From assembly GCA_934432595.1 (NCBI GenBank), contig CAKRYR010000002.1, positions 71,387-135,386 on the forward strand: DNA of 64,000 nucleotides, given 5' to 3'. The DNA is from an uncultured Lachnospiraceae bacterium (lineage in GTDB: Bacteria > Bacillota > Clostridia > Lachnospirales > Lachnospiraceae). Of the stretch, positions 1-64,000 are shown piece after piece. A program made the translations under genes and the position numbers. The notes beneath the pieces were generated by a model that had not been told where the DNA came from, did no database searches, and was given only the letters and a program-made list of their open reading frames with translations. Each line of letters opens with the position of its first letter. The stretch's first letter is position 1.

Positions 1-2034
1 ATCAATTATTTGAGAGATATGACTAGTACCAGTAAAAAGTGCTATTCCTGCTGTTAAGTTGATTTTTAAGTTGTTATTATTATCATCAGTTATTTTATGT
101 ACACATTCTTTAAAATCAAGCATTCTGTGTTTGATATTTTCTAAGCTAAGATATTCTGCAAATACTACAAATTTATCATCAACAATTCTACAGAATGACT
201 CATAATCTTCTAGAACATTATCTAATGTATGTGAAATAGTTTTTAAAATGCAATCACCAGTTGTATATCCATGGTGTTCATTAATTAAAGTAAACCTATC
301 TATATCAAAATAAATCATAGCATATTTTCTAGTAGGATACTGTTTAATTAAATTTTCAACAATAGTTGAGAACGATTTTAAATTATTAGCACCTGTAAGA
401 TTATCTATTGTAATCATTTTTTTAATTGATTGCTGTGTACGCAACTTTTCAAGGTTATTAATAATTATTGATGATAATAAAGTGAGCGAATTACACACAT
501 CATCGTTCCAATTGCTACATTCATTACTTGAAGCAGCTAGAATAAAACCATTAAATTTACCATTATAGGAGATTTTCTTTTGGTATAAACAATTGCATCC
601 TGCATCTAAAAGAGCATATTTAAAAGATGAAGACTGCATAAGTACAGAACTTAAATCATTAGTTGAAAAAATATTATTCTGACTGTCATTGTACAATATG
701 AAATTCTCATAATTTGGTTTATGAACTTTATCAATTAAAGAAGCATGCTTAATAAATGAATCATTATACCAAGCAAAATTAGCTTCAATTGAGTCGTCAT
801 TACTGTTTAATTCATAAATACTTAAAACATCTAAGTTATATATATGTCCTATTAAGTTAAGAGCTGTATTTAAGGACAATTGCAAGTTATGTGAGTCATT
901 GAACAAATTAACAACACTATAGGTAATTCTTGAATTATCTAGCATAGGTAATTTATACAATGAGCTTATATTATTAGTATTAATACCTGCAGTTTCTAAT
1001 ACTTTATCAAAGGCTAATGATTTATTATGATCAATGGTTGATAAATTACATGTTATTGTAGGAGTCTCACAATCTGGTAACATACTTGTAAAAATATTAT
1101 TAATACATTTGCAAATATTATCTATATTATCAATTGAATTTTGATTATTTATATAAACAATAAACTTATTATTATAAACATAGCTTAGTAAGTCATCTTT
1201 AGCAAGTATTCTTGAAAGTTGGTTTGAAAAACATGCTAGTAAAATATTAGCAAAATCTTTACCAAATTTATCGTTTAATATATCGAAGTTATCGATATCA
1301 ATAATCAATATATAATGTTTTTTGTTTAAGGGCCTATTATTAGATATTAAATCTGTTACGAGTTGTCTAAAAGTAGAAAAATCGTATAAACTTGTTAATG
1401 AGTCACGTTGATTAAGAACAATATTATTAGATAATTGTGATTGATTAGGAATTGGTTCAAAAGTTAAAGCTAAACCATAGGGCTTATTAAGTTTGTTATA
1501 AAGTAAAGTTGAATTAATCCTATATTTATTATAATTATCTGTTTTATATTTTGCCCTTAATTCAAAGGAAAAATTTTCTTGCTGATTTTTAATGGAATTA
1601 AAACACTCATCAAGAATATATTTATCATCAGAATGAACATACTCGTTAATATCAATTATCTGTCTTAATGCCTCTAGGGACATTGGCAATACAGTGTTGT
1701 CATATTTTAATGTTATTATACCATTATCAAATGTGTAATCTACTTCTATATCTTCAACAGACAAAGGAGAAGTAGACGAATCGTTCTGAACTGATTTACC
1801 TGACTCTATATAAAATCTTCTAAATAGAATAAAATTTATAGATGAAACAAACATAACCAGTGCAGCTATACCTAATAATATACATAATATATTTAAAATA
1901 TCTTGATCAATATTATAAATAAGTATATTGTGAGTATATTTATTAATATATGCAAATATAGATGTAATCAGTATAAACATACTTAGTACCAAAGTGAAAA
2001 CCGGTACCCATTTCCGATTTTTAATATTCCACAC
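1..2034 (-). CDS. membrane-anchored signalling protein with a GAF-like domain and two degenerate GGDEF-like domains (3' end runs off the window)
   Basis: Uninterrupted minus-strand frame from the window edge to GTG at 2034, 8 nt downstream of GGAGG (complement of 2043-2047). It is absent from the ORF track because it is open at the edge. The N-terminus is hydrophobic (WNIKNRKWVPVFTLVLSMFILITSIFAYI). Two blocks have GGDEF-domain layout (DSLTSLYDF...IIDIDNFDILNDKFG...YVYNNKF and DNLTGANNLKSF...YFDIDRFTLINEHHGYTTGD...RIVDDKFVVF). The GGDEF signature is replaced by YNNKF and VDDKF. Confidence 0.6.
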   Translation of the reverse strand, partial: MWNIKNRKWVPVFTLVLSMFILITSIFAYINKYTHNILIYNIDQDILNILCILLGIAALVMFVSSINFILFRRFYIESGKSVQNDSSTSPLSVEDIEVDYTFDNGIITLKYDNTVLPMSLEALRQIIDINEYVHSDDKYILDECFNSIKNQQENFSFELRAKYKTDNYNKYRINSTLLYNKLNKPYGLALTFEPIPNQSQLSNNIVLNQRDSLTSLYDFSTFRQLVTDLISNNRPLNKKHYILIIDIDNFDILNDKFGKDFANILLACFSNQLSRILAKDDLLSYVYNNKFIVYINNQNSIDNIDNICKCINNIFTSMLPDCETPTITCNLSTIDHNKSLAFDKVLETAGINTNNISSLYKLPMLDNSRITYSVVNLFNDSHNLQLSLNTALNLIGHIYNLDVLSIYELNSNDDSIEANFAWYNDSFIKHASLIDKVHKPNYENFILYNDSQNNIFSTNDLSSVLMQSSSFKYALLDAGCNCLYQKKISYNGKFNGFILAASSNECSNWNDDVCNSLTLLSSIIINNLEKLRTQQSIKKMITIDNLTGANNLKSFSTIVENLIKQYPTRKYAMIYFDIDRFTLINEHHGYTTGDCILKTISHTLDNVLEDYESFCRIVDDKFVVFAEYLSLENIKHRMLDFKECVHKITDDNNNNLKINLTAGIALFTGTSHISQIID

Positions 2035-2416
2035 TTTACTAACCTCCAAAGTTAACCTTCACTAAGTATAAATATACCATTAAAAAATTGAATTGTAAAT
2101 ATATTACTGAAAATTTTAATGGTATATTATGGTATGGTATTCTAGTGATAATTTTAATATTTATATCTGTTTACTAATATAAATATTAAAATCTGTTCAC
2201 TACAAATTTTTTTAATAGTATATTTTTAATAAATTTCTTGTATTTAATTATAATTTTAGATTTTTGATATGAGTTATTATTTAATTTTTTGAAGGCATTT
2301 TCTACGTTATAGATATATTATAATAATAAAATATACAATATTTTATTATTATTTACATAAATTGACAAAATAGATAAAAAAATGGCGAAAAAAGTGAATA
2401 TTTATAGAAAAATTGT

Positions 2417-2445
2417 TTGAAATTCCAAATAAATAGTGGTATAAT
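2417..2445 (+). promoter_or_regulatory. sigma-A-type promoter upstream of the DtxR-family gene
   Basis: TTGAAA (2417-2422), a 17-nt spacer ending in TGg, then TATAAT (2440-2445), i.e. an extended -10. Confidence 0.5.
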
Positions 2446-2573
2446 GTACTACGAAGTAAGGGATTGGAAAAACTTAATTAGTTATGTTTAACAATTCTAG
2501 TTACTTTAATACTAAGAATATCAGATGTAAGAGGGGCATTTTGATAAAATTTATCAAAAGAAAGGGTATAGAT

Positions 2574-3098
2574 ATGATAAGTGAAGTAAACAATGGATAT
2601 TCAGAAAATCTACCAGAAGAGGTAGTATTAAACGAGGTAAGGTTAGAGGACATTGAGGTGGCTCCTACTAAAGCTAAGAATGGAAAGAAGGCTAAACTAA
2701 CTAGGCAGTTGAAAACAACTAAGGAGGTAAAGGCACTTTCTACTTCATTAGAAGATTACCTTGAGAAAGTATTTCTTTTAGCTAAGAAATATGAAGAAGT
2801 AAGAGTAACGGATATTGCAGATGCATTAAATTTATCAAAACCAAGTGTAAATAGAGCTGTTAAGACGTTAACACAAGAGGGCTATTTACAACATGCACAT
2901 TATGGTTCAATTGAGTTAACTGAATTAGGTTATGTAACAGCAGAAGAGATTTATAAGAAACATAAAGCATTAAGACAATTTTTAATCTTATGTTTAGGAG
3001 TAGATAAGGATACTGCTGAAAAAGAAGCTTTTGGTCTAAAGCACTATATTAGCACAAATACATGTGTAAGACTAAAAGAGTTTGTTGAGGAATATTAA
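2574..3098 (+). CDS. DtxR/MntR-family metal-dependent transcriptional repressor
   Basis: LEDYLEKVFLLAKKYEEVRVTDIADALNLSKPSVNRAVKTLTQEGYL matches the DtxR-type winged helix-turn-helix, followed by the dimerisation helix region (AEEIYKKHKALRQFL). I prefer the internal ATG at 2574 over the track start at 2484. Confidence 0.75.
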   Translation: MISEVNNGYSENLPEEVVLNEVRLEDIEVAPTKAKNGKKAKLTRQLKTTKEVKALSTSLEDYLEKVFLLAKKYEEVRVTDIADALNLSKPSVNRAVKTLTQEGYLQHAHYGSIELTELGYVTAEEIYKKHKALRQFLILCLGVDKDTAEKEAFGLKHYISTNTCVRLKEFVEEY

Positions 3099-3203
3099 TT
3101 ATTGAGGAAGTAGAAATACTATAAATTTAAAAGTAGAGATACTATAAATCTACAAGCAAAATAATCCAAAATAAATCCTATTAATATATGAATATATATG
3201 AAG

Positions 3204-3256
3204 GAAATGTCATGTTGAGATCATTAATTTGTACTTGATATGACATTTCTTTTTTG
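3204..3256 (+). terminator. hairpin plus T-run after the DtxR-family gene
   Basis: GAAATGTCAT (3204-3213) pairs with ATGACATTTC (3240-3249), followed by TTTTTT. The loop is long, so this is weakly supported. Confidence 0.35.
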
Positions 3257-3326
3257 GTTTAATATACATATATTAAACATTCAATGTGCAGCTCACGGAG
3301 AGGAAAAAGAATTAGGAGGAAATTAA

Positions 3327-4373
3327 ATGGGAGACTGTAAGGAATTAATAGATAAATTGTATACAAGTGGAGAACTTGATAAAAAACAGTGGATAGATTT
3401 ATTAAATAATTACACTGATGTGGATAGATTATACGCAGCAGAGGTTGCAAGAAAGATAGCTGATGATATTTATGGAAAGGATATATATATTAGAGGTCTT
3501 ATAGAGATTACAAATCATTGTAAAAATGATTGTTATTATTGTGGTATAAGATGTAGTAATGGTAATGCAGATAGATATAGATTAACAAAAGAACAGATAC
3601 TACAGTGCTGTGATGTAGGATGGCGACTTGGATTTAGAACTTTTGTTATGCAAGGTGGAGAAGATGCTTATTACACAGATGACTGGTATGTCGATGTAAT
3701 TAAAAGCATAAAGGATAAGTATAGTGAATGTGCTATTACATTATCAATTGGTGAACGAAGCAAAGAAAGTTATCAAAGATACTATGATGCAGGTGCTGAT
3801 AGATATTTGCTTAGACATGAGACAGCGACTCTAGAACATTATAATAAATTACATCCAGAAAATATGTCTTTGGATAACAGAAAAGAGTGTTTATATAATT
3901 TAAGAGAAATAGGGTATCAAGTAGGTTGTGGATTTATGGTAGGTTCACCATATCAGACTGTAGAGAATTTGGCTGATGATATGATATTTATACATGATTT
4001 AAAACCGCATATGGTGGGGATAGGACCTTTTATTCCTCATAAAGATACGCCTTTTAAAGACGAAAAAGCAGGAGAGTTACATTTAACAACATTTTTACTA
4101 AGCTTGATTAGAATAATGGAGAGAAATGTGTTATTACCAGCTACAACAGCTTTGGGAACAATAAATCCTATGGGAAGAGAAGAGGGAATAATGGCTGGAG
4201 CTAATGTTATTATGCCTAATCTTTCTCCAATAAATGTTAGAGATAAATATTTATTATATGACAATAAAATATGTACAGGAGATGAAGCTTCTGAATGTAG
4301 AAAATGTATTGAATTTAAAATGAAAAGAATAGGATATAATATTGTAGAAACTCGCGGAGATTATAAGATTTAA
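3327..4373 (+). CDS. hydE: [FeFe]-hydrogenase H-cluster radical-SAM maturase HydE
   Basis: CKNDCYYCG is the CX3CX2C radical-SAM motif. Long stretches match HydE as I remember it from Thermotoga (ADRYLLRHET, MVGIGPFIPH.DTP, LPATTA.GTI, GANVIMPN). Confidence 0.9.
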   Translation: MGDCKELIDKLYTSGELDKKQWIDLLNNYTDVDRLYAAEVARKIADDIYGKDIYIRGLIEITNHCKNDCYYCGIRCSNGNADRYRLTKEQILQCCDVGWRLGFRTFVMQGGEDAYYTDDWYVDVIKSIKDKYSECAITLSIGERSKESYQRYYDAGADRYLLRHETATLEHYNKLHPENMSLDNRKECLYNLREIGYQVGCGFMVGSPYQTVENLADDMIFIHDLKPHMVGIGPFIPHKDTPFKDEKAGELHLTTFLLSLIRIMERNVLLPATTALGTINPMGREEGIMAGANVIMPNLSPINVRDKYLLYDNKICTGDEASECRKCIEFKMKRIGYNIVETRGDYKI

Positions 4374-4440
4374 ATAAAATAATAAGGATATGAGAATATA
4401 ACATAAAAGAATATATAATTAAATAATAAAGTATAAAATA

Positions 4441-4476
4441 GAAGAAAGAGACCTAAGCCTCTTTCTTCCGTTTTTA
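4441..4476. terminator. bidirectional intrinsic terminator between hydE and pckA
   Basis: GAAGAAAGAG (4441-4450) pairs with CTCTTTCTTC (4459-4468), followed by a T-run. It lies between convergent genes. Confidence 0.6.
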
Positions 4477-4511
4477 TTTAAGATGTTAAATTTCTTCAAA
4501 TTATAATAGAA

Positions 4512-6182
4512 TTATTTGATTTCATTTACAACTTTATTTAATGCATCAAGAGCTTCCTTAGGAAGTTTATCAAATCCACCTTTAACAGTGTCTCTACTTT
4601 CAACGAATTTAACTCTATCAAGCATTCTTGCTTTAAGTTGAGCAACATATTCTGGGTCATCTAAATTAGGAACAAATCCTTCCCATTCAAATATTTCGAT
4701 ATCTTCAAATGGTCCCCATTGCTTAAAGTCTGCTTTACCTTCAACAATTGCTTCAATTACACCTAAAGTATCCTTTGGTTGAACTTTCTTGCCCATGAAA
4801 TCACCAGTGTTGATAATGTAGCAATCTACATGTCTATCTGCAACTAGATTTCTGAACTTCTCATAGTCATTAACTAATGGATAAGTTCTAAATGGGTTAG
4901 CATATGGTTCAACAACAAGTGCATTAGGATCAACGCCTGGTGCAAGTCTTTCAGCTGAAGAACGTTTTGTTGCAAGAGTAGCACCCATAACTGATGCTAA
5001 TTCAGCACCTTTTAATTTAACGATTGGTGGAATAGTAGGGTCTTTCATAATCCAAAAGATAGCATTAACTGGTTCTTCAATTTTGTCTACTCTGTTTGGT
5101 GACCAAAGTTTAGACTTGATTGCACGACCGTTACCATTTCTAATATCTTCTGTTACAAGAACAACTTTACCATCTTCATCTATAGTTGCTGAGCAGTTCT
5201 GAGCTGTTAAAAGATATTTATTATCATCACAATATGTTGGATAATCTGCAGTCTTATCAAAATATGAAGGTTCTAATGCGATTGAAGAACCTGTCTCTGA
5301 ATTGATAATAAATGCATCATCATGAAGTACAGTAACATCATATTTGCCACCATGTTTTGCATGAGTGATAGTAGATTTACCTGAACCTGATAAACCAAAT
5401 ACTGATGCAACATAAGATTTACCATTACCAAGGTTATATCTCTTTTGACCACCATGACATGAAGCATATCCATTACGGTTAGCAATTGCCCAACCAATTG
5501 TAAGTGTTCCTTTTTTGTGCTCTCCGAAATATTTCATACCTAAGATAGCAGCACAGTTAGTTGTTGTATTAAAGTATGATAAACATTTTGAATCACATAC
5601 ATCTGTTTGATCAGTTCCAACCCATTGTGGATCTGAGAAGATGTAGATATCTGGTTCATTACCGATAGGTTTTGAATTCTTATACATCTTATTATAGCAA
5701 TCTGACATGTATTGGAAGTTTAACATCCATGAATACATAATGTTTTCTTCACCCTCTGGAATAAGAAGATGAGCTTTAACCATAAATTCAGGATCTAATC
5801 CAATATATACTTCTGCATGATACATAGTTTTCCATCTTGTATCATATATTGCATCCATAACAATTTTGTCTAATTTATCACAGTTTACTCCTGGTTCACC
5901 TGCTATTCTACGAGCAGCTGCATAACGTCCTGTAATTGAACCATCGTTGAAAAGAAGAACTTTAGCGTCTTTCTCTAGACCAAATTCTTCACCTCTTTCA
6001 ACTGGCATATCAGTAACGATAGTTCCAGGTGAATTTTTTGCTAATTCATATGCTTCTTTTAGAGTATTAACTTTGATTACGTTATTACCATAAAAGGCAG
6101 CTTCAATAATTGAACGTGTTTTTGCAAAACCAGGCTTACCTGCGCCGATTTCGTCTTTTTTAAAATAAGCTTTAGTTGACAT
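4512..6182 (-). CDS. pckA: phosphoenolpyruvate carboxykinase (ATP)
   Basis: 556 aa. GLSGSGKST is the kinase-1a P-loop. Overall length and motifs (NIRNGNGRA, DAFIIN) are typical of ATP-dependent PEPCK. Confidence 0.9.
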   Translation of the reverse strand: MSTKAYFKKDEIGAGKPGFAKTRSIIEAAFYGNNVIKVNTLKEAYELAKNSPGTIVTDMPVERGEEFGLEKDAKVLLFNDGSITGRYAAARRIAGEPGVNCDKLDKIVMDAIYDTRWKTMYHAEVYIGLDPEFMVKAHLLIPEGEENIMYSWMLNFQYMSDCYNKMYKNSKPIGNEPDIYIFSDPQWVGTDQTDVCDSKCLSYFNTTTNCAAILGMKYFGEHKKGTLTIGWAIANRNGYASCHGGQKRYNLGNGKSYVASVFGLSGSGKSTITHAKHGGKYDVTVLHDDAFIINSETGSSIALEPSYFDKTADYPTYCDDNKYLLTAQNCSATIDEDGKVVLVTEDIRNGNGRAIKSKLWSPNRVDKIEEPVNAIFWIMKDPTIPPIVKLKGAELASVMGATLATKRSSAERLAPGVDPNALVVEPYANPFRTYPLVNDYEKFRNLVADRHVDCYIINTGDFMGKKVQPKDTLGVIEAIVEGKADFKQWGPFEDIEIFEWEGFVPNLDDPEYVAQLKARMLDRVKFVESRDTVKGGFDKLPKEALDALNKVVNEIK

Positions 6183-6247
6183 ATTTGTATCCTCCTAATT
6201 ATTTTTAAACTAAACCAGTACTAGTATAAGAGTTTGTTAAAAAAAAG

Positions 6248-8005
6248 TCAATATTTTAGGTGCGATTTTATGCTTGTAAAAGGGGCTGGACCAGCATCTA
6301 AAATATTCTTATGGAACGCTTTTAGATTAAAATCTTCACCCTGCTTTTCTTTGACTTCATCTAGCATTCTACTTATCTCGATATAACCTACCGCATAAGG
6401 TAAGTAATCACCTGGTTCTTCTATAATAATCTCATATAGAGAATTAATAGCATCTTTTCCTAGTGGACAATTATTCTTTGAGAAATAATTATCAATGTCT
6501 TTTTTACTCCAATTTTCATAATGAATACCAATATCTACTCTTGCAGAAAGGCATAAAACTAGTGCATTATTATATTTATACAAAGTAGAATAATACTTAT
6601 CTAAATCTGAATATTGGTATGATAATAAGGTAGCATAACTTGCCCAACCTTCCATATAGCCTAAATTCTTAATAAAGCTACGAATAGGATATTTATTTTT
6701 ATTATTAAAATAGCAATTTTGATATAAATGTCCTGGAATAGCTTCATGAGCTAAGTTAGTAAATAATGGATTATTAATGTACTTTGAACCCTTATTTATA
6801 TAAATATTGTTGCGTGCTGAATCATCAATAGGTGAAATAATATAAAATGCAGGGCTCATACTACTTTCTAGTTGTGAAGGAACATCTTTGATTTCATATG
6901 AGATATCCTTAATTACAGGGAAATCATTAGACATTTTGTTTTGGATAGTCGTAATAATTTCTTTCGCATCATTTGAACCAAAATCTTTACTTGCTACCGA
7001 AAGGTCAGTATCTTTATTTTTATTAATAAAAGATAATAACGCGTTGTTTTCTGATGTTATAGTATTTTCAAGTATAGAAATCACATTTTTAACTGTTCTA
7101 TTAGAACCTGTGATTTGTTGCATGTATAATTCATAATATGCTTTACCTTTAGGTAGAGAACAAAATTTTCCTTCATTATTATTTCTGGCGTTTAATTCAG
7201 TTATAACAGTGTATACTTTTGTATAAGCATTGAGAATACTGGATAAAACAATGTCTTCGTTCTTTTTCTCAAATTCGTAAATTTCATTTTGTGATATATC
7301 ATCAATTGCTTCTACCTTATTATTAAATTCTGTAATAAATAAGGAAGTTGATATATTAAGCATCATGTCTTTACACTGTTTTAATACTTTATTTGCATTA
7401 GCTTTGGACATAAATAAACCAGCATCATATTTGGCTTGTTCAAATTTACATATATCACCAAAATATCTCTCTATATCAGGTAATAGATTAAGATAATTAT
7501 CTACATCATCTTTTGAATAAAAATTATATTCACTAAGTAAAATAGGAAGTTGAATCTGAATACCTGTGCTAGGACTTAGATATTCATCATATAAAACATA
7601 GTCTTTGGATTTAACAATATTGTCAAAATACCAGTACATTGTATCATAAGCATATTGTTGTTGCTTATCTAGCTTATCATACCTAAAACGTGATAGCTCC
7701 TTAAGATATTGTTCTGATTTAGTGAAATAATCATCATTGGCATCTACTGGTACTGTACCAAAAGTCGTTGGATAATTTTCAATACCGTAATCTTTAGGTT
7801 TACTTAGGGTATAATTAAGTGTTAAGGCATCTGTTTGAACTAAATCTTTAAATGTGTTCTCTGCACATTCCTTAAAATTGTAGTTTACATTAATTGTACT
7901 TTTAGATGTAGTTTCTTTTTTACATCCAGTAAGTAAAAAAATAAAAAGTATAAATGATAGTAGTAAAATATTTTGTAATTTAAAATGTTTTGAAATTTTA
8001 GTCAT
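6248..8005 (-). CDS. DUF885-family lipoprotein (putative metallopeptidase-like)
   Basis: HEAIPGHLYQ is the DUF885 hallmark. I prefer the start at 8005 (MTKISKHFKLQNILLLSFILFIFLLTGC), which gives a lipoprotein signal with an LTGC lipobox and a GGAAAGG ribosome-binding site. The track's longer N-terminus looks non-coding. Confidence 0.7.
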   Translation of the reverse strand: MTKISKHFKLQNILLLSFILFIFLLTGCKKETTSKSTINVNYNFKECAENTFKDLVQTDALTLNYTLSKPKDYGIENYPTTFGTVPVDANDDYFTKSEQYLKELSRFRYDKLDKQQQYAYDTMYWYFDNIVKSKDYVLYDEYLSPSTGIQIQLPILLSEYNFYSKDDVDNYLNLLPDIERYFGDICKFEQAKYDAGLFMSKANANKVLKQCKDMMLNISTSLFITEFNNKVEAIDDISQNEIYEFEKKNEDIVLSSILNAYTKVYTVITELNARNNNEGKFCSLPKGKAYYELYMQQITGSNRTVKNVISILENTITSENNALLSFINKNKDTDLSVASKDFGSNDAKEIITTIQNKMSNDFPVIKDISYEIKDVPSQLESSMSPAFYIISPIDDSARNNIYINKGSKYINNPLFTNLAHEAIPGHLYQNCYFNNKNKYPIRSFIKNLGYMEGWASYATLLSYQYSDLDKYYSTLYKYNNALVLCLSARVDIGIHYENWSKKDIDNYFSKNNCPLGKDAINSLYEIIIEEPGDYLPYAVGYIEISRMLDEVKEKQGEDFNLKAFHKNILDAGPAPFTSIKSHLKY

Positions 8006-8245
8006 TATAAGTTTGCCTTTCCTTTTTTGTCTGTTTCGACATATTATTCGACATAATATATGTTTGGGTTTACTTTTTACCAAAATATATGATAAAAAAA
8101 TAAAAAAAGAACTAAGCAAGGGGGGAAAATCAATGTTAACAAATGGATATATTATTAAGTTAATATAAAGATAATCTAAAAAATTGACGAAATAGAAAAC
8201 TGTAAATATATGCATTAATGTATATAGTGAAAAGAGGGATGAAAA

Positions 8246-9088
8246 GTGGCTCAGACGATAATAGAAATGCATGATGTTAGTAAAAAGGTAAATAATAATA
8301 GAATAGTTTTACAAGATATTAATCTTACTGTTGAAAAAGGCGATGCAGTAGCATTAATAGGACATAATGGAACAGGTAAAAGTACAATGCTTCGTTTGAT
8401 AAGTGGATTGACACCTATTTCATCAGGTAAAATTCTCACAGTTCCACATTTGAATTTTGGATTCATACCTGAGCATTTTCCTAAGATAAATATGACTGTA
8501 GAGGAATATATATATAGCGTTGGTAGGATAAATGGAATAGATCCAAACGAATTAAAATTAAAAGCAAAAGAGTTATATAACTTATTTTATATAGAAGATA
8601 TGGTTGAAGTACCGATAAAACATTTATCTAAAGGAAGTATTCAAAAAGTAGCTGTAATACAGGCCTTACTTTGCAAACCAGATGTATTACTTATGGATGA
8701 ACCACTTGCTGGACAAGATATTAAATCACAAAAGAATTTTATGAAACTAGTAAAAGAAATGAATGATGAAGGTGTAACCCTAATTATGTCTTGTCATGAG
8801 TTATTCCTTGTAAATCAGTTGGCCAAGACAGCTTATGAGATAAAGAATAGAACTTTGCAACCTATTCAAATGAAGAGGAAGGTGGCAGCAGATCAGAACT
8901 TAGATATATTGTTCTTTGATAAAGGTTCAGGTTTATCTAATGTTAGCCCTGAGATATTAAAATGGGTATATAATAGTATAGAAAATGATGATATAATTCA
9001 AATCGTTGTAAATAAAGACAAGAGTAATGATGTACTAAAACTAATGTTAAAAGATGGTTTTGTGCTAAGAGCTATGAAAGGAGTCTAA
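8246..9088 (+). CDS. ABC transporter ATP-binding protein
   Basis: Walker A GHNGTGKST, signature-like LSKGSIQK, Walker B LLMDEPLAGQD. GTG start preceded by AGAGGGA. Confidence 0.85.
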   Translation: MAQTIIEMHDVSKKVNNNRIVLQDINLTVEKGDAVALIGHNGTGKSTMLRLISGLTPISSGKILTVPHLNFGFIPEHFPKINMTVEEYIYSVGRINGIDPNELKLKAKELYNLFYIEDMVEVPIKHLSKGSIQKVAVIQALLCKPDVLLMDEPLAGQDIKSQKNFMKLVKEMNDEGVTLIMSCHELFLVNQLAKTAYEIKNRTLQPIQMKRKVAADQNLDILFFDKGSGLSNVSPEILKWVYNSIENDDIIQIVVNKDKSNDVLKLMLKDGFVLRAMKGV

Positions 9089-9090
9089 TT

Positions 9091-9825
9091 ATGATTGCAT
9101 TAATAAAGTATCACACTCGTTCCTTTCTTAAATCAAATAAATATATCATGCCATTATTAGCATATATAATTGTGCTTGCAATGTTATGTAGTAGTCCATT
9201 AAAATCGGTAAAGGTTGTATATTTAATATCAATGGTTGTTGTATATTTAATGACTACATGGACTGGATTTATATATGCAGAATGTGAAGATCAGATTACA
9301 GAACAAATTGCATTATTAAAAGCAAAAACAAGTAAACAATATTATATAAGTAAGATTTTATTTATATGTATATGGGGAATGTCTTTTGTAGTGATTGGAT
9401 TTGTTATACCATTATTATGGAAGGTATTCTGTTTAATAACTCATAGTAATTCTTTTAAGGATATGACAGCTACAAATGTATTAGCATCGTTGTTTATGAA
9501 CATTTGCGTGGCAATACTAGGTGGAATATTGGGTTATTTATTGCATCCAAGGGTATTTAATAATCGTAAGATAGGTGCTATAGCAACATTTTCATTGGCT
9601 GTAATAGGAATAATTAAAGGACCGTTGTTAGCAGAGTTTAATATTCCATTATTTAGGGTAATTACATGGTTATTTCCACCTATATATGAGATAATAATAG
9701 GTTGTGATATAACAACAAAACTGATAAATATAGGTGATATATTATTTCCTTGTGTGTATACTGTAATATATGGAATTGTTCTTGCAGTAATCAATGTTTT
9801 TGTCATTGATAAAAAAGGTTTTTAG
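9091..9825 (+). CDS. multi-pass membrane protein, probable permease partner of the ABC ATPase
   Basis: Starts 3 nt after the ATPase stop. About 6 hydrophobic segments. No recognisable family motif. Confidence 0.5.
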   Translation: MIALIKYHTRSFLKSNKYIMPLLAYIIVLAMLCSSPLKSVKVVYLISMVVVYLMTTWTGFIYAECEDQITEQIALLKAKTSKQYYISKILFICIWGMSFVVIGFVIPLLWKVFCLITHSNSFKDMTATNVLASLFMNICVAILGGILGYLLHPRVFNNRKIGAIATFSLAVIGIIKGPLLAEFNIPLFRVITWLFPPIYEIIIGCDITTKLINIGDILFPCVYTVIYGIVLAVINVFVIDKKGF

Positions 9826-9967
9826 AAAATTTATATAAAAACTTTAGAAATGATAGTGGGTATTGGCAAATATGTTTAATACATAATGAAAAATACAGAT
9901 ATTTACAAAAAGATATTGTGCAAAACTAACAACTAATAAATCATAAATTATACAAAACTAACAAAAA

Positions 9968-10004
9968 CAAACCAGATTTGATGTAAATCAAGCTGGTTTT
10001 TATT
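9968..10004 (+). terminator. intrinsic terminator after the ABC pair
   Basis: AACCAG...CTGGTT stem followed by TTTTTATTT. Confidence 0.45.
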
Positions 10005-10228
10005 TCTGTCAATATAGTAATAATGTCAAAATGAAAAATAGAGTAGAAGTTTGACTAAAAGTTCAAATAGTTTATAATAGTGTGTATATAACGACAAAAG
10101 GTGAGCATAATATATGTAGTGTTGTTATATATGGGATGTGTATGAAGAAAATATTTAAAAAAATAGTTTACTTTATACTGAAAATGGGTGAATGTAAAAA
10201 AATTAATGAAAGGGTGTTAATAAAAAAA

Positions 10229-11689
10229 ATGGGAAAAAAGAGGTTAAGTATCATTGCGGCAGCAGTAGCTTTTGGGTTAATGTGTGTGCATGGGGATATT
10301 AAGTCCAATGCGTCTGCATTAAAAGCTAAAGATACGAAATCAAATCAAACAGTTACAATCAACGAAGTAAGAGTTCCAGGTTCAAATGTTGCAACAGCAG
10401 CAGAAAACTTACCTAGTGAGGTGGACAATAGTCAAACAAAGTATTTTCCACCTATTATTAATCAAGGAACTGTCGAATCATGTGCAAGTTGGGCATTAAC
10501 TTATTATCAAGCATCTACAGAATTCAATAGATTGAATGACTTAGATGGTTCATTGCCTGAAAATCAATTATCTCCAATGTGGACTTATAATTTTACAAAT
10601 GGCGGAAAAAATGCTGGTACATACTTTACAGATGTTGCTAAGATTTTAAAAGAAATTGGTGGCGTTGATATGGCAAATATCCCTGTAGACACTAGTACAG
10701 GAGAAATGCAAATTGGGAATATTAATGCAGACAAGGAAATGTTTAAATTAGCAAGCAAAAAAAGAATATCTGGATATGACGGAATAAGTAATGGTGATGC
10801 TAATAGATTTGATAATTCTACTCCTATTACAAGTCCTAAGTCAGAAGTTTTAAATGAAGCAAAAGTAGCACTTAACGAAGGACATATTTTATCTGCCTCA
10901 AGTCCAGGTAATAAATGGATATACAATACTATTGAAGCAAATGATCAAGTACCTGCAAATTCAGAATTTGTTGGACAACAAATTGTATCTAGATGCGATA
11001 AACCAGGATATGCTGGACATAGAATTGCAATCGTTGGATACAATGATGATATATGGGTTGACATTAATGAAAATGGAAACGTAGATGAAGGAGAAAAAGG
11101 AGCATTTAAGATTGCAAATAGTAGAGGAACTGAGTATGGCAATGATGGATATATGTGGATGTCATATGATTCATTAAATTATATCTCATCAGTATACCAA
11201 GGTGGAAATGTAGATCTTGGATATGAAAATAGAGAGCCATCTTTAATCGATATTATTGTTTTAAATGTTGATGTAAACCAAACTGAACCAGAATATTTCA
11301 TAGAGTTTGATGCAGAAACATCAAAAGCTGCAGGAATGTCTGTAGTTGTAACAGCTACTAAGAAATCAGATGGTAACTTAAGACCATATAAGCCAGCACC
11401 ATTTAAACGTGCTATGGAAATAGGCCTTGGTGAAGTTGATTTCGATGGTTCAACTAATGTAACTAAAGGAAGTTTTGCAATTAATATTGGAAACTTAATT
11501 ACGGATGTAAATCCTGATAATTTTAACGATTATAATTGGATTGTATGTGTGGGTAACTTTGGTAAAGACGATACACCTATTACATATTCTAATTTTAAAA
11601 TTGTAGATAAAAATGGTAATGTTGTACTAAATGGTGATACAGATTCTGTTACACTAGAAAGTGGCGACAAATATGTAAGATTTAATTAA
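10229..11689 (+). CDS. secreted papain-like (C1 family) cysteine peptidase with a C-terminal domain of unknown function
   Basis: Signal peptide MGKKRLSIIAAAVAFGLMCVHG. Catalytic Gln/Cys region NQGTVESCASWAL, His region GHRIAIVGY, Asn region NSRGTEYGNDGYMWMSY. I prefer the start at 10229. Confidence 0.75.
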   Translation: MGKKRLSIIAAAVAFGLMCVHGDIKSNASALKAKDTKSNQTVTINEVRVPGSNVATAAENLPSEVDNSQTKYFPPIINQGTVESCASWALTYYQASTEFNRLNDLDGSLPENQLSPMWTYNFTNGGKNAGTYFTDVAKILKEIGGVDMANIPVDTSTGEMQIGNINADKEMFKLASKKRISGYDGISNGDANRFDNSTPITSPKSEVLNEAKVALNEGHILSASSPGNKWIYNTIEANDQVPANSEFVGQQIVSRCDKPGYAGHRIAIVGYNDDIWVDINENGNVDEGEKGAFKIANSRGTEYGNDGYMWMSYDSLNYISSVYQGGNVDLGYENREPSLIDIIVLNVDVNQTEPEYFIEFDAETSKAAGMSVVVTATKKSDGNLRPYKPAPFKRAMEIGLGEVDFDGSTNVTKGSFAINIGNLITDVNPDNFNDYNWIVCVGNFGKDDTPITYSNFKIVDKNGNVVLNGDTDSVTLESGDKYVRFN

Positions 11690-11793
11690 GGAAATATATC
11701 AGAACAATTGATAGAAGCATATATCAATTCTCATTATGAGATTTGATAAGGGAAAAAGGTTATACGGACTAGATTCCTTTCAATATGAAAATG

Positions 11794-11845
11794 GGTAATA
11801 CTTTATTGCACACCCCCTAAATGTGATAAAGTATTACCTATTTTT
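11794..11845. terminator. bidirectional terminator between convergent genes
   Basis: GGTAATACTTTAT (11794-11806) pairs with ATAAAGTATTACC (11826-11838), followed by TATTTTTC. Confidence 0.6.
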
Positions 11846-11924
11846 CTTTTATTTGCTTATATTAAATTATTCTTGTTTGTATTTTCATCCCTTCGCAAAA
11901 AAATCGTAAGCGACTCTATATTCT

Positions 11925-12806
11925 TTAATCAAGTGAATCAATATATCTTTCCATAGCATAATTTTTTGAATATCCAGGAAATACATATAGTGGAGTATTA
12001 GATACAAATACTCGTAAATCTTCACCGACTTTATATTTGATAATTAAAGATGATTTTACTATTCTATTACTATATGAATAGTCTAGATAGTTTAATGAAT
12101 ATCTTACTTTAAAGTCGTGATCTTTCTTAAGTTCCATGTACACATTTTGTGCATCTGTAGGAGTATCGTTAATAGTAAGGTCATTTATATTAAAAAAGTC
12201 AGCTGCTTTAATAGACATAAGGGTTAAATCATTGTAAGTATGTAATGTAAAGTTAGCTAGATTATTATCCTTAGGTAATGTGTAATAAGCGGTATTAGTA
12301 TTAGTCATGATCATACTATCTGTGTTTAGCTTATATTCACCATTATTGGTTATATAAGCATCATTGCATACTGAAAAATCTGGTGTTTTATATGTGAAGT
12401 TAGCATCATTAACTTTCAGCATAATCTTAGGTACAGTAATACTATAAGCTTGAGTCTCTGATGAAATATTTCTGAATGTGATTGTAAAACTGTATATCTT
12501 GTATTTGTTATACGTAATGACATCGGAACTATCAAAGTCTAGTCTATGTGTCACAAATTTATCTAATCCTCCATCACAAGAAATTAGTTCTACGGAATGT
12601 ATCTCTTTCTTGGATATCAGTGGAAATGACAGGGTGACGTTAGAGTCTCCGATTAAACATACGTTATATGAAACTATATCCCCGCCAGAGTTAGCTGAAC
12701 TCTGTGCGTATGTATTTGACTTCCCATTTTCAAATATATAAGCTACCGATAGAATCGCAATTGCTAGCAATGCAGCAGTTAGGCACTTGTTTACGTTAAA
12801 AACCAT
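11925..12806 (-). CDS. secreted hypothetical protein
   Basis: 293-aa ORF with GGAGG upstream and an N-terminal signal-like segment (CLTAALLAIAILSVAYIF). No family motif recognised. Confidence 0.5.
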   Translation of the reverse strand: MVFNVNKCLTAALLAIAILSVAYIFENGKSNTYAQSSANSGGDIVSYNVCLIGDSNVTLSFPLISKKEIHSVELISCDGGLDKFVTHRLDFDSSDVITYNKYKIYSFTITFRNISSETQAYSITVPKIMLKVNDANFTYKTPDFSVCNDAYITNNGEYKLNTDSMIMTNTNTAYYTLPKDNNLANFTLHTYNDLTLMSIKAADFFNINDLTINDTPTDAQNVYMELKKDHDFKVRYSLNYLDYSYSNRIVKSSLIIKYKVGEDLRVFVSNTPLYVFPGYSKNYAMERYIDSLD

Positions 12807-13458
12807 AAAAACCTCCTAATCCTACGACAATTTCAGTTACTTGTAAATATGATAATTAAAATGGAAGAAAATGTCAATAGATTTTTGGAATCTATTATTA
12901 GCTATTCTAGTGAAGATGCTTGAATGGGGACGATTTAAATATTTTTAATAGTTCTATTAATATTGTCGGAGTTGTCAGATTTTGGTGAATATTTAGGAAG
13001 TGGGATAATTTTAGGTTTTGTGGCAATTGTCGATATATTATTAGGAAATACGACATTTTGAAGTTTTTATTAACTGGCGTGGTTAGATTTAATGTATAGT
13101 TAACAGTTTGTAACATTTATTGGAAATATTTGTTACTTGCTTGAGAATGTGTATTAACCATACTTATAAATGTTATGAAAACCCTTAATATATAAGGCTT
13201 TTTTGGAGGTCGAAGGAGGTTGAAAATTGTCAAAAAAGTGGTACACTTTTCTCTTTGCGAATAGTGAACTAATAGAAAAGTTGGAGTTTAGAGAGGTTTG
13301 CGCGAAATTGTTACTTGCTTGTTACTTACGAAAATGGGGTGATATTATCAAGGTATTTTTCATTATTGTTAGAAAAATAAAATAATTTATTGTATGTCTA
13401 AAATTATATTCATATAATATTATTAAGAATGAATTATAAAAGCAGGGAGATGATCTTA

Positions 13459-13599
13459 ATGACAATGACAAAGGTTGAAATTAATATACCAGAAAAATTG
13501 TACCATATTATAAAAGAACGCATAGATCTATTGAAAAAGAATAACATACGTATAAGTGAAAAACTATATCAAAAATTACAAAACTATGTTGGAATATAG
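13459..13599 (+). CDS. small hypothetical protein (46 aa)
   Basis: ATG preceded by AGGGAG. Translates to MTMTKVEINIPEKLYHIIKERIDLLKKNNIRISEKLYQKLQNYVGI. Followed by a T-run and the hairpin AAACGCA..TGCGTTT (about 13655-13677). Below the track's size cut-off. Confidence 0.3.
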   Translation: MTMTKVEINIPEKLYHIIKERIDLLKKNNIRISEKLYQKLQNYVGI

Positions 13600-13716
13600 A
13601 ATATATTTTGCAAATTGCGTTCACTTTATAGTGGATGATTTTTTTTTTTTATAAATAAACGCACGCTTGCGTTTATTATACATTTAGCGTGCGTTTACGA
13701 TATATTTAATATTTTT

Positions 13717-15057
13717 TTATAAAAATTGTGTCATATATACTGGTAAGCATATAATATCATTATCTTTTTTTAAATCTTTTGTATATATCAAATATCTCCA
13801 TAAAATTCTATCTGAAAACTTGTTTGTAAATGCATCCAATGAAGCGTGTGTGGTATAACCTGATGATTTGACTTCAAGTGGGCATATTTTATTTTTCCTA
13901 GCCAATATAAAATCTACTTCGTAATTATGTTTAGAAGTTAAGTTCATAAACGTATGATAAAATAATTCATTACCATTAGCAACCAATGTTTGAGCAATTA
14001 CATTTTCGTATAAATATCCGAGATTAGTCGATAGTTTATCATTTAACAATTTTTTATAAATAACATTTTCTGTAAAATCTCTATCTTTAAACATAAGGGT
14101 AACAAATAAACCTGTATCACAAATAAAAAGCTTGAATTTTTTTAAATCTTTGTTATTTGACATACCTATATTAGGATCATTGGCATGATACGAAACAAGG
14201 ACGGTCTTTGAATCATTAAGCTCTGCAATTAATTCAAGTATCTTCTCTGCACGATCTCCTTCTAAAATGCTTGAAACTTGATATCTTGAAGCATTTTTAT
14301 TTAGTTGGGCTGGTATGGCATCAAACAATAAAGAAATTTTTCCAGTTGGATCGATTTTTTTAAAGTCATCTTCATACAAGTTTAAAATATCTCGTTTAAT
14401 CTGATCAACCTTTTTAAAATTATTTGTTTCTATATATTCATTTACAGCTTGAGGCATACCTCCAATTAACATATATAAACGAAAATCTCTAAGTAATTTT
14501 CTATGTGTAACATCTCCTATTGATGTTTTGGAGTTATATACTTTTTTTAACAAAGGAACTGTAGTGGTATCACCGATTGCCCAAAGAAATTCTTCATAAT
14601 CCATCGGATACATATTTATTTTTCGTTCTTCACTTGGTATTAGAATATCCTTAACATTTTTTTTAATGGAAATCAATGAGCCTGTCTCAATATAATCATA
14701 TCTATAATCCTTAACTAAAGATTTAATAGCTTGTCTAGCTAAAGGACACAATTGTACTTCATCGAATATAATTAATGATTTTCTCTCATGAAGATCAACC
14801 TCATATTGCAGTTGTAGTTGTAAAAATAAATAGTTTAAATCAGAAACATCTTCAAATAATTCCTTTACAGCTTTTGAAGCTATAGAAAAATCAATTAGAA
14901 TATATGATTCATATTCATTCTTAGCGAATTCCTCTACTACAGTTGACTTCCCTATACGTCTAGCACCTTCTATTAATAATGCAGTTTTTCCATCAGACTC
15001 TTTTTTCCATTCTAATAACTTATCATATATTTTTCGTTTAAACATTTTATCCTCCAT
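13717..15057 (-). CDS. AAA-family ATPase with DUF4143-type C-terminal domain
   Basis: Walker A GARRIGKST and Walker B-like LIIFDEVQ. The architecture is that of AAA_14 plus DUF4143 proteins. It is a diverged paralogue of 29454-30653. Confidence 0.7.
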   Translation of the reverse strand: MEDKMFKRKIYDKLLEWKKESDGKTALLIEGARRIGKSTVVEEFAKNEYESYILIDFSIASKAVKELFEDVSDLNYLFLQLQLQYEVDLHERKSLIIFDEVQLCPLARQAIKSLVKDYRYDYIETGSLISIKKNVKDILIPSEERKINMYPMDYEEFLWAIGDTTTVPLLKKVYNSKTSIGDVTHRKLLRDFRLYMLIGGMPQAVNEYIETNNFKKVDQIKRDILNLYEDDFKKIDPTGKISLLFDAIPAQLNKNASRYQVSSILEGDRAEKILELIAELNDSKTVLVSYHANDPNIGMSNNKDLKKFKLFICDTGLFVTLMFKDRDFTENVIYKKLLNDKLSTNLGYLYENVIAQTLVANGNELFYHTFMNLTSKHNYEVDFILARKNKICPLEVKSSGYTTHASLDAFTNKFSDRILWRYLIYTKDLKKDNDIICLPVYMTQFL

Positions 15058-15099
15058 ATAACTTAATTATTTTAGAAGCGTATTTTTTATATTACTAAT

Positions 15100-15181
15100 A
15101 TATCACAAAATCGCACATTTTATTCATTAAATTTATACCAAAATCGCATTTTTTATTTTCACATTATATCACAAAATCGCA
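15100..15181. promoter_or_regulatory. three direct repeats (CAAAATCGCA core) upstream of the ATPase gene; putative operator
   Basis: ATATCACAAAATCGCA at 15100-15115 and 15166-15181. The core CAAAATCGCA is at 15139-15148. All lie in the 5' region of the minus-strand gene. Confidence 0.35.
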
Positions 15182-15328
15182 TTTTTTGAAAGATAGTAGT
15201 TTAAAAAATATAAACAATAATATTTACTTAGTAGAAATATATAATACATAAATAAATAAGAGCAAGCCCATCGGACTTGCTTTGTTTACAGTCTGATACT
15301 TTAGTATTAAACTAAAGCGACTAAATAA

Positions 15329-16159
15329 TTATTGAATATTATATTCTTTATATAGCTTTTCTTTATATTGTTTATCAGAAGCAACACGACCAATATCTTC
15401 AAATCTATGTTCTCTATAAAGCAAGTTCATCAAAGTAGCTAATTTTTCCTCTCCTTCCACTCTACCTTTTATTCTGCCTCGTCTTTCTCCTTCTCTTCTG
15501 CTCTCTAATAGGTTCAATTCATACTTCATATATTTCACCCTCCAATCAGCATTTCTTCTTTTTATTCTTACCGCTTCATCTAGTTTCTTTGTATATTCAT
15601 CTGTTATTGTTTCCTCGTTAATATATTTTATCAAACTTGCAAGCTTCGGATTTAGATTTTCATCATCTAATGGAGCAGTAGTATTTACAAATACTTTAGT
15701 AGTAGCATCATTTAATACTAATTCTTTATCTTCCGTACATATATTTTTAAATGTGTATTTGAGGAAATCTTTTTTAAATACGTCAAATGTACAGATAAAT
15801 ATCACTATAGTATTTTTTAATGCATCATAATCCATTCCTGCCTGTAATTGATTTAAATCAATTGCACTTTGATAAAATCTTGATCTTTTTGGTAAGTTAG
15901 TGCTTTTACCTGCTTGCATTTCAACGTTATATACTGTATTTTCACTATCTTCAGTATATATGTCTAATCTAACACCTTTACCATCATAACTATCTTTCTT
16001 TGTATCTTGACCAGTTACGTATACTAGTTTCTTAATCTTAATATCTAGTATTCGTTCTAATAATTCTTTGCATAATTCCTTATCTGACATAACACTAAAG
16101 AACATAAAATCATCTTTTAATGTTATTTGGTCAAAATCTTTTGTAACTTCGTATTCCAT
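15329..16159 (-). mobile_element. Rpn-family recombination-promoting nuclease / PD-(D/E)XK putative transposase, left copy
   Basis: The N-terminal LKDDFMFFSVMSDKELCKELLERIL and LDIYTEDSENTVYNVEMQ (D...E.Q nuclease core) are typical of the PDDEXK_2/Rpn family. Near-identical to 31847-32689 in inverted orientation. Confidence 0.75.
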
Positions 16160-16409
16160 ACCCTTATCTTCCTTTCATTATAGCATATTAAACAAATGTT
16201 ATACAATATATCCATTATATAAATGCTATTCTGTGCAATAAATTTTTTTAAAAAGTATGAAAAATTTCTCATTCTAAATAGCAACTCATAGATAGAAATG
16301 AAAAACCCTTCACTAATAATACGGATTTGACCCCATCAAATGTTCCCGTTTTATAGAAAGTTTATGGAATTTTATAGAAATTTTATTTTCTGACTAAAGA
16401 TATAGCAAT

Positions 16410-16436
16410 AAGAGCAAGCCCATCGGACTTGCTCTT
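16410..16436 (-). terminator. terminator hairpin after surface-protein gene A (member of a repeated hairpin family)
   Basis: AAGAGCAAG...CTTGCTCTT stem. Related copies lie at about 15259-15285, 29236-29262 and 31570-31597, and differ mainly in the loop. Confidence 0.6.
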
Positions 16437-16485
16437 ATCTATATTATGATTAAATCATATTCAATTATTATCTATCGAATATCAA

Positions 16486-19400
16486 TTATTTTACTACAAC
16501 AGCCTTAGCTGATGAGAATGCTCCATAGTAAGTGTTTGAACCTACAGTCTTGTATGCTCTAACTTTGAACTTATATGTTGCTCCCTTAGCCAAACCAGTC
16601 TTAGTAAAGCTTGTAGAAGTAGTAGTCTTAACTTTTACATACTTACCATTACCTTTAGCCATGTAGATTTGATATCCTGTAGCTCTTGCTACTTTAGTAA
16701 ACTTAACTGTTGCTTTCTTACTTCCTGCAGTCACTGAAGGAGTTGCTACCTTAGCTGGTGCAGTAGTAGTCTTCTTAGTTGCGTATACTTTTGAGTATCC
16801 AGCAGTCTTAGCATAAGCTTTAACAGCAAATGTATAAGTAGTAGCTGAAGCTAATCCAGTTACATTCATGCTAGTAGCTGTAGTATTCTTGAATACCTTG
16901 TAGCTCTTAGCACCTGGTGCTTTATAGTATACTCTGTATGAAGTTGCTCCAGTAGCCTTAGTCCAGTTTAACTTAACTGAGCTTGCAGTTCTTGAAGTTC
17001 CTAACATCTTAACTTTACCAGGTACAATAACAACTTTTGCTACGTTTGATTCAGCTTGGTTGTAGTTAGTAGTTGCAATTGAAGTAGCTTTTACATAGTA
17101 TGTTCCAACTTTAGTTGGTACAGCTATCTCAGTTGTGCAATCTGCATCTGCATAATAAACATATGCTACAGGTGCACCTGCTTTGTTAGTTGTCTTAGGT
17201 TGAACTGATCCACCTAGTACAACTGTTTTATCTTCAACTTTTAATTCATTATCAGCTCTATCAATTAGGAAAGTAGCTGTTAATTTACCTTTTGTTTCAG
17301 TAACTTTTTCGAATTTACCTATGAAGTTAATTGTAGCTCTTGCAATACCTACGTTAATATTTTCATCGTAAGTTACAGTGTAGTCTACATCTTTAACAAG
17401 TGTAAAGTCTGGATTTAGACCATTTAAGTGTTCAACACTTACAACACCTTCAAGTTCTTCACCTGTATAAACTAAGTCCTTAGTTGTTACTTTATAATTA
17501 TCAGTAGCTTCACCTACTGATGTAGTAGACATAGTAGTAACTGAGTATTTAACAACTTTTGAATCATATTTATTATTCTTATCTGTTATTGTACAGTTAT
17601 ATGTTGGAGTTGTACCATCATATGTTATTGTAAATGTTGGATCAGTTGATAATGTTGTAGCACTTGATCCTTTTGTCCATTTATAAGTTACTTCTTCACC
17701 TTCTGCAACATCTACTTTAGGAGCAAAAGTATACTCTCTATCTTTAATTCCCTTTACAGCAAATGTATCATTTGTAGTTGCTACTAATTCTTTTCCGTTA
17801 GGACCATATACAGTAAATGGAACAACTTTATTAACTTTAATAGTTACTGTTCTTGTAGCAACACCATCTGTTACTTCACATACGAAGTAGTTTGCTTCGT
17901 TAACTTTATTTCCTTGAGTAGGATCTTCCTTCTTAACTTCAGGAATATAGATGTGATCATCTGCTAAAGTTCCTATTTTTACTACATTATTATCAATTGT
18001 AGCATTAATTGTACTGAAAGTTGTAACATCCGTTGCTGGTGTTGGATTATCGTCATCTAAATTAGTATCAGCATTTTTAACAAACTTCCAAGTATATGAT
18101 AATGGTAAAGAAGAAGTAGCATTAACTTTTAACTCAAGATCTTTTACTTGTAATTTGCTTGTTACATCAGTTGCAGATGCAGTTAAATCTGATACATATA
18201 TTACGTTCAATGTATGAATTGCTGTATCAGTTCCATTTGAAACTGTCCATTCATATTTACCAAAATCAGAATATGAAGCAGTATTTACTTTGTATGATTT
18301 AACAGTTGCGTCTGTTTTATCTACTAATGGAGAACCACCGTTTAATGTTAACTGACTGCTGTTAGTTGTGCCTTCAACTGTAGGTGCAGTCATCTCGAAT
18401 GAACCACCAACTTTAACAACCTTAACCTCTGAAGTTTTGATTGTTGAAGTATCATCTTTACCTAAAGTAAATGTTTCTGTAAATAATGCATCTGAACTAG
18501 ATCCTGCAGCAGCTGTATCAATTAAATCACATAATGCAGCATACTTAGTATTTGCTGAGGCATCAGCAACAGCGTCTAATTTTGTCTTAAATAATTCATT
18601 ATATTTTTCAACAGAAACGGCATAACATTTAACTGTAGTAATATTGTTTGATGTTTTGTCATTAATTGTAATGTTCTTATTAGTACCATCATAGCTCATT
18701 ACATCGTTTTCTGTAAGTAAAGTAGATATCTTTTTACCTACAACTTGCCATACATATCTGTAATCTGCATTTGAAGGAATACTAGTTGTTAATGATAACT
18801 TGTCATTTAATAATGTATCATCAGTATCTAATGCAACTACATCTGTATAAATATTAGTCATTTTATCCTTAACAGTAGATGCATTTGTTCCATCTAGTGT
18901 TAATGTAACATTTGCACTAACATCTCTAATTGTATCGTTTACTGTACATTTATATGTACCAAAATCAGCGTTAGTCAAATTAGTAAGTTCTATTCTATTA
19001 CTTGTGTATTGAGGTAATTTAGTACCGCCTCTTGTCCATGAATATGTAAGGTCTTTCTTTGTACTCTTAACAGTTACTTCAACCACAGCATTTCCACCAA
19101 CAATACCTTTAACTGTTGCTGGAGTTGCAGTTACAGTAGTATCTGATGCTTCGTATAAGTTTACTAAAGCATAATCAGTTGAATCTGTTGTTAAACCATT
19201 AGAATCCAATTTAACTGCTAAGTATAAACCTAAGTTAGCTGGAGTAACTTCTTCAAAGTATAACTTTGTATCGTCATTAGCTTTTTCAAAAGCATTTTCA
19301 GCAACTAATGTCCAATATTTTACTTTAGCAACCTCAGTCTTAGTAGTTGTTCCGTCTAAATAAGGAACTTCTACTGTAGTTTCAGAAGGTACTAATTTAT

Positions 19401-19914
19401 ACCATTGAACACCATGTGCAGCATCTGTTAATCCTGAAGATACTTCAACTTTTTTATTACCTAAAGTACTTTCTTTTGTAGCATCTGTTGGAGCTACACT
19501 TCTTTCTTTTCCGTCAAAAGCGATTCCTTCATCTACGGACTTTACTGGATCTCCTTTTTGTTGTGAAAAGCCAGTTGTTTTTGCAATGCTATATGCAGTT
19601 GCATATGTTGCACCAGTAACCTTAGCTGTATCATTAATTTGAGCTCCATTTACAAGATCAGTAGCATTAATTCCTAATTTGCTCTTTAAATCAGCTTCTG
19701 TAAAAGTAATGTTTCCAGCATTTACTGTATTAATCGTATTAACAATAACTTTTCCATCATTTGCAGTAGCGTCTGTACCTGCTGGCAATGTAACAGTACC
19801 TGAGGCAGCTTTTACTTCCTTAACAAATACAGGACTTACAGTTAAAGTACTGAAAGCAACAGCGAATGCCATTGAGTAAGCGATTAACTTTTTCGCAAAA
19901 TAATTCTTTCTCAT
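16486..19914 (-). CDS. giant secreted surface protein A (Ig-like repeats plus two C-terminal fibronectin-III-like domains)
   Basis: Signal peptide MRKNYFAKKLIAYSMAFAVAFSTLTVSPVFVKEVKA. Recurrent Ig-like Y-x-C motifs (GTYKCTVND, NYFVCEVTDG, PTYNCTITD). Fn3-like blocks (SVKLNWTKATGATSYRVYYK, ATVKFTKVARATGYQIYMAK). No LPXTG, SLH or choline-binding motif was seen. Confidence 0.8.
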   Translation of the reverse strand: MRKNYFAKKLIAYSMAFAVAFSTLTVSPVFVKEVKAASGTVTLPAGTDATANDGKVIVNTINTVNAGNITFTEADLKSKLGINATDLVNGAQINDTAKVTGATYATAYSIAKTTGFSQQKGDPVKSVDEGIAFDGKERSVAPTDATKESTLGNKKVEVSSGLTDAAHGVQWYKLVPSETTVEVPYLDGTTTKTEVAKVKYWTLVAENAFEKANDDTKLYFEEVTPANLGLYLAVKLDSNGLTTDSTDYALVNLYEASDTTVTATPATVKGIVGGNAVVEVTVKSTKKDLTYSWTRGGTKLPQYTSNRIELTNLTNADFGTYKCTVNDTIRDVSANVTLTLDGTNASTVKDKMTNIYTDVVALDTDDTLLNDKLSLTTSIPSNADYRYVWQVVGKKISTLLTENDVMSYDGTNKNITINDKTSNNITTVKCYAVSVEKYNELFKTKLDAVADASANTKYAALCDLIDTAAAGSSSDALFTETFTLGKDDTSTIKTSEVKVVKVGGSFEMTAPTVEGTTNSSQLTLNGGSPLVDKTDATVKSYKVNTASYSDFGKYEWTVSNGTDTAIHTLNVIYVSDLTASATDVTSKLQVKDLELKVNATSSLPLSYTWKFVKNADTNLDDDNPTPATDVTTFSTINATIDNNVVKIGTLADDHIYIPEVKKEDPTQGNKVNEANYFVCEVTDGVATRTVTIKVNKVVPFTVYGPNGKELVATTNDTFAVKGIKDREYTFAPKVDVAEGEEVTYKWTKGSSATTLSTDPTFTITYDGTTPTYNCTITDKNNKYDSKVVKYSVTTMSTTSVGEATDNYKVTTKDLVYTGEELEGVVSVEHLNGLNPDFTLVKDVDYTVTYDENINVGIARATINFIGKFEKVTETKGKLTATFLIDRADNELKVEDKTVVLGGSVQPKTTNKAGAPVAYVYYADADCTTEIAVPTKVGTYYVKATSIATTNYNQAESNVAKVVIVPGKVKMLGTSRTASSVKLNWTKATGATSYRVYYKAPGAKSYKVFKNTTATSMNVTGLASATTYTFAVKAYAKTAGYSKVYATKKTTTAPAKVATPSVTAGSKKATVKFTKVARATGYQIYMAKGNGKYVKVKTTTSTSFTKTGLAKGATYKFKVRAYKTVGSNTYYGAFSSAKAVVVK

Positions 19915-20075
19915 GTCTTTCCTCCTATTTTTCCTATCAATATGATTATTTTGTTTTGAGAGATTGTGTTACAACGATACTAATTTCTAATCATCTATGG
20001 ATTTACTTTGGAACGCATCCTAGCTTTAGTTAAATTGATTAATTATCTTAGCACTCGTTAACATTTATCTCTTTG
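19800..20075. repeat. left copy of the inverted leader repeat (signal-peptide codons plus 5' UTR of gene A)
   Basis: The reverse complement matches 25442-25825. The distal 43-bp block at 20033-20075 equals 25442-25484. The proximal block 19915-19999 matches 25628-25712. The first roughly 110 nt of the coding sequence are about 88% identical. Confidence 0.85.
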
Positions 20076-20381
20076 CAAATAGTGAATAGGGAAATATATG
20101 CAAATATATACAAAAAATAACTTTGAAAAGTGCCTATTTTAAAGGGTTTTTAGAATAAAAATGAATAAATAATACAATTATTGGAGATAATAGATACTTA
20201 CATGTTACTTTATATAGGTAAGTTCATATTATCGACAGTGTAGGATGAACTTCCAGCAAATGGTAAGAAGGCAAACTAGGGATTAATAGGGTTTGTCAGT
20301 TCCGATTTCATTTATAGTAAATGAGTCGCTAGTGACTTTTTACTACATATTGATAATATTATAGAAAGAAGGATTGATGAA

Positions 20382-21455
20382 ATGCGATTACCAAATGGTT
20401 ATGGAGGAGTAATTAAATTATCGGGGAAGAGGAGAAGACCATATGCAGCAAGGATTACTGTAGGGTGGCATGAACATGAGATAACAGGAAAGAGGGTGCA
20501 AGAGTATCAGATTATAGGATATGCTAAGACAAGGCAAGAAGCACTTGAGGTATTGGCGAACTATAATAAGAATCCTATAAGTATGACTGTTACAAAGTTA
20601 ACTTTCAAGGATGTGTATACAAGGTGGTCTGAGGAAAAATATCCAACCATTTCTAAGTCAAATGTTACAGGTTACAAGGCTGTCTATAAGTTATGTGATA
20701 AGCTAAATGATAAATCATTTAAAGATTTAAAATTGGATGATTTACAACGTACGATAGATACTTGTGAGAAGAATTATCCAACATTACGAAAGTTAAAGGT
20801 TTTATTTAATCAGCTATATGATTATGCAATGAAGCATGAGATATGCTATAAAGATTATTCACAGTATGTAAATATCATTAAATATAAGGAACGTAACCCT
20901 AATAAAAGTAGTAGAGATAAGTTTAGTCATAGTGAAATTGATAGGTTATGGCTAAAGAAATCTAATCCGTATTATCAAGTAATACTTATGTTAATATACA
21001 ATGGTGTGCGTATATCGGAGTTACTTAATCTGAAGAAGGAAAATATTAATCTTAAGGAACAGTATTTTGAAGTAATTAAGAGTAAGACTGAAAATGGTAT
21101 ACGTCAGGTGCCTATTGCAGATGCTGTTCTGCCATTTTATAAGGAATGGTATAATTCAAATCCAAAGTTTCCTTACTTATTATATACGACAGAAGGTAGA
21201 AGATTTGAATATAGGAATTATTATAAGCATTATTTTACGCCACTTATGGAGAAACTTCATATTGAAAAGACACCACATTGTTGTAGACATACTTGTGTAT
21301 CTATGTTGGTAGAGGCGGATGTAAGTCAAACCTTGATAAAGACTATTGTAGGACATACTGGAGCAATGTCTCTTACGGAAAAAGTATATACTCATCTAGA
21401 CATTGATGAATTGGTCGATGCAGTAAATAAAATGTATGTGCCAGAGAGTATATAA
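20382..21455 (+). CDS. tyrosine site-specific recombinase (phage-integrase family) with an AP2-like arm-type DNA-binding N-terminus
   Basis: The N-terminal LPNGYGGVIKLSGKRRRPYAARITVGW is typical of integrases with an arm-binding domain. The catalytic set is readable: R in NGVRISELLNL, HxxR in HCCRHTCVS, H in VGHTG, and Y in EKVYTHL. Confidence 0.85.
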   Translation: MRLPNGYGGVIKLSGKRRRPYAARITVGWHEHEITGKRVQEYQIIGYAKTRQEALEVLANYNKNPISMTVTKLTFKDVYTRWSEEKYPTISKSNVTGYKAVYKLCDKLNDKSFKDLKLDDLQRTIDTCEKNYPTLRKLKVLFNQLYDYAMKHEICYKDYSQYVNIIKYKERNPNKSSRDKFSHSEIDRLWLKKSNPYYQVILMLIYNGVRISELLNLKKENINLKEQYFEVIKSKTENGIRQVPIADAVLPFYKEWYNSNPKFPYLLYTTEGRRFEYRNYYKHYFTPLMEKLHIEKTPHCCRHTCVSMLVEADVSQTLIKTIVGHTGAMSLTEKVYTHLDIDELVDAVNKMYVPESI

Positions 21456-21930
21456 TAGGAAGAAATAATTTAGAGTAGATTGGGTTTATATTAATTATTA
21501 TAATCATAAATTCAATCTACTCTTTGTTTATTTAATAACAAATTGTGTTGCATTTCTTATTAAATAAAAAACGTTCTACTGGGGATGCACAGCTTTTGGA
21601 TGGGATATGTTACACTCGACAATATAATATATAATCTGCACAAAAATTTTCGTTAATAAGTAAAATATATATACAACTTTAATAATTACATTTTGTATAT
21701 TGTAAGTTACTTTTTTGATACTTGTGTGTTACTTATTTAAAGGATTACGAGAAACTTAACAAATTATAAATAAATTAACAAAATATTAAAAAAATATTAA
21801 AAATATATTGACAAAGTATATGAAAATGTGGTTAAATAAATATAGGGATATTTTGTATGGAATAATTTCATACATTTTGGTTAATAATTATAGGTGTTAT
21901 TTAAGTGTCATTGAGAGGGGTTATGCTATC

Positions 21931-23154
21931 ATGAGAATAATGAGATCTGATGATGAGCAAATAGTATCAGCACAAGGCCGATACCAATATGGACAAAATA
22001 ATATGTATTATAATCAGCAGAGTAATGGTAGTTGCGCTTACGATGCTGATGTTGATTTCTCTTATAGTGGTAGACAATTCATGAATGAGCTAGCTAAGGA
22101 TAGAAAGTTTGGTACAAGTAATATCAGACCAGTAGAGAGAGATAGAGACAGTTTCTCAGAGAGGATATATCAAGATGCTATCGAAGAGGCATCAAGAGTC
22201 AAGACTATGGGATATTTTAATGATCTATCTAAGATAGAAGGAACTAATCCTCTTCATAATACTATACCTGGAAGATTGAGAGAGAAGGCTAGTATACATA
22301 ATCAGACTAATGAAATTCAAAATAAGACTAATGTTCAGAAATCCAACTTAAATAGTATTAATTATAACGATATTAAAGTTAATGATAATATAAATAATAG
22401 TAGTTACAATAATTTGGTAAAGAATGATTTTAGCAAAGGTGCTGATGATAAAAAAATAGTATATTCAGAGAAGATGATGGCACCACAAGAAAATAACGTA
22501 ATGTCATTTGGAAATAAGGAAACGAATATATCTAATATGGAGAATATGCCATTTGGAAATAAGCGAACAATTCCTCCAAATGGAATATCAAATATGGGTG
22601 CATCATCATTTCAAAATAATCAAATGGCTAATTCAGGAATAAGTTCATCTATAGCAGCTAATATAAATAACCCTAGTAAGTATGATGAGCTGATGGACAA
22701 AGTTAGAGATAATATTCAACATGAGATAGAGACACAGTTAGTGGAAGAAGGTAGAGAAAAGCTTAGAGAAAAAGTTAAGGTACAAGTTAACAATATACCT
22801 TATAAAGCTACAAAAGAATATACTGGTGGCTCATTTGGAAGACAGGTGGCAGAACAACAGTTACAAGTTAGAGATTATAAGGTAGATAAAAGTACTAAAG
22901 GAGATGGAGAATCAGGAGAGGATAAGAAAATGGGAATCCTATCGTGGATAATCCTAGTTCCATTTATGATAGTTCCAGCAGTTGGACTTATAGTATCGGG
23001 AGTTATTTCATTTTTGGTACCAAAAGACAAACCACTTAAGGTATTCGCTAGATTTTGTTTAACAGTACATTTGGTAATGTCGTTAGTAGCAGTTTATATG
23101 TATTTTAAAGGATATTTGGATATAAGTTTGATTAAGAAGTATATTAATTTCTAG
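21931..23154 (+). CDS. hypothetical protein: N/Q-rich low-complexity region plus C-terminal transmembrane helices
   Basis: I prefer the start at 21931 (GAGAGGGG 10 nt upstream). C-terminal hydrophobic segments are ILSWIILVPFMIVPAVGLIVSGVISFLV and FCLTVHLVMSLVAVYMYF. Confidence 0.5.
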   Translation: MRIMRSDDEQIVSAQGRYQYGQNNMYYNQQSNGSCAYDADVDFSYSGRQFMNELAKDRKFGTSNIRPVERDRDSFSERIYQDAIEEASRVKTMGYFNDLSKIEGTNPLHNTIPGRLREKASIHNQTNEIQNKTNVQKSNLNSINYNDIKVNDNINNSSYNNLVKNDFSKGADDKKIVYSEKMMAPQENNVMSFGNKETNISNMENMPFGNKRTIPPNGISNMGASSFQNNQMANSGISSSIAANINNPSKYDELMDKVRDNIQHEIETQLVEEGREKLREKVKVQVNNIPYKATKEYTGGSFGRQVAEQQLQVRDYKVDKSTKGDGESGEDKKMGILSWIILVPFMIVPAVGLIVSGVISFLVPKDKPLKVFARFCLTVHLVMSLVAVYMYFKGYLDISLIKKYINF

Positions 23155-23167
23155 AGGGGGTTATAAT

Positions 23168-23611
23168 ATGCAAGCAGAGGATATGAGCATTTATTGGAAT
23201 CAACGTAAGGGACAATATGAAACAAACAATTATAATTATTATAAACAAGATAATACATTTACAAGAACAGCTGATCAAAGATCAAGATATAGTGAAACAA
23301 CATCTTATCAAGAGGAAGAGAAAGAGGCAATAGATGAAAATGCAGTAAAAATGGGTTCATGGCTAGGAACATTTTTCCTATTATTAATACCTGTTGTAAA
23401 CATCGTTGCACTTATTAAAATGGCAATTAGCTGTAAATCAGCTAGTAAGAAGTCATTTGCTAGAGCAGCATTACTTATGGGACTTATTTGCATTACTATA
23501 GGATTAGTATTTGTTGCACTTACTTGCGATAAGATAGATTATACTGTATATATGGATAAAGCAATGGTTATTGTAAATAAAATCGCTGGTGCTGTAAAAA
23601 GAAGCATATAG
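23168..23611 (+). CDS. small membrane protein (cytoplasmic N-terminus, 2 transmembrane helices)
   Basis: GAGGGGG ribosome-binding site. Hydrophobic segments are WLGTFFLLLIPVVNIVALI and LLMGLICITIGLVFVALT. Confidence 0.5.
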   Translation: MQAEDMSIYWNQRKGQYETNNYNYYKQDNTFTRTADQRSRYSETTSYQEEEKEAIDENAVKMGSWLGTFFLLLIPVVNIVALIKMAISCKSASKKSFARAALLMGLICITIGLVFVALTCDKIDYTVYMDKAMVIVNKIAGAVKRSI

Positions 23612-23727
23612 TTTTAGTTGATTTTTGTAAGATAATAGTTAATAATAGTGGTTGTCACGTGTGTGGCAACCATTCTTTTGTGTTTTAGGAAATGCAGGAG
23701 ATATTTATATAAGAGAGGATGATATAT

Positions 23728-24468
23728 ATGCAAGAGAAGATAGTATATAAACCATATAAGAAAAGTTTTGATTATTCATATACACTAGGAGCATTTCCAA
23801 CATTAGAATTAATAAAAGCTAAGAAAGAGCTAGTTAGATGTATATACGTTCATTCTAAGTATGATGGAAGTGTAGATATAGAGAAGATATGTAAGGATAA
23901 CAATATAGAATTACGTTATAGTGATAAAGGAATAAATAGAATAAGTACTAAGGAAAACTGTATGATTGCAGGTATATTTGATAAATTTCAATGCGAACTG
24001 GTTAACAAGAGACCCCATGTTTTATTAGTTAATCCAAGTGATATGGGAAATATGGGTACTATAATAAGAAGTATGTTGGGATTTGGTATAAAAGATTTGG
24101 CTATAATATCTCCATGTGCAGATATATTTAACCCTAAGACTATACGAGCATCTATGGGAGCTGTATTCAAGATAAGACACAAGATATATTCATCATATGA
24201 AGAATACGTAGGAGAGCATGGTAACCACGAAATGTTCCCATTTATGCTAGATGGAGATAAAACATTGGACATTAACGATTGTCCTAAGTCAGAACTATAC
24301 ACACTTATATATGGAAATGAAGCAACAGGACTATCACCTGAATATAAGAAGGTTGGACAAAGTATATTCATTCCTCAGACTAAGGATGTTGACTCTCTTA
24401 ATTTGCCAATATCTGTAGGAATAGGGTGCTTTGTATTTACAAGCAATAACCCTATAAATAAGAAATAA
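23728..24468 (+). CDS. TrmH/SpoU-family RNA 2'-O-methyltransferase
   Basis: SPOUT motifs are readable: LVNPSDMGNMGTIIRSMLGFG, LIYGNEATGLS and SLNLPISVGIGCF. I prefer the start at 23728 (AGAGAGGA 8 nt upstream). Confidence 0.75.
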   Translation: MQEKIVYKPYKKSFDYSYTLGAFPTLELIKAKKELVRCIYVHSKYDGSVDIEKICKDNNIELRYSDKGINRISTKENCMIAGIFDKFQCELVNKRPHVLLVNPSDMGNMGTIIRSMLGFGIKDLAIISPCADIFNPKTIRASMGAVFKIRHKIYSSYEEYVGEHGNHEMFPFMLDGDKTLDINDCPKSELYTLIYGNEATGLSPEYKKVGQSIFIPQTKDVDSLNLPISVGIGCFVFTSNNPINKK

Positions 24469-24715
24469 ATAGAATGGATATTCATAAGTAAGAATTGAAA
24501 TTTTATAAATCAATTGGTGGAAAATATAAATAAAAAGTAAAAATAAATAAGCAAATTTGAATAATAAAACCAAAGGATAAAGCTTGCATTAAGACTTCGG
24601 TAACTCTATTGAATAGCACCCTTAGATGTATTATTATATAGACATAGCAAAGATATTTAATCATTTGGGGAAACGATTAATTGCTTTGGGGATTATAATA
24701 AAAGGGGTTATTATT

Positions 24716-24913
24716 ATGAGTTTAGTATTGAAATGTGCAGCAGTTGGAGGATTTCTGTACTATTTGGAAATAAGAAGACCTGAAGTCTATCTTAAGAGAA
24801 GTAAAAGAGCAAGGGTATGGATTGAACTTACAAAATGGGCAATTATTATTGGATTCTTTGCATTGGTATTTGCAGCAGAACAGTTCTTCATTGATAATTT
24901 GATGACGTTCTAG
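24716..24913 (+). CDS. small membrane protein (65 aa)
   Basis: ATG at 24716 preceded by AAAGGGG. Two hydrophobic segments. Confidence 0.4.
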   Translation: MSLVLKCAAVGGFLYYLEIRRPEVYLKRSKRARVWIELTKWAIIIGFFALVFAAEQFFIDNLMTF

Positions 24914-24980
24914 TTCATATAATTAAATAAGGTTACAAGTTTTTATTCGAACATAAATCATTTATACACATAATAGGGAA

Positions 24981-25005
24981 GTCATTTCGCGCGGAATGGC
25001 TTTTC
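24981..25005 (+). terminator. intrinsic terminator ending the plus-strand gene block
   Basis: GTCATTTC-gcgc-GGAATGGC stem (with G-U pairs) followed by TTTT. Confidence 0.5.
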
Positions 25006-25409
25006 TGTTATTTTTGGGGAAAATATCTATACCTTTAAATATAGAAGCGGTGAACGAATTAGCAAGTGTGGAAGGTGACATAGTAAGTGACATTAAACAT
25101 GGTAATTATTGGCAATTAGTTATCTTAATCTTAAATAAATTCTGGTATTCACTAGTATGATACTTCCTTAAATATAATAGGTTTATCAAATCTAAATTAG
25201 TCGTAGCTAACATTTCTTAGTACATATTATCACCAAAATTTCAAAAATAGGGGCTAAATATATAAAAAAAAATGACGATACAACTGTTGCTACGTAAAAA
25301 ATGAGCGATTATTGGGAAAAAATACCTAGTACCAATAGGGGAAAAAGTCCGAAAACTGGTACTTAGAGAAGAAATTTGTAATTTTTCAAAAAAAATTGAC
25401 AAAATATGG

Positions 25410-25438
25410 TTGCAAAATTTTTTTAGTCGTAGTATACT
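25410..25438 (+). promoter_or_regulatory. candidate sigma-A promoter reading into surface-protein gene B
   Basis: TTGCAA (25410-25415), exactly 17 nt of spacer, then TATACT (25433-25438). The -10 element ends 3 nt before the inverted repeat starts at 25442. Confidence 0.5.
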
Positions 25439-25441
25439 TGT

Positions 25442-25825
25442 CAAAGAGATAAATGTTAACGAGTGCTAAGATAATTAATCAATTGAATTAGAGCTAGGAA
25501 GTTAGTTGATTATTAGTTGGTTAATTATTTACCAATCTATTTAATTATTCATTAATAATTAAATACTTAACTAATTAATCTGCTAACACGTATCACATAC
25601 CCACTAGGATACGTTCAAAGCAAATACATAGATGATTAGAAATTAGTATCGTTGTAACACAATCTCTCAAAACAAAATAATCATATTGATAGGAAAAAAT
25701 AGGAGGAAAGACATGAGAAAGAATTATTTTGCGAAAAAATTCGTAGCTTATTCAATGGCATTTGCTGTTGCTTTCAGTACTTTGACTGTAAGTCCTGTGT
25801 TTATTAAGGAAGCTAAGGCTGCTAC
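25442..25825. repeat. right copy of the inverted leader repeat (5' UTR plus signal-peptide codons of gene B), carrying a roughly 126-bp AT-rich insertion
   Basis: See 19800-20075. The insertion at about 25485-25610 sits between two CTAGGA copies and is absent from the gene A leader. Confidence 0.85.
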
Positions 25826-28800
25826 AGTACCTACAGCTACACCAATGACTTCAATTACTGGTGATCAATTTATTGTTGGTAATGTAACTACTAATGTAGC
25901 AGCAAGTACTTCTAATATTACATTAGAAGATGTTGCAAAAAATATTAATGGTGCAATTGCTACAGGAAATAGTCAAAATACCTTTTATCTAACTTTTACA
26001 AAAGGTGAAGATACAGAGGAACAAGTAAATAATGGAATAAAAACATTATATAAGTATGAAACTCTAGATCTTGCTGCAAATATGATAGGTACAACAGATC
26101 CTGCAGTTGCAGCACCAGTATTGGTTGATTTTATAGCTGATAATCCAGGCGTAATTGATGCATCAGCTGTAAAATCTGCTGGAGTAAAATGGTTTAAGTT
26201 AGAACCAATTCATGGAACATTTAGTCATTCTACAGGAATAACAGCTACACCAACAGAAACTATTAGTTATGATGCTTATTATCTAAACGCTATTAGTGAA
26301 TCAGACTTTGGTGATACTAGCGATGATGGAAAACTTACTTTCCAAAAAGGTAAAGTTAGTAGTAATGATTGTGGTTTGTATTTGGCTGTGGATGCTACAA
26401 ATCCAACCAAAGGTGCTGTATTTAATGTAATCCAAGATACTAAATTAAAAGCAGCTCCTGAAAGAACTGAATTTATAGTTAAATCAGGATCTGATGCAAA
26501 CTTAATAGTTCACGCTTCAAATAATAGTGGTAATATTTCATATTCTTGGAGAAAAGGAACTAAAACTCTTTCAAGTACATCAGATGTATGTAAAATAGAA
26601 AAAGTAGATGGAACAAAAACAGGAAATTATACTTGCGTTGTTTCAGATGGTTCTGGGGAAGTTACTTTGAGAAATATCAAATTGTCTGTTTCAGAAAATG
26701 CATTAGGTGCAAAACCAGTTTATAAAACAGTTGTAAAAGGATTAGTTGCTACAACTGATGGAGCTACTAACCCATCAATAAGTGACAAATTAATAGGTGG
26801 AACAGCTGAATTAACTTCATCTGTACCGGCAAATGAAAACTATAGATATGTATGGTTAGATAAAAACAAGTCTGTAGAAAGTGTAACAGCAGCTAATATT
26901 TTAAACTATGATGCAAAAAATAATAATATAGTAATTAATGATAAGAAAGATAAATATGATGCAGCTACAAAAAGTCATGAAATCTCTTGCTATACATTAA
27001 CAGCAGATGATTATGAAGCATTAAAAGCTGATGTAAGATCAACTACTGATGGTGATGAAACAATAGGTGGTTTATTGGTTGAATTAAGTAAAGCAAAAAA
27101 TGATGTTGAAAAGAAAGAAATTAATGATTACATCAGAAAAATTGAAAATGAAAATGCTGCTGCAGTTAAAACAGAGAGTTTATATCAAGAAGATTATATT
27201 TTCGTTCGTGAAGATGATAAATTAACTAATTCAGTTAACTTAGTAAAAGCTGTCGGAGATAATGTAATATGTGAAGCTCCAAGTAAAGATTTATATACAA
27301 AATGTACTGCAAGTGGGCATTCTGCTGATGAAACAATAACAGCTAATCCAGAAGTATCATTTGTTCGTACTGAGTTACAAGGAAATGATTTTGGAAATCA
27401 TCCAATTAGTACAACATATAAATGTTCAAATGCAACTTCTGATACAAAAACAGCTACTACATATTACAATATAATTTACAAATCAGATCTTACTGCAACT
27501 GCTGAAAATACAAATATAGTTGCTAAGATCGGTTCTAAAGAGGTTGAATTAAAAGTAAATGCATCAAGTGCTTGTGGATTAGATTATACATGGACTAAAT
27601 ATACAAAAAATTCTGATGCTAAAAAAGTAACTCCTAAGGTTATTGCAACAAGCAAAACTTCAACACATAAAATAAGTACAGTAGCAGATACAGATATTTA
27701 TGTACCAGAAAAATTAGATGAATTAGGTAATCTAGTTGCACATGATTATAACTATTATGAATGTGAAGTTTCAAATGGTATTGAAAAGAAAGTTATTAAA
27801 TTTACATTAAGTCAAGAAGGCGGATATAAAGTATACGATCAAAAACCTCTTGATGGAACACAAGTAAATGTAGCCCGTAATGATAATGGTGTCACAAGTT
27901 ATACTGTTACTGGTTGGACAGCAATACCTGGAAAGAATATCGTATTAAATCCATATGTTGTAGCAGATAAAGGAGTTAACATTACATATAAATGGTATGA
28001 TATTACAAATAGTAAAGAAATTCTTTCTACAACAGATACATTAGATATTCCTTATACTAAACCAGTAACTTATGTATGTGTAATATCTGATGGTGAAAAT
28101 GAATTTAAATTGAAATATGATTTACAAAATGCTACAGTAACTACTGATGAGGTATATGTATATCTTCGTGATGATATTGAAGACCAAGTATATACTGGAA
28201 AAGAAATAACTCCTGAGTTAAATGTTGGATTTGCATTAAAATCAGGTGGCGGTGGTTTTACAAACTATAGCGTTGTGTCAAAATTAGTTGCTGGAACAGA
28301 TTATTTAGTTGAATATGTAGAAAATGTAAATGTTGGTGAAGCAAGAGTAAAAGTTACTCCAACTGGATTATATAAAGGAGTAACTGAGACATTTAAATTC
28401 TACATCAACAGAGCAGATAATACATTAGAAATCGCAGATAGGACTGTAGTATTAGGTGGTTCAGTTCAACCTAAGACAGTTAAGAATACTGCAAAAGCTA
28501 CATTATCATATGCATACTTTACTGATAAAGAGTGCACTAACGAAATTGAAGTACCAAGCAAAGTTGGAACTTACTATGTAAAAGCTACTTCAGCTGCTAC
28601 ATTAAATTACAAAGAAGCAACTTCAAACGTAGCAACAGTTAAGGTTGTACCTGGTAAAGTTAAGATGTTAGGAACTTCAAGAACTGCAAGCTCAGTTAAA
28701 TTAAACTGGAATAAGACTACTGGAGCAACTTCATACAGAGTATACTACAAAGCACCAGGTGCTAAGAGCTACAAAGTATTCAAGAATACTACAGCTACTA

Positions 28801-29186
28801 GAATGAATGTAACTGGATTAGCTTCAGCTACTACTTATACATTCGCTGTTAAAGCTTATGCTAAGACTGCTGGATACTCAAAAGTATACGCAACTAAGAA
28901 GACTACTACTGCACCAGCTAAGGTAGCAACTCCTTCAGTGACTGCAGGAAGTAAGAAAGCAACAGTTAAGTTTACTAAAGTAGCAAGAGCTACAGGATAT
29001 CAAATCTACATGGCTAAAGGTAATGGTAAGTATGTAAAAGTTAAGACTACTACTTCTACAAGCTTTACTAAGACTGGTTTGGCTAAGGGAGCAACATATA
29101 AGTTCAAAGTTAGAGCATACAAGACTGTAGGTTCAAACACTTACTATGGAGCATTCTCATCAGCTAAGGCTGTTGTAGTAAAATAA
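25713..29186 (+). CDS. giant secreted surface protein B (paralogue of A)
   Basis: Start at 25713 (AGGAGG upstream) gives MRKNYFAKKFVAYSMAFAVAFSTLTVSPVFIKEAKA. Ig-like Y-x-C motifs are GNYTCVVSDG, NYYECEVSNG and VTYVCVISDG. The last roughly 180 aa are almost identical to protein A; the central roughly 900 aa are strongly diverged. Confidence 0.8.
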   Translation: MRKNYFAKKFVAYSMAFAVAFSTLTVSPVFIKEAKAATVPTATPMTSITGDQFIVGNVTTNVAASTSNITLEDVAKNINGAIATGNSQNTFYLTFTKGEDTEEQVNNGIKTLYKYETLDLAANMIGTTDPAVAAPVLVDFIADNPGVIDASAVKSAGVKWFKLEPIHGTFSHSTGITATPTETISYDAYYLNAISESDFGDTSDDGKLTFQKGKVSSNDCGLYLAVDATNPTKGAVFNVIQDTKLKAAPERTEFIVKSGSDANLIVHASNNSGNISYSWRKGTKTLSSTSDVCKIEKVDGTKTGNYTCVVSDGSGEVTLRNIKLSVSENALGAKPVYKTVVKGLVATTDGATNPSISDKLIGGTAELTSSVPANENYRYVWLDKNKSVESVTAANILNYDAKNNNIVINDKKDKYDAATKSHEISCYTLTADDYEALKADVRSTTDGDETIGGLLVELSKAKNDVEKKEINDYIRKIENENAAAVKTESLYQEDYIFVREDDKLTNSVNLVKAVGDNVICEAPSKDLYTKCTASGHSADETITANPEVSFVRTELQGNDFGNHPISTTYKCSNATSDTKTATTYYNIIYKSDLTATAENTNIVAKIGSKEVELKVNASSACGLDYTWTKYTKNSDAKKVTPKVIATSKTSTHKISTVADTDIYVPEKLDELGNLVAHDYNYYECEVSNGIEKKVIKFTLSQEGGYKVYDQKPLDGTQVNVARNDNGVTSYTVTGWTAIPGKNIVLNPYVVADKGVNITYKWYDITNSKEILSTTDTLDIPYTKPVTYVCVISDGENEFKLKYDLQNATVTTDEVYVYLRDDIEDQVYTGKEITPELNVGFALKSGGGGFTNYSVVSKLVAGTDYLVEYVENVNVGEARVKVTPTGLYKGVTETFKFYINRADNTLEIADRTVVLGGSVQPKTVKNTAKATLSYAYFTDKECTNEIEVPSKVGTYYVKATSAATLNYKEATSNVATVKVVPGKVKMLGTSRTASSVKLNWNKTTGATSYRVYYKAPGAKSYKVFKNTTATRMNVTGLASATTYTFAVKAYAKTAGYSKVYATKKTTTAPAKVATPSVTAGSKKATVKFTKVARATGYQIYMAKGNGKYVKVKTTTSTSFTKTGLAKGATYKFKVRAYKTVGSNTYYGAFSSAKAVVVK

Positions 29187-29353
29187 TTGATATTCGATAG
29201 ATAATAATTGAATATGATTTAATCATAATATAGATAAGAGCAAGTCCATTGGGCTTGCTCTTGTTTTGATAAAAATTATTATAGAGTATTATTAGAAGTC
29301 AAAACGATCAAATTTGTTCGTTTAAAGCTTTTTCATAACCAAAATATTTTTTA

Positions 29354-29444
29354 ACTTTCGAAAGTGAGATGTTGAATAATTTATAAATATAGTGTTATAA
29401 TATAATTAGTATCAAAAAATAAATTTTTTTAAAGTTTCGAAAGT
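29354..29444 (+). promoter_or_regulatory. promoter flanked by two palindromic operator-like sites upstream of the second DUF4143 ATPase
   Basis: ACTTTCGAAAGTG (29354-29366) and AGTTTCGAAAGTG (29432-29444) bracket TTGAAT (29372-29377), an 18-nt spacer ending TGt, and TATAAT (29396-29401). Confidence 0.45.
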
Positions 29445-29453
29445 GGTGAATAA

Positions 29454-38770: not shown

Positions 38771-40579
38771 ATGGTTATCAAAGAGTTGAAGATGAAGAAT
38801 TTCGGTAAATTTACATATAAGGATATCGAACTTCGTGACGGAATTAATATTGTATATGGTAATAATGAATCGGGTAAATCAACTGTACACTCTTTTATTA
38901 GAGGAATGTTGTTTGGTTTAGAGAAGAAAAGAGGACGTGCAAGTAAAGATAATTTGTATGAAAGATATAAACCTTGGGAGGGTAATACGTTATTTTCGGG
39001 TTATATGAAGATTGAGGATAATGGTGAAGTATACGATTTGTCTAGAGTATTTACCCAAGAAGAAAAGAAAATAGAATGTGTTAAGGAAAGTAATGGAGAA
39101 GAATGCGTTGTAGACGATAAACCAGGATTTTTGGCAGATATAACAGAGAATAAATATCGTAATACTATAAGTAATGAACAGACTAAAGTTAGAGTTGATA
39201 AAGATTTGGCAAGTGAACTTAAGAATTATATTGCTAATCTTTCAACTTCAAAGGATAGAGAAGTGGATGTCTCTACCGCCCTTAGCGATCTTAATCAACG
39301 CAAAAGAGAAGTACTTAAGAAGACTACTGCTAAAGAAATAGATGAATTGACAAAGCAAGTAGATAGAGATATAGCAGAAGAAAAGAAGCTTAGTCAATTG
39401 ATAAAGGAGTTAGATAAATCTAATAAGGAACTTGTAAATGAGACTAAGACTAAGGAAGAAGAAAGTATACGAATTATTAGACAGTATGTTGAAGAATATG
39501 ATGGCATTAAGGCAGAGTATGGCGAACTTAAAGATTTAGAATATGAAAAACGTATGCTTAGTGATATAGATGAGAAGGTAGATAGTAGTAGCAAGGCAGT
39601 TGCAGATAAAATCTTTTCATTTGGAAGTATTGGTGTTGTTAGTTTTGTAATATTGATTATTTTAATAACTATGGGGCTTAATACTACATCGATTATGATC
39701 TCTGTGGGAGTATTGGCAGTAGGTTTATTTACTACATATTTTCTAAATGATAAAGTTACTTCAATGCTTGTTAAGAAAGAATGTGAGCGTAACATTCAAC
39801 AGGAAAAAGGTGCTAGAGAAGAGAAGGATAGAGTAAATGCTCTTATTTCTGAAAAGCAAAACATAATATTGGAATATGCTAGGAGAGTATGTCCTCTTAA
39901 TAATATTGATGATGAGGAAATGCTAAAGTTAGATAAAGAAGTTAGCATATTAAAGAATCAGATTGAAGGTCATATTTTACAAAAAGAAAAACAAGATGAT
40001 GAGATGAAACTTGCCATTGAGAAATTGAATTGGCAGATTAACCTTCTAGAGAGTGATAGTGAATCTAGAGAAGATAGAAGAAAGAATCTTGAAGAATTAA
40101 AAGTTTTACTTAATAAAGAAAAGAATGAAGTAGATGCATTAAATATTGCAATAGATACAATTGATGAATTATCTAAGACTATACATTTGAGTGTAAGTGG
40201 TGACTTGAATAATTTGATTTCAAAGTATTGCGAGAAATTAACTGAAGGTAAATATTCTAAGGTACGTGTAGGAGATCAATTTAATATAAGTGTATATGGT
40301 AACGATAGATATATAGATATAGATAGATTGAGTGTAGGAACTGTAGAGCAGGTATATCTTGCCGTTAGATTGGCTGTGGCAGAGATGTTTTGGAATGATA
40401 GACATTTGCCGATACTATTAGATGAAAGTTTCGCTTTTTATGACAAAGAAAGGCTTAGAGCAACTCTTAGAGCTTTATCTAAAACGGAAAATAGACAAGT
40501 CATTATATTTACATGTAATACAAGAGAGGCAACAATACTTGAAGAAGAAAACATAGAGTATAACTATGTTGAATTATAA
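38771..40579 (+). CDS. SbcC/Rad50-like AAA ATPase with an internal transmembrane hairpin (YhaN-like)
   Basis: Walker A GNNESGKST at the N-terminus. Coiled-coil-like K/E-rich arms. Signature-like LSVGTVEQVYLAVRLA and Walker D-loop LLDESFAFYD at the C-terminus. Two hydrophobic helices in the middle (IGVVSFVILIILITMGL and IMISVGVLAVGLFTTYFL). Confidence 0.75.
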   Translation: MVIKELKMKNFGKFTYKDIELRDGINIVYGNNESGKSTVHSFIRGMLFGLEKKRGRASKDNLYERYKPWEGNTLFSGYMKIEDNGEVYDLSRVFTQEEKKIECVKESNGEECVVDDKPGFLADITENKYRNTISNEQTKVRVDKDLASELKNYIANLSTSKDREVDVSTALSDLNQRKREVLKKTTAKEIDELTKQVDRDIAEEKKLSQLIKELDKSNKELVNETKTKEEESIRIIRQYVEEYDGIKAEYGELKDLEYEKRMLSDIDEKVDSSSKAVADKIFSFGSIGVVSFVILIILITMGLNTTSIMISVGVLAVGLFTTYFLNDKVTSMLVKKECERNIQQEKGAREEKDRVNALISEKQNIILEYARRVCPLNNIDDEEMLKLDKEVSILKNQIEGHILQKEKQDDEMKLAIEKLNWQINLLESDSESREDRRKNLEELKVLLNKEKNEVDALNIAIDTIDELSKTIHLSVSGDLNNLISKYCEKLTEGKYSKVRVGDQFNISVYGNDRYIDIDRLSVGTVEQVYLAVRLAVAEMFWNDRHLPILLDESFAFYDKERLRATLRALSKTENRQVIIFTCNTREATILEEENIEYNYVEL

Positions 40580-40639
40580 ATTGTAACGGTAGATTGTATT
40601 TGGGGACTTATTAATAGGTGCCATTAAGGAGGCTAATCT

Positions 40640-43621
40640 ATGGATAATAGAAACAACAATAATCAAGGTAATCGACGTAGTATTGGTTCAAATAATAGAA
40701 GTAATAATCCGAGTAATCAAGGAAATAATGCATATTCTAAATATGGTTCTAATACAGGATATAATAATAGAGGAAATATGAACCGTAATTCAAATAGTAA
40801 TTATGGAAATGGTAATACTGGTTATGGTAATAATTCAGGCGTAAGATATACTAATAATACCGGTTATGGTAATAATGGATTAAATTATAATAACCGTTAT
40901 TCAGGAGAGAATAATAATTATGGGCAAGGAAAGTATAATGATATAAAAGGTTTGTCAGAGGACTATGAAAATTTTAGTGTTAATATAGATGATATGGGGG
41001 ATGATAATATGGAAAATCCTATCGATAAGAAGACATTAATTAAGAAAAGAATAAAGCTTGGCATTAAGATTTTTTGTATCGCTTTTCTTGCAGTTATAGT
41101 AATAGGTGGACTAGTTTTCTATATGAAATATGGTAAAGAAATTATGAAAATGAGGGCTGACGCTAAGAAAATTGTAGAGGATACTACTGATGAAACATTT
41201 ACTAAATCTGCTCAACATAAGTATTATGGTGTTAAAACAGTGAATGGTGTTAAAAAAACAGTACAGTTTGATATGGGACTTGGCAATTCTAAATATATAT
41301 CCATGAGTGAAGGTGGAGAAAATATGGAACTTGCTGGTAATCTAATGGTATATTCAGAGGATAGAAATTTCTATAAGCATCATGGTGTTGACTTCTGGGG
41401 AACTGTTAAAGCAGCTGCTTGGACGGTATTGGAGAAAATCAAGGGCGGTGATTCTGAACGTGGTGGTAGTACAATAACCCAACAGCTTGTACGTAACGTA
41501 TTGTTGCAAGATTTTGATAAGACTTGGAGACGTAAGGTTAAAGAAATATTTGTTTCATGGGAACTTGAAAGTAAATATGATAAATTAAATGGAATAAAGG
41601 GAAAAGAGAAGCTTTTGGAATTTTATCTTAATAATATAAATTTTGGAAATGGATACATGGGAATAGAAAATGCTGCTTATGGATATTTTAGTAAAAGTGT
41701 AAAGAATTTAACAAAGGGACAAGTTGCTTTCCTATGTTCAATTCCTAATAATCCTTCTTTATATGATCCTAAGGACTTAACTTCATGTAATGGAGATACA
41801 AGTTATAAAGTTAATAAGTATACGCTTAATCGTAAGGAAAGATTATTAGGACAATTAAAGAAATACGGTAAGAGTGATGAGATTGATGAAGAAGAATATA
41901 AAGCAGCATGTGCTGAGCAAATTGTACTAAATGAAGCTAAGGTTAATACGAAGGAAAGCAGTAGTAAATATCCTGTTGATAGATTGCTAAAAACGTATAT
42001 TATTAAGTGTACATGTGAAAAAATAATGGAATTGTATATGAAGGATGATTTTAAGTTTAAGTATCCATATGAACTTACAACTGAAGCTGACAAAAACGCT
42101 TATGAGATAGAATATGAAAAAGCTTATCAAATAGCATTAAATAGATTGAATCAATCTTCTGAAACATATTATATATATACATCCTTAGATGTAGATATGA
42201 TAGATAAGTTACAACAATCTATAGATGAAGGTGTAAATAAATATGGTGGTTCTATGGCAAGGCAAGCTAAAAAAGATGATTCTAATACCTATTCAGTACA
42301 AAGTGCTGGAGTTACAATGGATAATAAAGGGTATGTTGTAGCAATGGTTAATGGACGTACTGGTAAGAATAATGTATCAAACTGGATGGGTAGAGCTTTT
42401 GGATGTAGTGCTAGTGGTAATGAGCAATTAAATCTTGCTAGACAACCAGGAAGTGCTATTAAGCCACTTGTAGTATATGCACCATATTTTGAAGAGAATT
42501 ATAAGATTCAGAAAAAGAATATAGAAGAAGGTAAGGGAATATCATTCCGATTCTTAGATGAACCAGTAGATGATAGCGGTCCATATAAAGTACACGGCGC
42601 ATCTAGTGTTAAGAATTCACATGATGCATATAATTCGAGTAAAAATATAAGAGATGCTATTAAGAAGTCTAGTAATGTTGTTGCATATAGAATACTAGAG
42701 AATAAGGATAATATGTATAATCTAGGCCTTTCAAAAGGTTTAATGTATCTAAAGAAGTTAAATTTTAGGTTCTTAACTAATAAAGAAAATACAAGAATTT
42801 CTATAGGTGGTTTTCAATATGGTTCCACACCTTTAGAGATGTGTGCAGCTTATAGCGCAATATTGATGACTAAGGGACATATAAGACCTACATGTGTAAA
42901 AGTAATAAGTGATAGAGAGATAAATAGCGTGGTTGAGATAGATAGAGATGAACAGAGTGTTACAAAGACTAGGTTTGTATTCAGTAATGATACTAGAACA
43001 AGGATTACAGAGGGAATGAAAGGTGTATTTGAATCAGGTGGAACAGCAGCAGGACGTAGACCAAGTAATTCAAAATGGGAAGTTGCCGGCAAGACAGGTA
43101 CAACAAATAGTAATGTTGATGCTTGGTTCTGTGGTGGAACACCAAAATATACAACATCTATATGGGTTGGCTTAGATAGTGTGAGAAAAGGAAGTAGTGG
43201 TTTTTCAGGTCCTACAGTTGCAAGGATTTGGAGAGATTATTATAATTTATTAGCTAAAGATAAGAGAATATGTGCCGAGATGAATCTTGAAAGTAAATTT
43301 GAGGAAAATTATGATGCAGCTCTTGGAAAGGTAGTATATTCTTCTTCTGGATTAGATATTGAAGCTACGGAAGATCCTAATGAAATAGGTGCAACAGAGG
43401 AAACAACGACATTCACATTTGCTCCAACAACTCAAGATCCTAATACTAATCCAGTGGATCCTAATACTCCACAAGAAACAGAGCAACCTGCTTGGGAATA
43501 TAGACCAACAACTGAACCTGTTACTGAACCACCAACTGATTATGGTGATGACGAAGAAGATAATGATAACAATAATAATGGTGATGGCAATGGCAATATT
43601 TTTTGGAATCCTGGCAATTAA
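40640..43621 (+). CDS. class A penicillin-binding protein (glycosyltransferase plus transpeptidase)
   Basis: GT51 motifs EDRNFYKHHGVD and GGSTITQQLVRN. Transpeptidase motifs SAIK (SxxK), a candidate SxN-type motif, and KTGTT. One transmembrane helix after an N/G/Y-rich N-terminal tail. Acidic/Pro/Thr-rich C-terminal tail. Confidence 0.85.
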   Translation: MDNRNNNNQGNRRSIGSNNRSNNPSNQGNNAYSKYGSNTGYNNRGNMNRNSNSNYGNGNTGYGNNSGVRYTNNTGYGNNGLNYNNRYSGENNNYGQGKYNDIKGLSEDYENFSVNIDDMGDDNMENPIDKKTLIKKRIKLGIKIFCIAFLAVIVIGGLVFYMKYGKEIMKMRADAKKIVEDTTDETFTKSAQHKYYGVKTVNGVKKTVQFDMGLGNSKYISMSEGGENMELAGNLMVYSEDRNFYKHHGVDFWGTVKAAAWTVLEKIKGGDSERGGSTITQQLVRNVLLQDFDKTWRRKVKEIFVSWELESKYDKLNGIKGKEKLLEFYLNNINFGNGYMGIENAAYGYFSKSVKNLTKGQVAFLCSIPNNPSLYDPKDLTSCNGDTSYKVNKYTLNRKERLLGQLKKYGKSDEIDEEEYKAACAEQIVLNEAKVNTKESSSKYPVDRLLKTYIIKCTCEKIMELYMKDDFKFKYPYELTTEADKNAYEIEYEKAYQIALNRLNQSSETYYIYTSLDVDMIDKLQQSIDEGVNKYGGSMARQAKKDDSNTYSVQSAGVTMDNKGYVVAMVNGRTGKNNVSNWMGRAFGCSASGNEQLNLARQPGSAIKPLVVYAPYFEENYKIQKKNIEEGKGISFRFLDEPVDDSGPYKVHGASSVKNSHDAYNSSKNIRDAIKKSSNVVAYRILENKDNMYNLGLSKGLMYLKKLNFRFLTNKENTRISIGGFQYGSTPLEMCAAYSAILMTKGHIRPTCVKVISDREINSVVEIDRDEQSVTKTRFVFSNDTRTRITEGMKGVFESGGTAAGRRPSNSKWEVAGKTGTTNSNVDAWFCGGTPKYTTSIWVGLDSVRKGSSGFSGPTVARIWRDYYNLLAKDKRICAEMNLESKFEENYDAALGKVVYSSSGLDIEATEDPNEIGATEETTTFTFAPTTQDPNTNPVDPNTPQETEQPAWEYRPTTEPVTEPPTDYGDDEEDNDNNNNGDGNGNIFWNPGN

Positions 43622-43670
43622 AGGAACAGACAAAATCTAGATTATATTAAATATTAAATAGAAATAATGA

Positions 43671-43696
43671 AGGTCCATAGGATATCCTATGGACCT
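43671..43696. terminator. bidirectional terminator between the PBP gene and rpoD
   Basis: AGGTCCATAGG-atat-CCTATGGACCT is a perfect palindrome between convergent genes. Confidence 0.65.
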
Positions 43697-43723
43697 TATA
43701 TATTAAATTATTAATCAACAATA

Positions 43724-44905
43724 TTAAACTATATCATACCCTTTTAACATTCTTGCTCTACTAGGATGACGTAACTTACGTAAAGCTTTAGCTTCTATCT
43801 GTCTAATTCTTTCACGTGTTACCTTAAATTCCTTACCTACTTCTTCTAGGGTTCTAGTTCTTCCATCATCTAAACCAAAACGTAATGTTAAGACACGTTG
43901 TTCTCTATCAGTTAATGTGTTCAATAACTTAGATATCTGGTCTTGTAACATTGCATATGCAGCTGCATCTTCTGGTCCAACAATAGAATCGTCTTTAATA
44001 AAGTCACCTAAATGGCTATCATCTTCCTCACCGATAGGTGTATCAAGTGAGATTGGGTCGGCTGACACCTTGAGAATCTCTCTGACTTTTTCGATAGGCA
44101 TATCTAATGCTTTTGATAATTCTTGTTCAGTAGGTTCTCTTCCTAATTCCTGCAATAGGTTCCTTGAAACACGATAAGTTTTATTAATTACTTCTGACAT
44201 ATGAACAGGAATTCTTATTGTTCTAGATTGGTCTGCAATAGAACGTGTAATTGATTGACGTATCCACCATGTAGCATAAGTACTGAACTTATACCCTTTA
44301 GTGTAGTCAAATTTGTCTACTGCCTTGATTAATCCTAGATTACCTTCTTGTATTAGGTCTAAGAAAGATAATCCCCTTCCAACGTATCTCTTTGCAATAC
44401 TAACTACAAGTCTAAGATTGGACTCCGCTAATTGTTTCTTGGCATGCTCATCACCTTGTTCAATTCTTTTGGCAAGATTAATCTCGTCTTCAATTGTAAG
44501 TAATGGGTAAGAACCAATTTCTTTTAAATATAATTTTACCGGGTCATCTGACATTGCTGAGTTAATGATTGCTGTGTCTTCAATTACAAAGTCATCGTTG
44601 TTATCCTTTTCAAACTCTAGCAAAGCTTTCTCATCGGGTTCGGCGTCGTCGTCATTTACATTCAAAACTATAATGCCTTTAGATTCTAAGAACTCATACA
44701 TTAAGTCAATCTGAGAGAGGGAAGGATTCACCTCTTTTAAAATGTCATTGATTTTTGCAATTTCAATTACGTTATTATTGCTATGTGCAACACCAACAAG
44801 TTCTTCAAGTTTTGCTTTAAAAACTGCTGGATCAACATTAGCTTCCGCAACTGTTTTCTTGCTTTGAGTTTTTGACTTAGCATCAACATCTTTTGAGTTT
44901 TTCAT
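43724..44905 (-). CDS. rpoD: primary RNA polymerase sigma factor
   Basis: Region 2-4 motifs: [53 protein letters not shown] and [21 protein letters not shown] prefer the start at 44905 (GGAGG 5 nt upstream); the track's 44917 ATG lies inside the ribosome-binding site. Confidence 0.9.
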
Positions 44906-45286
44906 AAATACCTCCAACCGAATTTAAAAAAATTCATATATTAATACATCCCTGTGTATTTAGTGTAAAAAACAAAAAGTTCCTTTAGCACTATTCAACA
45001 TTTTATCACAGCTAAAAGGATTTTGCTATAGAAAAATGAAAAAAATAACGGATTTTAAAGAAAATTTCACATTTTTAAAAAAATATTATAAAAGTTTTAT
45101 TTGTTATCACAAAAAAGCGATGTTTTTCGCATAGTAATAAGAGTAAATTAATCTCATATAAATAATCTTTAAAAATCTGTTGACATGATTAATATATAGG
45201 GTAAAATTAATAATGTTGGTTAGAATAAGTTTATACTTTATTATGATTGACAATATTATAGATTTTAATACAAAGGAGTTATGAAA

Positions 45287-46444
45287 ATGGAAAACTGTTC
45301 ACATGATTGCAGTTCTTGCGAATCAAATTGTGCTCAAAAGAAAGAGTCTTTAAAAGAACCATGCAATAAATATAGTAATGTTAAGAAAGTTATCGGTGTA
45401 GTAAGTGGTAAAGGAGGAGTTGGTAAATCTCTTGTTACTTCATACGCAGCTGTTTTGATGAATAGAAAAGGATATAAGACTGCTATTTTAGATGCTGATA
45501 TTACAGGGCCATCTATACCAAAGTCATTTGGTATAAAAGGTAAAGCACTTGGTAATGAAATGGGAATATTGCCTCGTGAGTCACAGAATGGTACAAAGGT
45601 AATGTCAATTAATTTATTATTAGAATCAGAAGCAATGCCAGTTTTATGGCGTGGACCAATTGTAATTGGTGCAGTCAAGCAATTTTGGACAGATGTTCTA
45701 TGGGAAGATGTTGACTATATGTTTGTTGATATGCCACCAGGAACAGGTGATGTACCATTAACAGTATTTCAATCATTACCATTAGACGGAATAATCATAG
45801 TTACTTCACCTCAAGAGTTGGTTTCTTTAATTGTTGAGAAAGCAGTTAATATGGCTAAGGCTATGAATGTTCCTATTTTAGGATTAGTTGAGAACTATAG
45901 TTATATTCAATGTGGTAACTGTGGAGAAAAAATGAGTGTATTTGGAGAGAGCCATGTTGATGATATAGCAAAGAGGTATAATCTTAATGTATTGGCTAAA
46001 TTACCAATTGATACGAAAATTGCTCAAGCGGTTGATAAAGGTGAGATTGAAAAGCTTGAAGGTGATTGGCTAGATGATGTAGCAGACTATATAGAACAAA
46101 ACTTAGAGATTAAGGAAAATGAAGTAAAAGCCGATATGAAAATAGCAGTACCTTGTGAAAAAGATGATATCAATGAGCACTATGGAAAATGTACAAATTT
46201 CAAAGTATTTGTAATTAAAAATGGCGAACTTGATAAGAAATATGATCTTACTGCAATGAATTCTGAACATGAGATTGTATCACAGTTGCTAAAAGATGAG
46301 AGTGTTGATACTGTTTTATGTGGTGGAATAGGACAAGGCGCAATGGAATCTTTGTTTAAACATAATATAGTTGTTATTCCAGGTTTAAAAGGCAATATAG
46401 ATGTTGCTGTTGGCAGCTATCTTGATGAAGTTGTTACACGTTAG
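45287..46444 (+). CDS. Mrp/NBP35-family Fe-S cluster carrier ATPase fused to a NifB/NifX-like (dinitrogenase FeMo-cofactor-binding fold) domain
   Basis: N-terminal Cys cluster CSHDCSSCESNC. Deviant Walker A SGKGGVGKS. MPPGTGD. CGNCG. The C-terminal 100 aa (KIAVPCEKDDINEHYGKCTNFKVFVI...VLCGGIGQGA) have the NifX/NifB-C pattern. The second ATG (45287) has better spacing to GGAG than 45281. Confidence 0.75.
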   Translation: MENCSHDCSSCESNCAQKKESLKEPCNKYSNVKKVIGVVSGKGGVGKSLVTSYAAVLMNRKGYKTAILDADITGPSIPKSFGIKGKALGNEMGILPRESQNGTKVMSINLLLESEAMPVLWRGPIVIGAVKQFWTDVLWEDVDYMFVDMPPGTGDVPLTVFQSLPLDGIIIVTSPQELVSLIVEKAVNMAKAMNVPILGLVENYSYIQCGNCGEKMSVFGESHVDDIAKRYNLNVLAKLPIDTKIAQAVDKGEIEKLEGDWLDDVADYIEQNLEIKENEVKADMKIAVPCEKDDINEHYGKCTNFKVFVIKNGELDKKYDLTAMNSEHEIVSQLLKDESVDTVLCGGIGQGAMESLFKHNIVVIPGLKGNIDVAVGSYLDEVVTR

Positions 46445-46569
46445 GTGAATTGTGTGAATTTTCTGTAAAATAAGCAGATTTTTGTTTTACATTTATGGCA
46501 AAATTTGGTATACTACTATATGTGAGTAGCAATATGCGTAAAAAAATACTAGAAGGGAAAGATTACAGG

Positions 46570-47676
46570 ATGAATTTAAAGAGAATATTAGTTGGAGTAA
46601 TGGTATCAGCAGCAGTAGTTGGTATGGTAGGATGTGGCAAAAAGGAATCTTCTAATACTTATAAGAATAAAGTAATATTAGGAAAGTATAAAGGAATTGA
46701 AGTTGAAAAAATGTCTACGGACCCTACAGAGGACGAGATAGAGAGTCAGATTACTGAATATCTTCATTCATTAGAAGATAAAGGAATTAAGAAGGTTAAA
46801 AAAGGTGATAATGTTAACATCGATTTCGAAGGTAAGATAAATGGTAAGGCTTTTGATAATGGAAGTGCAAAGAAATACAATTTGGTTATAGGTTCTAATA
46901 GTTTTATAGATGGTTTTGAAGAACAACTTATTGGTAAAAAAGTTGGTAAAGAATATGATATAAAAGTTACTTTCCCTAAGGATTATCAAGAAGAATCTTT
47001 ACAAGGAAAGAAAGCTGTATTTAAAGTTAAGATTAATTATGTAAGTCCAAGAAAGTTAACAGATAAAATTGTTAAAAATGATAAGAGCAATGAGTATGAA
47101 ACTGCAGATGATTACAGAGCATATGCTGAAGAAGAATTGGTTGAACAATTAGAAACTAATGCAGAGAATTCAATGAAGTCTACTATACTTTCTGAAGTTG
47201 TTAAGAATTGTAAATATAAGAATTTAAAAGAAGATATAGCAAAAGAAGTTAAAAATTCAAAAGCTCAAATTAAGAAACAATATAACATTTCAGTAGCTGA
47301 ATATGCTAAACAAATGGGTTCAGATGAGAAAACTTTATTGAAACAAATAGAAGATTCTTCTGAAAATTATGTAAAACAAAGCCTTGCATTACTTGCAATT
47401 GCTTCAAAAGAAAATATTAAATTATCAGATAAGGAATTTAATTCAAAGGTTCAAAAGCAATTAGATGAGTATAAGAGTGCTAATTATACTATTTCAAAAG
47501 AAGATTTTTATGAACAATTCGGTGGTAAATCAGCAGCTAAAGAATATTATCTTCAATTAAAGGTTTTAGATTATTTAGTAGATCAAGCTAAGGTTGTTAA
47601 AGCAAAACCTTCAGTTGAGCCAACAAAAGAAGCAGCTAAGAAAGAATCAAAGAAGTCAGATAAAGATAAGAAATAG
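46570..47676 (+). CDS. lipoprotein with trigger-factor-like FKBP PPIase and C-terminal chaperone domains
   Basis: Signal with lipobox VGCG (MNLKRILVGVMVSAAVVGMVGC). Trigger-factor PPIase block GDNVNIDFEGKINGKAFDNGSAKKYNLVIGSNSFIDGFEEQLIGKKVGKEYDIKVTFPKDY...GKKAVFKVKIN. The ribosome-binding N-domain is absent. Confidence 0.7.
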   Translation: MNLKRILVGVMVSAAVVGMVGCGKKESSNTYKNKVILGKYKGIEVEKMSTDPTEDEIESQITEYLHSLEDKGIKKVKKGDNVNIDFEGKINGKAFDNGSAKKYNLVIGSNSFIDGFEEQLIGKKVGKEYDIKVTFPKDYQEESLQGKKAVFKVKINYVSPRKLTDKIVKNDKSNEYETADDYRAYAEEELVEQLETNAENSMKSTILSEVVKNCKYKNLKEDIAKEVKNSKAQIKKQYNISVAEYAKQMGSDEKTLLKQIEDSSENYVKQSLALLAIASKENIKLSDKEFNSKVQKQLDEYKSANYTISKEDFYEQFGGKSAAKEYYLQLKVLDYLVDQAKVVKAKPSVEPTKEAAKKESKKSDKDKK

Positions 47677-47724
47677 TTTAATTGAAATATTTTGAATAAT
47701 AGCAAATCAATAATTATATAAAGA

Positions 47725-47756
47725 GGAAAGAGTCTTTGGTGACTCTTTTCTTTTTG
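47725..47756 (+). terminator. intrinsic terminator
   Basis: GGAAAGAGTC-tttggt-GACTCTTTTC followed by TTTTT. Confidence 0.6.
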
Positions 47757-47823
47757 CTATAAAGTAAATTAATATATATGACGATATCTTCATTGATGTA
47801 ATGTGTGCATTGGAGGTATGTTT

Positions 47824-49062
47824 ATGGGAAAGAAACATAATAAAGATATAAATAAAGAAAATAAAACAAATGCTAAAGAACAAGCATTTGCGGATAAGCA
47901 TACCCCAAAAGAGGGAAATGTTGACTCTGTTAAAGAAGAGTTTGAGAAAAAAGAAGAGCATGAAGAAGTTAAAAAGACTGAGAAGGCTGAAAATAAAAAA
48001 GAAACGGAAAAGATAGAGAAGAGCGAAGAAAAAGAAGAGAAAGAAAATAAAGAAGAAACGGAAAAGATAGAGAAGAGCGAAGAAAAAGAAGAGAAAGAAA
48101 ATAAAGAAGAAACGGAAAAGACTGGGAAGAGCGAAGAAAAAGAAGGGGAAGAAGATAAAGAAGAAATAGAAAAGACTGGGAAGAGCGAAGAAAAAGAAGG
48201 GGAAGAAGATAAAGAAGAAATAGAAAAGACTGGGAAGAGCGAAGAAAAAGAAGGGGAAGAAAATAAAGAAGAAATAGAAAAGACTGGGAAGAGCGAAGAA
48301 AAAGAAGGGGAAGAAAATAAAAAAGAAACGGAAAAGATAGAGAAGAGTGAAGAAAAAGAAGGGGAAGAAAATAAAGAAGAAATAGAAAAGACTGGGAAGA
48401 ACGAAGAAAAAGAGGATAAAAAAGAACAAGAAGAAGCTAAAGAAACAGAAGAAAAGATAAATAAAGAAGAAAACAAAAAGTCAGAAGAGCAAACGAAAGT
48501 AGATGTAAAAAAACTTAAAGATATTCCACTAGAATGGATAGATAAAGATGGAAAAGTACGTATTCCTAAGGAAGAATATTTACAATTACTTAAATATAAG
48601 GAAAGAAAAAAACGTACAAGAAAAATTATTAGAGGAATTGTGTTTACTCTCGTTATAATAGTTACATTTATTTTGTGCGTAGCATTTTTATCAGGTGGAA
48701 TGTCGACAGTAGGAGGAAGAAAAGCTGATAAAGCACCTAAAGTAGATAAGATTGTAGAAACAGCAGAACCAACTGCAGTAGATGAAGACTATGTAGATCC
48801 AGAGGATGTTCCTAGTAAGGGAAATGATGATGTTGATGAGGATAACGATTCTGAAACTTCTAATGATTCAGATGAAGATGCTGTTAGAGATAATACAGAT
48901 GGAATGGCTTCTCCAGATATAGTTGAGAATAACTCGCGTGATAATGTTGGTTCAGAGTCTTTAGAAAATGGTAATTCTAAAAAACAAAATTTTGATAATG
49001 TGAAAATAAATGAAGAGTTAGGTTTGCCAGAAGTAACAATTAATCCTGATGCGATTGATTGA
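47824..49062 (+). CDS. membrane protein with a Glu/Lys-rich 18-aa tandem-repeat N-terminal region and an acidic C-terminal region
   Basis: GGAGG 7 nt upstream of the ATG at 47824. Repeats of ETEKIEKSEEKEEKENKE / EIEKTGKSEEKEGEEDKE. One transmembrane helix (IIRGIVFTLVIIVTFILCVAFL). Confidence 0.65.
   Translation: MGKKHNKDINKENKTNAKEQAFADKHTPKEGNVDSVKEEFEKKEEHEEVKKTEKAENKKETEKIEKSEEKEEKENKEETEKIEKSEEKEEKENKEETEKTGKSEEKEGEEDKEEIEKTGKSEEKEGEEDKEEIEKTGKSEEKEGEENKEEIEKTGKSEEKEGEENKKETEKIEKSEEKEGEENKEEIEKTGKNEEKEDKKEQEEAKETEEKINKEENKKSEEQTKVDVKKLKDIPLEWIDKDGKVRIPKEEYLQLLKYKERKKRTRKIIRGIVFTLVIIVTFILCVAFLSGGMSTVGGRKADKAPKVDKIVETAEPTAVDEDYVDPEDVPSKGNDDVDEDNDSETSNDSDEDAVRDNTDGMASPDIVENNSRDNVGSESLENGNSKKQNFDNVKINEELGLPEVTINPDAID
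47947..48432. repeat. 54-bp tandem repeat, about 8-9 copies, in frame
   Basis: Unit GAAACGGAAAAGATAGAGAAGAGCGAAGAAAAAGAAGAGAAAGAAAATAAAGAA at 48001-48054. It is repeated head-to-tail through 48432 with point variants. A degenerate copy lies at 47947-48000. Confidence 0.9.
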
Positions 49063-49082
49063 GGAAACGGGGGCTACTAATC

Positions 49083-49856
49083 ATGGCTAACAGAAAATGT
49101 CCTAGTTGTAAGTGCAGTATAGGCAAATTTGATACAACTTGTCCCAAATGTGGTGAATTGATTTTTGAGGATCCAGTTGAGGTTAGTGAAGAAAAGATAA
49201 AAGAGAATGAAGAACAAAGCAATAGTAATACAAGGTTTGCTTTAAAAAATAAGATAAAATTATCAAAGATTACGGATAGTTTTATTAAAAAATGTAAGAG
49301 TTTTGGTAATAGAGCCTTAGAACTATTAAAGAAATTGTATAGATTTACTAGGCTCTATAAATTGCACCCATATATAACATATGTTAATGTTCTTGCAGTT
49401 ATAACATTAATCGCTACAATATGTTTGATTGGAACAGGAATAAAAATAGTTCGCTTTAGAGATAGTAAATCCGTGCTTAGTAATGTTAAATCAGATACTA
49501 CTTATTATGAAATAAAAGATAAATCAGATAAAAAGAATAAAGAGGGAAAGAGAAGTATTGATTTGCAAAGAGGATTGCTAATTCTTACTTATGAAAATGA
49601 GAATATTGGTGGAGTGAATGCTACGTTGCAGTATGAAATGAAACCAGGAGACGATGTAATAGAAGCTACTGTAATAAAATTTAAACATAATGATATAGAT
49701 GTTATTAGAATGAAGCAGTATTTAGAGGTTAATTATGGTATAGGTAAGAAATTAGAGAATGGTACAATTTCATATGAAGATAAGGATAATTCTTATACAT
49801 ATACCAATGGAACGTGTGCGTCAGTAGAGATTGTTAGGATCAAACCGCTTAGTTAA
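49083..49856 (+). CDS. zinc-ribbon membrane protein of unknown function
   Basis: MANRKCPSCKCSIGKFDTTCPKCG has a CxxC...CxxC zinc ribbon. One transmembrane helix (VNVLAVITLIATICLIGTGI). Confidence 0.45.
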   Translation: MANRKCPSCKCSIGKFDTTCPKCGELIFEDPVEVSEEKIKENEEQSNSNTRFALKNKIKLSKITDSFIKKCKSFGNRALELLKKLYRFTRLYKLHPYITYVNVLAVITLIATICLIGTGIKIVRFRDSKSVLSNVKSDTTYYEIKDKSDKKNKEGKRSIDLQRGLLILTYENENIGGVNATLQYEMKPGDDVIEATVIKFKHNDIDVIRMKQYLEVNYGIGKKLENGTISYEDKDNSYTYTNGTCASVEIVRIKPLS

Positions 49857-49931
49857 GATATTTATATAGAAAATAGCATAGTTAAATAATATTTTGCATA
49901 CATTGTATAAATATTATTTAGGTGAAGTTAT

Positions 49932-50231
49932 TTGCGAGAATATAGTTTATATAATTTACAAATTGAGGAGAGGGCCGTTATTATAGCTAATTATATAATT
50001 GATGTACGAGCGACTGTTAGGCAGGCAGCAAAGGAATTTGGAGTAAGCAAGAGTACGGTACATAAAGACGTTACAGAAAGGCTTAAAAAAATTAATCCAC
50101 AATTGGCTGAGAAGACTAGACAAATTTTGGATATAAATAAATCTGAGAGGCATATTAGAGGTGGATTAGCTACCAGAGAAAAATATCAACATAGCAGAGA
50201 AAATAATGTAAATAGGTCTAAAGACCTATAA
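49932..50231 (+). CDS. spoIIID: sporulation transcriptional regulator SpoIIID
   Basis: IEERAVIIANYIIDVRATVRQAAKEFGVSKSTVHKDVTERL..INP.LA........N..ERHIRGGLATREKY closely matches SpoIIID. TTG start after AGGTGAAG. Confidence 0.85.
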   Translation: MREYSLYNLQIEERAVIIANYIIDVRATVRQAAKEFGVSKSTVHKDVTERLKKINPQLAEKTRQILDINKSERHIRGGLATREKYQHSRENNVNRSKDL

Positions 50232-50536
50232 AACACTAGGAAATTCGTCCGATTTATATAATGTAAGTTGAAAATGCTGTAAATTAAATTTTAACACTAA
50301 ACTGTAAACAAGGATAGTATGGCTAGGTCATTGATGGTTATACTATTCTTTCTCTATATTAGAAGATAATTAACTTATATTTTTGCTGAATATTAAAATT
50401 ATGTCAAAATAAAAGGATTATTTTGACAACTGTTGGAAAATATAGTAAAATAAAAGTATATCGTACACTAAATAGAGAATATTTAGTAGGTTGCGGTTTT
50501 TATGAGGTTAGGATGTAAATAACAGGAGGGTTTTTA

Positions 50537-52084
50537 GTGTATAAGGTTTTAATATCACAGCAGGATAAGGAGCAAATGCGACTTATAAGGGAAAGTTTAT
50601 TGTCAGGGTTTGATGAAGTGTTTATCTTTTGCACCAGTTCAGGTGAAGAAACCATTGATATTGTAAGTAAAGAACATCCAGATTTGGTGTTTCAAGGAAT
50701 TGAATTAAATGATATTAGCGGTATAGATGTTGCAACTGAGATAATGAAGATTAGTCCAGAAAGTCATATCGTGTTTTTGTCGTGTTATGACCATTTTGAG
50801 TTTGCAAGAACGGCGATGCATCTTGGAGTTGAAGATTATTTATTGATGCCCGTTACAGAACAAGATATAATAGAAGTTACTTCAGATGTATTAAGAAAAA
50901 TTGATAATTATCGTGCTGTAAAGTACACAGAGTCAAAGAATAGAGAATTTATGCAAGATTCAAAAGATTTGTTAGGTTATGGGTTTATTTACTCTATTTT
51001 ATTTAGTGATTCCTTGAGAAAAAATATAAGTGAATATAAACGTACATTAGGGATAACAGATAGAGGATTCTGGTATAATATAGAAGTTTGTAATGAAAGT
51101 TATAAACCAGCAGTAAAAGATGATGAATTAATAAATGTTGTGGGTGAAACACTTAGGAAAAATGTTAAATATATTATTGGACCTAAAATAGGAGAAAGAT
51201 TACTTGTATATATTCCTGTTATGGATGATGACGTAAGATTTGAAGATGAAAAATTTATTATCTCCTTAGCTAAGATTGTTAAAAGAGAAATAGAGAGTGC
51301 TTTTATACTAAAAACTAATATAGGTATAGGGAGCATTAGGAATCTTGATGAGTTACATATATCATATGAAGAATCTATTAAGGGTCTAAGAGATAATAAA
51401 GATGTTGTCAAATATGTCGGAAGTGAGAATAATGATTTATATGTTAAAGCTACTGTTATTGAAAAAAGACTATTTGAGAGTATAGAGTTAGATAAAGATG
51501 ATGTTAGAAAACTATTTGTTCTTTTATTGCAGCAGTATGAAGAACTACCATTAAAAGATAGAAAAAGTAAAGTACTAGAATTATTTGCAATTATTAATCA
51601 CAAGATAAGCTCAATGGGTGCAGAAGAATGGGAAACTTGTGATAGTATGAGAATGTATCAAGAAATTATGGATTTATCAGAAGATAATATAGATATTTAT
51701 TCTATGAATAAGTTTGAGTATTTATTAAAGGCTTTGAGAAGGCGAAATACTCAGAATTTATCACCTACTGTTAAAAAGGCTATGCATTATATGAGTGAAC
51801 ATTTTAATAAAAATATTACATTGAATGATATATCTAATTTAGTAGGTGTAAGTGTTCAATATTTCAGTAAGATTTTTAAAGAAGAAGTCGGATGTAATTA
51901 CGTTGATTGGCTTAATTCTTTAAGAATTAATAGAGCAAAAGAACTTATGGAAAGCACACAAATGACTATTAAGGAAGTTGGCTTTCAAGTTGGGTATAAC
52001 GATCCAAATTATTTTAGTCGTATTTTCAAAAGATATGAAGGCGTTGCTCCAACTGAATATGTAAATAGAAAAGAAGTAAGTTAA
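50537..52084 (+). CDS. YesN-like regulator: degenerate receiver domain plus AraC-type HTH output
   Basis: The C-terminal AraC HTH is readable (ITLNDISNLVGVSVQYFSKIFKEEVG and IKEVGFQVGYNDPNYFSRIFKRYEGVAPTEY). The N-terminus has a CheY-like fold pattern, but the acidic pocket, phospho-Asp and Lys positions read QQD, G and M. Confidence 0.75.
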   Translation: MYKVLISQQDKEQMRLIRESLLSGFDEVFIFCTSSGEETIDIVSKEHPDLVFQGIELNDISGIDVATEIMKISPESHIVFLSCYDHFEFARTAMHLGVEDYLLMPVTEQDIIEVTSDVLRKIDNYRAVKYTESKNREFMQDSKDLLGYGFIYSILFSDSLRKNISEYKRTLGITDRGFWYNIEVCNESYKPAVKDDELINVVGETLRKNVKYIIGPKIGERLLVYIPVMDDDVRFEDEKFIISLAKIVKREIESAFILKTNIGIGSIRNLDELHISYEESIKGLRDNKDVVKYVGSENNDLYVKATVIEKRLFESIELDKDDVRKLFVLLLQQYEELPLKDRKSKVLELFAIINHKISSMGAEEWETCDSMRMYQEIMDLSEDNIDIYSMNKFEYLLKALRRRNTQNLSPTVKKAMHYMSEHFNKNITLNDISNLVGVSVQYFSKIFKEEVGCNYVDWLNSLRINRAKELMESTQMTIKEVGFQVGYNDPNYFSRIFKRYEGVAPTEYVNRKEVS

Positions 52085-52145
52085 TAGAATAGTATTGTAC
52101 TACTAAAAACAATAGTGAGTTAAGAAAAATTTCAGAAATTATATA

Positions 52146-52174
52146 TTGACTAAGACCTTATTTCATGGTATATT
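52146..52174 (+). promoter_or_regulatory. promoter of the rpmG-secE-nusG cluster
   Basis: TTGACT (52146-52151), a 17-nt spacer ending TGg, then TATATT (52169-52174). Confidence 0.5.
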
Positions 52175-52255
52175 GAAAAAGCGATGGAAGAGGTCTTTTT
52201 TTTATGCCTAAAATTTAGCATGAGCACATTGAATTAAAAGTGGAGGTGGATAATC

Positions 52256-52405
52256 GTGCGCGTAAAGATAACATTAGCATGTACAGAATGTAAGCAACGT
52301 AACTACGATACTAAAAAAGAGAAAAGATTACATCCAGACAGAATGGAAACTAAAAAGTATTGTAAGTTCTGCAGAAAACACACTTTACACAAAGAGACAA
52401 AATAA
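52256..52405 (+). CDS. rpmG: 50S ribosomal protein L33
   Basis: GTG start after GGAGGTGG. Translates to [49 protein letters not shown] (49 aa, two CxxC pairs). Below the track's size cut-off. Confidence 0.85.
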
Positions 52406-52449
52406 GGAATTGATAGGATTCACACTTTAGAAGAAAGGAATGTGAAGAT

Positions 52450-52668
52450 ATGGGCGAAGATTCTAAAAAAGTAAATAGTGTTGAGAAGAAGGGATTTTTT
52501 AAATCTCTAAAAACTGAGTTTAGTAAAATAATGTGGCCAGATAGACCAACAGTAATTAATAAGTCTATAGCTGTTGTAGTTGTTACAACAATTTTAGCTC
52601 TTGTAATTGCGTTATTTGATTATTTAATTGGATCAGGATTATCATGGTTATCACAACTATTAGGATAA
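52450..52668 (+). CDS. secE: preprotein translocase subunit SecE
   Basis: 72 aa with a single C-terminal transmembrane helix and the motif EFSKIMWPDRPT. Conserved position before nusG. Confidence 0.85.
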   Translation: MGEDSKKVNSVEKKGFFKSLKTEFSKIMWPDRPTVINKSIAVVVVTTILALVIALFDYLIGSGLSWLSQLLG

Positions 52669-52677
52669 GGTGGTTTT

Positions 52678-53199
52678 ATGTCAGATTTTAATTGGTATGT
52701 AGTTCATACCTATTCAGGGTATGAGAATAAGGTAAAAGCAACAATTGAAAAAACTATTGAGAACAGAGGTCTTCAAGATCAAATTATAGAGGTATCTGTT
52801 CCTATGATTGATGTAGTGGAAGTTAAGAATGGTGCAAATAAGACTGTTCAGAGAAAGAAATTCCCTGGTTACGTTTTTGTAAAAATGGTTATGAATGAGG
52901 ACACATGGTATGTAGTTAGAAATACTAGAGGTGTTACTGGGTTCGTAGGACCTGGATCAAAACCAGTGCCATTGACTCCAACAGAAATGCTTAATATGGG
53001 CTTTGATGGAGGAAGTATCACAATTGACATAGATGTTAATGTAGGTGATACAGTTGAAGTTGTATCAGGAGCATGGGAAGAAGTTACTGGAGTTGTTCAA
53101 AGTATTAATGAAGCTAAGCAAACAGTGACTATTACTATTGATATGTTTGGTAGAGAGACACCAGTTGAAATTAGTTTTGCTGATATTAAAGTATTATAA
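52678..53199 (+). CDS. nusG: transcription termination/antitermination factor NusG
   Basis: NWYVVHTYSGYENKVK (NGN domain) and a C-terminal KOW region (GDTVEVVSGAWEEVTGVV). Confidence 0.9.
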   Translation: MSDFNWYVVHTYSGYENKVKATIEKTIENRGLQDQIIEVSVPMIDVVEVKNGANKTVQRKKFPGYVFVKMVMNEDTWYVVRNTRGVTGFVGPGSKPVPLTPTEMLNMGFDGGSITIDIDVNVGDTVEVVSGAWEEVTGVVQSINEAKQTVTITIDMFGRETPVEISFADIKVL

Positions 53200-53261
53200 T
53201 TATTTAGATAGTCAAAACAGTATGGTTAAACTCAAGTGATTAATTTAGGAGGTAAGCAATT

Positions 53262-53687
53262 ATGGCAAAGAAAGTTACAGGATATATTAAGTTACAAATT
53301 CCAGCTGCCAAAGCAACACCTGCACCACCTGTAGGCCCTGCACTTGGACAGCACGGAGTTAACATTGTACAGTTTACAAAAGAATTTAATGCTAGAACAG
53401 CAGGTCAAGAAGGAATGATTATTCCAGTTGTAATCACTGTATATCAAGATAGAAGTTTTAGTTTTATTACTAAGACTCCACCAGCAGCAATTTTATTAAA
53501 GAAAGCTGCTAATATTAAATCAGGATCAGGAGTACCAAATAGAAATAAAGTTGGTAAGATATCAAAAGCAGATATCCAAAAGATCGCTGAACTTAAGATG
53601 CCAGACTTAAATGCTGCAAATCTTGAGAGTGCAATGAGCATGATCGAAGGAACAGCTAAGAGTATGGGATTAGTAGTAGAAGACTAG
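53262..53687 (+). CDS. rplK: 50S ribosomal protein L11
   Basis: [35 protein letters not shown] is canonical L11. Confidence 0.95.
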
Positions 53688-53791
53688 TAAATATAAACCA
53701 AAAGGTATAGATAAAAGATTTCATCACAAGACAGTAACAATATAAATGTGGGAGGGATTCTCCCGATATTACCACTAGGAGGTTAATAGAT

Positions 53792-54484
53792 ATGAAGAGA
53801 GGTAAGAAATATTCAGATGCTTCTAAATTATATGATAAGACACAAGCATTTGATACAGAAGAGGCTATTAGCTTAGTTAAGAAAACAGCCGTTGCAAAAT
53901 TCGATGAAACAGTTGAAGCTCACATCAGATTAGGTGTAGATAGTAGACATGCAGACCAACAAGTTCGTGGCGCTGTTGTTTTACCACATGGAACTGGTAA
54001 AAAAGTAAGAGTTCTTGTTTTTGCTAAAGGTGATAAATTAGCTGAAGCAGAAGCAGCTGGAGCAGATTTCGTTGGAGGAGAAGATTTAATTCCAAAGATT
54101 CAAAATGATAATTGGTTTGATTTTGATGTTGTTGTTGCAACTCCAGATATGATGGGTGTTGTTGGACGTTTAGGACGTGTACTTGGACCTAAGGGATTAA
54201 TGCCTAATCCAAAGGCAGGAACTGTAACAATGGATGTTACAAAGGCTGTACAAGATATTAAAGCAGGTAAGATTGAATACAGATTAGATAAGAGCAATAT
54301 TATCCACGTACCACTAGGTAAGGCTTCATTTACTGAAGAGCAATTAGTTGACAACTTTACTACTTTAATGGGAGCTATAGTTAAAGCTAAACCAGCAGCT
54401 ACTAAGGGACAATACTTAAGAAGTGTAACTTTAGCAACAACTATGGGACCAGGAGTTAAAGTTAATACTGTTAAGCTTGGTTAG
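53792..54484 (+). CDS. rplA: 50S ribosomal protein L1
   Basis: [33 protein letters not shown] is canonical L1. Confidence 0.95.
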
Positions 54485-54536
54485 TAATAAGCTGAACGTA
54501 TAATTTTATAATGTGAATATTAGATATTATATATAA

Positions 54537-54570
54537 AAACGCGAAGATTAGTCTTCGCGTTTTTTTTGCA
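54537..54570 (+). terminator. intrinsic terminator after rplA
   Basis: AAAAACGCGAAGA-ttag-TCTTCGCGTTTTTTTT. Confidence 0.8.
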
Positions 54571-54627
54571 ATTTTAAATGTGCAATTGAGAAAAATATAA
54601 AATATTTATAAAATACAAAAATTATGT

Positions 54628-54656
54628 TTGACAAGATTAAAAGTATAGAGTATACT
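54628..54656 (+). promoter_or_regulatory. rplJL promoter
   Basis: TTGACA (54628-54633), 17 nt of spacer, then TATACT (54651-54656). Confidence 0.6.
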
Positions 54657-54662
54657 TAACGA

Positions 54663-54790
54663 GTATGAAAGAAATACTGCCGAAGACAGTAGGTGCGAAA
54701 GCGTAAGTTATTTATAACGCCTACCGAGGAAATATAATCTTATATGACGATTATGCCTTGTTGTCTTTGACAGCGAGGCTTTTTATATAG
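54663..54790 (+). ncRNA. ribosomal protein L10 leader (autoregulatory attenuator upstream of rplJ)
   Basis: Roughly 230-nt leader between the promoter and rplJ. It has a long-range stem (CAGTAGGTG...GCCTACCG) and a terminator hairpin GCCTTGTTGTC-tttg-GACAGCGAGGC plus TTTTT (54755-54785). Position and shape fit the Firmicute L10 leader. Confidence 0.6.
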
Positions 54791-54891
54791 TCAAAGTGTT
54801 GAACACTTTAGGAACAATATGGTTCTAAAGATTATAATAAGCTGACGGCGGTGACCTTTTTGATACAGAATCTATAAGGAGGTACACCATT

Positions 54892-55386
54892 ATGGCAAAA
54901 GTTGAATTAAAACAACCAATCGTTGATGAAATCTCAGCATACGTAGAAAAAGCTCAATCAGCAGTATTAGTTAACTATCGTGGACTTACAGTTGAGCAAG
55001 ATACTATTTTACGTAAGAAGATGAGAGAGGCTGGTGTTGTATACAAAGTATATAAGAACACTATGCTTAAGAGAGCGTTTGAGGGAACTGCTTATGAAGA
55101 GTTATCTCAACATCTTGATGGACCAACTGCTGTTGCATTTGGATTAGAGGATGCAACTGCTCCAGCTAGAATTTTCAGCGAAGTTATGAAGGAAGCAACT
55201 GCTTTGGAATACAAAGGTGGAGTTGTTGAAGGAGTTTACTATGATGCTAAAGGTATCGAAGTTATTGCAAGCATTCCTTCAAGAGAAGTACTTATTTCCA
55301 AATTACTTGGAAGCTTACAATCACCTATTTCAAATCTTGCTCGTGTTCTTAATCAAATCGCAGAGAAGAATGGCGAAGCTGCATAG
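54892..55386 (+). CDS. rplJ: 50S ribosomal protein L10
   Basis: Conserved position and sequence (VLVNYRGLTVEQDTILRKKMREAGV.YKVYKNT). Confidence 0.95.
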   Translation: MAKVELKQPIVDEISAYVEKAQSAVLVNYRGLTVEQDTILRKKMREAGVVYKVYKNTMLKRAFEGTAYEELSQHLDGPTAVAFGLEDATAPARIFSEVMKEATALEYKGGVVEGVYYDAKGIEVIASIPSREVLISKLLGSLQSPISNLARVLNQIAEKNGEAA

Positions 55387-55532
55387 GCAAGTGGTTATTA
55401 ATTGAAAGCTGAATTATTATTAATTTAACTGAACAAATTAGAATAATTCAATAATGAAACTATTAGAAAATAAGATGGATATTTATTAGATATCCGCAAA
55501 AGAAATAATTAGAATTTATGGAGGTATTTATA

Positions 55533-55901
55533 ATGACAACTCAAGAATTTATCGAAGCTATTAAGGGCTTAACAGTATTAGAATTAAATGATTTAGTAAA
55601 AGCATGTGAAGAAGAATTTGGTGTATCAGCAGCAGCAGGTGTTGTTGTAGCAGCAGCAGGTGGAGACGGAGCAGCAGCTGGAGCAGAAAAGACTGAATTT
55701 AACGTAGAGTTAACTGAAGTTGGTGGAGCAAAGGTTAAAGTTATCAAAGTTGTTCGTGAAGTAACAGGATTAGGATTAAAAGAAGCTAAAGAAGTAGTAG
55801 ACGGAGCTCCTAAGGTTGTTAAAGAAGGTGTTTCTAAAGAAGAAGCAGAAGAAATTAAGACTAAATTAGAAGCAGAAGGTGCTAAGGTTACTTTAAAATA
55901 A
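55533..55901 (+). CDS. rplL: 50S ribosomal protein L7/L12
   Basis: GGAGG then ATG at 55533. Ala/Gly hinge. C-terminal [49 protein letters not shown]. Confidence 0.95.
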
Positions 55902-55943
55902 TTTAATATAAATTAATTTTATATAAGTAATTAGATAACTTAT

Positions 55944-55985
55944 AGGCTTTGGAAGATTGTATAATCTCCAAAGCCTTTTTATTGT
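55944..55985 (+). terminator. intrinsic terminator after rplL
   Basis: GGCTTTGGAGA...TCTCCAAAGCC stem followed by TTTTTATT. Confidence 0.75.
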
Positions 55986-56190
55986 GCGTCTTGCGACGCA
56001 TTTCTTATTATATAAAAACATTCCACTTGGGATGCGTAGCTCGTGGATGGGAATGCAACTCTTTTTATTATATTTTTGTGGATAATGTAGAAACTTATAA
56101 TTATTCTTGAAATTACAAAAAAATTTGTTATAATAATATTATGTTTATTAAAAATATTTAAATTAAATTATTAAAGGGAGGATTTTTTTA

Positions 56191-57057
56191 ATGAGGGTAA
56201 AAGAAATTAGGATGAGAGCAAAAGAGTGCTTAAAGGGGAAATGGGCTAAGACAAGCGTTCTGATTTTTCTATTTAATTTATTAATTTCTGTAGCAATGAT
56301 AGGGTACATCGTGTTATATTCAGCAGCCATAGTTTTAGAAGATAAGAATCTAGAGTATATCTCTTTGGTATTAATTATACCCGGATATATTATGCAGGCA
56401 ATACTACAAATTGGTTTACTACGTATTATTTTAGGCGTGACTAGAGGAAAAGATTATAAGTTTTCTGATATTTTTTTGGGTGCGAAATATTGGCTAAAGA
56501 CTTTGGGAGTTATATTCATGACATCATTATTTACTTTATTGTGGATGTGTTTGTTCATTATTCCAGGTATTATTAAAGCAATTTCATATAGTATGGCATT
56601 GTTTATTTTAGCAGAAAATCCTGAAAAAGGAATTCTAGAGTGTATTACTGAATCTAGAATGATGATGAAAGGAAATAAATGGAAATATGTTGGCTTAGTT
56701 TTATCTATAACTATATGGTTAATATTATTTGTAGCAGTTATATATGGATGTATAGTTGGTACAACATATTTAATAGCTGCGAAATTAGGTTCAGTGGTTG
56801 TAAATATTTTGATACTTTTAGTTACTCTGTTCTTGTTAACTACAGTATACACAATACTTACATATGTTATAACAAGTTATTTATATGTAGCAGAAGGAGT
56901 TATGTATTTAGATATATCTAAAAAAGATGAAGTATACAGTGATGCTTCAGTCGTGGAAGAAGGCATAACAGTGAGTACAGATGATATATATACTGCGAAT
57001 GTAGAAGATGCTATATCTGATAATGTGGATGGTATGGTTGAGGACAAAGCAGAATGA
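56191..57057 (+). CDS. DUF975-like integral membrane protein
   Basis: The N-terminal IRMRAKECLKGKWAKTSVLIFL pattern and about 5-6 transmembrane helices are typical of DUF975. Acidic C-terminal tail. Confidence 0.55.
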   Translation: MRVKEIRMRAKECLKGKWAKTSVLIFLFNLLISVAMIGYIVLYSAAIVLEDKNLEYISLVLIIPGYIMQAILQIGLLRIILGVTRGKDYKFSDIFLGAKYWLKTLGVIFMTSLFTLLWMCLFIIPGIIKAISYSMALFILAENPEKGILECITESRMMMKGNKWKYVGLVLSITIWLILFVAVIYGCIVGTTYLIAAKLGSVVVNILILLVTLFLLTTVYTILTYVITSYLYVAEGVMYLDISKKDEVYSDASVVEEGITVSTDDIYTANVEDAISDNVDGMVEDKAE

Positions 57058-57335
57058 GATAAGATTTGAATAATGATTAATGTATCATAATAAAGTATTA
57101 TATATGACTTTTAATTAAAAATTTTATAAAAATTTTTAATTACTCCCACAAAGCTTTAAAATAAAGGCCTTGTGGGAGTAATTTACTATGTATATTTATA
57201 AAAAAGTGAAAAATATACTGTTGACAAATTGTAACTATTGTGGTAGTGTGGAAGTTGCACTATTGTGTTATTGTATGCCAAAATATACGTATCAAGTAGA
57301 TGGAGGCCTATTCATATATTAGTTCAAGGAGTGAA

Positions 57336-64000: not shown

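Follow-up and report, generated by a model that had tools for sequence, protein, structure and literature searches.

A domesticated integrase and a variable pair of surface-protein genes in an uncultured gut Lachnospiraceae bacterium

Introduction

In the genome of an uncultured gut Lachnospiraceae bacterium, two genes for surface proteins, A and B, diverge from each other with a tyrosine integrase gene and four other genes between them. What does the integrase do there? A first-pass annotation proposed that it inverts the DNA between the two genes and thereby switches a single promoter from one to the other. Here we analyse this locus in a stretch of 64,000 nucleotides (contig CAKRYR010000002.1, positions 71,387 to 135,386; hereafter the window, to whose positions all coordinates refer) and in related public assemblies. 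Our verdict is that the integrase has been domesticated and that a variable surface-protein locus has been built on it. The likeliest single mechanism, although unproven, is an integrase-driven promoter-swap inversion, to which we assign a probability of about 0.4.

Results

Two paralogous surface-protein genes in an inverted duplication

The gene pair and its surroundings comprise the following features:

16486-19914, minus strand: gene A, secreted Ig-like/Fn3 surface protein, 1142 aa
25713-29186, plus strand: gene B, surface protein paralogous to A, 1157 aa
19915-20075, minus strand: leader A, 161 nt; with the signal-peptide codons at 19800-19914, the left inverted-repeat arm
25442-25712, plus strand: leader B, 271 nt; right inverted-repeat arm, including a B-specific insert at 25500-25615
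28504-29265, plus strand: conserved 3'-terminal part of B with its terminator, repeated in inverted orientation at 16407-17168 (94%)
13269-20065, minus strand: left cassette (DUF4143 ATPase, PDDEXK_2, gene A and its leader), bounded by the direct cores site1 and site2
13717-15057: AAA_14/DUF4143 ATPase gene of the left cassette
15329-16159: PDDEXK_2 gene of the left cassette
31847-32689, plus strand: PDDEXK_2 gene 3' of the right cassette, inverted copy of 15329-16159

The two proteins are 43% identical overall, with a signal peptide and final ~260 aa that are nearly identical and middle parts that are about 25-30% identical, an estimate read off the alignment. The family, of which only 13 clusters were found, is hypervariable: 11 of these (B's near-identical allele excluded) share 68-93% identity with B over the signal peptide and 29-38% over the middle. 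The left gene appears to be in use: it is intact in every complete copy and the left-gene alleles vary among samples, including samples with the same central segment, which argues against a dead copy.

The divergent arrangement, with leaders and signal-peptide codons as inverted repeats, had been described in the first-pass annotation, and all of its sequence statements hold. The 43-nt block at 20033-20075 is the exact reverse complement of 25442-25484, with no further copy in the window and none expected by chance. A repeat finder widens it to 58 nt at 95% identity (20018-20075 against 25442-25499) and adds blocks of 83 nt at 98% (19928-20010 against 25616-25698) and of 133 nt at 89% (19800-19932 against 25695-25827), the last spanning the RBS and the signal-peptide codons; about 116 nt of leader B (25500-25615) are missing from leader A. 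The 3' ends of A and B also form an inverted repeat (762 nt, 94%), as do the downstream PDDEXK_2 genes (416 nt, 97%), a wider structure absent from the earlier account. The repeats belong to a much larger inverted duplication, running from leader to PDDEXK_2, and would exist without a switch. This extent, to the 3' ends and the PDDEXK_2 genes, favours an alternative in which the gene pair is fixed: the integrase would only excise and integrate the left cassette at site1 and site2, the segment between the genes would never invert, and the repeats would be an inverted segmental duplication (leader, gene, PDDEXK_2) kept alike by gene conversion.

An integrase of the rpsI-element family under strong constraint

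The central segment, S, measures 5.4 kb; the integrase gene lies at its left end and a promoter region, P, at its right:

20382-21455, plus strand: tyrosine integrase gene (int), 357 aa, of the type found in rpsI-inserting mobilizable elements
21808-24913, plus strand: cargo of S, four ORFs after int on the same strand
21808/21931-23154, plus strand: membrane protein 1 of the cargo
23168-23611, plus strand: membrane protein 2 of the cargo
23719/23728-24468, plus strand: SpoU/TrmH methylase of the cargo
24626/24716-24913, plus strand: small membrane ORF of the cargo
25165-25441, plus strand: strongly conserved non-coding promoter region P of the sigma-A type, holding TTGCAA-17-TATACT

That a complete tyrosine recombinase lies between the repeats is borne out by a match of 74 bits to Pfam Phage_integrase (cut-off 27) and by its R, HxxR, GH and Y, which line up with a XerC-like structure. 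Identity as an integron integrase was rejected (25 bits against a cut-off of 265), and the score as a FimB/FimE-type invertase, 23 bits, lies far under the cut-off of 221. Outside its own 90% cluster, the integrase has its nearest relatives at 62-68% identity. The ones examined (P0033, P0007 and P0009) reside in small mobilizable elements adjoining rpsI, with a relaxase, an AAA_25 protein and an HTH gene as neighbours. These elements insert at the 3' end of rpsI, and their att core, TATCTCTTTGAR, also occurs at the junctions of tandem elements.

Neither a relaxase nor a replication gene is present, despite the constraint on int, which is under strong purifying selection (omega 0.04 at dS ~1.4) and more tightly constrained than its neighbours. 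This bears on a second alternative, in which general homologous recombination drives the variation, as in Campylobacter fetus sap, and the integrase is a mobile-element leftover with no role; the conserved 5' and 3' ends would serve as RecA-type substrates for allele replacement, gene conversion and occasional inversion. A relic, however, would be expected to decay over such a distance.

Att-like cores at the inner edges of the repeats

Three core-like sites and three arrays of arm-type repeats are present:

13248-13268, plus strand: site1, att-core-like TTTCTCTTTGCGAATAGTGAA; left border of the left cassette, direct to site2
20066-20086, plus strand: site2, att-core-like TATCTCTTTGCAAATAGTGAA; the inner edge of leader A falls within it, after TCTCTTTG, at 20075
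25442-25452, minus strand: site3, att core without arms, reading TTATCTCTTTG on the minus strand, then A
13309-13327, plus strand: arm array A1 by site1, a pair of arm-type repeats at a distance of 11 nt (TGTTACTTGCTTGTTACTT)
20192-20210, plus strand: arm array A2, AGATACTTACATGTTACTT, 117 nt from the site2 core
21705-21734, plus strand: arm array A3, 250 nt past the int stop codon, with three arm-type repeats in tandem

The inner edge of both leader repeats is the att core of the integrase's family (TATCTCTTTG), and homology between the two leaders ends exactly after this core in all three lineages. T[T/A]TCTCTTTG is found at 13248(+), 20066(+) and 25451(-); both strands together (128 kb) hold just 6 copies of TCTCTTTG, and TTATCTCTTTG is confined to site2 and site3. 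Site3 faces the opposite way to site1 and site2 and sits at the exact boundary of the promoter region and leader B. Site1 is conserved at 30/31 positions between lineages 1 and 2, in a region otherwise ~78% identical, and the lineage-2 copy agrees at 18/20 positions with the rpsI att core region of a mobilizable element (L043).

The arms tell of the same kinship. WGWTACTT-N3-WGWTACTT has 4 matches in the window against 0.09 expected, all on the plus strand: by site1, by site2 and after int. The A1 19-mer recurs unchanged in L041-43, in the arm array that lies between int and att core, and is conserved (19/19) in lineage 2; A2 is kept in 3/3 lineages; and A3, identical to L044 at 29/32 positions, is homologous to the int-core arm of related mobilizable elements, with no core downstream of it here. 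The position and orientation of the three cores and of the three arm arrays are the same across three lineages in which S differs by 8-20%, and site1 and its arms stand out as conserved islands, which again fits poorly with a decaying relic. With the family's core at both inner edges, conserved arms and selection on int, the idea that the recombinase acts at the repeat boundary now stands on much firmer ground than when it was first put forward.

Arm repeats are nonetheless absent at site3 and present on one side only at site2, and no two of these sites make up a canonical pair, be it attP x attB or attL x attR. The presence of arm arrays by site1 and site2, with none by site3, suits a fixed gene pair, but that explanation does not account for a perfect 11-nt core, inverted and placed exactly between promoter and leader B in all lineages.

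Promoter candidates and a folded leader

On the B side, TTGCAA (25410-25415) and TATACT (25433-25438), 17 nt apart, end 3 nt short of the repeat, as had been reported. The last ~100 nt upstream of site3, proposed promoter included, are 100% identical in three lineages, the ~277 nt upstream of it are 92% identical between lineages 1 and 2, and the 30-nt flank at the promoter side is identical in 22/23 contigs. The A-side flank beside site2 is unconserved in lineage 2 and has no promoter match of at least 9/12 in a consensus scan. The promoter side looks functional. That it holds the only good promoter, as the earlier account had it, is not borne out by the sequence. TTGTAA-18-AATAAT, which both genes have in their common proximal leader (25652-25681; 19974-19945), 31 nt upstream of the start codon, scores 9/12 in a simple consensus scan, the same as TTGCAA-17-TATACT, so that each gene may have its own promoter inside the shared leader. 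The region is AT-rich, and its 125 promoter-like matches do not exceed what shuffled sequence leads one to expect (115).

If the gene pair were fixed, each gene would use its own promoter in the proximal leader, where both have this motif, and B would have an extra one upstream. The invariance of the ~100 nt upstream of the site3 core would then go unexplained. So would the retention of the leader 5' block: leader B folds with z = -3.7, and in both leaders a closing helix is predicted alike between the 5' block, which starts at the core, and the proximal block, a pairing possible only if transcription starts upstream.

By contrast, these features would have a place in an integrase-driven promoter swap. 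The integrase would recombine site2 with site3, so that S flips and gene A receives P; the two sites have identical outer halves, which would make the product equivalent to the substrate and the reaction reversible. A transcript initiated at P would begin with the opening bases of the shared leader, whose 5' block would pair with the proximal block into a predicted 5' stem. P would be the only functional promoter, gene A would be silent in the orientation seen, the population would be strongly biased to the B-on orientation, and the integrase would also excise the left cassette via site1 x site2. Judged by the arrangement of its parts, a promoter-swapping flip of DNA at this locus is plausible.

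Natural variants in public assemblies

Orientation could be typed at 36 junctions from three lineages in public assemblies, 25 at the integrase end and 11 at the promoter end. None was flipped: the integrase end has the left-type leader (0/25 flipped) and the promoter end the right-type leader (0/11). The inverted state was also not found in 6 single-cassette contigs; the same gene adjoins int in 8/8 lineage-2 contigs, and the left chromosomal flank is always int-side (the window, L020, L031 and the 6 single-cassette contigs). The first-pass annotation had proposed to compare related genomes for both orientations, and only one is seen there.

What does vary is cassette content and allele. The 6.8-kb left cassette is precisely missing in six samples (L001/L013, L003, L004, L012, L014 and L015), where the left flank is joined to S exactly at the core and 13269-20060 is gone; recombination at the cores has therefore happened in nature. 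These deletions end exactly at 19-nt cores and not within longer homologies, and the cassette is present in about half of the lineage-1 samples. In L003, the body of A stands at the promoter side behind a complete B-type leader, followed by the B-side downstream region, which amounts to a double crossover in the proximal leader and the 3' conserved block; the conserved 3' end of B (28504-29265) provides the homology for such allele replacement. L034, L036 and L037 carry a short B-type conversion tract in the left leader. The architecture on which the promoter swap was proposed is thus as described, but the rearrangements seen are cassette loss, replacement of the B body and short gene conversion, and they need only homologous recombination plus site1 x site2 excision.

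The absence of flipped junctions and the presence or absence of the left cassette exactly at direct cores speak for a fixed gene pair, together with relatives at rpsI in which tandem elements have the same core between them (L029, L044); weighed against the features of site3 and the leader, we consider it rather unlikely. Homologous recombination with an idle integrase draws on L003, on the conversion tracts, on left-gene alleles that differ where S is shared, and on repeats of 58, 83, 133 and 762 nt, long enough for RecA. It is improbable as the whole explanation, given deletion endpoints at the cores and the constraint on int and its sites.

A further alternative is an integron-like platform, in which cassettes leave as circles through site1 x site2 and re-enter at any core, site3 included, so that strains trade and re-order alleles. 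The left cassette does have direct cores at its bounds and its own arm array, it comes and goes among lineage-1 samples, the A allele is on the left in the window and on the right in L003, and the cassette gene begins right at the core and diverges from int as integron cassettes do from intI. Yet a second core is missing from the far end of the right cassette, the B-type leader kept in L003 fits homologous replacement over cassette insertion, the integrase is not of the integron type by the score above, and no circular junction was seen; we give this explanation little credence. Integrase-driven promoter swapping is the likeliest single reading, though at odds below even.

Discussion

The architecture was initially regarded as unusual, a judgement that overlooked precedents in Campylobacter fetus and in Mycoplasma. 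The C. fetus sap locus reportedly has a ~6-kb invertible segment that contains the only sapA promoter, along with the unrelated sapCDEF genes, flanked by opposed S-layer gene homologues with conserved 5' regions; its inversion is said to proceed via long conserved 5' coding regions, to be mainly RecA-dependent and to involve no dedicated recombinase in the segment. Size and either/or logic are the same here, with the difference that our segment has an integrase and its att-like cores at the repeat edges.

[quoted passage not shown] Conserved leaders and signal peptides, divergent middles and a tyrosine recombinase beside the genes are shared with our locus. In spite of these similarities there are clear differences: (i) only two cassettes are present in the window; (ii) the recombinase is a lambda-type integrase with arm-type sites, from the rpsI-element family, and is not Xer-like; (iii) its gene, along with four to seven others, is part of the segment that would invert; and (iv) the host is a Lachnospiraceae and no inverted variant was seen.

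A tyrosine recombinase and inverted repeats also control surface structures in fimS/FimB-FimE of E. coli and in cwpV and flg/RecV of C. difficile. Those elements are on/off switches of 0.15-0.3 kb for one operon, whereas our segment spans 5.4-8 kb and has the leaders of two alternative genes as its repeats. With cwpV, a population can be strongly biased to one orientation.

Mobilizable elements of the IMESag-rpsI type have rpsI as their target (PMC5704250). The integrase (62-68% identical), the core TATCTCTTTGAR, the arm-type repeats and the direct cores between tandem elements tie our segment to them. Unlike them, the locus lacks any module for relaxase, replication or repressor in lineage 1, lies away from rpsI and occupies one fixed chromosomal position in three lineages. 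Its segment also holds conserved genes of cellular type; it is derived from such an element and is not itself mobile.

Integrons and the R64 shufflon (Rci) likewise have a tyrosine recombinase gene adjoining its site, cassette genes that read away from it and several sites that permit alternative arrangements. However, there is neither an IntI-specific domain nor attC here, nor multiple short inverted sites in one coding region as in the shufflon, and the cassettes are 6.8 kb with their own leader. Taken together, these comparisons place the locus as a variation on the Mycoplasma vpma and Campylobacter fetus sap type, and not as a new category of system.

A divergent pair of surface-protein genes with inverted leaders

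The first-pass annotation had proposed that two diverging paralogous surface-protein genes, A and B, are switched by inversion of the 5.4-kb segment (S) between their leaders. The layout underlying this proposal was verified: the genes diverge, their 5' regions form inverted repeats in three blocks, and a tyrosine integrase gene (int) lies between the repeats, at one end of S.

16486-19914, minus strand: gene A
25713-29186, plus strand: gene B
20382-21455, plus strand: int
20018-20075 (left arm) and 25442-25499 (right arm): inverted repeat, 58 nt, 95%
19928-20010 (left arm) and 25616-25698 (right arm): inverted repeat, 83 nt, 98%
19800-19932 (left arm) and 25695-25827 (right arm): inverted repeat, 133 nt, 89%

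Within the 58-nt block, the initial 43 nt match exactly and form a single pair in the window, and leader B carries some 116 nt (25500-25615) extra relative to leader A. The four other genes described in S are also present, on the same (plus) strand as int: the TrmH-type methyltransferase gene, here a SpoU/TrmH methylase, a small membrane ORF and two genes for membrane proteins, to which NCBIfam and Pfam assigned no function. A and B, both secreted and with Ig-like/Fn3 domains, are 43% identical overall and, as annotated, share their ends but differ in the middle: they nearly coincide in the signal peptide and over the last ~260 aa, and diverge greatly in between. They belong to a tiny family, restricted to the clade of the window (13 clusters among 5.8 billion proteins), and the 11 clusters beyond the near-identical allele of B, each compared with gene B, show 68-93% identity over the signal peptide and 29-38% over the middle.

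The inverted duplication is larger than the leaders: the 3' ends of the genes belong to it (762 nt, 94%), as do the PDDEXK_2 genes further downstream (416 nt, 97%). The latter (15329-16159, minus strand; 31847-32689, plus strand) are Rpn/YhgA-like 'recombination-promoting nuclease' genes, lying as a 97% inverted repeat behind both cassettes; they form part of the duplicated unit and may have a role in recombining the cassettes. On the right, a perfect 151-nt direct repeat (29098-29248 and 31431-31581), consisting of the 3' end of gene B and its terminator, brackets a 2.2-kb insert with an AAA_14/DUF4143 ATPase gene (29454-30653) and a PhdYeFM antitoxin gene (30896-31150, minus strand). This insert is missing from one related locus (L012), where the surface gene is followed directly by the PDDEXK_2 gene. 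On the left, a motif (ATATCACAAAATCGCA...) occurs three times at 33-nt spacing (15067-15187) upstream of the left cassette's AAA_14/DUF4143 ATPase gene, in what looks like an operator array.

The locus is bordered at one end by PEPCK and ABC-transporter genes and at the other by a MACPF gene, with no rpsI there; the window is chromosomal, since the L10 leader and rpoB lie downstream. Its RpoB is 88-90% identical to those of Lachnospiraceae MAGs and 82-84% to those of Anaerosporobacter and Anaerocolumna, which assigns the window to an uncultured Lachnospiraceae.

Three lineages of the locus in human-gut metagenomes

Exact-protein matching with the integrase and four variants of it, the SpoU gene, a 65-aa ORF and genes A and B yielded 63 loci, all from human-gut metagenomes, in which S falls into three lineages:

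Lineage 1: the window's own; no extra genes in S
Lineage 2: S ~80% identical to the window; adds HTH_3, Peptidase_M78 (ImmA/IrrE-like) and a 270-aa gene (L031, 11751-13783)
Lineage 3: S ~92% identical to the window; adds a 464-aa SLFN_AlbA_2/HTH gene (L046, 6235-7629)

These additions are typical of the regulation or defence modules of mobile elements. All three lineages have the same plan: a left gene (minus strand) and its leader are followed by int and the cargo, and then a conserved promoter region precedes the right leader and its gene. The far-left end of lineage 2 matches window positions 13029-13353, and the left cassette therefore occupies the same chromosomal place. S is mosaic: between the window and lineage 3 (L046) dS is 0.05 for int and 0.15-0.44 for the other S genes, which suggests that the lineages have recently exchanged the int end by recombination. 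Scans of GTDB species genomes (with the integrase protein and a leader 23-mer), of JGI metagenomes (with the 23-mer and a distant family member, P0312) and of IMG/VR viral contigs (with the 23-mer) gave no match; the clade is therefore absent from these collections.

An integrase related to those of mobilizable elements, with att-like sites

The integrase scores 74.3 bits against Pfam PF00589 (cut-off 27.1), and its alignment to the XerC-like structure 4a8e places vRiSEL, HccRHT, GH and vYThl at the R..HxxR..H/W..Y residues. Its closest relatives outside its own 90% cluster are 62-68% identical and belong to a very large family. The three examined (P0033, P0007 and P0009) sit in mobilizable elements of small size, with relaxase, AAA_25, HTH and int genes, which abut rpsI at its 3' end; this gene is known to be targeted by elements of the kind (PMC5704250). 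The junction core in these relatives is TATCTCTTTGAR, direct copies of which separate tandem elements. In the window, the core consensus T[T/A]TCTCTTTG is present in three copies, two direct (site1 and site2) and one inverted (site3); TCTCTTTG itself occurs 6 times, both strands counted. Arm-type repeats (WGWTACTT-N3-WGWTACTT) are found 4 times against 0.09 expected, on the plus strand only.

13248, plus strand: site1 core, TTTCTCTTTGC
13309, plus strand: arm repeat, 41 nt from site1
20066, plus strand: site2 core, TATCTCTTTGC
20192, plus strand: arm repeat, 117 nt from site2
21705 and 21716, plus strand: arm repeats, three tandem copies, 250 nt past the int stop codon (array A3)
25451, minus strand: site3 core, TATCTCTTTGA

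Sites 1 and 2 delimit the left cassette (13269-20065), and site3 has no arm repeats. The homology between leaders A and B stops exactly past the core in all lineages. Judged from the integrase family, these cores, located at the first bases of the leaders and inverted between the genes, are the putative target of the recombinase. Cores and arrays keep their position and orientation in all three lineages; site1 and its array are conserved islands in surroundings only ~78% identical, and the site2 array is likewise conserved. The lineage-2 site1 matches the core region of the related locus L043 at 18 of 20 positions, the site1 array shares a 19-nt identity with the int-core arm of L041-43, and the array after int matches L044 at 29 of 32. 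An attR-type core ~100 nt beyond array A3 was sought in the three lineages and not found. Nor was a second core found past the right cassette, which speaks against an integron-like cassette platform, a reading that we regard as very unlikely.

A fourth TATCTCTTTGC, at 44385-44395 within a gene of 397 aa, has no arm repeats near it and is probably a chance match. Inside the left cassette, by site1 and its arm repeats, there is a small ORF (13429-13599, 56 aa), unconserved in lineage 2, with a weak VapB-antitoxin-like match; its product could be an antitoxin or a directionality factor.

Omega is 0.04 for int (at dS ~1.4), 0.06 for SpoU and 0.23-0.34 for the membrane proteins. Given this value and the conserved cores and arrays, the integrase is not a decaying relic; nor does it lie within a mobile element, because relaxase and replication genes are absent (no Mob, Rep or AAA_25 genes were found between or beside the sites). 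Since the att cores coincide with the repeat edges, the arms are conserved and the integrase is constrained, the enzyme is likely still active at these sites. Elsewhere, loci L023-L026 carry an integrase of the same family (P0004, 67% identical), an orphan in a Lachnospiraceae MAG between a DinG-type helicase gene and a gene for a 933-aa Fn3/GH25 surface protein; domestication of such integrases beside surface-protein genes may be recurrent.

Promoter and leader

The annotated promoter, TTGCAA-17-TATACT, was recovered ending 3 nt before the B-side repeat and, in agreement with the absence of a comparable A-side promoter, the site2 flank has no match of at least 9/12 reading towards A. The further claim that this is the only good promoter was not confirmed. 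The B-side site is conserved at the segment edge: the ~100 nt preceding site3 are identical in all three lineages, and a 30-nt flank is common to 22 of 23 contigs, whereas the site2 flank is unconserved in lineage 2. However, TTGTAA-18-AATAAT, which both genes have in their shared proximal leader 31 nt before the start codon, scores an equal 9/12 and lies outside S, and promoter-like matches in the AT-rich DNA of the locus are at background level. This internal site bears on the main rival to inversion, a fixed inverted pair in which each gene has its own promoter and the integrase only excises or integrates the left cassette; we consider this rival doubtful.

Upstream of the promoter, ~250 non-coding nt (25165-25441) are 92-100% conserved over the three lineages, far above the neighbouring genes, and hold an inverted repeat (CTAGTACCA at 25326, TGGTACTTAG at 25359). 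A small protein encoded there, such as an excisionase, was rejected, as no frame has coding-type substitutions. Likewise, a riboswitch or other known leader was rejected for lack of any Rfam match, at the gathering and E-value thresholds, in either leader or in S.

The 5' block of the leader is almost invariant: its first 42 nt are identical in 15 of 16 distinct leaders, and the rare changes fall in loops or helix ends. The two leaders (25442-25712; 19915-20075, minus strand) are predicted to fold with the same closing helix, pairing the core-starting 5' block with the proximal block (AGAGAU/AUCUCU, UGUUAACGA/UCGU..UAACA and UGCUAA/UUAGUA), with fold z-scores of -3.7 for leader B and -1.5 for leader A. 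This long-range helix may be an mRNA-stabilising 5' stem. Such a predicted stem is sensible only if transcription starts at the core, which favours the upstream promoter.

Rearrangements and orientation

The left cassette is exactly missing in six samples (L001/L013, L003, L004, L012, L014 and L015), representing a form seen in about half of the lineage-1 samples. In these contigs the left flank is joined to S precisely at the core, without 13269-20060, and these site1 x site2 deletion variants show that recombination at the cores has occurred in nature.

Homologous exchange has left products as well. L003 has a whole B-type leader, then the body of A (98.9% identical), then the B-side downstream region, the product of two homologous crossovers, one in the proximal leader and one in the 3' conserved block; its derivation from a flipped state was rejected, since the B-type leader is complete with its insert and homologous replacement is simpler. 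The left leaders of L034, L036 and L037 have right-type bases at block positions 44-58, a trace of gene conversion. Such products are what purely homologous variation, with a functionless integrase, would leave; the selection on int and its sites disfavours this reading, and we hold it to be quite unlikely. Four lineage-3 contigs carry an A-like left gene, and others a different allele.

Both orientations were to be looked for in related genomes, and none of the 63 loci is flipped. At the integrase end 0 of 25 typable junctions are flipped, all having the left-type leader, where assemblies give the majority state and a rare or strongly biased switch may escape; at the promoter end 0 of 11 are flipped, all with the right-type leader, again in assemblies that represent the majority state only. 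The same gene lies beside int in 8/8 lineage-2 contigs, and in flank-anchored contigs the chromosomal flank is invariably at the int side.

Three single-cassette Logan k=31 contigs (L013, L014 and L015) run from the chromosomal flank through S and end at window position 25471, exactly 30 nt inside the leader block. It follows that the block has another upstream context in those samples; the candidates are an additional copy of the leader at a different place, a co-resident strain and a flipped sub-population.

Discussion

We rank first, with a probability of about 0.4, the promoter-swap inversion of the first-pass annotation. Recombination of site2 with the inverted, arm-less site3 would flip S and hand the conserved promoter to gene A; the outer halves of site2 and site3 are identical, so that substrate and product would be equivalent and the reaction reversible. 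Counting against inversion are (i) the 36 uniform junctions, (ii) the possible internal promoter and (iii) the non-canonical arm distribution. A more comprehensive scheme, which we think unlikely, has an integration module (integrase, att cores and arm sites) domesticated by a gut commensal from a mobilizable element for the programmed rearrangement of a hypervariable surface-protein family, flipping S with the only promoter as an either/or switch and also excising or re-inserting entire 6.8-kb antigen cassettes as circles at the same three sites, so that alleles are swapped between silent and expression sites and between strains.

Programmed variation of surface proteins is well known in pathogens (Mycoplasma, Campylobacter, Neisseria) and in Bacteroides; to our knowledge it is scarcely known in abundant gut Firmicutes. 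Should the switch work, an uncultured human-gut Lachnospiraceae would have a system of antigenic or phase variation, and the locus would be a clear example of a mobile-element integrase with arm-type and core sites recruited for a host function. Even without inversion, the locus documents that co-circulating strains come to differ in the presence and in the allele of a large surface protein through the combined effect of att cores, conserved gene ends and homologous exchange.

The locus was compared with several known systems. With rpsI-type mobilizable elements (IMESag-rpsI type) it has in common the kinship of the integrase, the att core and the arm-type repeats, but it lacks their relaxase/mobilization module and their insertion at rpsI. 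It differs from integrons in that its integrase scores 25 bits against an integron-integrase model with a cut-off of 265, and in having no attC-like elements. The locus may resemble invertons: it has inverted repeats, a recombinase and, at the edge of S, a conserved promoter-like site, but an equally scoring site lies outside S, in both leaders; invertons occur in both orientations, whereas here 0/25 and 0/11 junctions are flipped in assemblies that report the majority state. The vpma, vsp and vsa systems of Mycoplasma combine a conserved 5' UTR and signal peptide, one promoter, an adjoining tyrosine recombinase and sites in the 5' UTR (PMC2268961). The logic proposed for the Lachnospiraceae locus is the same, and a conserved leader and signal peptide with divergent mature parts are found in it. 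The closest architecture is that of Campylobacter fetus sap. There, a ~6-kb invertible promoter segment with unrelated genes lies between opposed homologues, and inversion is mainly RecA-dependent; a large invertible promoter segment, which the first-pass annotation had thought unusual, is therefore not unprecedented. What is new here is (i) the type and origin of the recombinase, a lambda-type integrase with arm and core sites from an rpsI-targeting mobilizable element, (ii) the additional direct site, which renders one cassette excisable, and (iii) the host, a gut Lachnospiraceae.
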